A DNA stretch of 63,822 nucleotides, counting the filler, from Octopus bimaculoides (taxonomy: Eukaryota): NCBI RefSeq assembly GCF_001194135.2. It is 5 parts of 5 records of this genome, joined end to end, with 100 filler letters (N's around TTAATTAATTAA, not from the genome) between each part and the next. Parts side by side here need not be neighbours in the genome. Positions count along the whole stretch, not along the records: positions 24,430 to 52,494 come from NC_068989.1; 4 more parts are not named here. The stretch is one strand, 5' to 3'. The position numbers and the translations under genes are program-made. Of this stretch, positions 1 through 63,822 are shown in pieces. The stretch's first letter is position 1, and every line of letters starts with the position of its first letter. The notes under the pieces were generated by a model that searched no databases, was not told the origin of the DNA, and saw only the letters and a program-made list of their open reading frames with translations.

Positions 1-366
1 CGAGTTCCGGTGGATCAGGTATTTGGAGGCCATAGGTTTTGTATAGTGTGAATGGAGGATTCTGGTTTTATTGTTCTTAGTTTCTAGCCAGAGTTCAGTA
101 TCTAATACAGATAATCTATGGTTAGGGTGTTTAGTAGGGTAGTCTATCGTAAATTTAATACTCTGGTGGATGGAGTTAGCTATTTGCTGGATGCTCTCCA
201 TAGTCTTAGTTTCTATTTCTATTTCAGGGGTGCTCTCTTGTGGGGGTGTCTTTACCACTAAGTTGATATCATCGACATATCGAGAGTACACATTCACGAG
301 TATGGAGTTCTGTGTCAGGCGTTCCTTAAGCCTTCTGTCCCACCATACCATGAAGAGATTGGCCAC
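1..366 (-). mobile_element. Penelope-like retroelement reverse transcriptase fragment, open frame running off the window edge
   Basis: Manual translation without stops: VANLFMVWWD...YSRYVDDINL...ANSIHQSIKFTIDYP...LSVLDTEL...HYTKPMASKYLIHRNS. YVDD catalytic motif and the HYxKPMAS segment typical of PLE RTs. Confidence 0.85.
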
Positions 367-2033
367 GCATATATACATACACACATACACACATATACAC
401 ACACACGTACACACACATGACGAGCTTTCATGAACTGGGAACTATGTGGTAAAGAAGCAAACTTCTTACTTATATCCACACCTATGTCTTAGCCTATATC
501 AGCACCTGTGCCTATTGACGTAAATTCGAAAAGAATCGAATCTGTGCCAGTAGATGTTTGCCAAATGCAAACGCATACATATATGAGTAATTTCTTTAGT
601 TTATTATTTTTCTGTGTAAGCAGTAATGGAAAAGGTTATCCATTGCTTCTTATATTACTACCTGATTTCTGGTGAATATATTTTGGAACCGAACGAATGT
701 AACTCTCATTATATCTATAAGATATAGTTTTGGAGTAATTCCAAATTCCAAGATAGCATGGAAATAAAATCACTTGCCGCTTTGTTTGAAAGAAAAATTA
801 AACAAACAAATAATGACATCTTGGATAAATCAAGATTTTTCAGTGTGAACAGATAGAAAGCTATGATATATGGTGTTACAGTCCTTTCTAACGTCGTTGG
901 TGACGTAAGGAAAGTGATGTAAGCAAACAGAAGCGGTTTTAAGCAGGAATCGAAACCTATATTAAAATTACAATCAGTTATGTAGTTAGAGTGCGTACCA
1001 CCCAGGGAAACTTTTGAATTTGCCGCCTGCAGATTGAAAAGTGCTACACAGGGTGGAAGCCAGTCCTTGAATGCGATCATGGTTACGATCACTTTATACA
1101 TGAAATTAGGTTTACGCATTTGCTGGTAGCTATGCAAAATATCGATATATAACAATTTGCTTCATCGAAAATTTTAAAGAAAATAGCGTCAAACTGATTT
1201 CTGAGTGACTGATTTGTTTATTGGTATCTAAACAACAATAATTTTACTCAAAATCGTACAGTTTAAAAAGTTGCTGTTGCTGTTCTTATTGATTTGAAAA
1301 TTTGGTTCACTAGATTTTTTAATATTTTTTTTGTTCTGCTTTTTAATTGAACCATATTTTAAGCTTTAAATTTTGATCCCACCAACGATCACAACCGTTT
1401 AAAACATCTATCCAGGCATCCACAAAGTGTGACTATGCATTACACATCTGTGTGTTTGTATGTCGTTATTCAATTTCATTTCAAGTTTTATTGTTAATAG
1501 AGAAAGAGCAGGTTTCTAAGCCAGATCCAAGGCGCCTTCATTCGAATTTCATCAACATCAACAGGGTATTATTGCATGTATGTGTGCAATATTTGGAGCT
1601 AGTGCAAGTGCAAATTTGTATGATTTGTTTCATGTCTGTATTCTCATGCGTGTCGTTGCATATATACTTAAATAGTAAACTTCTGGAAAGTTTTACAAAT
1701 TCTTACAATTTCGGTGATGACTTAGATTTAGTCTTCAAATCAGCTTTTCTGGTTTTGAGAAGTCTAATTTCTCAAAATTGGTACTTAGGTAGTGTGTTAC
1801 ATATCAACTTAGAGTAAAGTATGAAAACCAATTAAATTGTGAAAAAATGAAATGAAATGTATTTTAATAAATATTTCCATAGTTTTCAAATGTAAGGGAC
1901 ATTTTCCTTTTTTCTGCCTGTCTCTGTCTCTCTTTTTCACTCTTGTGGGTTCTAGGTAGTTAGCAGCTAGTTTGATATGAATTCTTTGATTGTTTAAGCA
2001 GCAATAGTAGTAGTGAAAGGAGGCGGTGGAGAA

Positions 2034-2789
2034 GTAGAAGAAGAAGAAGAAGAAGAAGAAGAAGAAGAAGAAGAAGAAGAAGAAGAAGAAGAAGAAGAAG
2101 AAGAAGAAGAAGAAGAAGAAGAAGAAGAAAATGCAGGTGTGGTATAAGAGTAGCAGGATATTGGTGGAATCCTCTTAAATGGTCAAGTGACCTAAAAGTG
2201 ATTCGCTGTGGATGATAGTGATTGCAATTGTTTTGAATAAATTCTTATGAGGCGACTGTTTTGAATATGCCATTTTTAATATAGGTCAAACAAAAAAAAA
2301 AGAAAAGAAAACAGTCTACGTCAAAGGATGGTTCTGCACAGATCCCAGATCAAAATTCCGAAAAGCAGAAAAATAGTAGTCATCGACATCTGCGCCAATC
2401 ACAAACAACCCAGCATCAGAATCCTTCACCTCTATCATTTCAGCGACGATACAACTTGTAGTCAACGCATTAGTAAGGAATCATTCTTTGTCACAAAATA
2501 CAAACCCCTTTTGAATGCATCCACAATAAATGACACTTTCACCAGGGCCTTAGAATAACACACGCGCAAATATTAAAAACGACATATTCAAAACAGTCGC
2601 CTCATAAGAATTTATTCAGAACAATTCCAATTACTACTATCATCCACAACGAGTCACTTTTAGGTCACTTGACCATTTAAGAGGATTCCACCAATATCCT
2701 GCTACTCTCATACCACACCTGCATTTTCTTCTTCTTCTTCTTCTTCTTCTTCTTCTTCTTCTTCTTCTTCTTCTTCTTCTTCTTCTTCT
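2034..2789. repeat. Inverted repeat (arms ~2034-2282 and ~2571-2789, with GAA/TTC microsatellite outer ends) around a ~290-bp spacer
   Basis: The right arm is the reverse complement of the left arm with few mismatches, e.g. atgcaggtgtggtataagagtagcagg versus cctgctactctcataccacacctgcat. Confidence 0.9.
2328..2558 (+). mobile_element. Penelope-like GIY-YIG endonuclease C-terminal remnant
   Basis: RISKESFFVTKYKPLLN resembles the RxxKExxxIxxxxPxLN end of PLE endonucleases. Confidence 0.5.
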
Positions 2790-3167
2790 NNNNNNNNNNN
2801 NNNNNNNNNNNNNNNNNNNNNNNNNNNNNNNNNNNNNNNNNNNNNNNNNNNNNNNNNNNNNNNNNNNNNNNNNNNNNNNNNNNNNNNNNNNNNNNNNNNN
2901 NNNNNNNNNNNNNNNNNNNNNNNNNNNNNNNNNNNNNNNNNNNNNNNNNNNNNNNNNNNNNNNNNNNNNNNNNNNNNNNNNNNNNNNNNNNNNNNNNNNN
3001 NNNNNNNNNNNNNNNNNNNNNNNNNNNNNNNNNNNNNNNNNNNNNNNNNNNNNNNNNNNNNNNNNNNNNNNNNNNNNNNNNNNNNNNNNNNNNNNNNNNN
3101 NNNNNNNNNNNNNNNNNNNNNNNNNNNNNNNNNNNNNNNNNNNNNNNNNNNNNNNNNNNNNNNNNNN

Positions 3168-3208
<41 letters not shown>

Positions 3209-3267
3209 CTCACTCTCTCCATTACATCGACGTTATTTAAACAGGTGTACTGTGTACCACGTGTCAG

Positions 3268-3395
3268 GTGCCAAAGTGATTGCAGAGCAATGAGATGAAG
3301 CATTTTGCTCAAGAGCACAAGGCACCTGCCGGTCTAGGAATTGGAAAAACGATCTTGCGATCGTGAGTACAATACCCTGACCACTAGGCCACGCT
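3268..3395 (-). mobile_element. tRNA-derived SINE fragment (same family as 24780-24931)
   Basis: Reverse strand tggcctagtggtcaggg (A-box-like) followed by the ttgagcaaaatgcttc core. Confidence 0.65.
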
Positions 3396-4881
3396 CTCTC
3401 CCTCTCTCCCTCTCTCTTTTCTCTCTCTCTCTCACACACACACGTCCACACACCCACACAGACACAGACACACACACATCTATATATATATAAATGAGGA
3501 TGCGAGATCATGCGTATATATTTATGTATGCGCGTAGCAATGTATACATTTGCGTGTTTGCATCTATGCATATATCTATGCAATTTTGTATCCATTTCAC
3601 TGCACATGTGCATATGCATACGTATATTAGGCAACGCGAACAAATGTGTGTGTATAATTGTGTGTGCGCGCGTGCGTACGTGCGTGCGTGCGTGTGTTTG
3701 CGGGCATAATATTGCAATTATAATAATATGCTGTCCAGTTCGTTAGCTCCTTGTTGTCAAGGCTATTGTACATGCCAGTTTCAGGGGCGAATGTTCTACG
3801 CCTTTTGTTTTTACAAAGGAAAGCTATCAGTATTTTTGTCAACATATAATTTGTTCTTTGACATGGACAAACTGAACAGGGTCGCCTTTCATCTACTTTG
3901 AAATGAACCAATGAGAATCATTGTTTTTCATTCCGTTTATTTAAAAATACATCATTTTAAGAGTTATTGTTTGGATATGCTGTTATGAAAACAAGAGTAC
4001 TTAAAAATGATTTGATGCACTTATAGTTGTTTCTTATTACTGACATTTCAGTGTTATGTGTATTTGTACATTTGTATGAGTGTGTTTGCATATGCGCGCG
4101 CGTGTGTGTGTGCGCATATGCGTGTGTGTGCGAGAGAGAGAGACACACACATACAGCGCGCGCGAGAGAGAGAAAGAGAGAGAGAGAGAGAAAGGGGGAG
4201 AAATTTGAGAGCGAAAGATATAGCTAAAGAATTTAAAAACCAGAAACAAAAACAAAAAGCAAGCCATCTGAAATACGTGGGAAAAGATATAAAATAACTG
4301 CTCTGTAACTTTTTCAGGAATGGAGATGTGGTTGTCTCGGCCAGACGTGAAGAAATATTTAAGAGAAACTGAAAAACCTCTGTCACCGTTAATACTGATG
4401 ATAACGAACATGACAGCGGAGACGACAATAATGATGACATCGATATTATGGTCCCAGAAAGGTGACGAAAACCACCACCACCAACAACAACAACAGCAAC
4501 AACAAAGCTTTCTCTTAGGACGATATGGATTTAACCAACTCCAGTACGAGCGGTTATTGAAAAGTTAATTAGTTATGAATTTATTCAACATATTTCCCGC
4601 TCAGATGCACAAACTTATTGCAGCAGTCTTTCAGTTTTTTCTAAGCTCTGTACAAAGAACTCAAAATTGGGGCTCCAGCCAGGCTTTTCACGATACCATT
4701 AAAGCCGGTAACTTTTCAGCAACCCCTAGTAATGACAATTATAAGGTGATAGGGGAAATGTTAATATGTAGCCAGAAGGGCAGTTTGAGCTCTTTGAACA
4801 AAACCACGCCTCCCCACTATTCTGCAAATCCATTCTAATATATTTATTATCTAATATTAAAACTTTGTGTTTCTTGTAAAT

Positions 4882-5068
4882 TACCGCATTTTAAAGTGTA
4901 TAGGGAACCCTTTTTTGTCAAAAATTAGGTTTAAAAAATACGGGAGTTTCTTATACATGGATGTTTTAACCCGATACAAAACCTTTTTTCCAAAATTTAA
5001 ACCCCCCAAATTAGTGGGGGGGGGTGTCCTTATACACGAGGGTTCCATATACACGTTAAATTACGGTA
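4882..5068. mobile_element. TA-flanked MITE (Tc1/pogo-type)
   Basis: Imperfect terminal inverted repeats TAccgcattttaaagtgtata and tatacacgttaaattacggTA. Confidence 0.6.
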
Positions 5069-5966
5069 GATGGTAAACGACGGCCCCATTTTCGTATCTG
5101 AAAAAGACTTCGGCTGAAATCATTGCTATATCCATATTAAACTCGTTTCCGCTGCAACATAAATTGATCGTTGCTTCAAATTCATCAATCAGGATTTGTT
5201 GTTGCCTTAAGGTGTCAGTGTAACTGTTCTGATATGCATCCCTTCATATAAGTAAATCTTTTGCTTATGCATGTAATTGGTTAATATAAATATATATATA
5301 TATANNNNNNNNNNNNNNNNNNNNNNNNNNNNNNNNNNNNNNNNNNNNNNNNNNNNNNNNNNNNNNNNNNNNNNNNNNNNNNNNNNNNNNNNNNNNNNNN
5401 NNNNNNNNNNNNNNNNNNNNNNNNNNNNNNNNNNNNNNNNNNNNNNNNNNNNNNNNNNNNNNNNNNNNNNNNNNNNNNNNNNNNNNNNNNNNNNNNNNNN
5501 NNNNNNNNNNNNNNNNNNNNNNNNNNNNNNNNNNNNNNNNNNNNNNNNNNNNNNNNNNNNNNNNNNNNNNNNNNNNNNNNNNNNNNNNNNNNNNNNNNNN
5601 NNNNNNNNNNNNNNNNNNNNNNNNNNNNNNNNNNNNNNNNNNNNNNNNNNNNNNNNNNNNNNNNNNNNNNNNNNNNNNNNNNNNNNNNNNNNNNNNNNNN
5701 NNNNNNNNNNNNNNNNNNNNNNNNNNNNNNNNNNNNNNNNNNNNNNNNNNNNNNNNNNNNNNNNNNNNNNNNNNNNNNNNNNNNNNNNNNNNNNNNNNNN
5801 NNNNNNNNNNNNNNNNNNNNNNNNNNNNNNNNNNNTGAAGACAAAATCAAAATCTTGACGTGTTTGATAAACGAACGAAAGCCTTAATAAAGAATTATTC
5901 AAAATTCTGACTGTCTCCTTTTTCTCAATATGCACTATCTGTACATCACTTCAAACACTCTTTACG

Positions 5967-6002
<36 letters not shown>

Positions 6003-7009
6003 TATGTATATGTATGTATGTATAACTACTACACATGTGGGAAATTCTGTCTGTGGGTATGTTTGTGGAGTTGTTAGCTAACTCCTCTTACATCGTTTTA
6101 TCGATTTTGACGAAACTTAACACGCAAGTAGAACTCATGTATGGAAACATCATGGTATATTCAGATTGTTGAAATAATCGACAATAGGGTCCCTGGAAGG
6201 GATACTTATATATAGCCTAGCGAAATAACCCATGCATTTTCCTAAATTATTTAGTAAAAATGAAATTGAGTGTGCTTATTTCTTAGTATTTGAACTGTTA
6301 TTTTCGCAATTTATCCAATACAACCCTTAAACAAGTAAATATTATTTTCCAAAACAATAAATCCACTTATTTCGGTTGGTATATACTAACACTAGCGCCC
6401 CTGAGGGTGATATTCTGTGGAAACACACAAAAGCCCTTCTCAGAGTTATTTACTTTGAATTGTTATTATCTCATATCTGATTAGCCTGTTATTACGTAAC
6501 ATGCTTCATGATTTTAGTATACATCCCTTATTAGTATATCCTCCTATGTTCTATACACTCTAGGAACGCATTAAAGCCCTTTTGGGGGCTATTTTATTTA
6601 AATTCTTACTATCGGGTAACTAATTGTTCATAACTTATTGGGAATTCCTAAAAACAAGATCCTGTGTAAGACAGTTCGGTATTCTCTGTAAATGCACAAA
6701 AACAATTTTAAGGGCTACATACTTTGTATATATATANNNNNNNNNNNNNNNNNNNNNNNNNNNNNNNNNNNNNNNNNNNNNNNNNNNNNNNNNNNNNNNN
6801 NNNNNNNNNNNNNNNNNATATATATATATAAATATGTAATTGGTTAAGATATATATTTGTGTGTGTGTGTGTGTGTGTGTGTGCGTATTTGTATGCATAC
6901 ATGTATGTTTGTGAGTGTGTGTGAATCAAAAACAGTTTGAGTATTATATACATAATTATAGTAAAAAGGGAACCCAATACTATATTGTAAAATAATATTT
7001 CAGCGACAA

Positions 7010-7071
7010 GGCGGCGAGCTGGCAGAATCGATAGCACACCGGCAAAATGCTTAGCGGCATTTCGTCTGTCC
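7010..7071 (+). mobile_element. SINE family S1, 5' fragment
   Basis: ggcggcgagctggcagaatcgatagcacaccggcaaaatgcttagcggcatttcgtc. The same head recurs at 15635, 20781, 33364, 33545 and 41817, and in reverse near 34373-34660 and 46960-47490. Confidence 0.85.
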
Positions 7072-8302
7072 TTAGTATCGAAAGATTCATAGCCGTAGGT
7101 TTAAAAATGTAGTTTAATTAATTTTTTCTTCGGATTTCTAATACACATTTTATTGTACATAAATACTTAATAATTTAATCAGATAAGCTGATCAACACGT
7201 TGTATACAAAGTAAATTAGCCATTACAGCTTTTGCGTTTGACGTGAATAACTATTTATTATAAGCTCTATCCTTGAACAGACGAATGCTGGTGTGCTTGT
7301 CTGCTGATGAGAGGTTAACAAACCGTGAAACATATCAGTACAATATTCCTTTATATTTCTGTGTGTCAGGAGAATAACAAGATATATTCAAATTTGTTTA
7401 AAGCTACACAAAACTTTAAAACATACCTCTGCCCTCTCCCCACAACAAAACTTGTACTTTAATTTAAATATACATCAGCGGCGTTTCTTCCTAGAAGATT
7501 CAGACGTTTTTTGGAAGCTCTAAAGCACACACACAACATGTGGGGGTCTGAGAAAATCTGGTGGAGCGTGGGAACCAAAGTTTGTTTTGTCTTTTTAGTG
7601 GGACATGGAATTGTGAAAATCTGTTTTTTCACTGCAAACATACTATACCGATAGTCAGCCTAGCCAAACAAATCCCTCCAGCCAAACATACTGTATGAAT
7701 ACTGCTTGCCAGAGTATAGCGCTATTCTAATGCCCTGGTGTGGATATTTCTTTAAGGGAAATATATAATTATGAAATATTAAAAATAAAGTTGCTTTTTT
7801 CCAACCACCGCTGGGGTGGGGCATCCATTTTTCTGGAAAGTTATAATGGGGTTTGGAAGAAAATAGCTTAGTAAATACTGCTCTAAAATTTGGTGTTGTC
7901 TTTTCTTCACTAGAAAATAACTCCTTGGAGTCCAACGGTTCAAAAGAAGCCCAGTTTCCTCGACGACGTACATTCACTCTGATGTAAGGCTTCCTTCAGC
8001 AATAATTTTCTCCAGCCCCTTAGAATAATTAATGACAGATACTATAGCAGTACTCGCAGCTTTACCGATTATTTTAATGATGTGCAAATTAAGGCACCTC
8101 ATAAGTCTTTTAAGCCAACTATGTTAACAAGAAATGTTTTCTTATCCAAGCTGCACCTTGCATTTTCTCAAAATGTCATACAAACTTTTAGCATTCCTTT
8201 GAATGACCATCGTGTTTATCTGCACGTTTCTTGATCCACACACTCAAGAGCCTTTCCGTTTTAAGCATTATTTCACATACACACACACACATTATATGTG
8301 TT

Positions 8303-8368
<66 letters not shown>
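8303..8368. repeat. (TATC)n microsatellite at the 3' tail of an RTE LINE
   Basis: Directly visible; abuts the LINE stop region. Confidence 0.9.
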
Positions 8369-8369
<1 letters not shown>

Positions 8370-8370
8370 C

Positions 8371-9195
8371 GCTTACAAAGATTAGGAAGGCTGTTGTCCA
8401 CGTCGTCTGCACTCTCGTTCGTGGCTGATAAAGCCGATGTGGGATCGACAGATCCGATTGCAGGGATGACAGAGGTATGGTTGTTCAAGATCTGATGATT
8501 CAGCTGCATTATTTTTTCGCCTCTGACGTTTGTCTTCAAGAGAGGCACTGCGAGAGATCTCAAAGGAGGAAACAATATCACTGATGGTATGAAACCGAAC
8601 GACGCGGTCAGCTGTTAGAGTGAACCACTCACGATAATCAATGTCACAAACACTAAGGTCCAGCAAATGTTCAGGATGGTACGGAGGCAGCGTTGGTGAA
8701 AAGGAGCCTGAAAAGATAGCAGTAGGGGATCCAGGAATCAGAGCCATATAGGAACGCAGTGAGAGCGACGGCCCTGTAACCGCTGACTTTTGTACTGATT
8801 TTAAGATGCTTGTTCCACACACGCTTGTACAGCCTGATGCATGCTTTGTTTGCCTTTGCAAGTCTGTTGTCTATTTCTTTGTTGATACTCGCATTTGATG
8901 AGATGGTACATCCAAGATAAGTGAACTGTTGTAACGACTGTTTCGGCAATGATGATGTGGGGCTGGCTGTACTCTTCCTGAGGAGCTAGTTGGTGTATGA
9001 CTTCAGTCTTCTTCAAGCTTAGTTCCAGTCCGAAGAGCTGGGTGACCTCTGCAAAGCAGGATCTGATGCGCCGCAGGGCGCTTTCTGTGTGTGCAACAAG
9101 TACGGCATCATCTGCAAAGAGGAGGCCCTAGATCGGTTGCTCTTGAGTTTTGGTTTGAGCCTGAAGGCGCCGGAGGTTGAAAAGACTGCATCTTG
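8371..9195 (-). mobile_element. RTE/BovB-like LINE, 5'-truncated RT and C-terminal region, frameshifted
   Basis: LFADDAVLVAHTESAL...FGLELSLKKTEV; YLGCTISSNASINKEIDNRLAKA; C-terminal CHPCNRICRSHIGFISH. Confidence 0.9.
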
Positions 9196-9853
9196 AGAAC
9201 TTTCAGTTTCTTCTTAAATAGTGATATGGCTAATATGTTTGCTTCTATTGGGAATATGCATAGGTGTGCGATACTGCCAATAGTCTAGCAGACGCTGGGG
9301 TAACATAGAATAGCAGCATATATAAACTGAGATGTAAATACGTAAATAAATAAATAAATAAATAAATATTTGAAATGATGACAATGAAATTTCTACAGCA
9401 AAGATAATCTATCAAATATTTAAGAAATGTGGAAGTGAAAACGTTTCAATAAAGAATGTCCTCATGACATTTGTTAAAATTTTGAGGTGAGGTCATTTCA
9501 GGTCAGAAATTTTGACGAGTGACGTGACATCTTGTCACGTCATGAGTTTCGATATTTTCTTTAAGTCACACCGCAATATGATGAAGTTGTAGGCACTTTA
9601 AAGAACTGAAATATTTATCATTAAAAAAAAAGGAATACTAGCTTCAAATTTACTAACAGCGACCCAGAATTTCAAGGATGAGTGGCTGCGATAATTAAAA
9701 CAATGTAAAAAAGCATAACACATTGTCGTCTTTAAACGGGATTTATCAATTTCCCTCAGCGAACACAACTCCGACATAGGTAAGGAAAGTAAAATTGGGT
9801 TCATTAAATGAAGTAGAAGAAAACGAAGAATTCACACATCGCGCGCGCGTATT

Positions 9854-9917
<64 letters not shown>

Positions 9918-11400
9918 CTTAGATTTGAAAGTTTGAAAACGATTGTTTACTTCGTTACGTGAATATTATCTAACGCTAAAATAAACGTTGGGTTGCAATG
10001 TGAGTGTTCAAATATTTTAGCAGAGTTGTTTCTACGAAAATTACTGTTTATTAACTGAAATAAATTTATTTGTAAGTAGTCAATGAAAATAAATTATACC
10101 AAAAATTTCAGGGTATTAATAGGTTAAGAAAACTACTTATTTGTTTTTGTGTTTTTTATTTTTTTTAAAAGAAAGAAAAAAAAGATCTGCAATAATTTTT
10201 GTTAGAATTCTAGTTAATGACAATTAACGGTGGAACATCTAGAAACAACAAAACTATGTCTGTTTTCTTATGAGAAAAATGTCCATTCTCATTCAAATGA
10301 TATGGAAAACCAAAAATTGAGATTAATTAGGTAAGAAAATATTTAGACTAAGTGAAGCATTTTGAGAGAAAATATAATCTTTCCTCTCTGTTCTATAGAA
10401 AATATGATTTAAAAAAATAATTAAAAAGGAGAAAAGAGATGGGAGTAATTTTAATACGTAACCAGAAATCAGTATTCTCGTTTTAAAGTTACTAGATTGC
10501 CGGATCACACTTTTCGATTTTATTTTGACTATCGGACTACTGAATCTTTCCCTTGCTGCTGCAGCTGTCATTGACGACAGAAAGCTTGCAAGTGGCTTTC
10601 CTATTCACAAGAAAATAATTTGATTTACTGCTCGTCAACAACAGTCTCCAATTTTGTTTCTTTTCTTTTAGGAGAGAATAATCGCAGCATATTTTTAGAA
10701 TCTCATGTAATGAACTCTAAATAGATTCTCGATTAAATTTCCTTCGAATCATTTATCTCTTAATAGGTATCAACCAAAGACCTACAAACATTTTTGATCT
10801 CATACACATCTCTGCACATAATGTGGTATAATGTGTTATTCCTCGATGGAATGACATTTTATTTTCAGAGTCTTAATTGTATAAACCAGTTCCGTTGTGA
10901 CATGCTGCCTCATTTATGCGAGAAGCCATATGACATCTCATACGTCCCTAAGACACTTTTTAAAATTCTTTTCGAATAGTTTTCTTTATAAATATATAAC
11001 GGTTTATTCGGTCTGTCTCTTTGTTCAGCTACACGAATGATTGTCAAACCAAACCCTTTGTTCGTTTAATTTCTCAGCAATGTCTTTCAACTTCTGAATT
11101 GATAATGCTACTCATCACTATTCTTTAATATTCAGTAGACAGGTCCTATTCATGAGCGACCGAAATGCCTAACGCCATTCTCCAAAAGTGTACGCTAAAT
11201 TGGGAGATGAGCCAAGAATCAATCGATTCACTCTCTCTCTAGACATGAGGAACACACAGTTACTTCATATCCTACAAAATCGATATACATGGTAGGTTTC
11301 ACAAGTGCCGATGATAGGCATTGCGACCCCATGTATATATATATATATATATATATNNNNNNNNNNNNNNNNNNNNNNNNNNNNNNNNNNNNNNNNNNNN

Positions 11401-11412
11401 TTAATTAATTAA
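11401..11412. other. Assembly gap sentinel TTAATTAATTAA inside an N-run (also 24374-24385, 52539-52550, 61628-61639)
   Basis: Identical 12-mer embedded between N blocks four times; it has stop codons in all six frames. Confidence 0.9.
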
Positions 11413-11456
11413 NNNNNNNNNNNNNNNNNNNNNNNNNNNNNNNNNNNNNNNNNNNN

Positions 11457-11518
<62 letters not shown>

Positions 11519-11789
11519 TTTATGAGTAGTGGCAGTTTGTTAAGAAGTTTTCTTCCTAACGCTGTGTTTCCAGGTTCATATAATGCAAAGGCCTCCGAGT
11601 TTTTGTTGTTCCTATTGTTGTTGAAGCAGTTTTAATTGAATAGACTCTTATAATCAAAAGACTTTCAGCTGCTTTTCATTTTACCTTTCTGTTTTCTTTC
11701 GAGGGAAAACTGATTGCGATTTCTCGAAGGTCGTGTGATCATCTACAAACTCCCTCGCTAGTGCACGTCCGCCATTCTTATTGTGGTTG

Positions 11790-11915
11790 CGGCTAATGAA
11801 GACGACGGTGACGACAGCGGTGACGGCGGCGACGGTGACGACGGCGGTAACGGTGACGACGGCGGTAACGGTGACGACGACAGCGGCGGCGGCGGCGACG
11901 ACGACGACGATGGTG
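11790..11915. repeat. GC-rich GAC/GGC/GGT trinucleotide low-complexity tract
   Basis: Directly visible. Confidence 0.85.
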
Positions 11916-12557
11916 GTGTACCGACTGTGGTTGCTGTATTTTCCCTTATGTTATTTGCTGTTACTCTTTTGCTTGTCTTTGTGTTTAAGTCTTTCACCTT
12001 GTTTTGTGAACCTAATTATGCTTTTCCACACGCTATCTTAACACAACTAATTATTCATACGGATGCCGTGTATCGCGTATTTCAGGGTAGATACAATTGT
12101 GATATGTTAATTATAAATTATATCGTCTGATTATAGCTCCATTCTTTCCTGCTCTATTTACCATCATCTCGGTGTATTCATTAGACCCATATGTACCCAT
12201 TGATCCAAGCACCCCCCACGTTCCAATTTGGCTTGTCACCCTCTAACTGAACGATATATAATGATATATCACTAGAAAAATTAAAACATCATTCCTTTTT
12301 TTTGCCATAATTCTTTGTTTAAGGATTCACTTTTCTTTTAACCTCGACGCTCATCTGCTACTCTTACTGTGTCACAAACGACAGCGAACTACGGCTCAAA
12401 GTATCAGTGTCACACTATTTGTCCTCAGCTGTGACCTTCGCTGTTACACTGCCCCATGTATTGCGACATTGACCGCTAGGCACGAGTGTAACGCACCCAC
12501 CTGCGCTGTCTGCTTTTTTACCTCGTTATCCGATATATACATACATACATACATACA

Positions 12558-12593
<36 letters not shown>

Positions 12594-13316
12594 TGTATAT
12601 ATATATGTATATATATATATATATATNNNNNNNNNNNNNNNNNNNNNNNNNNNNNNNNNNNNNNNNNNNNNNNNNNNNNNNNNNNNNNNNNNNNNNNNNN
12701 NNNNNNNNNNNNNNNNNNNNNNNNNNNNNNNNNNNNNNNNNNNNNNNNNNNNNNNNNNNNNNNNNNNNNNNNNNNNNNNNNNNNNNNNNNNNNNNNNNNN
12801 NNNNNNNNNNNNNNNNNNNNNNNNNNNNNNNATAACGTGAGAGAGTTAGGGGTTGGGGGTTCAATCCACTAAGGGATATATATATATATATATATATGAG
12901 TGTGTGTGTGTATGTATGTATGTATGCATTTATGTATGTATGTATGTATGTATGTATGTATGTATGTATGTGTATGTATGTATGTATGTATGTATGTATG
13001 TATGTATGCACGTATGTATGTATACATTGTTCTCGCATATAGAGCAAGTTTGGCTTTCAGATACTTCCAACGTGAAGATCGCTATCTGCCTTTCCTTGAT
13101 CAGAAAGAGCAGCCAGTTTGTTCACAACAGCAGTAAAGAGAAAAGCTAATTTGATGGACATGACTAAGAGGACAGCCGACAGACAGCTTCCATTTCAGTC
13201 AAGCAGTTACTGCTTTCAAGTTGGAGAAGGAGGTGACGGCTTCTTGCAAATGCTTCAAAAGTTGATGAATGCCACAATCATGTTCTCAGTATGCATCTGG
13301 AGGTCCTAGAATGACA

Positions 13317-13319
<3 letters not shown>

Positions 13320-13386
<67 letters not shown>
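13320..13386. repeat. (GA)n microsatellite
   Basis: Directly visible. Confidence 0.95.
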
Positions 13387-13387
<1 letters not shown>

Positions 13388-14299
13388 ACTGAGTGGTTTT
13401 TGTGGTCAGCTTAACGTAGAACTGTGGATTCCGTGAGTGACTCTTTCTGGTTTTCACCCTTTGTGAAATGTCTCCTTCACATTATATTGTTTGCTCGTTA
13501 TATTGTTTCGTTCAGTGTCTGGCGGTCGTGTTAGAGGTGCTGTGTGTCAAGAAATATCATATCAGAAGTTACAGCCCGAATTGTTATCAATAATGGTTAA
13601 AATTAAAAGTAATTCAAATTCAAATGTTTCTTGAAGCAATAAATTTCTATAACGATTAGGATTTAAATTCCAATCTACGAAAAGTTTCCGTTCTACAATA
13701 TTCTTAAAAGAACGAAACATTATCCAGGAACTCGGGCCAATACGAAGGAGCCTGGTAGGTGTATAAAACTAACTGGCATCTCTTGTCAAGTGTACAGATG
13801 ATAGTCAGATCGCTGATGTTTGTTGTGCACTCCGCTGTCGTTATTTGATTGCTGTTATTCCGTGCGTCTGTGTGTAAAGATCAGTTGTGTTTTGCAGGCT
13901 TGCTTTATTTTTACCCTTAACTTAGAAATGGAGAAAACCATAGTGCTAGATATAAAAAAAATAAGCCACTTGGGGCTAGAAATAAAGGGGAAAAGCGTGA
14001 AATTCTTCGAGCAGGCATGTGTTTTATGCGAAATCTGTGATGAGCGCGCGTGTCGCTGGTGACTTGGAATCGCCTCTGGTATGAGCAAACATTTTGTCAA
14101 TATGATTTTTTATCACAGAATCTGGTCTAATAAAAGGCCTGAATAACACTATTAGTTTTAATACTAAAGTCCAAAAAAGGAAAAAAAAAGAAAAAGGAAA
14201 CAGCGATATCTATATATGCTATTTATGTTCCCGCCAGAACTTCTCATATGGGAGTCCAAACTTACAGCATATGATCCAATACAAATACTGATCTAGTCT

Positions 14300-14530
14300 A
14301 TTATGGTGATTTTATGAGGCTAACATAGAGAATCCTGAAATGCGGTGGTCAGTTGTTTCTCTCGTTGCACCACAAAAACGACCCGCAGAAGCACCGTTTT
14401 TTAAATTTTTAACAACGCTTGCATTTTAGTTTCTGGTGAGTAGACACTGATCCTGAGCTTCTGTAATGACGCCCTCTGTTTCTTATTTAAGTCGAGACGT
14501 AGCCAGTCTATTAAAGTCAACATCAGGATC
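14300..14530 (-). pseudogene. R4/Dong-like non-LTR retrotransposon fragment (post-RT CCHC region), degenerate
   Basis: Reverse translation with stops: LK*ETEGVITEAQDQCLLTRN...FCGATRETTDHRISG. Confidence 0.65.
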
Positions 14531-14639
14531 GCCTTACTTTTTCCATCTCGTCATAATTATCATCATCATCATCATCGTCGTCGTTGTTGTCGTCACCGTC
14601 ATCAGCATCATTATCATCATCATCATTATCATTATCAGC

Positions 14640-14974
14640 GTTATTATTATTATTATTATTATTATTATCATTGTTCAGTAGTTTTATTTTTATAACGTGC
14701 TTTCACTTCACTACCGAGCGCAGCTCTGTGCGCCTTGGGTATGTGCTGTGGTTTGCTGTGGTGCTCTTATGGTTACTGTACTGAAAGTGTTTTGCGTAGG
14801 ATGTGTGCAGTGCCCCGTAGTGCAATTTTCTGTATGTTATATATATTTGTAAGCCCTGGTGATTTTGTTATGTATTTGTCTGAATATTTTTTTATTATAC
14901 CTAAGGCACCTACTATGATAGGAATTGTTTCTGTTTTTAGATTCCACATTCGAGTTACCTCTATTTCCAGGTCT
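14640..14974 (-). mobile_element. R4/Dong-like LINE 3' end (restriction-like endonuclease end, 3'UTR, AAT tail)
   Basis: DLEIEVTRMWNLKTETIPIIVGALGIIKK...IQKIALRGTAHILRK, then a short UTR and (AAT)n. Confidence 0.85.
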
Positions 14975-15570
14975 NNNNNNNNNNNNNNNNNNNNNNNNNN
15001 NNNNNNNNNNNNNNNNNNNNNNNNNNNNNNNNNNNNNNNNNNNNNNNNNNNNNNNNNNNNNNNNNNNNNNNNNNNNNNNNNNNNNNNNNNNNNNNNNNNN
15101 NNNNNNNNNNNNNNNNNNNNNNNNNNNNNNNNNNNNNNNNNNNNNNNNNNNNNNNNNNNNNNNNNNNNNNNNNNNNNNNNNNNNNNNNNNNNNNNNNNNN
15201 NNNNNNNNNNNNNNNNNNNNNNNNNNNNNNNNNNNNNNNNNNNNNNNNNNNNNNNNNNNNNNNNNNNNNNNNNNNNNNNNNNNNNNNNNNNNNNNNNNNN
15301 NNNNNNNNNNNNNNNNNNNNNNNNNNNNNNNNNNNNNNNNNNNNNNNNNNNNNNNNNNNNNNNNNNNNNNNNNNNNNNNNNNNNNNNNNNNNNNNNNNNN
15401 NNNNNNNNNNNNNNNNNNNNNNNNNNNNNNNNNNNNNNNNNNNNNNNNNNNNNNNNNNNNNNNNNNNNNNNNNNNNNNNNNNNNNNNNNNNNNNNNNNNN
15501 NNNNNNNNNNNNNNNNNNNNNNNNNNNNNNNNNNNNNNNNNNNNNNNNNNNNNNNNNNNNNNNNNNNNNN

Positions 15571-15634
<64 letters not shown>

Positions 15635-15748
15635 GGCCAACGAGCTGGAAGAATCGTTAGCACGCCGGGCGAAATGGTTAGCGGTATTTCGTCTGTCTTT
15701 ATGTTCTGAGTTCAAATTCCACCGAGGTCGATTTTGCCTTTCATCGGG
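15635..15748 (+). mobile_element. SINE family S1 fragment
   Basis: gagctggaagaatcgttagcacgccgggcg...ttctgagttcaaattcc. Confidence 0.85.
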
Positions 15749-16263
15749 TACAAATATACGAACCCCTATATACCCACCATGTCTACCTGTCTGATAAGGG
15801 TATACCAGGTATATGCATCACAACCATATGTGCGCAACATGGTGATCTCATAACAAGATAAACAGCGCATGACTTTGCAGGTGATGCCCAGTTAGAATTT
15901 TCGTCAGGTCAAGTAGCTCATCTCGCTCAAAAGGTCCCTGAATAAGTGTTGTTTAAGGGTGATAAACGAAACTACCATGTTTCCAGAGGTGGATTATCCA
16001 AACCCCAAAGAATCCTTCTCAACCCCTGGCTATGATGCTCTTCCATTACTCCTGCTAATAATCAGAGATACCCATATCGTCAACTACTAAGCAACGTGCT
16101 CAAGTGGTTAATGTAAAGCAATTGACAATCAAATCTGTGGTATTAAGCAGAATATTTGCTATAGCCCAGATTTTACACCAAGACAAAATATGTACATGTT
16201 AACATTTCCAATCAATTCAGATCAGAAGACACATGAGCCACTGCCTGGTACTGCATCAGGGCA

Positions 16264-16313
16264 TATTATTATTATTGTTGTTGTTGTTGTTGCTGTTGTT
16301 GTTGTTGTTGTTG

Positions 16314-16411
<98 letters not shown>
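16264..16411. repeat. Compound (ATT)n/(GTT)n microsatellite
   Basis: Directly visible; source of the spurious poly-I and poly-L ORFs. Confidence 0.95.
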
Positions 16412-16679
16412 NNNNNNNNNNNNNNNNNNNNNNNNNNNNNNNNNNNNNNNNNNNNNNNNNNNNNNNNNNNNNNNNNNNNNNNNNNNNNNNNNNNNNNNNN
16501 NNNNNNNNNNNNNNNNNNNNNNNNNNNNNNNNNNNNNNNNNNNNNNNNNNNNNNNNNNNNNNNNNNNNNNNNNNNNNNNNNNNNNNNNNNNNNNNNNNNN
16601 NNNNNNNNNNNNNNNNNNNNNNNNTTGTTCAAGTGAATGTTTAAGAAACCATAAGAAAATTATGTGTTTGCTTTAAAAT

Positions 16680-16873
16680 TTGAGATCACATAGACAGTAT
16701 TTTACGTAGGATATGGGCAGTTCCCATGAGCACTATCTTTTGAACTTCAGCCATTTTGGGGTTTCCTGGTATCTGAGCTAGGTAGTAATCAGCCCGTTTC
16801 GCTGTCATTCCCAGGGCACCTATGACAATAGGTATTGTTTTCGTCTTCAGATTCCACATTTTGCTAATTTCTA

Positions 16874-16875
<2 letters not shown>
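16680..16875 (-). mobile_element. Second R4/Dong-like LINE endonuclease 3' fragment
   Basis: EISKMWNLKTKTIPIVIGALGMTAK...VQKIVLMGTAHILRKILSM*, homologous to 14773-14974. Confidence 0.85.
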
Positions 16876-16929
<54 letters not shown>

Positions 16930-19400
16930 AGAAAGAAAGAAAAAAAGAAAGAAGTGTTTCAATGCCTTTAGCATTTGCAGACGAAACAGATGCACTTGTA
17001 CCACCGAGAGCGAAGTACCCTTGTCTTGGTTAGGCTGTTGTGTCAGGGACAAAGAAACGCATTCTAAATCTCAGAACTGGTTGTCCAGCATATCGTACTA
17101 CTGTCTCTACTACCCACAACTTTCAATGATTTACTATCTTGTGGAAATTTGAGCTTGTGAAATGGGGATGGTATGTTGTTGTTTAACCCAGTTCAAACCT
17201 AGCCTAGCAGACCTATGATCAAGATCATTCCAGCCGTGACCATCCCTTCAAATATTCAGGCATATCTAGAACTACATTAGTTTATGTCCTTCTTTTAAAG
17301 GTGTTAAAGTATATTATGGTTGTTATTTTTAACATGTTAAATCGTAGATATATTTTGAGATTGATGTGAATGATATACTATGGGAATTCACATTCCAGTA
17401 CTGCATTAAAATATTCAGAACAACCTGTTTTTTTTTATCTTTTACATTTCCGATCGACCATTGTCGCCTGCGTTTCGTATTGATGAATAACAGGCGATAG
17501 CATTTACATAGGATTAAGCAGTTTGCTTTCATATAAGTTGTTTTGTATAAATATATAAACATGCGAACAAATACAGTTGATACATGAAAAACATCAGTAT
17601 CAACAACAATAATACTAACAAAATAAGTATTAATTTTAATAATGAAAAAGTAATCACTCTTAGTTTTGTTCGGGCTGTCTTTTCTATAGCTAAAAAGAAT
17701 ATGGAATAAATTTCACGGGTGCTCACCTCAAAGATCAGCTTATTTTCTACATAGCAACGAGTTTTTAAAATTCCTTTTGTATATTGTTAGTCTTATGATT
17801 TATTAACATTCTCTAATACCCCATTCTTTGTGAAAAATATATAAAATATATTAAGTAGTCATTTTGTCCGAGATTTGAGTGGGCTAACAATTGTATTAAC
17901 CTTCGGGATAACAATATTTTACACACGTCTGACTCCTTAAATCAAGCGAAAACAATAAAAGCGAATTATCAGAACTAGAAGACAATTTCACTGATGAAAA
18001 TAAAAAAATAAATAAATGAATAAAAAGAAAACCATATAAATAAGTAAATAAATAAATAAATAAACAGGGAAAACGTTAGAAACTAATAACCCTTCACCCT
18101 ACCGGTTGTAATAAAAGTGTCGTGTTGCTACAAAGAGTCAACTGTTAGAGAAGGCATTAGTAACGAACGCCATTTTCATGAACGTAGAAGAGTTACACAT
18201 CCATCAAAGCTTAACAAAACATTTCATTTTGCGAGGTAAAGGAAGACAAATGAAAATGATAAATCCGGGAAATAAATAATGTAATATAATATAAAATGAT
18301 ATAAATTAAATAGTAAAAAGTAGGATATGATTACTATTGTGGCAAGTAATAACATTTAATCTAAAAGGTGGCAGGTAGGTCTCTCTAACGTTATCCCTCG
18401 TAACAATGGTATACATGTTAAGCAGGATATCATATTGTGTCAGTATGCATTGTGCGTTGTGTTATATGTATAGTGCGTGTGTGTGTGTGAGAGAGAGAGA
18501 GAGGGGGGGGAGGGAGAGAGTGAGAGGGAGAGACAGAAACAGAGAGCTAGTGTGTGTATGTGAGCGGGTGTTTATGTGTGCATGTGTATATGTGTGTATA
18601 TGTGTTATTCGAATTCGTTTCAGCTTAGGCCATCCTATTAAAATACAACCACAATGATTACGATGCCCCAGCTTGGCCACGTTTAGTAAGCTGAAACTAG
18701 TACAGAAATACTATTGTTGTTGTTGATATGAAATGCTTTTAAGACGTGATTTGAATATAGAAACTGTAATCCGGGTAACAAGAATCATTAAAAGAATGTC
18801 AACCCTACCCATATTAATATAATCAACATTATATTTCCAAATCATTCCTTTTATATGTTAGCTGAACGTAATCTGTTTGAAAAGTGCAGTGGAGAGAAAG
18901 AAGATATGAGGGAAAAAATAGGGATGGGGAAAAGGAAGAAATATTAATGAAAAAGAAAAAAAAAGAAAAAAATAACGAGAATAAAATGAAAGAAAGAAAA
19001 AAATATTTTCTGAATAGTTTGGCGGAAATGGTAAGTGTTTGCTTGGGTGATTTCTCCAAATGTCTGACTTCAAATGTGGTACAGTTGAATAGGGGGTCAG
19101 TAGCGAAATCCTTATCTCCGATCACTTCAAACATACAGCTAAACCCTTTATCGCTAAGCATACATATAGACATACAATACCCTACTAAACACTTTGGCAC
19201 GGGTTATATCCGGCTATATCCACACGAAATCCATGGCTAAATCCTTTTCACTGACCATTTCCATACAAAATCTACAACTAAACCGATAATTACTGATTAT
19301 ATCTACACATATCTACACATAATCTACAGTTAAGTCCTCACATAATTCACTGATAAACCTTCTATAACTGACCATATACATACATACATACATACATACA

Positions 19401-19434
<34 letters not shown>

Positions 19435-19460
19435 CATACATACTTACATACATACATACA

Positions 19461-19883
19461 TGTTGTTGGTACTCCGTCGCTTACGACGTCGAGAGTTCCA
19501 GTCGATCCGATCAACGGAACAGCCTGCTCGTGAAATTAACGTGCAAGTGGCTGAGCACTCCACAGACACGTGTACCCTTAACGTAGTTCTNNNNNNNNNN
19601 NNNNNNNNNNNNNNNNNNNNNNNNNNNNNNNNNNNNNNTTCAGCGTGACACAGTGTGACAAGGCTGACCCTTTGAATTACAGGCACAACAGAAACAGGAA
19701 GTAAGAGTGAGAGAAAGTTGTGGTGAAAGAGTACAGCAGGGTTCGCCACCATCCCCTGCCAGAGCCTTGTGGAGCTTTAGGTGTTTTCGCTCAATAAGCA
19801 CTCACAACGCCCGGTCTGGGAATCGAAATTGCGATCCTATGACCGCGAGTCCGCTGCCCTAACTACTGGGCCATTGCGCCTCC
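19461..19883 (-). mobile_element. tRNA-derived SINE, near full length, with (TACA)n tail
   Basis: Reverse strand ggaggcgcaatggcccagtagttagg (A box) and tttcgattccc (B box); tail microsatellite at 19376-19460. Confidence 0.85.
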
Positions 19884-19898
19884 CCATACATACATACA

Positions 19899-19929
<31 letters not shown>

Positions 19930-20780
19930 GTGTGTGTACACGCACGCGCGCACACTTACACACACACACGCACACACAATCCTCAGACAATCCATCATTG
20001 ACTATACACACAATTCGCTACTAAATTATATTTAGATTTTATTATACAAATATAACTATTTCTTTTTCAGATCTCACATTTTCAACGTGCACATAATCTG
20101 CTCTTCCTAAATCCATCTACAGCAATGGTTCTCAACCATTTTTCTATCTATGGACCCCTTTGATTACTATTCAATTTTGGTGCCCCCCCCCCCACCAAAA
20201 ATCGTTTGATGCGTAAAAACTAATTTTATAGACGCTTCTTTCAAAATTCCTATTTTGATTTTCACACAATTACGTGTAAGTTGAAGTAATGTAAAACGTT
20301 AGAGAAGGAAANNNNNNNNNNNNNNNNNNNNNNNNNNNNNNNNNNNNNNNNNNNNNNNNNNNNNNNNNNNNNNNNNNNNNNNNNNNNNNNNNNNNNNNNN
20401 NNNNNNNNNNNNNNNNNNNNNNNNNNNNNNNNNNNNNNNNNNNNNNNNNNNNNNNNNNNNNNNNNNNNNNNNNNNNNNNNNNNNNNNNNNNNNNNNNNNN
20501 NNNNNNNNNNNNNNNNNNNNNNNNNNNNNNNNNNNNNNNNNNNNNNNNNNNNNNNNNNNNNNNNNNNNNNNNNNNNNNNNNNNNNNNNNNNNNNNNNNNN
20601 NNNNNNNNNNNNNNNNNNNNNNNNNNNNNNNNNNNNNNNNNNNNNNNNNNNNNNNNATGTAATTTGAAACAGATATGGCTGCTTTTTTCACCACGTCGTA
20701 AGACGAAGTAGAGGCTACTTGAAAGGTTCTCTGATAGTGTCTTGGGGTTGTTGAATCAGACCATGTCATTGCCTATAGTA

Positions 20781-20995
20781 AGGCAGCGAGCTGGCAGAAT
20801 CGTTACCACGCCGGGAAAAATGCTTAGCGGCATTTCATCCGTCTTTACTTCTGATTTTAAATTCCGCCGAGGTCAACTTTACCTCTCATCCTTCCGGAGT
20901 CGTTAAAATCGGTACAATTTAAGCACTAGGTCAATCTATTCGACTTGTTCCCTTCCTCGAACTTGATGGCCTCGTACCAAAATTTGAAACTTATA
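20781..20995 (+). mobile_element. SINE family S1
   Basis: Head and body match the other S1 copies. Confidence 0.8.
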
Positions 20996-21910
20996 TTGCC
21001 TATGCTAAGGCCAGCAGCTCTTCAGAGCTGAAATGTTTTTAGGATCTTGTGGATACCTTGAGACGCAATGTTGAATATGCTATAAACGGTTCAAGTAGTT
21101 TATATGTTATAAACGGTTCAAGTTATAAACGGTTCAGCAATTAATATTCAACCATATATTGGTATGCAATGCATTTTATTCTTTTAGTCATGTTTAACAT
21201 TAGATTTGAGGCGATTTTAGTTTATTCATTATTGTTGTGATTGGATTTTTGTTAACATTTGTGATAAAGTAGCAGTTTTTTGTTTATTACATAGTTTGAG
21301 GAATACATGCCAAAGTTCTCTTTCTCAAAAGAAGCATTAATTACTTCTTGAAACTTATATGACAGTGTTCAGGGTTAACGTTCCGACTTAACAAATTCTG
21401 TGTCAGAATGTCGTAGAAATTATTACTGATTGTAGTATTGCTATTTTCTGAAACATGTTTCACTCTATAGACATGTGTATGTGTGATGGTGTTTGCACAC
21501 ACATACACAAACTCACACACATGCACATGTCTACACAAATCGGTGTGGATAATCTTTCCATGATTCACAAAAGTCATTTTTTAAAAATTAATCCAACTGC
21601 ATACTTACAAATGAACAGTTTTTAGCTGCTATATTTTCTACTCAACAGCTAGTTCAGTTTACTTCCGGTTTGCTTTCCAGTTCTTTTTTTCATTTGCTTT
21701 TGGATATTTTTCTTTTCCTTTTTTATTATCGCCATTTTTTTCATTAAAATTGGTGCCGGACACACAAAGAGCTATCTGAGTTTGTATGTCCAATAGTATT
21801 TTCGAATTGTCATATTCTAAGGCAAACAGAAGCAACTCTACTTTCGCAACATTTTGAGCATCTGAATAAAGCAATGACTGCTACCCCTATATACACAACC
21901 GCAACTCATA

Positions 21911-22205
21911 TACAGGGTGTCCACAAAGTCTAGGTACATGGGGATTAACACATACTTTTAAAACAAAACAATTTTATTTAATTATAATGTTAATAAATAA
22001 TATTTTCAAAATGATTTCCATCATTTTCAATGCATAACTTGATGCGCTTTGCAAAATTCAGGTGAACTCGATTAAATAAGTCTACATTGCCATCGATTTC
22101 AGCACACTGACTGGTAATGCGTTCTCTCATGTGGTTTAAATCTGTAATCTTTATTGAGTAAACTTTCTCTTTCAACATACCCCAGAAAAAGAAGTCAAGG
22201 GGCCG
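21911..22205 (-). mobile_element. Tc1/mariner transposon end with transposase C-terminus
   Basis: TA followed by CAGGGTGTCC terminal repeat at 21911; reverse frame PLDFFFWGMLKEKVY...RIKLCIENDGNHFE. Confidence 0.85.
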
Positions 22206-22446
22206 TTATCAATGTTTGTTGTTATCTTTGCTGTTGTGGCTATTGTGGTTATTGTTGTGATGATGGCTGTTGTTGTGATTATTGTTTATGCTGTGGGTTG
22301 TTGTGGTTATGGTGGCAGATATTGTTGTAAGTAGGCCAAGACAGCAGACTTGAGATTGAATTAACAGTGAGATTATTGTAGCAATGGAAGTCATTCGAGA
22401 GGACTGAACTTGTAATGAACGTGTTTGAACTATCCTTCTCTACACC

Positions 22447-22486
<40 letters not shown>

Positions 22487-22592
22487 TTCACACATGCAAC
22501 GGTATGTGCACATACACACATACCATATTCCTTAATATTTCTAATTGAGCTTAAAGGATGATAATGATGATGATGATGACGACGACGAAGAA

Positions 22593-22624
<32 letters not shown>

Positions 22625-23683
22625 AGGAAGAGGAGGAGGAGGAGGAGGAGGAGGAGGAGGAAGAAGAAGAGGAGGATAAGAAGCAAATTGTAATTTAATT
22701 GATGTTTACAAGATCAAAAGAAAGAATAAAGAAAGCGAAAATGAAAAGTTATTACGGGTAGATGATTGAATTCGAGTAGAGAGAATGTCTGGGGTTAAAT
22801 AGAGTGAGATAGGTGGGGTTTTACTTCTCTTCACACGCACACACACACACGCGCACACACACGCACACACACATAATATATGTGTGTGCATAGTATACAA
22901 ATATGTGTGTATGTATGTATAACTGATGGAGCTTCTTTATCAGTTTCACCTGAAGAATTTATAATTAGCAAACAGGAAATATTTCGTTTTTGATCTTGAT
23001 TATTATACTGGAAATAACTTAGATATAACTGTCGAAGCGGCGTACAAGTGTGTGTGGAAAGGACTATCAAAGATCAATACTATCGACACTGTATAGCAAT
23101 ATCAAGAAAGAACTGCCATACATAATACTATATTACCTGACATACGTGTGGAGAAATAATAACTTACACTTGTTGACTCTGCTTGAGGACAACCCGTCCT
23201 ATTTGCTCTGCACATGGGTAAAATTGGACGGCGCATGTAACACCTATACAGCCTATTTGCACGGCACAGTAAATTCAGGGACACATGTGAGAGCAGGGCA
23301 TTATCCATTTTTTCATGGGAAAACGGTTAACCAAAGAGAATATATCTGATATCAACTGATGAGTATTAGTATGCTATCATATTGTTATTAGGGATTCTCC
23401 TGAAACTGTAGATATAACCCTAAATTATATTAGTTTTTACGAGGCAGCACCACTTCAGTAAATAATGGACCTGTCAGGAGCAAACTGTGGCCCGCGATAC
23501 TTTCTGGATGGTAGGCCTAATGAAAAATTACCTTGGATTGTTTTTTAGTGGTGTGGCTCGCCTGGTGATGAACCGTTACTAAGGTGGTCCGCTTCTTGAA
23601 AAGAGTTGCCCAAGTTTATATATCGATTCATTGTTGGAAAGGTCAGGTCAAACATGCGCCGTTGCAGCGCGTTGCTTTATTCA

Positions 23684-24288
23684 CTATTTGTCGGTATATT
23701 TTCGGTTTTCTCGGGTGACAGGTTGAGCAGAGTCCCAGTCAGTCCCCGTCTCTGCGAAATACCTCCTCATCTGCCATAACCATGTGGCATGTATTCGATC
23801 AACACTTGCTGTCAATCCAGCTAGATCCACAATAAAGAGAACACGGTAAGCAACTTCTAACTCGGAAAACAGAGCAACATGACCAAATAGCCTGAGCTGG
23901 TGCTCCCGAATCAACCAAGTAACAGGATGCATCCCAGTTTCTGAATACAATCTTTCGTTAGATACGAAACCCGACCAATGGTAACTCATAATCCTGTGAA
24001 GCGACCAGCTACCAAAGGAGTTCAGGCGGCTCCTAAAGGCCCTGGACAGTGTCCAAGTATCACAACTATAGGGCAGGACAAGGATGACCAAACACCTAAA
24101 GACCCGAACTTTTATCCCCCTGTACAGATATCGGTAGAACCAAACACTCTTGACCAATGAGTCTACAATTACATCTGCTCGTCCAAGTCTTTGTAGGACT
24201 CCAGACTCGCAGTTAGTGCCGCATGAATCTCATTGCCGAGATAAGTGAATCGGTCAAGAACTTCGGCATTCTCACTCGCAACAGAGAC

Positions 24289-24290
<2 letters not shown>
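23684..24290 (-). mobile_element. RTE-clade LINE 3' fragment
   Basis: KVRVFRCLVILVLPYSCDTWTL...SNERLY...QLRLFGHVA. Confidence 0.85.
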
Positions 24291-24329
<39 letters not shown>

Positions 24330-24779
24330 NNNNNNNNNNNNNNNNNNNNNNNNNNNNNNNNNNNNNNNNNNNNTTAATTAATTAANNNNNNNNNNNNNNN
24401 NNNNNNNNNNNNNNNNNNNNNNNNNNNNNTATATATATATATGTATGTTTGTGTGTGATGTGTGTGTGTGTGTGTATGTATGTGCATATGTATATACAAA
24501 TATATATGAGTGAGTGTGTGTATGTCTATATAAGTATACCTATGTACCAGCATGCGCGCGTGCGTGTGACTGTGTGTAAGCGCCTGTGCGCCTGCGCGTA
24601 TGTATGTGCGTGCGTGCGTACGTATGTCATTGTACCTTCTTTCCTGCTCTCTGATTCCTAATTATCACATTAACCTACGCAATCACATACGCCTATAGAA
24701 ATTTGACATGCTTGTATTCTTCACTCCACTTTAAATTTTACTACTAAAGACCCCACCCGTACCTTTTCTCTACCCATCG

Positions 24780-24931
24780 CAGCGTTAATCATTTTTGCCA
24801 GCTGAGTGGACTGGAGCAACGTGAATTGAAGTGTCTTGCTCAAGAACACAACGCGTCGCCCGGTCCAGGAATCGAAACCACAATCTTACGATCATGATGC
24901 TGACACCCTAACCACTACGCAACGCGCCTCC
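24780..24931 (-). mobile_element. tRNA-derived SINE with CORE/Meta-like central segment
   Basis: Reverse strand ggaggcgcgttgcgtagtggttagg, gtttcgattcc, then ttgagcaagacactt...ccactcagctg. Confidence 0.8.
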
Positions 24932-24947
24932 ACATCTATATAAATAC

Positions 24948-24978
<31 letters not shown>

Positions 24979-26064
24979 TACACATATATATATACATATA
25001 TACATATATATATAAATATATATACATATATATATAAATATATATACANNNNNNNNNNNNNNNNNNNNNNNNNNNNNNNNNNNNNNNNNNNNNNNNNNNN
25101 NNNNNNNNNNNNNNNNNNNNNNNNNNNNNNNNNNNNNNNNNNNNNNNNNNNNNNNNNNNNNNNNNNNNNNNNNNNNNNNNNNNNNNNNNNNNNNNNNNNN
25201 NNNNNNNNNNNNNNNNNNNNNNNNNNNNNNNNNNNNNNNNNNNNNNNNNNNNNNNNNNNNNNNNNNNNNNNNNNNNNNNNNNNNNNNNNNNNNNNNNNNN
25301 NNNNNNNNNNNNNNNNNNNNNNNNNNNNNNNNNNNNNNNNNNNNNNNNNNNNNNNNNNNNNNNNNNNNNNNNNNNNNNNNNNNNNNNNNNNNNNNNNNNN
25401 NNNNNNNNNNNNNNNNNNNNNNNNNNNNNNNNNNNNNNNNNNNNNNNNNNNNNNNNNNNNNNNNATATATATATATATATATATATATATACTGAAGTTG
25501 TCAGCCTTCATCCCCCAACCACTTTATTATCTCTAAACACTTTATTTTATTCTTCATTCTATTCTCTACTTTATAATCTAACCATTAAGGAGAGGAAATC
25601 GTATTTATAGTCGACTTAATTCTGTTTTTCTTTCGTCTATTTTTAATTTATGTATTTTGTATTTTGATTGTAATTGTATTTTGTCTGTCACTGTATCAAT
25701 GCTTTTAGTTTTGTCTGTAAACTGCTGGGAATGAAACATCTCTTTCGCTATGCATCATCACACCCAGTGAAATAGCAAGAGAATCTAACAAATAACTTAT
25801 TTAAACAATTACCTGAATTTTACACCTTGAATATAGCATAACTTTTCGCCTATTTACTAAGTGCGTAAGTATCTGTTGAAACAATTGTAGTGATTTTAAA
25901 TCAAAGAATGTCGTTAATTCCGTTTTCAATCGCTTATCTATTTATATAATCTCTACGGATTCTATGAAATTCCTGATATATATCCAGTAGCAGGAACATT
26001 TCCACTGTATGATCACATCAGATTGTGCCTGAACGTGAGATATCGTAGTATGTAATTCGCTTAC

Positions 26065-26144
26065 CAATGCTTCAACATTTATAAATGTGTGACAACGATA
26101 ACGATATCCAACTTTCTGGTGTCTCCAAGCATTGATAAAATCAT
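26065..26144 (-). CDS. Candidate exon A6 of the PHM-like gene (phase 1 to 0); frame ambiguous
   Basis: Strong donor gtaagc, weak acceptor. The open frame reads DDFINAWRHQKVGYRYRCHTFINVEAL; the +1 frame reads ILSMLGDTRKLDIVIVVTHL*, which aligns better to PHM VGFRVGGETGSKYFVLQVHY. Confidence 0.4.
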
Positions 26145-26212
26145 CTAGCTCCAGCTAACCGTCCGTATATTAAGCTTACAAAAATGTATGCTGAGTATAT
26201 GTTTTGTGTTAC

Positions 26213-26307
26213 CTTTTGGTAAATGCCATCCTGGAGCGTCCTTTGACATTGCCCATAATATTTGGTATTCGCCATTTCCACAAACGTAGTTTTGTTGACC
26301 GCATTCC
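26213..26307 (-). CDS. PHM-like exon A5 (95 nt, phase 2 to 1)
   Basis: ttctcttatag acceptor, gtaaca donor; (W)ECGQQNYVCGNGEYQILWAMSKDAPGWHLPK. Confidence 0.9.
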
Positions 26308-29300
26308 CTATAAGAGAAACAATATTTTTCAAACTTACTGAACCCTCGAAGAACCGAATCTAAAGCCTGGTTTCTATTTTTACTTGAATCGAAATCCTTT
26401 CTAACGTCGCTGATGACCAAATATAAGTGTGTCAATATCTTTTTCTTTTATTACCTGAAAATTATATCGCATAGTACCTAATCAATCTGAATTAATATAG
26501 TGAAAATATATTGTCAAATTAGGACGAACGACGGAGAGCAAAATAGTACCATCCAGCTACCAGACAGCTAAGTAAAATTTTTATGCATGATGAAACAGTT
26601 CACAAATGCCTGAATTTGCAGTTCCCAATCCCTTATTTAAAATGAAGGGCCCTTGTGACTTGACAGAATAAAACCGTAATCTACTTTTATGAAGTATAAA
26701 ATAAGCTCCAAGATAACAGAGTCTAAGGCTCAGTTGTAACTGTTCCTTTTCACTTACATCACTAATGCTTTATGAAGGGGAAATCACAAATTCATAATCA
26801 GTAACTCCAAAAATATCAAGTTTTCTCTACCTAAAAAAAGCAATGGAATATAGCATCTGTAAAACCTTTCATAGACGCTATAGCAGAGACATAAACGCAT
26901 TAGTTCATTCATTATTGCATTGATTTATTTTGCAAGATATAAGATAGTTATATATTTTTTAAGAAGTGGAAATTGGACGCAGAAACCAACGTACCTATAT
27001 ATTATTGGCAGTGTAGAATATATGGAATGATTTTAACGAATTATGTCTTGCTGGTTAATAACCTCTTGCTTCACACCAGTCAATAGATTTAAAACAATGT
27101 TATCACACAGTTAGTATGCTAGGATATTACCCGCATAAAAACTGTATTATTTTAATGCTGAATGTAACAAGCGATAAAATTTTTGTTATGGCGGATGCTT
27201 CCTTAAAGTATAGTTAATTCCTGTTTAGTAAGAAAAGAGCCAAACATGTTGGGTTTGATGTAATGAAACTGAAAGATCACAGGGCTGGAACGATCTTCGA
27301 GGCGTAAATGAATGGCAGGTCTGCAACCCTTAACCTTCTGGAAGATGATATAAACTCCCTGACCGACAATATCAAGGAATCACTTCAGGAGATAGCTAGA
27401 AATGCTTGGGAGAAGGAAAACGAAACCATATGTCACTGATGACATTTTAGACCTATGTGATTTAAGACGAAACCTAAGAAAGACCAAGTTAACGGGTAAG
27501 GGAGGCAAGTCAGAAATATAATGTTTTGAATAGGAAGATTGGAAAGAAAATGAAGGAAGCCAAAGAAGAATGGATAGCAGAACAGTGTAAAGTCATCTAA
27601 TCTGGGATAAGGAAGGACTACGTCAAGGATGCTCATGAAACCCTCAAAATTCTAAAGAAACAAAGAAACACACCACAACTATCACTGAGGACAAAACAGA
27701 CCTGCTCCTCATGGATGAGAATGATTTCATCAAGAGATGGTTGGTATATTGCAAAGACTTTTACAATCACAAACTCAAACATAAAGGGCAACATCCCAGA
27801 AAATTACAACAACAGTAACAAAACTTTAGGACACTTCAATTCTTCAGGAAGAAATCGAAAAAGTAGTGTGCATGCTCAGGGATTGGAAATATCTAGGAGT
27901 GGATAGTATCCCATCAGAGATTCTAAAACATGGAGAGCCAAAGATTATCAATGCGCTAACAGTTACCTGTAAAAAGATATGGTAGACGAAGCAGTTACCA
28001 AAGGAATGGACCCAATCACTGATGATACTGATTCCCAAGAATGACAGCACAAGACTAGCAGAATTATAGAACAATCAGCCTAATTAGCTATCCTAACAAA
28101 TTATTGCTTAGAGTCCTGCTAAACAGACTTAGGGGGAAGGCAGGGAAAATCCTTGCAGAAAAACAGGCTGGGTTTAGGCCCAAAAGGAGTAACATCAAGC
28201 AGATATGTCACAGACTTCTCACTGAGAAACACCTGCAGCACCAACCTGACCTTTATTACAAACGCATTGATTTCAAAAAGGTCTTTTGCCGTGTTTGGCA
28301 CGATGAGGTGTGGCAGAAGATGAAGAATTACAATTTCGACAATAACCTTATCAAAGTAACCCAAGCACTACATGAAAACTCAAGCAGTGCAGTTTTCCTG
28401 AACAACATCGAAGAATTCTTCAAGACAACAATGGATGTTTGACAAAAGTGTCTCCTGTCTCGAGCGCTTTTCAACATCTTCCTGCAAGGGACAATTCAAG
28501 GCCTCCACCCTTCTGAGGGACAGCCCATTTCTGATCTGTGCTTTGCTAATGATATTGGCCTGATAGGAAGCAGTGAAGCAGAACGACTGGAGCTCACCAC
28601 TAGACTGAAAAAAGTATCGGGGGCATACGGGATGGAGATCAACGCCAAAAAGAGTAAGATCCTGGTTAATAATGACAATCAAAAGATAGAAACCAACATA
28701 GGGCTGAATAAGAAAGACTTGACGAAGTGTACACCGTCAAGTACTTAGGATCCACTTTGACCGAGAACGGCAGATCTCGATAAGAAATAAACAAAATTCA
28801 ATTTAGCCTCTGCTGCCTCGAAGAAGCTGAATACCATAGGGGAAAAAACAATTCCATTAGTCGCTGGTGACTTCGATCGTTTTGTATGGCTGATAGAGCT
28901 AGATTCTTACAGCTAATATCGAGCGATGAATCTAGGGATTTGAGTACAAGTGCCATAGATGGCTGCTACACATCTCGTGCACAGAACACAAAACGAATAG
29001 CTTCATCAAACAGCAAGTTCTCAAACACACTGGCAGACAGAAACCACTTCTTGCACAGATAAAAAGAAAGCTTACCTAGTACGGTCATGCATCTCGCCAC
29101 AATTCTCTGTCCAAAACCATTCTTCAAGGCACAGTTGAAGGAGGGTGAAAGAGAGGTAGGCAGGGAAAATCCTGGTTTGACAACATCAAGTACCAGACAG
29201 GTCACAACACTGTGAACCTGCTACACATGATAGAGAACAGAGATCAATAGCGATGACTGACTACAAAAGCGTCTAGAGTAGCACCCCAACGACTGGTTGC

Positions 29301-32300
29301 TTCAGTTTTAGGGATCGTGATGATGATGATGTTCAGTAAACGATAGAAACTCAAAGAAAATTCTATATATGTTGTAGATAATGAATTCTACGTTGAAGTT
29401 ATTTTCTGACTTACCAAATTTGGTTAATATGAGTGGGTTGATCACATATCACTGTACTGATATGATTAATGGTGTGCCGGTGAAAGATCGGTTCAAAAGA
29501 AACTGAAATTATAAAATGATATGATTCACTATGTGATCGAACTATAATACCAGTTAAAGGATTCAGTTCAATGAATTTAGCTGATTTAGCTAACTTAGAT
29601 TAATAACGGTTACCTGGATTCAAATGATTTTCGTTGCTTTTTTGTGAACACTGTGTCCTTCGGTTTAATCAACTTCTTTGTGATATTGAAATATCTTTTC
29701 CACTTTATATTTTCGCTTCTAAATGTGGTTCTCCGAACTAAAACAGTGCGGTGTATGAATTGCATTTTTTTAAGAGTACTAAATTTATCAATGCAGAGAA
29801 AATACTTCCATTATACGTTTAATGAAAATAGGGGGCTTGTAGAATCATTAGAGAGTTGGAAAAACTGATTTCTTGCATTCCGTCTGGCATTTTACTGCCG
29901 TTGCCAAATTTGCCTTTCATCCCAACAAGGCCGATAAAATAAACTACGAGCCAAATACCTGGGTCGATATTGCTGGCCTTATGACTAAATGAGAAACAAT
30001 TATAGGTTTAACATTTGTATGTTTTTATTTGTTCATCTTAATTATGATAATGCAATACGAGTTATAGATTTACGTAAGTCTTCACACATGCATGACGCTT
30101 CTCTTTTTGCTCCAGGCAAACTTACAGTTAGTTTGCATACCACAGCCATCGGTAGCAACGATCCAAAAATCAAATGCGGTGCAGGTTACTCGCCTAAATA
30201 GAACGCGTGGGCGTAACAGAAAATTCGAGCGGCTACTGTTTTCTTCCAGGTTTTGTTTTGTCATATTTTAAGAAACATCAAAGCCAGTTTCTGAAAGTTG
30301 TCGATCTGAATCTTGAAATACTGTTTCCCACATGGTCAACTGAAACTAGTTTGCTCAATAGTAGGCGGTGACAAAAACATACACCCAGTATTCTCTAATA
30401 TGACAAACGCTGGACACATTTCTTATTAAGAACTATTATACTCAAACCACATGAAATAGGTTTTATCTGAAATACACCTAGTTATTTCGATGATGTTAAT
30501 GTAAAGATAAAGAAATTTAAATTCAAGTATAGTAGATCGCTGAAAGTGAAGTGAAAACAGAATATTTTATTATCACAAGTGCACCTGTTGCTAGTTCAAA
30601 CTTAAATTAGTTTTAAGTTGAATTCCGGTAAATACGAAGCGTATACTCACTTATGTATTGGTCAGGATCCACTGGAACAGCATTACACAAAAGAGTTCGA
30701 TTCTGAAACGAGTCCAAGTGTGTAGATTAACCAAACTTTACAGCTGTGATCGATCAAATGTGTACTGATAACGAAATAAAAATCTTACCAGCTGTGATTT
30801 AAACTTAAAATTCGGAAATTATCAATCAAATATTCATGTTACTTTAATGTTTTAAAAATTTTAACAAGTCCATCACCACATGTATGTAAATGTGCTACAT
30901 TCATGTAATAAATGTGCTAAACCCATGCTGTAGATATGCTGCATTAATGTCCTAAAAGGAGAGGGAAGGCTACAGTGGGGAGAGACGGTACATACTTGTG
31001 TCACTCTCCAAATGCCTTCTACTATTATAAGACCATAAATGGGAGGTAGATTGTGGAACAGTCATCACTTTCTCGAAGAATACATTTCATAAACGAAGTG
31101 AAATATCAACAGCCAGGAAGGAAAAAAACTATGTCGGATTAGACTCTTATTCTTAGACAAGCGCTTACCGAGATATTTGCCAAGTACGCCCGCTCCTTGT
31201 TTTATCCAGCTTAGAGGAATGAAATCTGGATTTGAACTCAGGACATAAAAAAAAACATAACTTAATACGCAAGTGTTTTGTTGTGGAGCCCTCAACCAAT
31301 TTTGCCAACATTCAATAAAATGTAGAACAATACTTGAAAGAAAATTCTAAAGAATTTACTAAGTAGCCTAGTTTCAGCTGATAATTACATTGCTAACATA
31401 ATCCATGAGAAGTTTACTGTCGAATGCTGATTGAAAATTTACTTCATATTCATTGCTTTTTTTAAGAACATTAATTATTATATATTTATATATTTACTTT
31501 TATAATATATTTATTTATATTTACTATTATTATACATTTATATGTCGACTATCATTATATATTTATATGTCGACTATCATTATATATATATATATATATA
31601 TTTACTATTGTTATATTATATATTTATATATTTATACGAAGTTGTGCTGAAAAGTTCCTAGCTTTAAAGGTATCGTGAAGGCCTCGTTGGTGACCCACCC
31701 TTCTGAGTTCTTTATAAAAGATTAGAAAAACTGAAGGGCAGCTGCTATAAGTGTGTGTGTCTGAGAGGGGAACGTGTTAAATAAAAATCATAATTAACTG
31801 ATCCTCCCGTAATTTATTTTACTCAACTCCAGGGACTTTTACTATATTTACATTGATTATATATTTATATATTTATTACTATAGTATATTTTTTTATTAT
31901 CAGTTCTGTTACATCACCAGGGATTCCATTTATGGATTCATTTGCAATGAATTCTAACTTCTAATTTCCTGATAATGAATTCTATCTTAAGATATTTCTG
32001 TAAACATCGTTTCCTTTATTCATCCTTTTTCGTGTTATCATCTCAAAAAAACTTATGTCACAGTATATAGAGCAGCATAATACAGAATTAGTATTCAAAG
32101 TTTAGAAAATGAAGATCACCATTGAAGAGCAATATGTGAGTGATAAACGTGTATGAAACGAGCTGGAGTCATACCCGTAGATGTAGTTTGCCTAGGACAC
32201 ATGCTGACGATCCGAAAAATATTAAAGACAGCTTCAAAAATCTCATGGAAATCTTCAATGCAACATACAAGATGCCGGATGAAAACAAGTTAAAATTTCT

Positions 32301-32608
32301 GGAGTAAATACCATATTAAGACCTTCATACACAGAAACCAGTCGGAGATCAAGTTAAATAAATGATACATCATTTTATGATCACACTGCTAGCCGGCCAC
32401 AGTGTACTGGTGAGATGGATTTTTTTTGAACAGCACTATCAAACTTGCCTATTCATCAAATATCAACTGCACAATGTTGATCATGGCCCTCTAGCATGGC
32501 TGCAGCCCATTCACTGAAACACGCAAAAGTATAACAGAAGAATATACATATAAGAACTTACACCGTCCCAGACATAATTCGGTATGTTTATGTCAATTGT
32601 TTTGGTAT
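26213..32608 (-). CDS. Phm: PHM-like copper type II monooxygenase N-terminal subdomain (spliced: 32608-32562, 30702-30651, 29502-29415, 26307-26213)
   Basis: The joined exons read DTKTIDINIPNYVWDG-NRTLLCNAVPVDPDQYI-ISFEPIFHRHTINHISTVICDQPTHINQI-WECGQQNYVCGNGEYQILWAMSKDAPGWHLPK. This is colinear with remembered rat PHM (FALDIRMPGVTPKESDTYFC...FVIDFKPRASMDTVHHMLLFGCNMP...WFCDEGTC...ILYAWARNAPPTRLPKG). Canonical AG/GT sites and consistent phases 1-0-1-2-1. Family recognised, orthology not established. Confidence 0.85.
27230..29330 (+). mobile_element. RTE-clade LINE (linker, RT, 3' end, GAT tail), degenerate, antisense in an intron of the PHM-like gene
   Basis: NYRTISLISYPNKLLLRVLL, QAGFR, DFKKVFCRVWH, LCFANDIGL, YLGS; many stops and frameshifts; (GAT)n tail. 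Confidence 0.9.
29415..29502 (-). CDS. PHM-like exon A4 (88 nt, phase 1 to 2), CuH-ligand region
   Basis: ttttataatttcag acceptor, gtaagt donor; the only open frame is SFEPIFHRHTINHISTVICDQPTHINQI. Confidence 0.9.
30651..30702 (-). CDS. PHM-like exon A3 (52 nt, phase 0 to 1)
   Basis: ctcgtttcag acceptor, gtgagt donor; NRTLLCNAVPVDPDQYI. Confidence 0.85.
31633..31830. mobile_element. Mariner-type MITE remnant
   Basis: TA followed by cgaagttgtgctgaaaagttcc, a mariner-like terminus; the distal end cagggactttt is degenerate. Confidence 0.45.
32562..32608 (-). CDS. PHM-like exon A2 (47 nt, phase 1 to 0)
   Basis: cttttgcag acceptor, gtaagt donor; (D)TKTIDINIPNYVWDG aligns with the LDIRMPGVTP strand of PHM. 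Confidence 0.8.
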
Positions 32609-33306
32609 CTGCAAAAGTCGTCACAATACAACACAAACTCAACCACAGAAAAACGGCGCTGATCACCATTGTTATAGTCGGTAATTCTACTGATATTTTT
32701 TATTGTGCCAAATATTATGTATGTATTTATATATATCGGTCGGTCAAAATATTTCAAATCAAACCACAAAATAATATAAGGCGTGTTCACGTTATTAAGC
32801 TGCGTTCATATAATACTTGCTTACTGTTAATCAAATTATCATTTAAACGAATCAAATGCCTCCTCCATACATTCCTCTGTCACCTTATGCTGTTAAGCCT
32901 GCGAACAATAATTTATCAATATCTTAATTAAACACGTCCTAATACAAAGACAGACTTTTCTTTAAATCATATCTTTGTTTTGTTTTTTTTTGTTTTTTTT
33001 ATCTGAATATGCTTTTTGCAACGTTGAATAAATAGTTATGAACGTACACAAATAAAGAATTAAAATAACTATTCAGATCCATAACAAAACATTACGTAAA
33101 GCATTATGTAAAGCATGTGTCAGCCATTATATTTCACCATCATTACATTTGATTTCTAGTTTTGAAATTACTTGATATTGCAAATATGTTTACTTTAAAA
33201 TGTTTTATTTAAAAAGGAGAGAACGGCTTATTTTTCCGATTTTCTTCTATTCAAATTACTTAATTTTATTTAGCAATATCTTCGTAGTTAAACTTGTTTA
33301 CCTTTC

Positions 33307-34719
33307 AGATTCTTTTATCTAAATATCATCATCATCATTATTATCATTAATTGAAGCGGTTTAGAGGCGGTGAGGTAGCAGAACCGTTAGTACGCCGGGC
33401 AAAATGCTTAGCGGCATTTCTTAACGTTTTGAGTTCAAATTCCGCCGAGATTGATTTTTGCCTTCCATTCTTTTGGGGGTCAATAAAACAAATTTCAAGC
33501 CTTGTGCCTATAGTAGAAAGGATCATTAATTAAAGCGGCAAAGATGGTGAGCTGGAAAAAATCGCTACGGCACCATACAAAATGCTTAAAGGCATTTCTC
33601 CCGGTTCTTTATCTTCTGAGTTCAAATTTCACTGAGGTTGACTTTTCCTTTCATCCTTTCGGGTTCGAAAAACTAAGTAGCAGCTGAACACTGGGATCGA
33701 TGTAATCGACATCACCACTCTCTTAAATTTGAAATCATTACTACCATTAACTATGTTATCATTTTAATCCTTGTCCATGTGGCATAAAGCAATTTTACAT
33801 AGCATCATTTAAGTTTCCTGGTTCGCATCTTTTTTTTATATTCTGTTCAAATCCTAGCATAGCTAAACGCAAAATCTATGATCAGTAAATTCGTGTGCAA
33901 ATCATACATTTAAAATAATTTGGAAAAAAACGGATCTTATTTACAAGTTCTACTTGTCTTGCAGCTGACTTGATCTATGAACGAGTTGTGAAACCGAAGC
34001 AATTTCAATCTGGACGAGTCACTTAAAAATACCGTCTTCTCAAAAGCTATATTTCTTTATTGACTACACAAGGCCTAACATAGAGGAGACAAACAAGGGC
34101 AGACAAAACACAAGAGNNNNNNNNNNACGAAAAGAATGGTAATGATAAAGGAAAAGGTGGATCGACGTCAACTCGAAACTCCACACTCCAGATAACGTCA
34201 TTGAACATTTTTAGGAGTTTTTAAAGTTATTTCATTTTTGTCTCTTTGTCTTTGCTGTGTGTTACTTGTGTTGTATATTCAGTGTTCTTTTGTGGGGTAT
34301 CGTTTTCCTTTTTGCTGTCTGCGTTTGTAATACCGTTTGTCTGCGTTCGTGTTTGTTTTTGTGCATTCGTTTGATGAAAGGAAATGTCAACCTCAATTAA
34401 ATTTGAACTCAGAAGATAAAGAACCGGGAGAAATGCCTTTAAACATTTTGTATGGTGCCGTAACGATTCTTCCAGCTCACCATCTTTGCCGCTTTAATTA
34501 ATGATCCTTTCTACTATAGGCACAAGGCTTGAAATTTGTTTTATCGACCCCCGAAAGAATGGAAGGCAAAAATCAATCTCGGCGGAATTTGAACTCAAAA
34601 CGTTAAGAAATGCCGCTAAGCATTTTGCCCGGCGTATTAACGGTTCTGCTACCTCACCGCCTCAAACCGCTTCAATTAATGATAATAACGATGATGATGA
34701 CATTTAGATAAAAGAATCT
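33307..34719. repeat. Local inverted duplication, ~350-bp arms (33307-33655 and 34373-34719) containing two tandem S1 SINEs plus unique flank
   Basis: The arms are reverse complements with only scattered mismatches, including the non-SINE gattcttttatctaaat flank. Confidence 0.9.
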
Positions 34720-34729
34720 TTTTGCATTT

Positions 34730-35230
34730 GTTGGAAGAAGAGAACGAGAACTTTTTTCCTCTTCCTCCCTGCAACTGACCATTCTTCCTCACTTACCTCG
34801 GTAGATGTGGATGGTCCAGCTTCCTCCGGTGCACAGTCCTCGTTCTCCACTGTCTTCTCCGCCTCTTCCAGCTTCTTGTCCTCCTCACCTGGAACTTCCT
34901 CGTTCGGCTTCTCTTCTTGTTTCTTTGGTTCATCCTGTTTTTTTCCCCTTGTGCTTCAAGTTGAAGGGCCTAGAGGCACGTTTTCCTTATGTGCTCCTTC
35001 AGTCCGCACTCGAAACATCTTGGGATTCTGCCCTGGACCAAGACTCTCAGTTTTGTCTCATCCAGCAGAATTATAAATTCTGGAATTTTCTCGAATTCCG
35101 CTGGTGTGGCTTGAATTGTCGCTCGAAGACTCCCGCCACACCAGTTTTGCACTTCTTTCTCCTCGAATTCCAGCAGTGTCACCTCCTTGATATTAGAGCA
35201 AAATTTGTAAATCATAATTTTATTTGGGGA
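34730..35230 (-). mobile_element. LINE ORF1-like fragment with CCHC zinc knuckle (Tx1/L1-like)
   Basis: LRVLVQGRIPRCFECGLKEHIRKTC followed by an E/K-rich tail. Confidence 0.7.
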
Positions 35231-36211
35231 TTTTTTGAGATGTGACCGGTTTTTTTGTTTACGGTCTCTACGCTAACGTAGTAATCAATAAATCTGTCTA
35301 ATTTTCTTCGGTATATTTAATTTTATCACTTAGCTAATTAACTTTATTCTTTTGTAACTTGTTAACTATAATTTGAATGTATTCAAATGTTGATAATTTA
35401 TTCTCTATAACCTAGCAGGCTTGAATAACCTTATGAGGCTTTTTACTTATAAATACTAAATTAATATAAGGCTTTTTTAGATTATGTATACTTAAGTTGT
35501 TTATTGAGTATATTATATATAAGCATTACTTATTAGATATACTTCTATTTGACCAGGAACTTGTATTAAAAATGTATTTTTTAAATATCTAACTGTTTTT
35601 TTCTTCGGTCTGAATTTTGTATTTATGTTTATAACTCCAACGGTCCTTTTCGAAATGTACAGCGTTCCGTATTGGTTCATTACCGAACTTCATAGTCTAG
35701 CATCATAAATTTGAATCATTTGCTTGATATGTTCATGGTTTCAACAGCGTTATGATGTACGGTTGTATAACATCTCGTGTCTTTTCAACTTGTTTTTTTG
35801 CATGTTTTCATAGGTCAACTCTGAATGTTGTATATGAATGTTATCTATTTTTATTGTCTGCCTCCTACTAATAAGGCCCTGAGGAGATGCAGTATCCCAT
35901 ATTTTATAATATGCATGAATCAATCTGGATATTGCATCGAAATGATCATAGGTCATTATCATTATTATAATAAAGTATTTTCAATGGATCAGTTTTGAAC
36001 TCTCATTTAAATCGATATAAATACAAAAACTCACTTGTGAGTATTTTGCTACGTTTGTTAACAGATACAATATTTTTGCCTAATTTTGGTATAAAAATAT
36101 ATATAAATAAATACATATNNNNNNNNNNNNNNNNNNNNNNNNNNNNNNNNNNNNNNNNNNNNNNNNNNNNCATATACATACATACATATACATATACATA
36201 CATACATATAC

Positions 36212-36256
<45 letters not shown>

Positions 36257-36369
36257 CACGCATACATACATACATACATACATACACACATACATACATA
36301 CATATATAAGTATATATAAACATGTACATACATGCATACATTTACACACACATGCATGCATACACACAC

Positions 36370-36900
36370 ATAATATTGGAAATATGGAGAATGAAGAATT
36401 TGAACATTCAAACTAGGTTTATTTCTAGTTCGTTTATTCATTATAATAACCCTACATGTGTTTCGATCGCACTAACTGCATATTGTTGCGTATTCATATG
36501 CAGCGATTCATGCATTGTTAAAACGATCTCTTCAGGGCATATGGGTATGACATTATTTGAAGAGAATTTTTCCTCTGTTATTGCTTGAATTAGGCTTGGT
36601 AGTAGCAATAGAAAACCATGACTTCCTTCGATCAGATGTTTTTTTAATTGGTTATTTGGGTAGAATTCATCAGCAGTGATTGTTGAAGTTAGCAAGTGTT
36701 CTTGGTTAGGAGCGGAGGGGTCACTTAAAGAATACTTGTTTTGATTGATTCTACATACTTTATAGTCACATGGAATTTTTGATAGATTTTAGAGTTGATT
36801 ATAGCATTTAAACTTGTGATGGTTATTAATAGTAGCAGTGGATACTTACTAAGTAGCAAGAACCACGTGATTATCAAAAAGAAGTAACGAGTTATATTTT
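36370..36900 (-). pseudogene. Degenerate retroelement remnant, possibly Penelope endonuclease region
   Basis: Broken coding-like frames adjacent to the Penelope copy; motifs eroded. Confidence 0.3.
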
Positions 36901-37098
36901 AAATTCATCTTATTTTTTATTATTGTTTTATTGTGTTTTTAGGTTATATCATATAATCTTGTAAATTGAATTCTATTCTTATATTCTTTATCATTATAGT
37001 TGATATAATTATGTTTAGAGAAGAGAATTCTTTCACAGGAAACCCAGTGATGATAAGTGAAATGCTGAATGAACAGTTCAAAAGTGTCTTCATCTCAT

Positions 37099-37145
37099 CC
37101 TTACTCGCCTGGAGCCTGACAATTGCAGGCTCCAGGCGAGTAAGG
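37099..37145. repeat. Perfect 20-bp inverted repeat with 7-nt spacer
   Basis: ccttactcgcctggagcctg-acaattg-caggctccaggcgagtaagg. Confidence 0.95.
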
Positions 37146-37149
37146 TGAA

Positions 37150-38400
37150 GCCCTGTCGATTCAATGCTGGGGGATCATTTCAAAGGGCGCGAAATTTCCA
37201 CATAAAGCGGGACAAGGATGTGTTTCCCTGTCCTTACATCTGAGGTAAAGCACATCCTTGTACACTCTCCCTTGAAGATACTAGCCTTCATGCCCCTGTA
37301 TTGCCTCGTGGTGTCATCGTGAGGGTGACTCTGGAGTCTATAACCCTTGAGTGACAGGATCCTCCCATAGGGCTGCTGGTAGAGTCTCAGAAGTTGCAGG
37401 TTGGGCTGGAGGTTGTGAATGTCTGCTTGCATCTATTGTAGCCTGCGATATTAGATGCAATGTTGTGTAAACAAGCGTTGTTAGCCTTGCTATTGAATGG
37501 GTTAAAAAGCTCATAGTACTTGTGACTTCTGGGGAAATGCTTGCTTCTTGATCAACGACAGGAAGCTCCTAACTCTTTTGGTTGAAACTTCTAGGTTAAA
37601 TGGGTGGGGTTGAAATAGATTCGCTTTCTCTTTTTGGTTTTCTTTGGAATCGGGGTGGGGTTAGGTGGGGTGTCCTCCATATACGTCGAATTGTCGATGA
37701 ATCCGCTCCTCATTAACGACTCGTTGTAATGGGGGCGGCTCTATTGAATATCTCACTATCCGCTAAAAGTTTGGTGATTCTTCTTTGGTGCCTGAAACTA
37801 TGGTTCTAGTTACAGCGTGAGTGGTTGGGTCGAGTTTCAGTGGATATACACAGTTTCCTTACTGTGCTTCTTGTAAGAGTAGTACTTGCTCGTTTTCAGG
37901 TCTAGGGTTAGGCCCAGGTAGTTAACGGTTGTCAAATTAGTGGTAGCTGTTATGGATAAGCCGAAATTTTTCAAGATCTGTATCAAGTCCTTTCGCAACT
38001 TGTCCATAGCGTGGCCGTTCATATGGCTTGAGACTGCCAGGCTATCATCCCTATACAGGACTGAGCCATGAAGGTGAGTGCATTTTCTAAGGGTATCCAA
38101 AATAAATAACCCGACGAGGTCAGCGATCTCGGTCCCGTCGTAGCCCCCCGCTGGTATGTCGAGCAGTCGATCGCCTTGTTTCTTCACCCAGGTGGTATCA
38201 TCATGAACCAAGATTGGCCTCCTAACATTCATGTTGATTCTGACATTGAGGTCGCTTATATTGGTGAATTGCCTGACAAAATCTAAGGTCTTCGGGACTA
38301 GAGGCTTTGATATTAAATAGTAGAAATTCACGACGTTGAACTGAGGGAATTTGCAGACTGCTTCATTCTAGATGTCAGTCGATCACTGGAATCCCACTGG
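37150..38400 (-). mobile_element. Penelope-like element: RT plus linker/GIY-YIG region, degenerate
   Basis: DIPAGGYDGTEIADLVGLFIL, LYRDDSL, VNYLGLTLDL; downstream KHFPRSHKYYELFN and QYRGM segments. Confidence 0.85.
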
Positions 38401-38699
38401 ATCAACCCCCATGGCTCTTCTAACATTGGAGTTTATGGAGTCAATAATACACTTACTACAATGCCTATCTCCCTCCGAGAGGTGTTGATCAGCCTGCGAT
38501 TAGGGTTGGAGGGGAGGTCGAGCTATGTGAGAGATGGGGGGAATCTCGTGGTGAGGCGATCGACGTGATCTTCTATATAAAGATGGATGGCCCTTTCGTT
38601 TCAGTGTTTATGTCATTATATGTGAATGTGCTGGTTTTCCTGCGTGATTTGGAGATTATGTTTGTGAGGAGTCTTGCATACATGGATATATTTCTTTCA

Positions 38700-39470
38700 T
38701 ATATGTTCCTCTTTATTTTGTCTGCGAAGATATGTACAAGTTCAGGAGAAGTTAAGGAAAGACCTGATAAAGATCTTCAAAGCATTTGGCCTATTTATGA
38801 CAGTTATTACCAAGTTTTACATAACTTTTCTACTATGGGTTTTAAGATGACTACACAGGACTACTTGTTTTTTCGAAATTGTATAATGGATAAATGTGGT
38901 GAACGAAATTTGTTCGCTGACTTAAGCAGAAGAGACTGCACATTCGTGCAACCACTCAAAATGGATTTTCAAACCGGTGGTGGATGTGCAGACCTTTGTA
39001 CATAAAGGGCAATAGTGTTACAGGAGGCCGACAGAACTACATGCATATTAATGTTGTGCAATATGTTCTCAATAATGAATGTTAATATTCAAAGCTAGCT
39101 TTTGCTTGCAACTTCACGAAATCCCATTTTTGGCTGAGGGCCATTACTAAAAACTCTTTTGTCATAAAATAATTGTTTCTCAAACCTGAAATGTGGGCCC
39201 TTACAATATCATTCCAACTCATTTGATATTCAATAAAGCGACTTTTATCTTGAGGCAGATCAGTCTTTCCAGCATTCCTCTTTCAAGTCTCAATGATTTC
39301 TAACTAATGTCTTAAGCATTTCGTGGAAAGCTTCAAGTCTCTGTCTGACAAGAGCCATTTCTTGATTATTTCAAATTTAATTGAAGCTTTATTCACAACT
39401 TTTTTACCTGTATTTATTATTGTTGGAATAAACGTGTTAAAAGCGAAATGAACCTGTACAGGCGCCATTG
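38700..39470 (-). pseudogene. Degenerate coding-like segment, tentatively very-large-inducible-GTPase (GVIN/URG4-like) C-terminal region
   Basis: Broken frames VVNKASIKFENNQEMALVRQRLEAFHEMLK, SRFIEYQMSWNDIVRAHISGLRNNY and CPLCTKVCTSTT; similarity judged from memory only. Confidence 0.25.
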
Positions 39471-39732
39471 CAGTTTTGTGAAAAATCTATATTTACTTTT
39501 ATCACATTCTTGAGAGTTTACTCTCAGAAAATTTCATAAAATGAGACATTTTGAAATCTCAATGAAATGTTTCAGATTTAACACGGTCGCCATATTTGTA
39601 AATTTTTCCAGCTATTGGTTTTCAGGCTCATAGACAAATTTTGAACGAAAATAATACAATCAATTGCATCGACACAAGTATAAATATATTAATAAAATCT
39701 ATCTTCGACGTTGGTAGAATTTGAACTCAGAA

Positions 39733-39944
39733 TGAAACTGACACTATGTACACATGCTTAGCTAAAATTTTGAACAATGGCAGTATGAAACTGGCACTAT
39801 GTACACATGCTTAGCTAAAATTTTGAACAATGGCAGTATGAAGTTGGCACTATGTACATATGCTTATCTAAAATATTGAACAATGGCAGTATAAAATTGG
39901 CACTATGTATATATGCTTAGCTAAAATTTTGAACAATGCCAATA
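39733..39944. repeat. 53-bp minisatellite, ~4 copies
   Basis: Unit tgaaactggcactatgtacacatgcttagctaaaattttgaacaatggcagta. Confidence 0.9.
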
Positions 39945-40249
39945 TTATAAAATGCTGATTCAGTGTTTTCTCCGTTATATTGACATGAATTGATTTTGTG
40001 GTGAGAGCTTTTCATATCGAAAATAATAATCATAATGTAAGCAATTACATTTTTCAGTAGTTAAATTTTGACATTGTCTTACCTCTCCAGGATAGTATCC
40101 TTTAGCTCCATCTTTGTCACCCCTGTCCCGTACCTTCAAGGTAGTATACATTAACTCTTCTTTTGTTATCCCTGTCCCGCCTTTTTGAGATATACATTAG
40201 GCGATTTTCTGTCAATACTTTACCTCGCCATTTTATGCATGAAGTCAGC

Positions 40250-40283
40250 TATATAAGTGAGTAACTCCGCTCATCAGTCAGAC
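40250..40283 (+). promoter_or_regulatory. TATA box (TATATAAG) with Inr-like TCAGT/TCAGAC 26-30 nt downstream; putative core promoter of the precursor gene
   Basis: Spacing fits a TATA-Inr promoter. A donor AAG|gtagaa at 40348 and an acceptor ttgattgcag at 40775 link it to the signal exon. Confidence 0.55.
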
Positions 40284-40781
40284 TGTAAAGTGCCGAAACT
40301 TTGCTTCAATTCTTGAACCTTCCACTTCGCCGATTTTCTTCAAACAAGGTAGAAAAGTTGTTTTCTCTATTTTCAGATCATAGTTTGCAACTTCAGCAAT
40401 GTTTACTACTGATATTCTGAATGTTGTCTCGCATTTTTAACATTATAATGAATACTTGATTTTATATGTTACACTTGAATCTTTACATCTATTGCATAAG
40501 GTGGGATGTCTTCGTGAAAGAGGCATTCGTTCCGTTTTAGCAATCGTGTCACTGAGCTTGTTTGTTGTATTTTCAGCTATAGATTCAACAGCCTCAGTTA
40601 GTAACCTGGTAAAGAATTTTCTTTCTGATAATATTGCCATGTTGTAAAAGTAAATTACTAATCGAAATACATGAACATTTTCTAACGTCTATTCATTATA
40701 TATTGGCCCTAAATACATGATCATACAGCTGAAAGTAATTCCCTTTGTCTATAGAGGTTTATTTCTTGATTGCAGGCAAAC

Positions 40782-40827
40782 ATGCAGAAGTATTTGATTC
40801 TAGCCTGCTGCTTCCTCATTTTCAATG
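40782..40827 (+). CDS. Signal-peptide exon (MQKYLILACCFLIFN, phase 1)
   Basis: Strong acceptor 6 nt upstream of the ATG, strong donor gtgagt; basic n-region and hydrophobic h-region. Confidence 0.8.
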
Positions 40828-41277
40828 GTGAGTTAAAATCTTCATCAAAATATGATGAAAATTCATTCTTTAATATTTTTCTCGTTAGATTAGCGCATAT
40901 ATAATGTAGTGAAAGTAAGTGGCGTGTTGAATTATTGTTAGTTATGAAATTTTTAATATAATTGGAACAAGGCTTTTCACTTCAGATTCTTCTGTACATC
41001 CTTGACAATTTACATGCATCCTGCTTAATTAGTAAGGTTTGTTGGCTGTAAGCCCAGTTTCAGAAAGTGTAAATATTGAGGAATATGTTAGTTCCCAGAT
41101 ACGAACGATAACCTAATGTTAATTTTGCACACTGAGGGATTTCAAGTAAAACACTACAACTATTATACTACACTCATTAAGCGCTGAGGTAAACTTACGT
41201 ATTTAATGGTTACAAACTCTCATAACGGTGCTGGTGGTGAGAGGTGAACAATAAAGCTGCCATCTGGCATTCTTTTA

Positions 41278-41465
41278 TTCTTTTATTTGTTTCAGTCATT
41301 TGACTGCAGCCATGCTGGAGCACCACCTTTTAGTCGAAGAAATCGACCCTAGGACTTAATCTTTGTAAGCCTGGTATTTATTCTGTCGTGTCTCTTTGCC
41401 GAACCGCTAAGTTATGGGGACATAAACACATCAACATCTGTTGTCAAGCGATGGTGTAGGGGGAC
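41278..41465 (-). mobile_element. SINE family S2, 3' part
   Basis: ttcagtcatttgactgcagccatgctggagcacc...gccgaaccgctaagttatgggg; also present at 60548-60730 and 63620-63815. Confidence 0.85.
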
Positions 41466-41816
41466 AAACACACACACACACACACATGCATATATATATA
41501 TATATATATATATANNNNNNNNNNNNNNNNNNNNNNNNNNNNNNNNNNNNNNNNNNNNNNNNNNNNNNNNNNNNNNNNNNNNNNNNNNNNNNNNNNNNNN
41601 NNNNNNNNNNNNNNNNNNNNNNNNNNNNNNNNNNNNNNNNNNNNNNNNNNNNNNNNNNNNNNNNNNNNNNNNNNNNNNNNNNNNNNNNNNNNNNNNNNNN
41701 NNNNNNNNNNNNNNNNNNNNNNNNNNNNNNNNNNGCGCCATATCAAATTTTATGAAAATAGATTTTTCACAGTGGGATTGATTATGAATTCAGAATTGCT
41801 TGAGAATTCTGAAACG

Positions 41817-42050
41817 TTCTGAGCTGGCAGAAACGTTAGCGCGCCGAGCGAAATGCTTCGCGGTATTTCGTCTGCTGTTACGTTCTGAGTTCAAATTCCG
41901 CCGAGGTCGACATTGCCTTTCATCCTTTCGGTGTCGAGAAATAAAGTACTATTTATGCACTGGGGTCGATGTAATCGACTTAATGCCTTTGTCTGTCCTT
42001 GTTTGTCCCCTCTGTGTTTAGCCCCTTGTGGGCAATAAATAAATAAGAAT
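41817..42050 (+). mobile_element. SINE family S1, near full length, in the precursor gene intron
   Basis: Head, body and aataaat tail match the other S1 copies. Confidence 0.85.
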
Positions 42051-42201
42051 TGCTTGGGAATTTTTTTACTAAAATTTCAAGAGACTTGTAGTGGTTTGTA
42101 TAATCCAGCATTCTATTTATCTACAGTGCATAAAATATATAAATTTTAATCTTCCTATCAATTTTATATATCTAAACAGGTATTTATTTTTTTCTTTATA
42201 G

Positions 42202-42716
42202 CACGAAGATCTCAAGTATACAGTATAGCCTATCGCATGGATGACAGAAAATATGACCCGATTAGCGATTATATAAGTATCATACCCGATGACAAGATTA
42301 TACAAGCAGATGCCATCTATAAAAGATCAATGGAAATGAATGGCATAGATATGGGCCGGAGATCTGATATAGCTAATATACCAGCAGATGCCTACAATAA
42401 AAGATCATCAGAAATTAATGGCATAGATATGGGCCGGAGATCTAATATAGCTAATATACCAGCAGATGCCTACAATAAAAGATCATCAGAAATTAATGGC
42501 ATAGATATGGGCCGGAGATCTGATATAGCTAATATACCAGCAGATGCCTACAATAAAAGATCATCAGAAATTAATGGCATGAATATGGCCCGGAGATCCT
42601 ATATGATGAGGATAGCAGGACGGAATATGAATATACAATCCATGAATAGAATGAGAGATATTCCCTATCGTTCAGACGATATTTATATAATGCCAGCAAT
42701 AAAAGATGAAGCCTGA
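42202..42716 (+). CDS. Multi-copy peptide precursor exon (prohormone-like, with KR/RR sites and G-RR amidation signals)
   Basis: Acceptor tttttctttatag, in frame with the signal exon, giving 186 aa. It has a 78-bp (26-aa) tandem unit, SSEINGIDMGRRSDIANIPADAYNKR, about 3.4 times. AATAAA at 43160. Confidence 0.85.
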
Positions 42717-43452
42717 TGATAATGTCTATTGATACGAGGCATGCATCTTTGTGAATGATATTCTATGTCTACTATCAATACATCTCCCCTATAGATTTCC
42801 GTCAATGACAAATAACAGATTAGTGCATACAATATAACAAACAAATCATTTGTTCAAAAATAACCTTTTTGTTGAAGTACCAAAGTAAACTTTTTCTTTT
42901 TTTAATTTGCTAAGATATCTCTGCATAGCAATCAAGTATTTTTCAACTATGTTGGTTTCTCACATTATCACAAAATCTACAAATGATGAGAAGAGAAGGA
43001 AATGTGAATATTTCTTTCAACCAAGATTAAATCTCTGATTGCCTGGAGATTGCGTCTATATATCAATATGCTAACAAAAATCTATTCAAATATTTGATTT
43101 TATGTGATTTCTTAAACTAGTTTTATACAAAAATTCGTTTATAGTGGATATATTTGTTTAATAAAACACTTCTTTAATGCGCTTTTAATGTTGCGTTGTT
43201 CTTCATTTGCCTGTTTATACTTTTTATGAAGTCAAACAATATTAGAATGGTTTAGCTATCATGTTCAGGAGTACACATTGTTAAGGTTTATATCCCGACA
43301 TCACATTCGTCAAAAAGATGTCTTTGTAAACAATATCTGAAATATCATAAATTGATGTTGACACGATATAAGAGAAAAGATATCACTCAGCTTATTATGA
43401 AACGATTTCTTAAATTATGGCAGTATTAGAAATGAGTATTATTTTCTAACAG

Positions 43453-43523
43453 AAGCAGACGAAATGAGTTCTGGTGATAGCCTTGATGTGATTGTATCAT
43501 CTGCAACTATCCCCCCAAAATAT
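43453..43523 (+). CDS. Candidate exon (phase 1 to 0), (E)ADEMSSGDSLDVIVSSATIPPKY
   Basis: Good acceptor ttttctaacag and a single open frame; resembles PHM LDIRMPGVTPK. The donor is weak. Confidence 0.35.
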
Positions 43524-43759
43524 GTAGCGTTGAGTCAAGTTTTAAAATTTTTATTATTGTTTGTAATGATGATGTTGTTGCTTCTTGTAATAGACAGGAG
43601 TATGTTTTAACTTTCTTTATTATCTTATGATATTTATGGAGATATCAGAAATCTTTTTAAACCATTTTTTCTATGAATATAGTAAGAAGACTAATGGGAC
43701 AACGAAACATAACTTGCTCAAAGAGTACATAATTGAAATTCTGCCTCGTTTTCTTTTAG

Positions 43760-43801
43760 CATAAAGCTTCTATATTTATAGAAGGGACAGTAATAAAGAG
43801 G
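43760..43801 (+). CDS. Candidate small exon HKASIFIEGTVIKR (phase 0 to 0)
   Basis: Strong acceptor ttttcttttag, strong donor gtaaga, single open frame; no recognisable homology. Confidence 0.3.
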
Positions 43802-44149
43802 GTAAGAAGGAGTGAGTTGTAATTTCCACGCCATTCTCATTGATAGTTACATCGTCTGGGAAGTAACTTCCACTAGTAACAAAATAACAGCCCCAACATA
43901 TCTCGTTATTAGCTTAATTCATGATTTAGGTAGAATGCAGTTAGCGCTACTTTGCTAGAAAGAAAAAAATCATCGAGATAATTCTACATAATTTTATGCA
44001 TCAACAAACTAAATATTTTCTTTAAAATTTTCTTAATCTATTTTTCTTCACAGCTATATATATTAGTAAGTATAAGTAAAATTAATGAACACATTTGAAG
44101 AAACAGTTTCTTTCAATTAATTACTTGAGTGGGGTTTTCATTCCGATCT

Positions 44150-44410
44150 GAATCTCATGTGTACCTCACCTCCCAAAATGCCGCCTTTCTCTTCAATTAT
44201 CCAAAGACCACCGTTCATCTCATGCCACCCCATACACACCAGAATGAATATCCCCTTCAACCTAGCAAAAAGGATTTGTACTATAGCTTCTAATGCAAGC
44301 ACCAGGGACACACGACTACATGAACTAAAGGATACACTCATCCCCAGGAACTACCCACCTTAACTAATTGACATATGCTTTCAACGTTCCCTACAACTCA
44401 ACATCCACGA
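44150..44410 (+). mobile_element. Penelope-like RT C-terminal (thumb) fragment
   Basis: SCHPIHTRMNIPFNLAKRICTI...RLHELKDTLIPRNYP. Confidence 0.8.
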
Positions 44411-44636
44411 AATGTTACTGTTGTTTAACTCCAAGAACATCGTTTCTAGCTGGCTATACGACATAATATTTGTGTCCTTATATTTTCGAACTGGGAAATA
44501 ACCCAGAAACTAGTCCACAGATGTTTTGCGCTGGATGGGAGTACTGAACTCCCTGTTCCAAAATATAAGGACACAGATATTGTGTCGTATAGCCAGCTAG
44601 AAACGATGTTTCTTGGGGCTAAACAATAGTAACATC
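44411..44636. repeat. ~85-bp inverted repeat (44411-44495 and 44550-44636)
   Basis: acatcgtttctagctggctatacgac versus gtcgtatagccagctagaaacgatgt, with matching flanks. Confidence 0.9.
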
Positions 44637-46239
44637 GCTCCTTCCAGGACAGCCATATTATGTTGTCAAATAGCCTTTACTTTAAAGAACAATTACTGAA
44701 TGTCTCTCTCTGAGAGACTTAGAAATAATAACATTTCTATTTTTATGTATTTATACTTCGATTAGAGATTGTGTTAACCTCTAAAAAGATAAAAAGCTAG
44801 TCAACATTTCAACCAATTTATTCGATTGAAAGAAGTGCCAGTCCGTGGTGGATATATATGTCAAAACTAAGATACAAAGTTTGAATTACCTACGAACAAA
44901 CCAACTCATGCCAAGGGCAAAGGTTTATATTCACCTTCAAATTGTCACGACTTCTAACGGGTAACCCGAGAAATATTGACCAGCCAGTTAAATTGACGAA
45001 AAGCTCTACATAGGAATCTGGTGTATGTCAGAAAAATTAACTGACCGAGTCACTTCATTACATCCACCTGTAACTAGAAATAGAGAGGAATCTTCGATGA
45101 ACTTTACGACATCAGAAAACAAGGAATCGACGTAATCTCAAACTCCGGAAGGTCCATGAGAAACAAAACAAAAAAAAAAGACACCTCTGACTTAAATGAC
45201 AGTAGATTCTTCGGTGGGCTTCGTGTGTGAATGACGATTATTGAATGGTAGAAAAGAATTCCTCCTTTTAACACAACGACTTAATACCAGGTGGTGCAGA
45301 CAAGGTCTTTCAAGCTGTGCTGCCTGATATGAATGACCATCCACAATTGTTTGAAACCTAGAACACTCAATACACCCATGGTCCATGAGGGGTCATCAGT
45401 CCTGCCTCACCCTCCATACAAGATTTTTAAAATGTACCGAAAAGTATCCAAGAGTCTTTCTTCGAGTAATTCAGACCGACAGTGCTGGACGGCGTACATC
45501 TTTACCGTAGTTTTACGCATGGAGTCAATGCAGGACAAACCTGACAGTTAAAAGTTAGAAAGTAAATTTGGGCAATCAGTTGGTAATGGCACAGAACAAG
45601 TTGAGAAATCTTCTGAAAGCCTGCATCAGTATTGACTACTACGTCTCCAAAAAAGGAATCCTATGTTACAAAGTATCTCAATAAGGGAAGTGGCATGGCT
45701 TCATTTACTAATGGCAAAGAGCTCGATGACGGTATCAGACAAACCGCTACATATTCAGCAATGAAATAACCAGGAGTGTCTGAAGAATCGCATCCACCAA
45801 CGCCACCTAACAAAAGTCGTCTTGAGAATAAGCAGAGAGACCATAGCTCATCATTTGGCACAAACATAAGTCGTCATTAATCTGACTGATCTATCTATAT
45901 CTCCGTTAGTAAGAGGAATAAACTGTTGGTGAGTTCACAACAGAAAGTATGACTCCAAATGATTGTGCAATCAAGCAACACTTGCAACGAAAAATGTTAC
46001 TATGAGAGAAATCAACAGAAAGCTGCTGGATATTGATAATCAGAAAGAAAAAATATAAACGAATAGACACAATCACTTAGCGAAACCAACCCATGGAAGC
46101 TTGAATTATCCTTTCAGGGTCGATAAAATAAGTACCAGTCGACTAGTCCTTCCCCCCCCCCACCGAAATTGCTGGCTTTGTGCAAAAATTTGAAATCAAT
46201 ATTATTGAAACCAACTGGTTCAAAATTTGAATACCTTAA

Positions 46240-46830
46240 AGCAGGTCAGAAAGAGACGTAGAAGAAGTTGGTTGTTATCTTTTGGCCGCAACAAGCGACA
46301 AATACAGTTTGCAAGATAATCGATTGTATAGGGGTGTTTTTTTTTAGAATTGAACCAGAAGGACGAAGTAAAGAGAAAGCTGGGTTGCTGAAAACAGAGT
46401 GATATGACTGGTACAGGGAAGAATTTCGGGGCAAGCTCAATAGTGGCGAAAAAAGGACACAGTTTACATAAGAAGTTGTTGAATTAGCTGTTCGACAAAA
46501 GAGACGTATAGTAGAAGCAACCGGCTTTAAAAAAAGTAAGTAATGGGGTCGATTTATTTGACTAAAACTCTTAAGGTTGTACCTCAGTACGCCGCAGTCC
46601 AATGAATTGTTGAAAAGGCAGCAAAGTTAAGGTCTGAAAAGAAGGACCACCAGCAAAAGTGGTGAACATAATCTAGTAACACCCGATATGATTCTTGTGT
46701 CAAGAATAGCATGTCTTGTGGTCATAGTGGAGTTAATTGTGCCTAAGAGGAAACAAGCGAGTGGAAGACGAAAAAAGTATGCCGAGTTGGTGGAAGAGTG
46801 CAAGGTGTAAGAACATGCGGTCATCAGATA
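46240..46830 (+). pseudogene. Degenerate R2-group (restriction-like endonuclease) LINE remnant
   Basis: TPDMILVSRIACLVVIVELIVP...KYAELVEEC resembles the PD...ELxVP motif. Confidence 0.5.
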
Positions 46831-47796
46831 CCGTAAGTGACCATTCTTTAGTTAACAATACAGTTGAAAGTTAAAGAAACGAAGGATGGAGCTTCAGGAT
46901 TTGATATAGAAACACTGAAATTAAAGTTGAATTTGTAACTAAATCACAAGGATAAACGTTAAGAATTTCTAATTTTGGCACAAGGCCAGCTTGACTGGTA
47001 CCCGTGCTTGACTAGTACCTTATTTTTATTGACTTGTGAGAGATGAAAGACAAACTTGACCTCGACGGAATTTCAACTTAGAACATAATATGTTGGAACA
47101 AATGCTACTAAGCATTTTGTCCAACGCACAGACGATTCTACCAACTCACCGTCATGATAAATATTGGTTTCAGATTTTGGCTCAAGGCTAGCAATTTCAG
47201 GAGGTGGTAAGTCGATTACATTGATCCCAATGCTCAGCTGGCACTTATTTTAACGACTCCGATAGAATGAAAGACAAATTCTACCTCGGTAGAATTTGAA
47301 TTCAGAATGTAATGACGGACGAAATACTACCAAGCATTTTACCCGGCGAGCTAACCACCAAGATAATTATATGGGTTTCAAATTTTGACACAAGGCCGCC
47401 AATTTCGGGAGAAAAGGCAGGTCGATTACATCGATCCCAGTCTGCTGCTGGTACTCATTTTATTGACTCCAAAAGGATGAAAGGCAGCTTTCTCTTTACT
47501 CCATCCTTCAGACTCAGGTCTACCAAGTGTGTTTTTTAGAACTGAGTCTGAAGGATGGAGTAAAGAGAAAGCCGGGTTGCTGAAAATGGAGTGATATGAC
47601 TGGTACATGGAGGAATTTAGGGACAAGCTCAATAGTGGCGAAAAAAGGACTCAGTTTACATAAGAAGTTGTTGAATTAGCTGTTCGACAAAAGAGACGTA
47701 TAGTAGAAGCAACCGGCTTTAAAAAAGTAAGTAATGGGGTCGATTTATTTGACTAAAACTCTTAAGGTTGTACCTCAGTACGCCGCAGTCCAATGA
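46346..47796 (+). repeat. Direct duplication of ~260 bp (46346-46605 and ~47545-47796)
   Basis: The 3' portions are essentially identical; the 5' portions have diverged. Confidence 0.9.
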
Positions 47797-47843
47797 CTAA
47801 AACAAGTTTAAAGATTAAAAACAAAAATTAAGAGATTTCTTAG

Positions 47844-47911
47844 CTACTTTGTGGGAAACAGATTTGTCTTCAGATAAATCCAGTCGCATCAACAATGAAT
47901 TTCATTCGACG
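47844..47911 (+). CDS. Candidate exon LLCGKQICLQINPVASTMNFIR (phase 0 to 2)
   Basis: ag/gtatgc boundaries; weak similarity to exon A3 (LLC...PV...YI). Confidence 0.3.
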
Positions 47912-48739
47912 GTATGCACTCAATCATCGTCAATGCTGAACAATTTTGAAAGAAATAGGAGCTGAGCAATTCACCGAATTACACTGTTCTAAGTTAGCGT
48001 AATAGCTGTAAAGTTATTTCACGATTTATGCAAGAAAAATATTGCTCAGCAGCTATTTTCAAATGGAAAATGATTGTGCTAATTGATATTCTCAGCTCAT
48101 TTAATGACGCATATTAACGAGTTTAATTTTAAGTTATCAGGTGATTCTATGCTTGTAATACAGCATATAGGCTGCAGTGAAATAATTTCGACATAATGTT
48201 GTTTCCCTCGCAGCTAATAATAAATAGCTTCAACCACTGCTGGGAAAAATTCAACCATTTACCAAAGTATCCATTTTCTCTCCAAATTCGCTCAAATCAT
48301 TCTTATTATCTAAAATTACAGTTTCAATAGTGTTTTTCAAATCTCAAGGAAAATATGAAAGCATTTCAACTCTTTCAAAATCAATTCGACTGCAGTATCG
48401 AGAAACTTTAACCAGACCTTCAACTAGAAGCAATAGATACGAAAAACATCGATTTATTAAATGACAATACAAGAGAGAAAACTTTATCGTCTTTTATAAA
48501 TGTCTCCTAGACGAAGATTAGAAGCACTTGGTACATAATAGCATACACATAAACGGTCTGTCATGGACGCCGCAACTCTGAACACAAATAACGTAGCATT
48601 CTAACAAGACATTCATATTAAATTGGATAAAAAGATTCTTTTGGTATTAATACTGTTTCTGTCTTTATTAATTAATTTGCTATTTGCGACATTAGTGTCT
48701 GAAAAAAATGGTAATGCTCTATATACCGTAGTAGCGAGA

Positions 48740-49310
48740 TTTTACGAGCATGCTGTGACTGATCACTTCCCACTGATATGGGAATTCCGGCGCCATGACA
48801 GACGATTCTCGTCTGCTGCGATGCTGACAAGAGGTATCACTGAAAGATTTCTGTCTTGATGTTGATTTGTCCGAAATCACCTCTCTCTTGCTGTCAAAAC
48901 AGTCTTCTAGCTTTCCACTGCTACTGATTAATGATATTGTATTCTTCACTGCCCCAACTATTTCCAGGCATTTCAGAATCCACAAAATCAACACATGATT
49001 ACCTTATCTGCAAGCATTGATACTTTGTTTCTCGTGATCCATTTCTGCAATCCTTCTTTTCATCTGTTAGCAGGCCATTTCTTTCAAGGTGTTCATACAG
49101 TTTTTCTCCCATTATTCTAGTGAAGAGATTCCCTATCGTGGGTAATCAAGTGATCAGGTGGTAACTACAAGCCTCAGCTCCCTTAGCTGAATCTTTCTAC
49201 ATCAACATTTTCTAGATTGCATGCACAGTCTTGCAGGAACACTTTTGTGGTTTAGGATGCAACATAGTCAATCTTTTAAACCCTGAATTAGGTCAGGGCC
49301 GGCTGCCTTT
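48740..49310 (-). mobile_element. R4/Dong-like RT fragment, degenerate
   Basis: LPTIGNLFTRIMGEKLYEHLERNGLL...CRNGSRETK; GQINIKTEIFQ. Confidence 0.75.
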
Positions 49311-49355
49311 CAACTAGTCATCCTATTAAATATCTATACACTTTCATATGTAAAT

Positions 49356-49400
<45 letters not shown>

Positions 49401-49412
49401 CACACACACACA

Positions 49413-52400
49413 CAGGTGGGTACCGTTAATCGAAAAGTTAACTTCGTTAATCATCAATTCTTTGGAAATGTAACGGAAGTTAACGTTAATCCGTTAATGT
49501 TAACTTTCATTGGAAAAGGCATATCTGCAGTTTAATACCCCACTGAAATTTGTTGCCTCATAACTTCCAGAAAAATGGATACTTGTTAATGAAACTTTCA
49601 CCAAATAATCGTTTATATCCTGNNNNNNNNNNNNNNNNNNNNNNNNNNNNNNNNNNNNNNNNNNNNNNNNNNNNNNNNNNNNNNNNNNNNNNNNNNNNNN
49701 NNNNNNNNNNNNNNNNNNNNNNNNNNNNNNNNNNNNNNNNNNNNNNNNNNNNNNNNNNNNNNNNNNNNNNNNNNNNNNNNNNNNNNNNNNNNNNNNNNNN
49801 NNNNNNNNNNNNNNNNNNNNNNNNNNNNNNNNNNNNNNNNNNNNNNNNNNNNNNNNNNNNNNNNNNNNNNNNNNNNNNNNNNNNNNNNNNNNNNNNNNNN
49901 NNNNNNNNNCGTTTGACGGGGATTTTTTCCGGTGTTTTTCACCAAAGTCTTCAGAATGATGGGAAGCATCTTTTCTCGAAAAAAACGAAAAAAGTTTTGG
50001 AAATTTTTTTCCATTCCCTCACCACCCCAGTCCAAAACTATCTGTTGGCCATTTTTGTCTTTTCACTACTAACTTAAAACCCGTGGGAGAAACATAAGTT
50101 CAGCGGAAAAGTTCAGAGGATTTAAGGGAGATCTGACTGCTGTTTCTAACACATCCCAAAACCTCCCTCCTCGGTTCTTTCTCACTCACACATCTATTGA
50201 TATTTTTCAATATTTTTCTCCCCATAAACAAATTTTATGGAATAATGATGTCAAAGTAACACACTTGTAGTCCCAACTGAGTGAGGCCATGTTATGTGTG
50301 TGTAAGAAAAAAAACACACCCCAAAACATCTTTAGTGTTCATATTAATCTGTCAAATGTAATACTTATTTGTTTACGTTATTTGAATTACTCAGGTTTAT
50401 TTGCTCGTAACTTTGTAACATTTTACATACAGATTTGAAATTTTGTCAGTGGGTGCTTTATACACCACTAGTTTATTATGTAATTTTAGCTAATCTTGCT
50501 GAGTAAATTTGAGTTTTATGGGCAGGTAAATTTAATTAACAGGTGTAAAAGCAATAACATTATGGATAAACACTAAAATTGAAATTCTTAATGCATCTTA
50601 CCTGTTTGATTTGTTACTAAAATTATCGCAGATGACAACCGACAAAAATTTTGCCACTCTTCAAGATGAGGTACTTCAATTTTAATTAATTAAAATACAG
50701 GTATAATCGGTACAAGATTTTATTCTTTCGGTAAATATTTCGTACCTCGGTGTGGAATAATTTTTTCCACAGTTTTTTTTTTCTTTTTTTTCGGGTGCAT
50801 TCANNNNNNNNNNNNNNNNNNNNNNNNNNNNNNNNNNNNNNNNNNNNNNNNNNNNNNNNNNNNNNNNNNNNNNNNNNNNNNNNNNNNNNNNNNNNNNNNN
50901 NNNNNNNNNNNNNNNNNNNNNNNNNNNNNNNNNNNNNNNNNNNNNNNNNNNNNNNNNNNNNNNNNNNNNNNNNNNNNNNNNNNNNNNNNNNNNNNNNNNN
51001 NNNNNNNNNNNNNNNNNNNNNNNNNNNNNNNNNNNNNNNNNNNNNNNNNNNNNNNNNNNNNNNNNNNNNNNNNNNNNNNNNNNNNNNNNNNNNNNNNNNN
51101 NNNNNNNNNNNNNNNNNNNNNNNNNNNNNNNNNNNNNNNNNNNNNNNNNNNNNNNNNNNNNNNNNNNNNNNNNNNNNNNNNNNNNNNNNNNNNNNNNNNN
51201 NNNNNNNNNNNNNNNNNNNNNNNNNNNNNNNNNNNNNNNNNNNNNNNNNNNNNNNNNNNNNNNNNNNNNNNNNNNNNNNNNNNNNNNNNNNNNNNNNNNN
51301 NNNNNNNNNNNNNNNNNNNNNNNNNNNNNNNNNNNNNNNNNNNNNNNNNNNNNNNNNNNNNNNNNNNNNNNNNNNNNNNNNNNNNNNNNNNNNNNNNNNN
51401 NNNNNNNNNNNNNNNNNNNNNNNNNNNNNNNNNNNNNNNNNNNNNNNNNNNNNNNNNNNNNNNNNNNNNNNNNNNNNNNNNNNNNNNNNNNNNNNNNNNN
51501 NNNNNNNNNNNNNNNNNNNNNNNNNNNNNNNNNNNNNNNNNNNNNNNNNNNNNNNNNNNNNNNNNNNNNNNNTTTTTGCCAAGAGTAAAAAATTGCTGAT
51601 TTTATGGTTTTAAATTTCAAAGAGCGGACTGATTTCATAGTATTGGCCCATTTTTTAAGGTTTTTAAAGGCTTTTAGAGCCAGAAAAGGGGGGGGGGACC
51701 TCAAATGAAACACAATATTAGTGTTAAACTAGAAAAGGTTTATTGATACAGTGGCCGTAAAAGAAAAAAATTAAATTTAAAAAATGAAAAACACGATATA
51801 TACATAACTTAATTTTTCCTCTTCTCCATTTTGTTGATGAGATTCATGTTGCCCTTCATGAAAATTAACATACTAAAATTTTCATCAGACATAGACGATC
51901 TCTTGACACTTAATATGTTCTTGGCCATGGAATATAAACGTTCAATTGCAGCACTGTAAGTAAATCTTTGGAGAAGGCAGCAGCTGTCAATAGATCTTTG
52001 GAGTGGGTCTCCAACCAGGTCTTTCCTAAATTCTGGGCCTTGTCCTTCAGTAACCTGTGGCTTCCGCTCTCATTTTGTTGGGTGACACCGCTGAAGTAGT
52101 CATCTTCCACGTCTTCGTTGTTGCTGCCTCCACTGTTGCTGCTCACTTCCTTAGACTGCTACCTCATGGCCTCCTCGACCTTATCCGCCATGTTTCTCCT
52201 CACCTTGGTGAACTTGGTGCTATCATATCTATCCAACCAGATAAGGCGAAACCTGGGGTGGAAGGCAGCAGCCAGCTGGCATTCCTCATCGTCCAGGAAG
52301 GTCGCAAATCTTTTGTCGATGCCTGCCAAAACTGCGTCGACCAAGGGGCTGCAGCAGAAGAGTTTTGGATTAACGGACTTGAGTTAACGGAAGCAAATGT

Positions 52401-52494
52401 AACGGGAGTTAATTAGTCCGATAATGATTTACAATGTTAACTTAAAACTAGAACCGTTAACGATAATGTTAATTAACGATTAACGGATTAACGG
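49413..52494 (-). mobile_element. hAT-superfamily transposon remnant, gapped, with transposase fragment at ~51900-52400
   Basis: LVDAVLAGIDKRF...LAAAFHPRFRLIWL; both ends carry clustered gttaac/cgttaa subterminal motifs. Confidence 0.7.
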
Positions 52495-52619
52495 NNNNNN
52501 NNNNNNNNNNNNNNNNNNNNNNNNNNNNNNNNNNNNNNTTAATTAATTAANNNNNNNNNNNNNNNNNNNNNNNNNNNNNNNNNNNNNNNNNNNNATATAT
52601 ATATACATATGTGGTCACA

Positions 52620-53240
52620 GGACGTCATGAAATGGGTACAACAAAAGATACGAAGTATGGAATATGAACTATTTTTTCAAACAACGAAAGACACAAATGG
52701 AAAACAAGACAAACAACATAAAGAACGACCCTTCATCAGTTGTTGGCTGTTTTTCTACCTTCGTATTTCGAGCATTTAACAACAATATACGGTTTCCATA
52801 AAACAGTTGCTCCCGCAAAGCAAATTAAATAAAATTTGGGATTTTGCGGAGGGTCAAAATTGGTAACACAAACAGGACAGTGAAAACAAACAGGAAGGGC
52901 TGCTAAGCCTAAGCGAGGATGTTGTGGCGAACGCGTAAATCAAGGTGGACAGGAGACAGACAAGAACACGTCTTCCTTGTTCCATCTACAACGGAGAGAA
53001 AGAAACACAAGTTAGAAGAAGAAAGAAAGATGGCCGATGGTTACGTGAGAGCCACGTGAGCAAGGGGGGAGGAGTTAGGGAGAGAGAGAGTGACAGAGCA
53101 ATAGGATAGAATAGTGGGAGAAGAGGAGGAAAAAGAATAAGAGAGAAAGAGAGAAAAACGAAAGAGTAAAAAGATCGTATAGAGTGCGCATTAGAATTAT
53201 TAAGATAAAACTTGCTTGGAAGAGGATGCGTGGCGTTCAA
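52620..53240. repeat. Interspersed repeat, second copy at ~55930-56300
   Basis: Shared acgacccttcatcagttgt...atttcgagca...ggagggtcaaaattggtaa. Confidence 0.8.
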
Positions 53241-53932
53241 TTATATATTAATATAAATAATATATTAACAAGAGAAACAGAGACAGACAAAAACAAGGAA
53301 AATGCCCCAGGTATTTGAAAACTATGCAAATATGTTTTTAAAAAAAAGTTTTTCATTTAAAGGATCGAAACCGGTACTGAAATGNNNNNNNNNNNNNNNN
53401 NNNNNNNNNNNNNNNNNNNNNNNNNNNNNNNNNNNNNNNNNNNNNNNNNNNNNNNNNNNNNNNNNNNNNNNNNNNNNNNNNNNNNNNNNNNNNNNNNNNN
53501 NNNNNNNNNNNNNNNNNNNNNNNNNNNNNNNNNNNNNNNNNNNNNNNNNNNNNNNNNNNNNNNNNNNNNNNNNNNNNNNNNNNNNNNNNNNNNNNNNNNN
53601 NNNNNNNNNNNNNNNNNNNNNNNNNNNNNNNNNNNNNNNNNNNNNNNNNNNNNNNNNNNNNNNNNNNNNNNNNNNNNNNNNNNNNNNNNNNNNNNNNNNN
53701 NNNNNNNNNNNNNNNNNNNNNNNNNNNNNNNNNNNNNNNNNNNNNNNNNNNNNNNNNNNNNNNNNNNNNNNNNNNNNNNNNNNNNNNNNNNNNNNNNNNN
53801 NNNNNNNNNNNNNNNNNNNNNNNNNNNNNNNNNNNNNNNNNNNNNNNNNNNNNNNNNNNNNNNNNNNNNNNNNNNNNNNNNNNNNNNNNNNNNNNNNNNN
53901 NNNNNNNNNNNNNNNNNNNNNNNNNNNNNNNN

Positions 53933-53969
<37 letters not shown>

Positions 53970-53974
53970 TACGA

Positions 53975-54128
53975 CGTGCTCCTTTCAGTTTCCGCCTACC
54001 AAATCCACTCACAAGGCTTTGGTCGGCCCGAGGCTATAGTAGAAGACACTTATCCAAGGAGCCACACAGTGACACTAAGCCCTTAACCATGTGGTAGGTA
54101 AGCAAGCTACTTACCGCCCAGCCACTCC
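53975..54128 (-). mobile_element. SINE family S2, 5' part (also 56560-56712)
   Basis: Reverse complement of the 63445-63580 head. Confidence 0.8.
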
Positions 54129-55608
54129 TGCGCCATGTATGTGTATGTATGCATGTATGTTTGGATATATATATGTATAAGATATGTATGTATGTATAAT
54201 TTTCACAGGGTGTATAAGACGTGCACACGTGGGAAACAATTTATTAAATCTACCAATAAAGCTTTCACGTGATTATTTTCACTTTTCCTTCATATTTCAT
54301 AAATGTCAAGCAAAAGGCGTAATAGCCTCCCAACAAAGTGACGCCTCGAGTGACTTCCCGTCTACCGATACCTTGAGCCTACCCTGTGTAGACCATGCAG
54401 ATAACCCATAGTTCTCTCTCCTTCTCTCTCTCTCTCTCTCTTTCCCTCTTTATCTATCTATCTATCTATTTATCTGTCTGTCTATCTATCTATCTATCTA
54501 TCACTTTTTTGGGGAAGTGTGATTTCTCTGCATATGGTATGCATTAAACGTATTTCGATATTGTATATCTGGTGATATCCCGAGTGTATATTCTCTAACT
54601 ACACCATATTTCTGTGTCTACGCAATAATCTACAGAATCTAGTTTGTCAGCATTTACGTATGGGGCCTTTTTCAAAAACAAATACAAGGTGGATATATTT
54701 TTTCATTCTCTCCTATTAAAAAATAAGTGCGCTCTCTCTCTCTCTATCTCTCTTCCTTATCTCTCTCCCTCTCTCTCTCTCTTATCTCTCTCCCCCTCTT
54801 TCCTTCTTTCTCTCTTTCTCTGCATTCGTTGTTTCGTTGTTGATTTGTCCATTACATTGTGCGGTTTTGGTGGACTCTGCGAAAACTCACTCTGCTCCTC
54901 TCTCTCTTTCTCTTTCTTTCTCGCTCTATTTCTCTCTCATTCTCTCTCACACACTTTCTCTCACTTTCACACATACACTTCCTCTCTCCCTGTCTTCCTT
55001 TCTCTCTCCTCTCTTCCCAAAGACTCAATATTTCTTACTTTCGTTATTGTGTTCGTGCTTATTTGTTTGGACCAGTCATGAGTAAACGGAAGCCCGCTGG
55101 ACTTTCTGAATGACACGCCCAACGAAATAACTACCTTGAATATTTTTAGTAGTACGATCCGCCTCATGATGAACGATATCTCATGCGGCCCGCTTCTCGA
55201 AATAGGTTTCCCATGCCTAGTTTAGGAACGTACCACCTCCACAAGGCCATTGGTGTAGAGAAGTTAGACGGGCGATGATATTGTTTCCGCGTAGCTAATT
55301 TTTATTGTTTCTTTTAGTTATCATGGCTTAAACTGGTGCACATCGCGCGTTTCCTGGTGAAACGTAAATCTGGGAGGGTTTTTGACTGCACTCTTTAAAT
55401 ATAACGAAACGTAGCTCCCAGCAGTCAAAGCACCAACTGCTGTCTTAACCTATCTAGTAACTCTTCTTGTTTGCAATTGTAACCAACACAGCGGCACATC
55501 TAGTCTACAAGAGAACGTCTAAATTAACTATGAGCAAACTCTCGTCCTCATTAAGAAATGAAACTGTCTACAACAAAATTCTCTAATAATCCATTTAGAG
55601 AGAGAGAG

Positions 55609-55657
<49 letters not shown>

Positions 55658-56357
55658 CTTTATGTCTCAAGAACAAAGCAGGTATTTCTTTTTAGATAAC
55701 TTTGAATTTGTCAGGGCTCAGTTAATAACAGCTCGTTTAACTACCAACACGTAATTACATTGCAGTCGATCGAAATGGGACTGTCGACAAAAACTATGTT
55801 TATGAGCAACATTTATAAGTAGAAAAGCATAAATTTCACACATAGTTCATATTTTAATTGTCCTCAACAGCTGTTTCATTCAGATAAACATTACCAAATG
55901 TTTAAGTTCATAATTGTGATACATAATTTGTATACAAAGAATACAAAGACGACCCTTCATCAGTTGTCGGCTGTCTATCCACTCCCCATTTCGAGCAATC
56001 AATGACAACATTCGAAGACAGTTGCTCCCATAAATACCAAAATAAATTTTGGATTCATGGAGGGTCAAAATTGGTAATAAAAGCAAGATAGTGGAGACAT
56101 ACAGGGAAACCGAACGAAAACAAATATAGAGGGTCGTAAGACCTGAACGAGGGGAAAATAGTGAACGCTGAGAGAAATATTTTCTTTGAAAAGAGAATTG
56201 ATAGAAGAGAGAGATAGGATACATCCACTCCTTAGAAGGCCCGTTCAGGAAAGAAAGATGGTCACATGAAGAAAAGAAAGATGGACGATGGTCACATGTG
56301 AGCAACGAGAAATAGAAAATATATATATACATATATATACACACACACAAACATACA

Positions 56358-56416
<59 letters not shown>

Positions 56417-57439
56417 GCACATACACATATACAGATTTATATATATGCATATATATATGTACATATATATATATATATGTTTGTGTGTGTATATATATAT
56501 GTATATATATACATACACACATATTTGATACACACACACGCACACACATAACTACGATAGTCCTCTTTCAGTTTTCGGTTATCAAATCCATTCACGAATC
56601 TTTGGTCAACCCAGGGTCACACTAGAAGACACCTGCCCTAAAATGCTACACAATGGGATTGAACCCACAATCATGTGATTGGAAAGCAAACTTCTTACCA
56701 CACAGCCACACCTGTGTCTACAACAATACCTGCACATAGTGTAATTTAAGAAAGATTTAGATACTCCCATATTGTGATCGGTGATGGTGGTGGGGGTGGC
56801 AGGTGATAATGGTAAGTTTTAGTGGTATAGGGTGAAGGTAGGAATAATGGTAAGGTGTTGGAATACTGGGAGAAAGTGGAAGGTATTGATGGGGTACGGG
56901 GCTACAGGGGGAAAAGGNNNNNNNNNNGATGAGGAAGTTCTTTCATTTTACTTATACTATTCATTCCTAAGTCATTAGCAGTGTGTGTGTGTGAGTGAGT
57001 GTATGTGTGTGTGTACGTGAGAGAGAGAGAGAGAGAGGATGGGAGAGAAAGAGAGAGAGGGTGGAAGAGAAAAAGAGAGAGGGTGGGAGAGAAAGAGAGA
57101 GAGAGGGTGGGAAAGAAAGAGAGAGAGGGTGGGAGAGAAAGAGAGAGTATGTACGTCGGTAAGGGTGTAGGTATGTATGGGTGTGTCTGTGTGTGTTGTG
57201 TGTTTGTGATGTCTCTGTGTGTGCGTATGTATGTCGTGAGCTTTTGTGTTTGTCTATGTGTATGTATGTGATCTGTATGTCAAAGCATATAGTTATTATG
57301 TATGTATTTGCGCGAAGATATGTGTAAATGAATGTAAAGACGTGTGTGTGTGTTTTGATAGTGTATCTCTTCAGCCATTGTCTTTAGTTTCTCCCTCTCT
57401 GCCCATTTCCCCCTTTACCTCTCTCCTTCTGTCCCTCTC

Positions 57440-57545
57440 TCCCTCCCACTCCTCTCTCCCTCCCACTCCTCTCTCCCTCCCACTGCTCTCTCCCTCCCAC
57501 TCCTCTCTCCCTCCCACTCCTCTCTCCCTCCCACTCCTCTCTCCC
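57440..57545. repeat. 17-bp pyrimidine minisatellite, ~6 copies
   Basis: Unit tctccctcccactcctc. Confidence 0.85.
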
Positions 57546-57550
57546 AAAAG

Positions 57551-57971
57551 AATTCGTCCATGTATCAGGCTTCCAGCATGCTCCACCCCGTCATACGATC
57601 CACCCGCACAACTCATACATTATTCTGTCATTCCGATATTCTGATAGAATGTGACAGACCGGTTAAGATGAATTGTTGTTGTTGATGCTGATGTTGATGC
57701 TGATGTTGATGATGATGATGATGCTCTTTCGGTCAAATTATATTTCGTGTTTATTTTACGGCTTTTCACAATTGCGTTTCAATGTTACTACCACTCAAAA
57801 CACACACACACACACACACATACTTATGCACCACGCACATATATACACCCACCTGCCCAACACAGTAGATACCTGTACACACACAATTGTGGTAACAAAG
57901 TAAGAGTGCTCAATACCAGAGTTAAAGTAAAAAATATTCATTAATTGAAATATAGTTAGAACAACGTGGGG

Positions 57972-58012
<41 letters not shown>

Positions 58013-58926
58013 GTTGCTACTATGCAAAAGTGCCGTAAGTCCAAAACGTTGCTTTTTCAAAAATCGAAAAAGTAGTTTCACCATTCCATAGCAAAACCAT
58101 TGTACTACACTTTGGCAATTTTTCATATCTTAGCATCTGAAGCAGCTGGAGATATGATAGTTTGACCAAATGAACCGGCTGTTGCAAGGAAAAATAAATA
58201 TTGAAAGAAACGCATTTGGCCAAATCTGGACATACGACAACTTAACATAATAGCAACGATATATATATACATATGTAATTACGTATATTACCTATGTAGC
58301 AGATATATAAACGGGTAATTTAGCTATTTCTCCGTAGATTTGAAAAATGAACCACCTTAATCGATTTTCTAAACAAGGACTTTTACATCGATTTGATCAG
58401 CACCTTAGAATCAGGAAACCAATCTGCTTATATACTCGAAAATTACTATAGGCACAGAAAACTGGACCTACTAATTTGCATGCCACAAGCGTTAACACTC
58501 TATTTTAAATATCAGGTGTCTGTCAACAGTGATCTCAGTCCACGCAGTATCAAGGTATGATAAAATATATGAGGAGCTTACTTTCAAAACCGGTATAAGT
58601 GCATATTTGGTCGATTTCAGGATAACCATTAAAACACAATCTGCAAGCCGCTGGCTTCATATTGGTGAAATTTTTTTCAGTCAAACTGTGATACATGCCA
58701 AATAGACAGTAGACGAATCTTAGTCTTCCAATCAAAATCAGATATATTCAAGTTGTTTTAAACAATTATTCAAGTCATTCCGATGCATATATTTGGTTTT
58801 GAAAGTAAGCTCTTCAGTAACCTATATAGTGGATATATAGAGTATATGGCAGATATTTAAGAGATATATATGGTAGATATTTAAGAGATGTATTTCACTT
58901 TTCATCCCGCGTTTAAATGTGTATAC

Positions 58927-58969
<43 letters not shown>

Positions 58970-59029
58970 CGTGCGTGTGTTTTATAATTCTGCTTCATCG
59001 TAGCAGGACGAATACCTGGCCCTTGTAAA
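57551..59029 (+). CDS. Cluster of candidate small exons (57577-57661, 58516-58554, 58621-58664, 58742/58775-58804, 59004-59024/59029), possibly a degenerate PHM-like subdomain
   Basis: Several strong splice signals (gtatga, gtaagc, gtgagt). Peptides include RHTI and IECDRP (cf. A4 RHTI...ICDQP), YLVLK and IPMHIFGF. Frames cannot be fixed uniquely. Confidence 0.3.
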
Positions 59030-59217
59030 GTGAGTACTATCTGCTTCTCTTAACCGAAACAGCTGTAAAGTAAAAGGCAATGAATATATATACATGCAGT
59101 TCTTGTTATGATGTCATTTATCATTTAATGTGTATGGGGGTGGTGAGTATGTGTGTGTGTATTTGTGTGCGTGTATTCTATTTTACTAATGTTTCTTTAT
59201 ATATTTATCTTCTTTAG

Positions 59218-60489
59218 GGAAACAATGTCACTGGCAATTGGTTTAGTGTCTATGTGGAAATTACGACAGCTTCGTCCGTTCAAGTGGAGAATCCTTACGC
59301 TTCGGAAACCATTTCAATTGTCGACAGTCGCAGGCATAGGAAAAGATTCCGGGGGAGATTTAATCGAAGATTTTACAGGAAATTTCACCGACGGTTTGGA
59401 CACCAACGCAAACGAGCGGAAACTAAAGACAGGACATCCAACACACTTAACGGAAGTAGAATAGACGATAGATATAAAGGAATACAAGGTGATGGCGAAG
59501 TACAACCAGAACAAAATAACAAAGAAGAAAAAGATGATGAAGTAATAATAGTGAAAGGCGGGCTAGAAGTAGGAGTAGAAGATAAAGGAAGTCTTTGGGA
59601 GGAGTACAAATCACAACACTATCCACCGAAACATCCGCTTATTTCAACAACATCGCTTACAGATTTAGAAGATGTGCGATGGGTTAAATGTGACGGAGGT
59701 GAACGACGAAATAACCTGGATGGAACGGGAGATAATTTGGTGGAAAGAGGAGATAATCAGGAAGAAAGTCGAAATAACCTGGAAGAAAGAAGTGGGAATC
59801 TAGTCGAGAAAAGAGATAATCTGGTTGAACGGCGGCTAAAATCGATTCAAAGGCGAAGAAAACCGATTAAAATTAACAAACTGAACGGTTATAATTTAGG
59901 AGAGGATTTTCTAAGCGAAAAATATCCAAAGAATGTCTCGTATTCTGTTCATTATAGCGGTAATGAAAAAAGCTCTGTACATGATGGTATTCATCTTGGC
60001 GGTGAGAGTGGAAATGGTAGCGAAGATGACAATGATTACGGCATCGGGCAAGAGGGAAAGAACAAGGTAGGTTTGAGTTTCGGCGTCAACGTTGAGGATG
60101 AGGAGAATAAAAATACAGTGAAAGAGGAGACAAATGGCAAAAAAAGGGAAAATAAGGGCGACGGTGATAATGATTATGATTATTATGAAAAAGATGGGGA
60201 AAAGAAAACAGAAACGGAAACTGTATTTGGATTTAATGCAAAGAAAGAGAACAGGAATATGAAATCAGGGTACGACAGAGCAGAGGTTGAAGCAAATAGC
60301 ATTAATCCAGAACGAGATTTACGCAAAGCAGAATATTTTGATAAGGTTCATGACAACGAAGAAACCGACTGGAAGTCAGAGTTAAAGAGATTACTTGAGG
60401 AATCGAATCGGCATGAGGAAAGACAGCAACAAGTTCAACGAAAGAGTGGCCATAATGAACACAGAGGTAAGGAAGCTGTTTTTTCATGA
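59218..60489 (+). CDS. Large exon (~420 aa), hydrophilic and rich in dibasic sites; ends at donor 60466 (phase 1) or stop 60489
   Basis: Strong acceptor tttatcttctttag, 1.27-kb stop-free frame in AT-rich DNA, coding-type internal repeats and an AGAG|gtaagg donor. Confidence 0.8.
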   Translation, partial: GNNVTGNWFSVYVEITTASSVQVENPYASETISIVDSRRHRKRFRGRFNRRFYRKFHRRFGHQRKRAETKDRTSNTLNGSRIDDRYKGIQGDGEVQPEQNNKEEKDDEVIIVKGGLEVGVEDKGSLWEEYKSQHYPPKHPLISTTSLTDLEDVRWVKCDGGERRNNLDGTGDNLVERGDNQEESRNNLEERSGNLVEKRDNLVERRLKSIQRRRKPIKINKLNGYNLGEDFLSEKYPKNVSYSVHYSGNEKSSVHDGIHLGGESGNGSEDDNDYGIGQEGKNKVGLSFGVNVEDEENKNTVKEETNGKKRENKGDGDNDYDYYEKDGEKKTETETVFGFNAKKENRNMKSGYDRAEVEANSINPERDLRKAEYFDKVHDNEETDWKSELKRLLEESNRHEERQQQVQRKSGHNEHRGKEAVFS

Positions 60490-60764
60490 GATGCGTGCGT
60501 GCGCGCGTGTGTACACGCACACACACACACGTTTTCTTTTATTCTTTTACTTGTTTCAGCCATTTGACTGCGGCCATGCTGGAGCACCCTCTTAAGGGGT
60601 TTTAGTTGGACAAATCGACCCCGGGACTTATTCTTTGTAAGCCCAGTACTTATTCTATCGGTCTCTTTTGTCGAACCACTAAGTTACGGGGACGTAAACA
60701 CACCAACATCACTTGACATATGATGGTGGGGAACAGAGAATCGCTGATGATAATGTGGTACTTT

Positions 60765-61130
60765 AATTTTTTTTTCCGTTTAGTTATGAGGCATCCAAAC
60801 ATCATAACGATTCTCATATTCCAAGTATTTGTAAACTCCTTATAACACTCGTATAAGATTAGAGTATCTGTACAATCCTTCGTGTTTTGTGACCGGGATT
60901 ATTTTTTATTCGTGTTTCGATTTGGCCATCATCAATTACTGTAGGTCTGTCGAAACCTTCACGGTCTTCCAGATCAAAATTTTCCCCCCTAAACGTAGCA
61001 AGCCACTTCTCGGTGAGGACGCCATCTTCATAAACTGCTCAAATCTGTTTTTGCTGTTTCTACAGCGTTTTTTTACTTTCCGGAAATAAATGAGCATCAC
61101 TTGAAGAAAATATATCATATTGTTCACACT
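60765..61130 (-). mobile_element. Mariner transposase N-terminal fragment
   Basis: ATFRGENFDLEDRE..RPTVIDDGQIETRIKNNPGH...YDVWMPHN (variant of the WVPH motif). Confidence 0.85.
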
Positions 61131-61311
61131 TTAAACGTAAAATAAACTATCCACACAGAAATCATATACAAAGGTGTGTTGGAAAGTCACCTTCCAGAAA
61201 ATGTATATATATGCAATATACTTCTGTCACGTGAAAAACGAAATCACGTGCTTAAACACTACCAATTGAAAAACGGTGCGAAGTTTTGTTCAACCCAATT
61301 TATATATATTT

Positions 61312-61405
61312 ACTAGCAGAAATACCCGGCGTTGCCCGGGTTAAAGAGAATAATGAAATCTAAAAACGCCGTCTAGACTACGCATCATCTTTATATATAG
61401 AGATG
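61312..61405 (+). mobile_element. Short non-autonomous Helitron/HINE-like element
   Basis: tactagcagaaatacccggcgttgcccgg head and ctttatatatagagat tail. Confidence 0.45.
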
Positions 61406-61689
61406 TATATACACACACGCACCCAAACACACGTATATATATGTATATCAATATAAATATATGAATGTCAATGAAGTTTCGTAAAAGAAGGTGATCATGT
61501 ACATACTTTCTTGCTGTTGTGATTATAACACCTCATTGTAAACTATGTTCCTTGTTTTCCCTTGTGGAGCATATACAAATAGGNNNNNNNNNNNNNNNNN
61601 NNNNNNNNNNNNNNNNNNNNNNNNNNNTTAATTAATTAANNNNNNNNNNNNNNNNNNNNNNNNNNNNNNNNNNNNNNNNNNNNCTATAC

Positions 61690-63264
61690 TAGGGTTGCCA
61701 ACCGTCCTTTATTTCAAAGGACAGCCCTTTGTTCAGCCCTAGTTGTCCTTGTCCTTTATTGAGATTTGAAATGACACTATTTTTCCTTTTTTTTTTAAAT
61801 CGTTTTGACTAGTAGTTCAATTTCCTGCTCTCAAGATGTGATTGCAAAAGCATTTACTTCTTATAAGAGTGCAGACTCTGTCAACTCTGTAGTCTGCACG
61901 ATACCAGAAGCACAGAGCGGCAGACTGCAGACCAGGGTGTAAAATTAGCCTCATTTTATGTATAACTCAATTCTCTATTTCAAAAAAAAGGCACTCATTT
62001 TGAGAAAATGAGAAAATCGTAAACTATGTTATTAAATATGAGAATCACCGCCAAGAAAAAAGAAAACAAAAATCAATAGAGAAAGAAAGGAGGTGCTGTT
62101 GGACATTTGGAAAAGTAATACCTCCACCTGAACTAAACTGGGACTCATGATGAAGAAGAACCAAAACAAATATGGCGTATTATACAACAAGGTAGTGATG
62201 AGGCCCTTCACAAAATCAAGCCATAAATTGTTATAAATACCAGAAGAACAGTGAAATCTATGAGAAAACTTGTAATAGTAGCACCAATATTTCATATTAT
62301 TATCATCATCTTTATCAGATAACAATATTAATTGAAAGTGTGATTTTGAGACAAGATAATTTTTATATTGTTACAAGAATGTACTGATTAGGCCCAACTT
62401 TTCAAGTGCTAGAATTTTGATTTCTGTTCACATTTCAAGTTATGTGTCTTTTAGATACATGTTTGTCGGGCCATATAGTGTCTTTTTACTTAATATTGTC
62501 ATGGTTTGGTGAAAAGTTATAATTAGTAATTATTATTTTCAAATTCAATGCAACTAGTGACATTATCGTGAACCTGTGAGGCCCAGAGCTTGTTGCTTGT
62601 TCAGTTGGATGCTAGTTCTCTTGCACCCCTCCATTAAATGGCCAAGAACTAGGCTAGAGAATATTTCTTTAAGTAAGTTAATTTCAGGAGTTTGAAGTTA
62701 TAAGAAATTCTGGGCTTTATGTGCTAGCATACTTTGCTTTTTCAGAAGCTAAATAGACCTACCATAGCCTAAGTTATATTCCCATATTATTTGAAATAAC
62801 TTCTAACGGCGTCTGTGGGAGTTTGCAGATGATTGATCATTGACCTTTTCTTCACTCTCCTTAGACACAACAGAAAATGATGAACTCACATAAAGAATCT
62901 TGCAAACCAAATCCAAAAATGAAATATTTTGAAAACATTGATACATTTAAAGTCCATAAATTTCAAAATAAAATACCACTTTCTGCTTGTTGTTTTTGCG
63001 CTTATGAAGAGTTCAGAGCTTTTGATAGTGTTGAAGTTTCTTTGAATTAATACTACTTTATCAAAAAGTTCATCCATATCTAATTTAAGCTTTCCTTCTC
63101 ACTTCAAATGTTCTACTACTTCTACAAATTTCTGAAACTTTGGAAATGTAATTTTGAACTGCATTTAATATTGGCATTTATTATAATCTATAGGAACTGA
63201 ATCGAAATTTGGGCAAAATAAAGATTTTGTCCTTTATTATAGCTAAACAGAGTTGGCGACCCTA
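61690..63264. mobile_element. hAT (Tip100-like) element remnant bounded by terminal inverted repeats
   Basis: tagggttgccaac at 61690 and gttggcgacccta ending at 63264; degenerate internal coding; target duplication only partly visible because of the gap. Confidence 0.65.
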
Positions 63265-63280
63265 GTCTATCAAAGTTGAG

Positions 63281-63815
63281 TGGTAAGTAGCTTGCTTTTG
63301 AAACACACGGTTCCTGGTTTAGTCCCATTGCGTGGCACCTTGGGCAAGTGTCTTCTACTATAGCCTCGGGCCGACCAAAGCCTTGTGAGTGGATTTAGAA
63401 GACAGAAACTGAAAGAAGCCCGTCGTATATATGTATATATATGTATTGAGTGGCTGTGTGGTAAGTAGCTTGCTTACCAACCACATGGTTCCTGGTTCAG
63501 TCCCACTGCGTGGCACCTTGGGCAAGTGTCTTCTACTATAGCCTCGGGCCGACAGAAACTGAAAGAAGCCAGTCGTATATATGTATATATATATGTATGT
63601 GTGTGTATATGTTTGTGTGCCTGTGTTTGTCCACCCAATATCGCTTGACAACCGATGTTGGTTTGTTTACGTCCCCGTAACTTAACGGTTCGACAAAAAA
63701 GACCGATAGAATAAGTACTAGGCTTACAAAGAATAAGTCCTGGGGTCGATTTGCTCGATTAAAGGCGGTGCTCTAGCATGGCCAGTCAAATGACTGAAAC
63801 AAGTAAAAGAGAGTA
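63281..63815 (+). mobile_element. SINE family S2: partial head copy followed by a near-complete copy
   Basis: gtggtaagtagcttgctt...ggttcctggttcagtccc...gcaccttgggcaagtgtcttctactatagcctcgggccgac occurs twice, then the 3' body. Confidence 0.85.
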
Positions 63816-63822
63816 TATATAT

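Follow-up and report, generated by a model that had tools for sequence, protein, structure and literature searches.

We know of no route to C-terminal peptide amides other than PHM, and the two-copper mechanism of this enzyme is still debated. Dopamine beta-hydroxylase, MOXD1 and tyramine beta-hydroxylase belong to the same two-domain copper fold family and carry a DOMON domain ahead of the core. In the monofunctional invertebrate PHMs (Branchiostoma floridae PHM-like, 345 aa; arthropod PHMm, 345-350 aa; PMC6669573) the signal peptide is located directly before the catalytic domain, all copper ligands are kept and scores of 66-104 bits are reached on Pfam PF01082 (Cu2_monooxygen). For molluscs, the PAM zymogen of Lymnaea stagnalis is cited in PMC6669573 as harboring four PHM domains and one PAL, reported as isoenzymes. 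The PHM mutants H107A, H108A and H172A were described as inactive, with CuH absent in the crystals (PMC6123673). Single mutants of the CuH ligands were also described to have up to ~5% activity and to bind two coppers in solution, any two histidines being able to hold Cu(I) (PMC12164859). An earlier note on the DNA analyzed here had stated that H107, H108 and H172 bind CuH and are needed for activity; this has to be qualified, as the single mutants still bound two coppers and had up to ~5% activity (PMC12164859).

The PHM-like block described here is encoded on the minus strand of a 28-kb piece of Octopus bimaculoides DNA, positions 24430-52494 of the window (the whole stretch of DNA that was analyzed, 63,822 nucleotides). 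With ~35% GC, microsatellites, N gaps and transposon ORFs, this piece is eukaryotic DNA. Coordinates in the O. bimaculoides record CM046609.1 equal the window coordinates + 59,273,257, which places the block at about 59.299-59.306 Mb. It is composed of five exons, of which four are intact and one is degenerate, and codes for a signal peptide and for the CuH-type, N-terminal half of a PHM-like protein. The range from which the earlier note had described a PHM-like protein covers exons 2 and 3, and its limits coincide exactly with the first base of exon 2 (30702) and the last base of exon 3 (29415).

Exon 1 (32562..32669, minus strand) starts with an ATG in good context (acaATGG) and codes for the signal-peptide-like MVISAVFLWLSLCCIVTTFA, followed by DTKTIDINIPNYVWDG (rat equivalent ..ALDIRMPGVTPKQSD), that is, a 20-residue signal-like segment and 16 residues that already align to the PHM core; its donor is ggt/GTAAGT, phase 0 (slashes mark splice cuts). 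Exon 2 (30651..30702, minus strand), which codes for NRTLLCNAVPVDPDQYI, is flanked by the acceptor tcgtttcag and the donor taa/GTGAGT (phase 1) and contains the Y79-to-Leu replacement (30693-30691), C81 (30687-30685) and an N-R-T sequon. Exon 3 (29415..29502, minus strand) codes for (I)SFEPIFHRHTINHISTVICDQPTHINQI(W) between the acceptor ttataatttcag and the donor ttg/GTAAGT (phase 2); it harbors the replacements H107 to Asn, M109 to Ile and G113 to Ile together with H108, C114 and W124. Exon 4 (26213..26307, minus strand), coding for (W)ECGQQNYVCGNGEYQILWAMSKDAPGWHLPK, has the acceptor ttgtttctcttatag and the donor aag/GTAACA (phase 1), and contains C126, C131, Trp in place of Y139, Met in place of W141 and the conserved A..LPK. 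Spliced together, exons 1-4 give 114 aa with ATG, ORF and GT-AG splice sites intact. The donors of exons 1-4 scored 2.0-4.0 in a simple donor matrix, and the acceptors of exons 2-4 have pyrimidine tracts. The introns are, in order, 1859, 1148, 3107 and 101 nt long, and the third of these (26308..29414, minus strand) holds LINE-type reverse-transcriptase ORFs on the opposite strand at about 27.4-29.3 kb.

The junctions of the Branchiostoma floridae PHM gene are ..SPEK/HDTYLC (phase 0), ..PSYI/(V)GFEP (1), ..KDL/(W)NCGE (2) and ..LPK/(D)VGF (1). All four intron positions and phases (0, 1, 2, 1) are identical in the octopus block, and because of this match the exon model can be regarded as settled; the fifth junction of the amphioxus gene has no conserved counterpart in the block. 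A read-through of exon 4 (..LPKGNTKHILSIHF) was considered as the H172 strand and dropped, the conserved phase-1 junction after LPK being preferred. As four introns are present at ancestral positions, the block descends from a genomic duplication of a PHM gene and not from retroposition; the intron loss of a processed (retro-) pseudogene is not seen.

The block is collinear with the rat PHM core (rat PAM residues ~45-356; PDB 1PHM, 1OPM) from ALDIRMPG to LPKG. Both have C81, C114, C126, C131, H108, W124, F.P, A..LP and a preceding secretory signal. They differ in that the block has Asn for H107, Leu for Y79, Ile for G113, ISTV for MLLF and ILWAM for ILYAW; moreover, C126 and C131 are spaced as C-x6-C in the block and as C-x4-C in rat PHM, and the equivalent of C47 is missing. 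The DOMON domain that precedes the catalytic core in DBH and MOXD1 is not found ahead of the block. Unlike in DBH, MOXD1 and TBH, no more than four residues separate the signal peptide from an IDI.IP strand of the PHM type, and the introns are arranged as in PHM genes. In having the signal peptide directly before the catalytic domain, the block resembles the monofunctional invertebrate PHMs.

In sequence searches the spliced product matched all rat PHM structures with an E-value of 8.7e-8 (query residues 22-115; PHM chain positions 17-109), the matched stretch corresponding to residues about 61-153 of the full-length chain 5WM0, and with a profile made from 91 PHM homologues (positions 27-136) it reached 58.6 bits. 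A profile scan in six frames yielded exons 1-4 as the sole PHM-like matches in the 28-kb piece, in collinear order, which ruled out a second PHM copy in the piece; weakly PHM-like stretches near 40.9 kb and 39.7 kb were exon 1 of a peptide gene and noise. The peptide of exons 2 and 3 alone is weakly PHM-like (E 0.06 against PDB sequences). Pfam Cu2_monooxygen, proposed in the earlier note as a check, did not recognize the domain: PF01082 gave at most 15.4 bits (E 0.022), obtained with the exon 2-3 peptide and under the gathering score of 30, and constructs of 94, 125 and 146 aa of the block gave no match whatever in the Pfam search. The same region of amphioxus PHM reached 65.7-103.7 bits, so that the block, at 15 bits at most, stands apart from the monofunctional invertebrate PHMs.

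Identity of the block to other PHMs is 27% on average and 37% at maximum, compared to 45% among the PHMs themselves. A wider search with a profile of seven slow-evolving PHMs gave 4930 matches, and among the best 150 of these none was nearer to the block than about 52 bits, nor was any protein of 314 aa, the length annotated at the locus (see below), among those listed. Over both homologue sets (264 proteins in total, with the best 150 of the 4930 matches from the second profile) no protein scored above about 52 bits. A metagenome scan found no relatives of the block, and looking up the 96-aa ORF that surrounds exon 4 by exact match returned no record. A word-index search with the spliced 125 aa returned no match and is uninformative, as the index seems to drop much longer targets: a 312-aa rat query returned nothing longer than 543 aa, and full-length PAMs were absent. 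These comparisons support the view that the block is an extra, strongly diverged copy of PHM in O. bimaculoides and a paralogue rather than the main enzyme. It had been called a paralogue in the earlier note as well, and this is further supported by the annotated 314-aa gene, whose Pfam-grade N-domain is beyond the reach of these exons alone.

The residues at the copper site were compared with those of known PHMs. The motif TINHI is coded at 29473-29459 on the minus strand, with N as AAT (29467-29465) and H as CAT (29464-29462), and TLLC is coded at 30696-30685 on the same strand. From the conserved F of DFKP to C114, 18 consecutive profile columns were matched with zero gaps, so that the assignment of Asn to H107 and of His to H108 is unambiguous. 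The changes of TVHHM to TINHI (H107 to N) and of TYFC to TLLC at the Y79 position had both been described before and are borne out here, and the alignment does not place a different His as the ligand, a finding that had been named as one that would overturn the claim. It had also been stated that the equivalents of C81, C114, C126 and C131 and the Trp before C126 are present within 29415-30702; this holds for C81, C114 and W124, while C126 and C131 are real but are located in exon 4 (26307-26213).

Conservation was counted per column over about 105 homologues. Near-invariant residues that are replaced in the block are Y79 (Leu; Tyr in 98/99 homologues), H107 (Asn; His in 104/105), G113 (Ile; Gly in 103/104), Y139 (Trp; Tyr in 102/106), W141 (Met; Trp in 104/106) and the M of IRMPG (Ile; Met in 89/97). 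H108, His in 105/105 homologues, is kept. Among the columns conserved to at least 90%, 13 of 19 are kept and 6 of 19 replaced. The replacements cluster on and after the HH strand, and in the strand that follows HH, MLLFGC has become ISTVIC. Residues that are kept include C81, C114, C126, C131, W124, H108, three prolines, LPK and F/A/L-P of the conserved motifs; judged by the alignment, all four cysteines of the disulfides C81-C126 and C114-C131 lie in the aligned columns.

Since H107N is a one-base difference (AAT vs CAT), one has to consider that the PHM might be otherwise normal and the base wrong through sequencing or assembly, the true codon being CAT (His). A single base decides this residue, and the publicly deposited locus repeats the window sequence and does not add independent reads. 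Against an error, five other near-invariant positions differ, each of which needs separate changes, and at 27% identity to PHMs the domain is not recognized by Pfam. Because of this general divergence one corrected base would not restore a normal PHM, and we consider such an error very improbable.

From the mutant data described above (PMC12164859) H107N alone predicts severe impairment, yet not necessarily a copper-free or fully dead enzyme. A product that combines Asn107 and Leu79 with a rebuilt strand past HH is expected to fold, its disulfide cysteines being intact, to be secreted, and to be at best a very poor hydroxylase. It would be routed into the secretory pathway and adopt the N-terminal beta-sandwich fold of PHM, held together by C81-C126 and C114-C131. 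Its CuH site would have two histidines at most; such a site may still hold copper, with a hydroxylase turnover predicted from the mutants to be a few percent at most. The pattern of residues suggests that the electron-transfer copper site came under relaxed or redirected selection while the block stayed coding.

Replacement of copper ligands on a kept cysteine scaffold was also found in other PHM-like proteins. Sycon ciliatum PAM A-like (XP_065187707.1) has Asp at 107 and keeps all other ligands, and in an 1116-aa PAM-like protein from a public read-archive (Logan) assembly the first PHM-like domain carries QQ/FF/V where the ligands are expected, all six ligands being lost, and is followed by a normal domain. 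As both proteins reached about 20 bits in comparison with the octopus block, the ligand losses are independent. The sponge protein, with Asp107 and the remaining ligands intact in nature, bears on the idea that the octopus protein is a still-active enzyme with altered chemistry, in which a rebuilt H site (Asn, His and either His or Glu) or another electron route is used. Such an enzyme would hydroxylate glycine-extended or other substrates, and the site may bind copper or another metal differently. In agreement with this idea, single H-site mutants bind two coppers and any two histidines hold Cu(I) (PMC12164859), H108 is kept, and a His equivalent to H172 is present in the long reading of the exon-5-like stretch described below. 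However, the tested H-site variants all lose at least 95% of their activity (PMC6123673, PMC12164859), the strand after HH and Y79 are changed as well, and the CuM half lies beyond the piece. Altered chemistry, and with it a different mode of metal binding, therefore appears unlikely to us.

An exon-5-like stretch (26050..26111, minus strand), which codes for VGYRYRCHTFINVEALVSELH, is located 101 nt past exon 4 and is assigned tentatively, as a relic or an aberrant exon. It is in frame via the weak acceptor ccagaaag/TT, giving the ORF VGYRYRCHTFINVEALVSELHTT...., which the profile aligns to vGFkVGgdt..eikyLVLqvH (canonical VGF[KR]VGG....YLVLQVH). Its sole good donor is ttg/GTAAGC at 26064 (phase 0), and this cut falls before the H172-equivalent His (26052-26050), which is coded only when the stretch is read past the donor; no donor was found at the conserved phase-1 position. 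The stretch adds less than 2 bits to the profile score and is alone without statistical support. In the 1.6 kb from 26064 to the end of the piece at 24430, which include a 416-N gap, no later PHM exon was recognizable, and no C-domain (CuM) exon, in which the ligands H242, H244 and M314 and the substrate-binding residues R240, Y318 and N316 would be coded, was found in 24430-52494; the gene extends beyond the low-coordinate edge of the piece.

The downstream half was considered in the light of the annotation of this region. An ORF on the plus strand (42203-42716) shows 100% identity to O. bimaculoides LOC128248729, and the locus of this gene (GCA_001194135.2 CM046609.1:59,304,039-59,325,973) equals the window from 30782 on with 100% identity and the same N gaps. 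In the NCBI annotation a minus-strand gene, on the same strand as the block, extends past both ends of this locus. Its product is a PHM of 314 aa with Cu2_monooxygen and Cu2_monoox_C matches (E at most 1e-5), and with its two Cu2 domains it is of the monofunctional invertebrate type. Exon 1 of the block lies inside the locus (positions 1888-1781) and has no separate protein-coding gene entry in the NCBI-derived table.

On amphioxus PHM, Pfam scored 66 bits for exons 1-4 and 25 bits for exon 5 alone, whereas octopus exons 1-5 together gave no match. It follows from this comparison that the 314-aa product uses a canonical exon 5 outside the piece; it probably uses a canonical N-domain as well. 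Either exons 1-4 splice to exons outside the piece, or the block is an unannotated extra copy within the range of the annotated gene. The 114 aa of exons 1-4 and about 200 aa would add up to 314 aa, which is compatible with splicing to outside exons. The presence of a second, degenerate exon 5 favors a duplicated exon 1-5 block.

Such a block could be a dead or dying partial duplicate, in which PHM exons 1-5 were copied and now lie within intron 1 or the 5' region of the annotated gene, are part of no productive mRNA and have acquired H107N and the other changes by decay. This is in line with the degenerate exon 5, its weak acceptor and the missing conserved donor, with the lack of later exons within the piece, with the block having no protein-coding entry of its own in the NCBI-derived table and with the loss of six near-invariant residues; the annotated product must moreover have its canonical exon 5 elsewhere, so that exon 5 is duplicated. 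On the other hand, the 114 codons are free of stops and frameshifts, the ATG, 7/7 splice dinucleotides of exons 1-4 and the 4 Cys are intact, and the losses gather round the copper site and are not evenly spread.

Neutral substitution was simulated on the exon 1-4 coding sequence and the splice dinucleotides, with indels ignored. At 0.2 substitutions per site about 36% of the residues changed, which is comparable to the 6/19 near-invariant columns lost. ORF and ATG survived in 4.6% of the runs at ~0.2 substitutions per site, the ORF being lost under neutral drift in >95%, and ORF, ATG, the 7 splice dinucleotides and the 4 Cys survived jointly in 0.065%. This low neutral survival indicates that most of the divergence built up while the block was kept as coding sequence. 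As modelled, the simulation argues for past constraint, not for present function, and a recent death after a long functional life is possible. We regard the dead or dying duplicate as a possibility to be taken seriously, if a doubtful one, and the attribution of H107N to decay has the same standing.

Our tentative preference is for a PHM paralogue that has been retained but is impaired in catalysis, or else for an alternative 5' cassette, a reading which we hold to be close to probable without reaching it. The earlier note had offered a pseudoenzyme or altered chemistry; the product may serve in the binding of peptides or copper, or in regulation. A whole protein would require that the phase-1 donor of exon 4 is joined to a canonical-type exon 5 and to CuM exons outside the piece, and the gene annotated across the locus, with its 314-aa PHM product, may supply these partner exons. 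Several observations speak against a retained unit. The degenerate exon 5 and the absence of a later exon in the piece fit a truncated duplicate, exon 1 is not listed as part of a separate gene, and the Pfam score is at most 15.4 bits at a cut-off of 30. Furthermore, canonical exons 1-4, if they are located between the block and the shared exons, would make productive splicing of exon 4 awkward.

A more specific form of the retained paralogue, namely a second PHM 5' unit under selection that has its own promoter, ATG and signal peptide and puts an N-domain with a deficient copper site (Asn107, Leu79) in front of the shared CuM half, seems improbable to us. If true, it would provide a natural one-copper or electron-transfer-crippled isoform, which might bind glycine-extended peptides without amidating them or might use another reductant. 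If the block is naturally retained in any form, its remodelled electron-transfer site would offer a natural test case for the purpose of the H site, and the block would illustrate how pseudoenzymes evolve in an animal rich in neuropeptides. Should it be a mere decaying duplicate, it would matter mainly for annotation, as its four clean exons could be mistaken for, or merged into, the neighboring PHM gene model.

With regard to other molluscs, the Lymnaea zymogen, as far as it is described in the citing paper, is like the octopus block in that PHM-coding units are multiplied within one locus. The Lymnaea copies are described there as whole domains in one reading frame, whereas in the octopus block an ATG and a signal peptide of its own are present, the part within the piece is limited to the first half-domain, and the copper site is altered. 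In O. sinensis, the syntenic locus is collinear with window positions 32735-44740 at 81-92% DNA identity and ends 66 bp before exon 1. The PHM-like block of O. bimaculoides shares its locus with a nested precursor gene for repeat peptides that terminate in Gly-Arg-Arg.

Two PHM-family proteins with altered copper ligands were found in other sources. In Sycon ciliatum XP_065187707.1, D-H stands in place of H107-H108 (rat PHM numbering) and Ser at Y79, while H172, H242, H244 and M314 are all kept. In a 1116-aa PAM-like protein from a Logan assembly of public read-archive data, an N-terminal PHM-like domain, which carries QQ, FF and V at the ligand positions, precedes canonical PHM and PAL. Judged from their sequences, both proteins are natural losses of PHM copper ligands. 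In the octopus PHM-like block, an N-R-T glycosylation sequon arises two residues ahead of the Y79-equivalent position (window 30702-30694, minus strand) and adjoins the former copper site, whereas rat PHM has S-D-T there.

In the NCBI annotation of the O. bimaculoides locus L002 (1-21935, corresponding to window 30782-52716), a minus-strand gene encodes a 314-aa product with Cu2_monooxygen and Cu2_monoox_C domains. As its range extends past both ends of L002, an exon of this gene lies >20 kb upstream of the ATG of the PHM-like block. No comparable spanning gene is shown in the syntenic O. sinensis loci. One of these (L004 1-10124; CM016868.1 from 5,581,323) is collinear with window 32735-40905 at a DNA identity of 81-92%. 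It stops 66 bp before the position of exon 1 of the block, so that an orthologous O. sinensis block, if present, would begin just beyond it.

LOC128248729, a candidate peptide-precursor gene of O. bimaculoides, lies antisense to the annotated PHM gene and inside its range, ~8 kb away from the PHM-like block's first exon. Its two exons (window 40782-40827 and 42203-42716, plus strand) encode 186 aa annotated as 'uncharacterized', in which the signal peptide MQKYLILACCFLIFNA is followed by an in-frame repeat. The tandem repeat (window 42299-42598, plus strand; 78-nt period, 3.8 copies, 94% matches) encodes KR-SSEINGIDMG-RR units separated by the spacer SDIANIPADAYN. Gly ahead of dibasic residues classically signals amidation. 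Identity to the O. sinensis counterpart, which is present in two tandem copies, is just 42%.

Transposon remnants were also detected. LINE-type reverse-transcriptase ORFs lie in intron 3 of the block, antisense to the PHM-like gene (window ~27400-29300, plus strand), and an RT-like ORF (..LYRDDSLAV..) was located at window 37840-38367 (minus strand). At the upper end of the NC_068989.1 piece, a further minus-strand ORF containing AAFHPRFRLIWLDRY (window 52162-52383) resembles hAT-type transposase ends.

Follow-up and report, generated by a model that had tools for sequence, protein, structure and literature searches.

The question raised by this locus of Octopus bimaculoides is whether a short gene with the look of a multi-copy prohormone is a genuine secretory peptide precursor. 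The window analyzed is a stretch of 63,822 nucleotides (filler included) joined from five parts of the genome assembly GCF_001194135.2, and the locus lies in the 28-kb piece taken from NC_068989.1 (positions 24,430 to 52,494; chromosome CM046609.1 of GCA_001194135.2). The spliced, two-exon 186-aa model proposed in the initial annotation is identical to the RefSeq model: the two exons join in frame to give 561 nt, i.e., 186 codons and a stop, and the predicted product matches the RefSeq "uncharacterized protein LOC128248729" of O. bimaculoides with 100% identity over its full length. Exon 1 runs ATG...AAT G, both splice sites are canonical (GT donor, AG acceptor), the acceptor sequence tttttctttatAG lies directly upstream of exon 2, and exon 2 falls within a stop-free stretch of 188 codons (stop to stop), which is the longest in this piece of 36% G+C. 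The TATA-like element upstream of the ATG may act in the promoter. LOC128248729 is nested entirely in an intron of a minus-strand gene with a 314-aa product, and the surrounding DNA is rich in transposon remains. The features of the locus are collected in Table 1.

Table 1. Features of the LOC128248729 locus, in positions of the window; peptides are predicted from in-silico cleavage.
Feature	Position	Strand	Remarks
TATA-like element CATTATATATTGG	40694..40706	+	~80 nt 5′ of ATG; TATATA at 40697; within highly conserved, putative proximal promoter
Coding exon 1	40782..40827	+	MQKYLILACCFLIFN (putative signal peptide), then one base of codon 16; donor GTGAGT directly after
Phase 1 intron	40828..42201	+	Repeat elements, (AC)n(AT)n microsatellite, assembly gap 41515-41734
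Coding exon 2	42202..42716	+	Residues 16-186 + stop codon TGA (42714-42716)
Tandem array of 78-bp (26-codon) units	42299..42598	+	TRF: 3.8 copies, 94% matches
In-frame units KRS-x7-G-RR-S[D/N]IANIPADAYN	Starts 42321, 42399, 42477	+	Decayed fourth unit from 42555
Predicted Gly-extended SMEMNGIDM-G	42327..42356	+	In-silico cleavage
Predicted 12-mer SDIANIPADAYN, copy 1	42363..42398	+	In-silico cleavage; conserved module of the family
Predicted Gly-extended SSEINGIDM-G, two copies	42405-42434, 42483-42512	+	In-silico cleavage
Predicted 12-mer SNIANIPADAYN	42441-42476	+	In-silico cleavage
Predicted 12-mer SDIANIPADAYN, further copy	42519-42554	+	In-silico cleavage
Predicted SSEINGMNMA, without Gly	42561-42590	+	In-silico cleavage
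C-terminal tail SYMMRIAGRNMNIQSMNRMRDIPYRSDDIYIMPAIKDEA	42597..42713	+	One monobasic G-R, zero dibasic sites
Candidate poly(A) signals	43026..43165	+	ATTAAA at 43026, AATAAA at 43160; pattern search

Searches of 5.8 billion proteins and 1.84 billion cluster representatives returned only two relatives, one from Octopus sinensis and one from Octopus vulgaris, and within the limits of public data LOC128248729 is confined to Octopus. Each of the three database entries is a computational prediction. The gene is present in one copy in O. bimaculoides and in two tandem copies in O. sinensis. Further profile matches, with E values from 1e-7 to 6e-4, were polyubiquitins and were rejected as spurious repeat matches. 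No Pfam domain passes in the 186-aa product (best E 0.12, 12.8 bits versus a cut-off of 25), nothing relevant was found in literature main texts for the peptide strings and both LOC identifiers, and neither peptides nor gene were found in the supplements of PMC6425005 and PMC9712504, molluscan catalogue supplements included, and broader literature searches on octopus neuropeptides likewise turned up nothing about it; the initial annotation, which had recognized no known molluscan family in these peptides, is supported on this point. The O. sinensis gene identifier was not found in the supplements or marker lists of the brain atlas of O. vulgaris paralarvae (PMC9712504), which is weak evidence. 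No transcript-derived copy of the protein was found in the sequence collection, which says little because short-read assemblies would fall apart at 78-bp repeats so nearly identical. Neither the O. vulgaris protein nor the ORF of exon 2 alone had an exact-sequence match among contigs.

The assembly gap is intronic and is crossed by no required reading frame: the frame of exon 1 ends at a stop at 40902-40904, and the open frame of exon 2 starts only 3′ of the gap. Its left flank (to 41486) aligns with the O. sinensis sequence L002 to 3447 in copy 1 and 15929 in copy 2, and its right flank (from 41737) aligns from 3695 and 16175, respectively, the span between the aligned flanks being 246-248 bp in O. 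sinensis and ~250 bp in O. bimaculoides. The O. sinensis counterpart, which is gap-free with collinear flanks, consists of (AC)n(AT)n and a repeat tail, and no exon was found in this span of ~248 bp. A repeat insert at 41821-42045 is missing from this position in O. sinensis.

The N-terminus of the protein is signal-like, as initially annotated. An n-region (MQK) is followed by an h-region (YLILACCFLIF) and then NA/RR, too short for a membrane anchor, and residues 4-14 average 2.86 on the Kyte-Doolittle scale, a level that 11-residue windows elsewhere in the protein do not approach (0.72 or lower). The likeliest signal cleavage site, F14-N15-A16/R17, has an atypical Phe at -3. The N-terminus is helical and the sole part of the AF2 model with pLDDT ~70; the model as a whole contains no confident fold (mean pLDDT 42.6, pTM 0.14). 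The remainder of the protein is hydrophilic, its composition is repetitive, low in complexity and rich in Ile, Ala, and Lys, and the mature part is acidic, with a calculated pI of about 4, and has no Cys. Ten dibasic sites are present, nine of them [KR][KR]S, and these bound three near-identical 26-residue units. As many dibasic sites were reached in 64 of 20,000 shuffles of the O. bimaculoides protein, and the nine [KR][KR]S motifs were equaled in 0 of 20,000, a significance that is overstated because the repeat units are not independent.

Within the array, units 1-3 differ from one another by 1-5 nt and unit 4 differs from them by 22-26 nt, which together with the TRF array agrees with the recent expansion of near-identical 78-bp units that had been proposed. 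In the product, Gly-extended peptides do alternate with non-extended ones between dibasic sites, with G-RR at residues 67-69, 93-95, and 119-121, i.e., in three consecutive units, and a GGC to GCC change accounts for the amide-donor Gly noted as lost in the last repeat, where Ala followed by RR replaces G-RR. Every peptide on the original list is present in the product after in-silico cleavage. Amidation of SMEMNGIDM-G and SSEINGIDM-G is predicted from the G-RR context only, with calculated [M+H]+ values of 1026.405 for SMEMNGIDM-NH2 and 964.440 for SSEINGIDM-NH2; those of SDIANIPADAYN and SNIANIPADAYN are 1263.585 and 1262.601. The proposed SYMMRIA-NH2 is likewise found in the product, but it depends on a single monobasic site with no counterpart in the relatives.

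Exon 1 is identical to both O. sinensis copies (46 of 46 nt), the putative signal peptide does not vary among the three species, and the junction FLIFN/A[RG]RSQ recurs in three separate gene models, those of O. sinensis and O. vulgaris included. At 40660-40880 the mean column identity among O. bimaculoides and both O. sinensis copies is 98%, and the TATA-like element does not vary at all; the wider flanks match O. sinensis at 89-94% identity, and the 800 nt downstream at 93.7%. Exon 2 is mostly unalignable with O. sinensis, the exception being 30-35-nt blocks coding IPADAYN-KR-S, which retain 81-89% identity and are among the few long alignable blocks of this exon. At the protein level, IP[AP]DAYNKRS varies little or not at all among the three species, and the KR-S after ...DAYN is kept. 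Exon 2 frames of 171-223 codons are open in O. bimaculoides and O. sinensis despite the mostly unalignable exon and DNA of 36% G+C, and exon 2 length differs between these species by 156 nt, precisely the length of two 78-nt units. Over 717 coding nt the two O. sinensis copies are the same, whereas their flanks differ by 1-5%. The C-terminal tail has no convincing alignment to that of O. sinensis, and the O. vulgaris protein contains a proline-rich IPPNIPIRPNIPIHPNIPIRP block without cleavage sites.

A Nei-Gojobori dN/dS of 0.55 between O. bimaculoides and O. sinensis was discarded: the dS of 0.74 is far above the intron divergence of ~0.1, so the codon alignment is not orthologous position by position. 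A gap-tolerant alignment of exon 2 with 86% identity was uninformative, as shuffled sequence scored alike, and a frame shift suggested for the C-terminal tail is not claimed since it comes from the same kind of alignment.

Dibasic sites number ten in O. bimaculoides versus seven in O. sinensis and four in O. vulgaris, and in the latter two they are not enriched over shuffles (2614 of 20,000 and 6202 of 20,000 shuffles, respectively). The only basic sites after Gly in the relatives are G-K or G-KK, with G-K in place of the internal G-RR, and the Gly-extended peptides are not kept, O. sinensis and O. vulgaris having ...DIIGK there. The lack of dibasic enrichment and the G-K sites of the relatives indicate that the prohormone look is strongest in the species where it was noticed. 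The retention of IP[AP]DAYN-KR-S across the three species thus points to the acidic, non-amidated peptide as the conserved candidate product. The initial annotation is borne out on the alternation of peptides with and without the Gly extension, but the Gly-extended peptides that it stressed are unconserved and the conserved one is the acidic, non-amidated ...IPADAYN; its observation was confirmed in all details, and its interpretation is partly supported.

The most likely reading is a lineage-restricted, fast-evolving secretory peptide precursor. With a probability of roughly 0.6, we take LOC128248729 to be a genuine Octopus-restricted gene for a small, unfolded secretory precursor that would be cut into peptides; secretion, cleavage, amidation, and signaling are what we infer from the sequence. 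This reading is favored because the model is identical to that of RefSeq, the junction is shared, exon 1 and the promoter-proximal sequence are conserved, and the frames are kept open, and because the protein has a hydrophobic N-terminus, no confidently predicted fold, dibasic-Ser sites, and G-RR in three units. It is weakened by the unenriched dibasic sites of the relatives, the Phe at -3, and the poor conservation between congeners: bioactive neuropeptides are normally much better conserved among congeners than this product. "Neuropeptide" is one among several possible uses of such a precursor. Further support comes from the fit of the predicted architecture to the in-silico criteria for molluscan proneuropeptides, namely a signal peptide, no folded domain, and repeated cleavage motifs (PMC6425005), and from the Sepia officinalis FLGamide/So-orcokinin B precursor, a precedent that mixes amidated and non-amidated copies verified by mass spectrometry (PMC9410093).

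According to this precursor reading, the 16-residue N-terminus would send the protein into the ER and then be removed, subtilisin-like prohormone convertases would cleave in the secretory pathway after KR and RR pairs followed by Ser, and a carboxypeptidase would remove the basic residues. This would yield the acidic 12-mer S[D/N]IANIPADAYN three times over, along with three Gly-extended 9-mers, which amidating enzymes would turn into SMEMNGIDM-NH2 and two copies of SSEINGIDM-NH2; N- and C-terminal pieces would also be released. The 78-bp units would expand, contract, and be replaced rapidly, with the signal peptide, promoter, and motif retained. The ...IPADAYN peptide is probably the functional product, because it is conserved, and the interleaved Gly-extended peptides would be species-specific.

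The molluscan multi-copy proneuropeptides (FMRFamide, myomodulin, buccalin, pedal peptide) have a signal peptide, to which the signal-like N-terminus here would correspond, and likewise no folded domain and tandem peptides between KR or RR, some with an amide-donor Gly, and their copies likewise lie in one large exon and arose from unit duplication. They differ in spanning Mollusca or beyond, whereas LOC128248729 is confined to Octopus, unrelated to them in sequence, and poorly conserved between congeners. The Sepia precursor likewise contains mixed peptide types, one of them in many copies, with copy number varying between forms; its peptides, detected by mass spectrometry, are expressed in the CNS, and orthologs are present in Octopus and Loligo (PMC9410093), whereas the LOC128248729 peptides are predicted, have no motif in common with them, and lack a detected ortholog in any other genus.

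A possible, if rather unlikely, alternative is a real precursor that supplies exocrine or external peptides instead of internal neuropeptides (peptides of saliva, venom, skin mucus, or reproductive secretions, as pheromone, gamete-recognition, or defensive peptides), evolving fast under diversifying selection. It differs from the preferred reading solely in the site of peptide action. An identical signal exon and flanks of 89-94% identity around a mostly unalignable mature region fit this alternative, the same pattern being known for conotoxins, amphibian skin peptides, and reproductive proteins, as does the variable copy number, with one gene in O. bimaculoides and two in tandem in O. sinensis; absence of the gene identifier from the brain atlas marker lists points weakly the same way. 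The likeness to conotoxin-type superfamilies concerns the evolutionary pattern only, an invariant signal peptide (here a putative one) and conserved non-coding flanks with a hypervariable mature region; LOC128248729 has no cysteine framework, its divergence may be partly repeat-unit turnover rather than selection, and the dN/dS is unreliable. The Cys-free, acidic mature part is also unlike most toxins and antimicrobial peptides. In favor of this alternative, the octopus posterior salivary gland delivers amidated peptides, the tachykinins eledoisin and OctTK-I and II, which, like the predicted amidated products of LOC128248729, are short octopod Met-amide peptides, theirs being exocrine and for export (PMC6880623).

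We consider it improbable that the gene encodes a secreted but uncleaved, disordered, repetitive protein of extracellular material such as mucus, egg coat, or cuticle lining, in which the dibasic pairs are incidental. The lack of a predicted fold and the repetitive, low-complexity composition would suit such a protein, as would the chance-level dibasic sites of O. sinensis and O. vulgaris and the proline-rich block of the latter without cleavage sites. However, the sole motif common to the three species ends in KR-S and so contains a cleavage site, Ser comes after every one of the nine [KR][KR] pairs in the mature region of the O. bimaculoides protein, and Gly immediately before RR in three units has no obvious purpose in a matrix protein. 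Reflectins were considered on account of a Met/Asn/Asp/Tyr/Arg-rich composition, but no reflectin is among the profile matches, Pfam at E up to 10 yields only a chance match to UPF0262, and reflectins have no signal peptide, whereas the N-terminus here is signal-like.

It is very unlikely that the locus is non-functional, a chance open frame through a tandem repeat in the intron of another gene that was called by gene predictors. Its nested position in transposon-rich DNA, the purely computational nature of its three entries, and the finding of no transcript-derived protein would be expected of such a frame. Against this stand the two-exon structure, splice sites, signal exon, and above-background promoter conservation common to the species, the frames retained despite massive divergence and length differences, and the identity of the O. 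sinensis copies in coding sequence but not in flanks.

Octopus salivary tachykinin precursors are known to carry a single copy each, and orcokinin and pedal peptides are acidic, non-amidated, and multi-copy. A highly diverged member of such a known family is the least probable reading and close to negligible: SDIANIPADAYN is loosely orcokinin-like, as an acidic, unamidated, multi-copy 12-mer between KR sites, and SSEINGIDM-NH2 would share its C-terminal Met-amide with the salivary tachykinins, but sequence and profile searches, the latter covering 1.84 billion cluster representatives, retrieved no orcokinin/pedal peptide or tachykinin precursor (the next matches are polyubiquitins), the predicted C-termini ...E-I-N-G-I-D-M-NH2 and ...E-M-N-G-I-D-M-NH2 are not the tachykinin FXGLM-NH2 (motif from PMC6880623), the N-terminal orcokinin motif of the DSI/NFDEIDR type (defined in part from PMC9410093) is absent from SDIANIPADAYN and SSEINGIDM, and cephalopod orcokinin genes are separately known (PMC9410093).

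A bolder version of the precursor reading, which we hold to be doubtful, is that LOC128248729 represents a new signaling-peptide family of the genus Octopus or of octopods only, with ...IPADAYN as the ligand, born in the intron of a copper monooxygenase-family gene, in which turnover of 72-78-bp units would give species-specific amidated companions. The copper monooxygenase family includes the peptide-amidating enzyme. The minus-strand ORF at 26148-26447, which we had presumed from the PHM sequence to be an exon of the host gene, was rejected as a copper-monooxygenase exon: it has no match in PDB chains or Pfam, and a database search with it returned only a 56-aa protein from a Logan contig. 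When every minus-strand ORF of the piece with 35 aa or more was scanned against Pfam, a weak hAT remnant was the sole match, and no exon of a monooxygenase was detected.

LOC128248729 is listed in RefSeq only as "uncharacterized", and lineage-restricted precursors are missed because cephalopod peptide catalogues are mostly built on homology. If the gene is silent or its product uncleaved, the locus would be a warning against calling prohormones from architecture only. If the peptides are real, they would add a family to the octopus signaling or secretion repertoire and provide a tractable case of gain, loss, and replacement of tandem peptide units between close species against the background of an unchanging export signal and a single unchanging motif. 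Should the reading as a new signaling family be true, it would offer a rare chance to follow a peptide-signal gene, and eventually its receptor, evolving within one genus.

The locus of the precursor gene lies at about 59.3 Mb on O. bimaculoides chromosome CM046609.1 (GCA_001194135.2). The two exons join into 561 nt encoding 186 residues, and the spliced product is identical over its full length to the RefSeq entry "uncharacterized protein LOC128248729 [Octopus bimaculoides]". The two-exon model built by hand in the initial annotation is therefore the one that NCBI's pipeline produced, and the locus is already in RefSeq, as uncharacterized. The exon junction FLIFN/A[GR]RSQ (slash at the junction) is common to the O. 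sinensis and O. vulgaris models.

Features of the precursor locus, its 28-kb piece and the O. sinensis copies (unprefixed coordinates, window; L001 and L002, O. bimaculoides and O. sinensis locus records)
Feature	Coordinates	Strand	Details
Exon 1	from ATG 40782	+	46 coding bases; GTGAGT donor at end
Exon 2	42202 to TGA 42714-42716	+	polypyrimidine tract and AG before
78-bp unit array	42299-42598		3.8 copies, 94% matches (TRF)
Intron element	41270-41514		(AC)n(AT)n tail
Assembly gap	41515-41734		220 N, in intron
Dispersed intron repeat	41821-42045		reversed copy at L002 8777-9001, 88% identity
Spanning gene	L001 1-21935 (30782-52494)	-	runs past both ends
Open stretch	26148-26447	-	100 codons
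Transposon remnant	28104-28442	+	ORF reverse-transcriptase-like by eye (QAGFRPKRS...)
Transposon remnant	37840-38367	-	176-codon ORF, YRDD motif, no Pfam match
Transposon remnant	~51812-52069	-	weak hAT dimerisation domain match, E 0.0014, under Pfam's cut-off
O. sinensis tandem copies	L002 1154-4582 and 10001-17063 (CM016868.1, ~5.59-5.61 Mb)		introns 2.7 and 6.3 kb

No reading frame has to run through the assembly gap: that of exon 1 reaches a stop at 40904, and that of exon 2 opens only 3′ of the gap. Continuity was checked against the O. sinensis ortholog, both loci of which are gap-free. The gap flanks could be matched up to 41486 on the left and from 41737 on the right, and the span between them is 246-248 bp in O. 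sinensis versus about 250 bp in O. bimaculoides. Since the O. sinensis counterpart is similar in length and consists of an (AC)n(AT)n microsatellite with a dispersed-repeat tail, the gap is a repeat that the assembler could not get across, close to its stated length, and hides no exon. The intron element adjoining it, of which L002 has at least five copies, probably caused the gap. The dispersed repeat on the other side is missing from the equivalent place in O. sinensis.

In the gene table of the locus, a minus-strand gene extends across the whole of it. Its 314-residue product matches PF01082 and PF03712, both copper type II monooxygenase domains, of the family to which PHM, the peptide-amidating enzyme, and dopamine beta-hydroxylase belong. 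None of its exons falls within the 28-kb piece, and the precursor gene, which is on the opposite strand, therefore appears to sit inside one of its introns; the gene table of the O. sinensis locus contains no spanning gene. A peptide precursor inside the gene of the amidating enzyme would be a curious combination, should the host prove to be that enzyme. Transposon debris and microsatellites make up the rest of the piece. A minus-strand open stretch has a 56-residue relative (P0008, 73% identical) on a 1.1-kb Logan contig and no Pfam or PDB match; it was considered as a monooxygenase exon and rejected.

The product begins with a short positive start, eleven hydrophobic residues and then N-A (residues 1-16). 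Mean hydropathy of the hydrophobic N-terminus is 2.86, versus at most 0.72 for any 11-residue window in the remainder, and past residue 16 the protein is acidic, hydrophilic and devoid of Cys. No Pfam family scores above cut-off anywhere in the 186 residues. AlphaFold2 gives a mean pLDDT of 42.6 and a pTM of 0.14, with only the N-terminal helix near 70, and the product is predicted to lack a folded domain. All peptides listed in the initial annotation are found in it. Three in-frame units, with 1 to 5 nt differences between pairs, read KRS-xExNGIDMG-RR-S[D/N]IANIPADAYN, giving G-RR in three consecutive units; a fourth has decayed, with 22-26 differences and loss of the Gly before RR. The product contains ten dibasic pairs, nine of them followed by Ser, and among the three Octopus proteins dibasic enrichment is significant only in the O. 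bimaculoides protein.

Word-indexed searches of 5.8 billion proteins, with the single sequence and then a three-sequence profile, recovered the query and two relatives only: a 238-aa protein of O. sinensis (LOC115216622) and a 150-aa hypothetical one of O. vulgaris. The same three Octopus proteins, all of them predictions, came back from an exhaustive HMMER profile search over 1.84 billion cluster representatives, with only spurious polyubiquitins ranked beneath them. The peptide strings and gene identifiers are absent from searchable papers and from the supplements of the molluscan prohormone catalogue and the O. vulgaris brain atlas, and membership of the tachykinins, orcokinins and reflectins was tested and rejected. 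In the public data, by searches blind to genes that have just the 16-residue signal in common, the family is limited to the genus Octopus and lacks a name. The O. vulgaris protein is strongly unlike that of O. sinensis, a very close species: a proline-rich IPPNIPIRPNIPIHPNIPIRP block replaces the middle repeat units, and in the O. sinensis loci it matches best to the LOC115216622 gene, at only about 37% identity. It is either a separate paralog or the product of a gene changing extremely fast.

O. bimaculoides has one gene copy in the piece, and O. sinensis has two in tandem, 8.85 kb apart. The latter have one and the same coding sequence of 717 nt and do not differ in the last 162 bases of the intron, and the flanks differ by 1-5%. 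This points to gene conversion or very recent duplication, or to one haplotype having been assembled twice.

The region-by-region divergence from O. sinensis is the most informative result of the analysis. Exon 1 is identical (46/46), and identity is 90.4% in the 600 nt upstream, 89.3% in the 5′ intron, 93.6% in the 3′ intron and 93.7% in the 800 nt downstream; exon 2 reaches only about 60% in global alignment, and 73.8% in a local blastn match that includes 156 nt of well-conserved intron. Mean column identity over 220 nt around exon 1 is 98%, with an invariant TATA-like element. Exon 2 aligns convincingly in three places only: over the 17 nt at its start, along the KYDxIxDY stretch, and in the blocks of 30-35 nt that code for IPADAYNKRS; elsewhere gap-tolerant alignment to O. 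sinensis is no better than with shuffled sequence. Exon-2 length differs by 156 nt, exactly two units, and the O. sinensis array has a period of 72 bp. The rapid change may reflect diversifying selection or neutral birth-and-death of units; a dN/dS estimate was set aside as untrustworthy, since codons in the underlying alignment are not orthologous site by site. The putative signal peptide (16/16) and IP[AP]DAYN-KR-S are retained in the proteins of all three species, and SSEINGIDM-G-RR of O. bimaculoides corresponds to ...DII-G-K in O. sinensis and O. vulgaris.

We consider it likely, with a probability of roughly 0.6, that LOC128248729 encodes a secretory peptide precursor restricted to its lineage. 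Processing would take place at KR/RR-Ser sites, and the conserved product would be an acidic, unamidated peptide with an IPADAYN end; the Gly-extended peptides would be species-specific companions. What the initial annotation observed is borne out, and its prohormone reading is upheld in part, on architecture and novelty; the emphasis shifts away from the amidated peptides. A signal-like N-terminus, the lack of a folded domain and repeated cleavage motifs, as in this product, serve as in-silico selection criteria for molluscan proneuropeptides (PMC6425005). A cephalopod precursor mixing amidated and non-amidated copies is found in Sepia, where it was verified by mass spectrometry (PMC9410093). 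The peptides may act inside the animal or be exported; the pattern of conserved signal and variable product is consistent with an exocrine role, as is the precedent that octopuses offer in their salivary tachykinins (PMC6880623). A disordered matrix protein that stays uncleaved is a weaker explanation, as the conserved motif takes in the cleavage site, and so is a predicted ORF without function, given that splice sites, signal exon, promoter and long open frames are retained across species. LOC128248729 is a new, unnamed example of a well-known kind of gene, and the picture from the alignments is of a putative promoter, a putative export signal and one peptide motif that are held fixed as the surrounding repeat units are quickly replaced.
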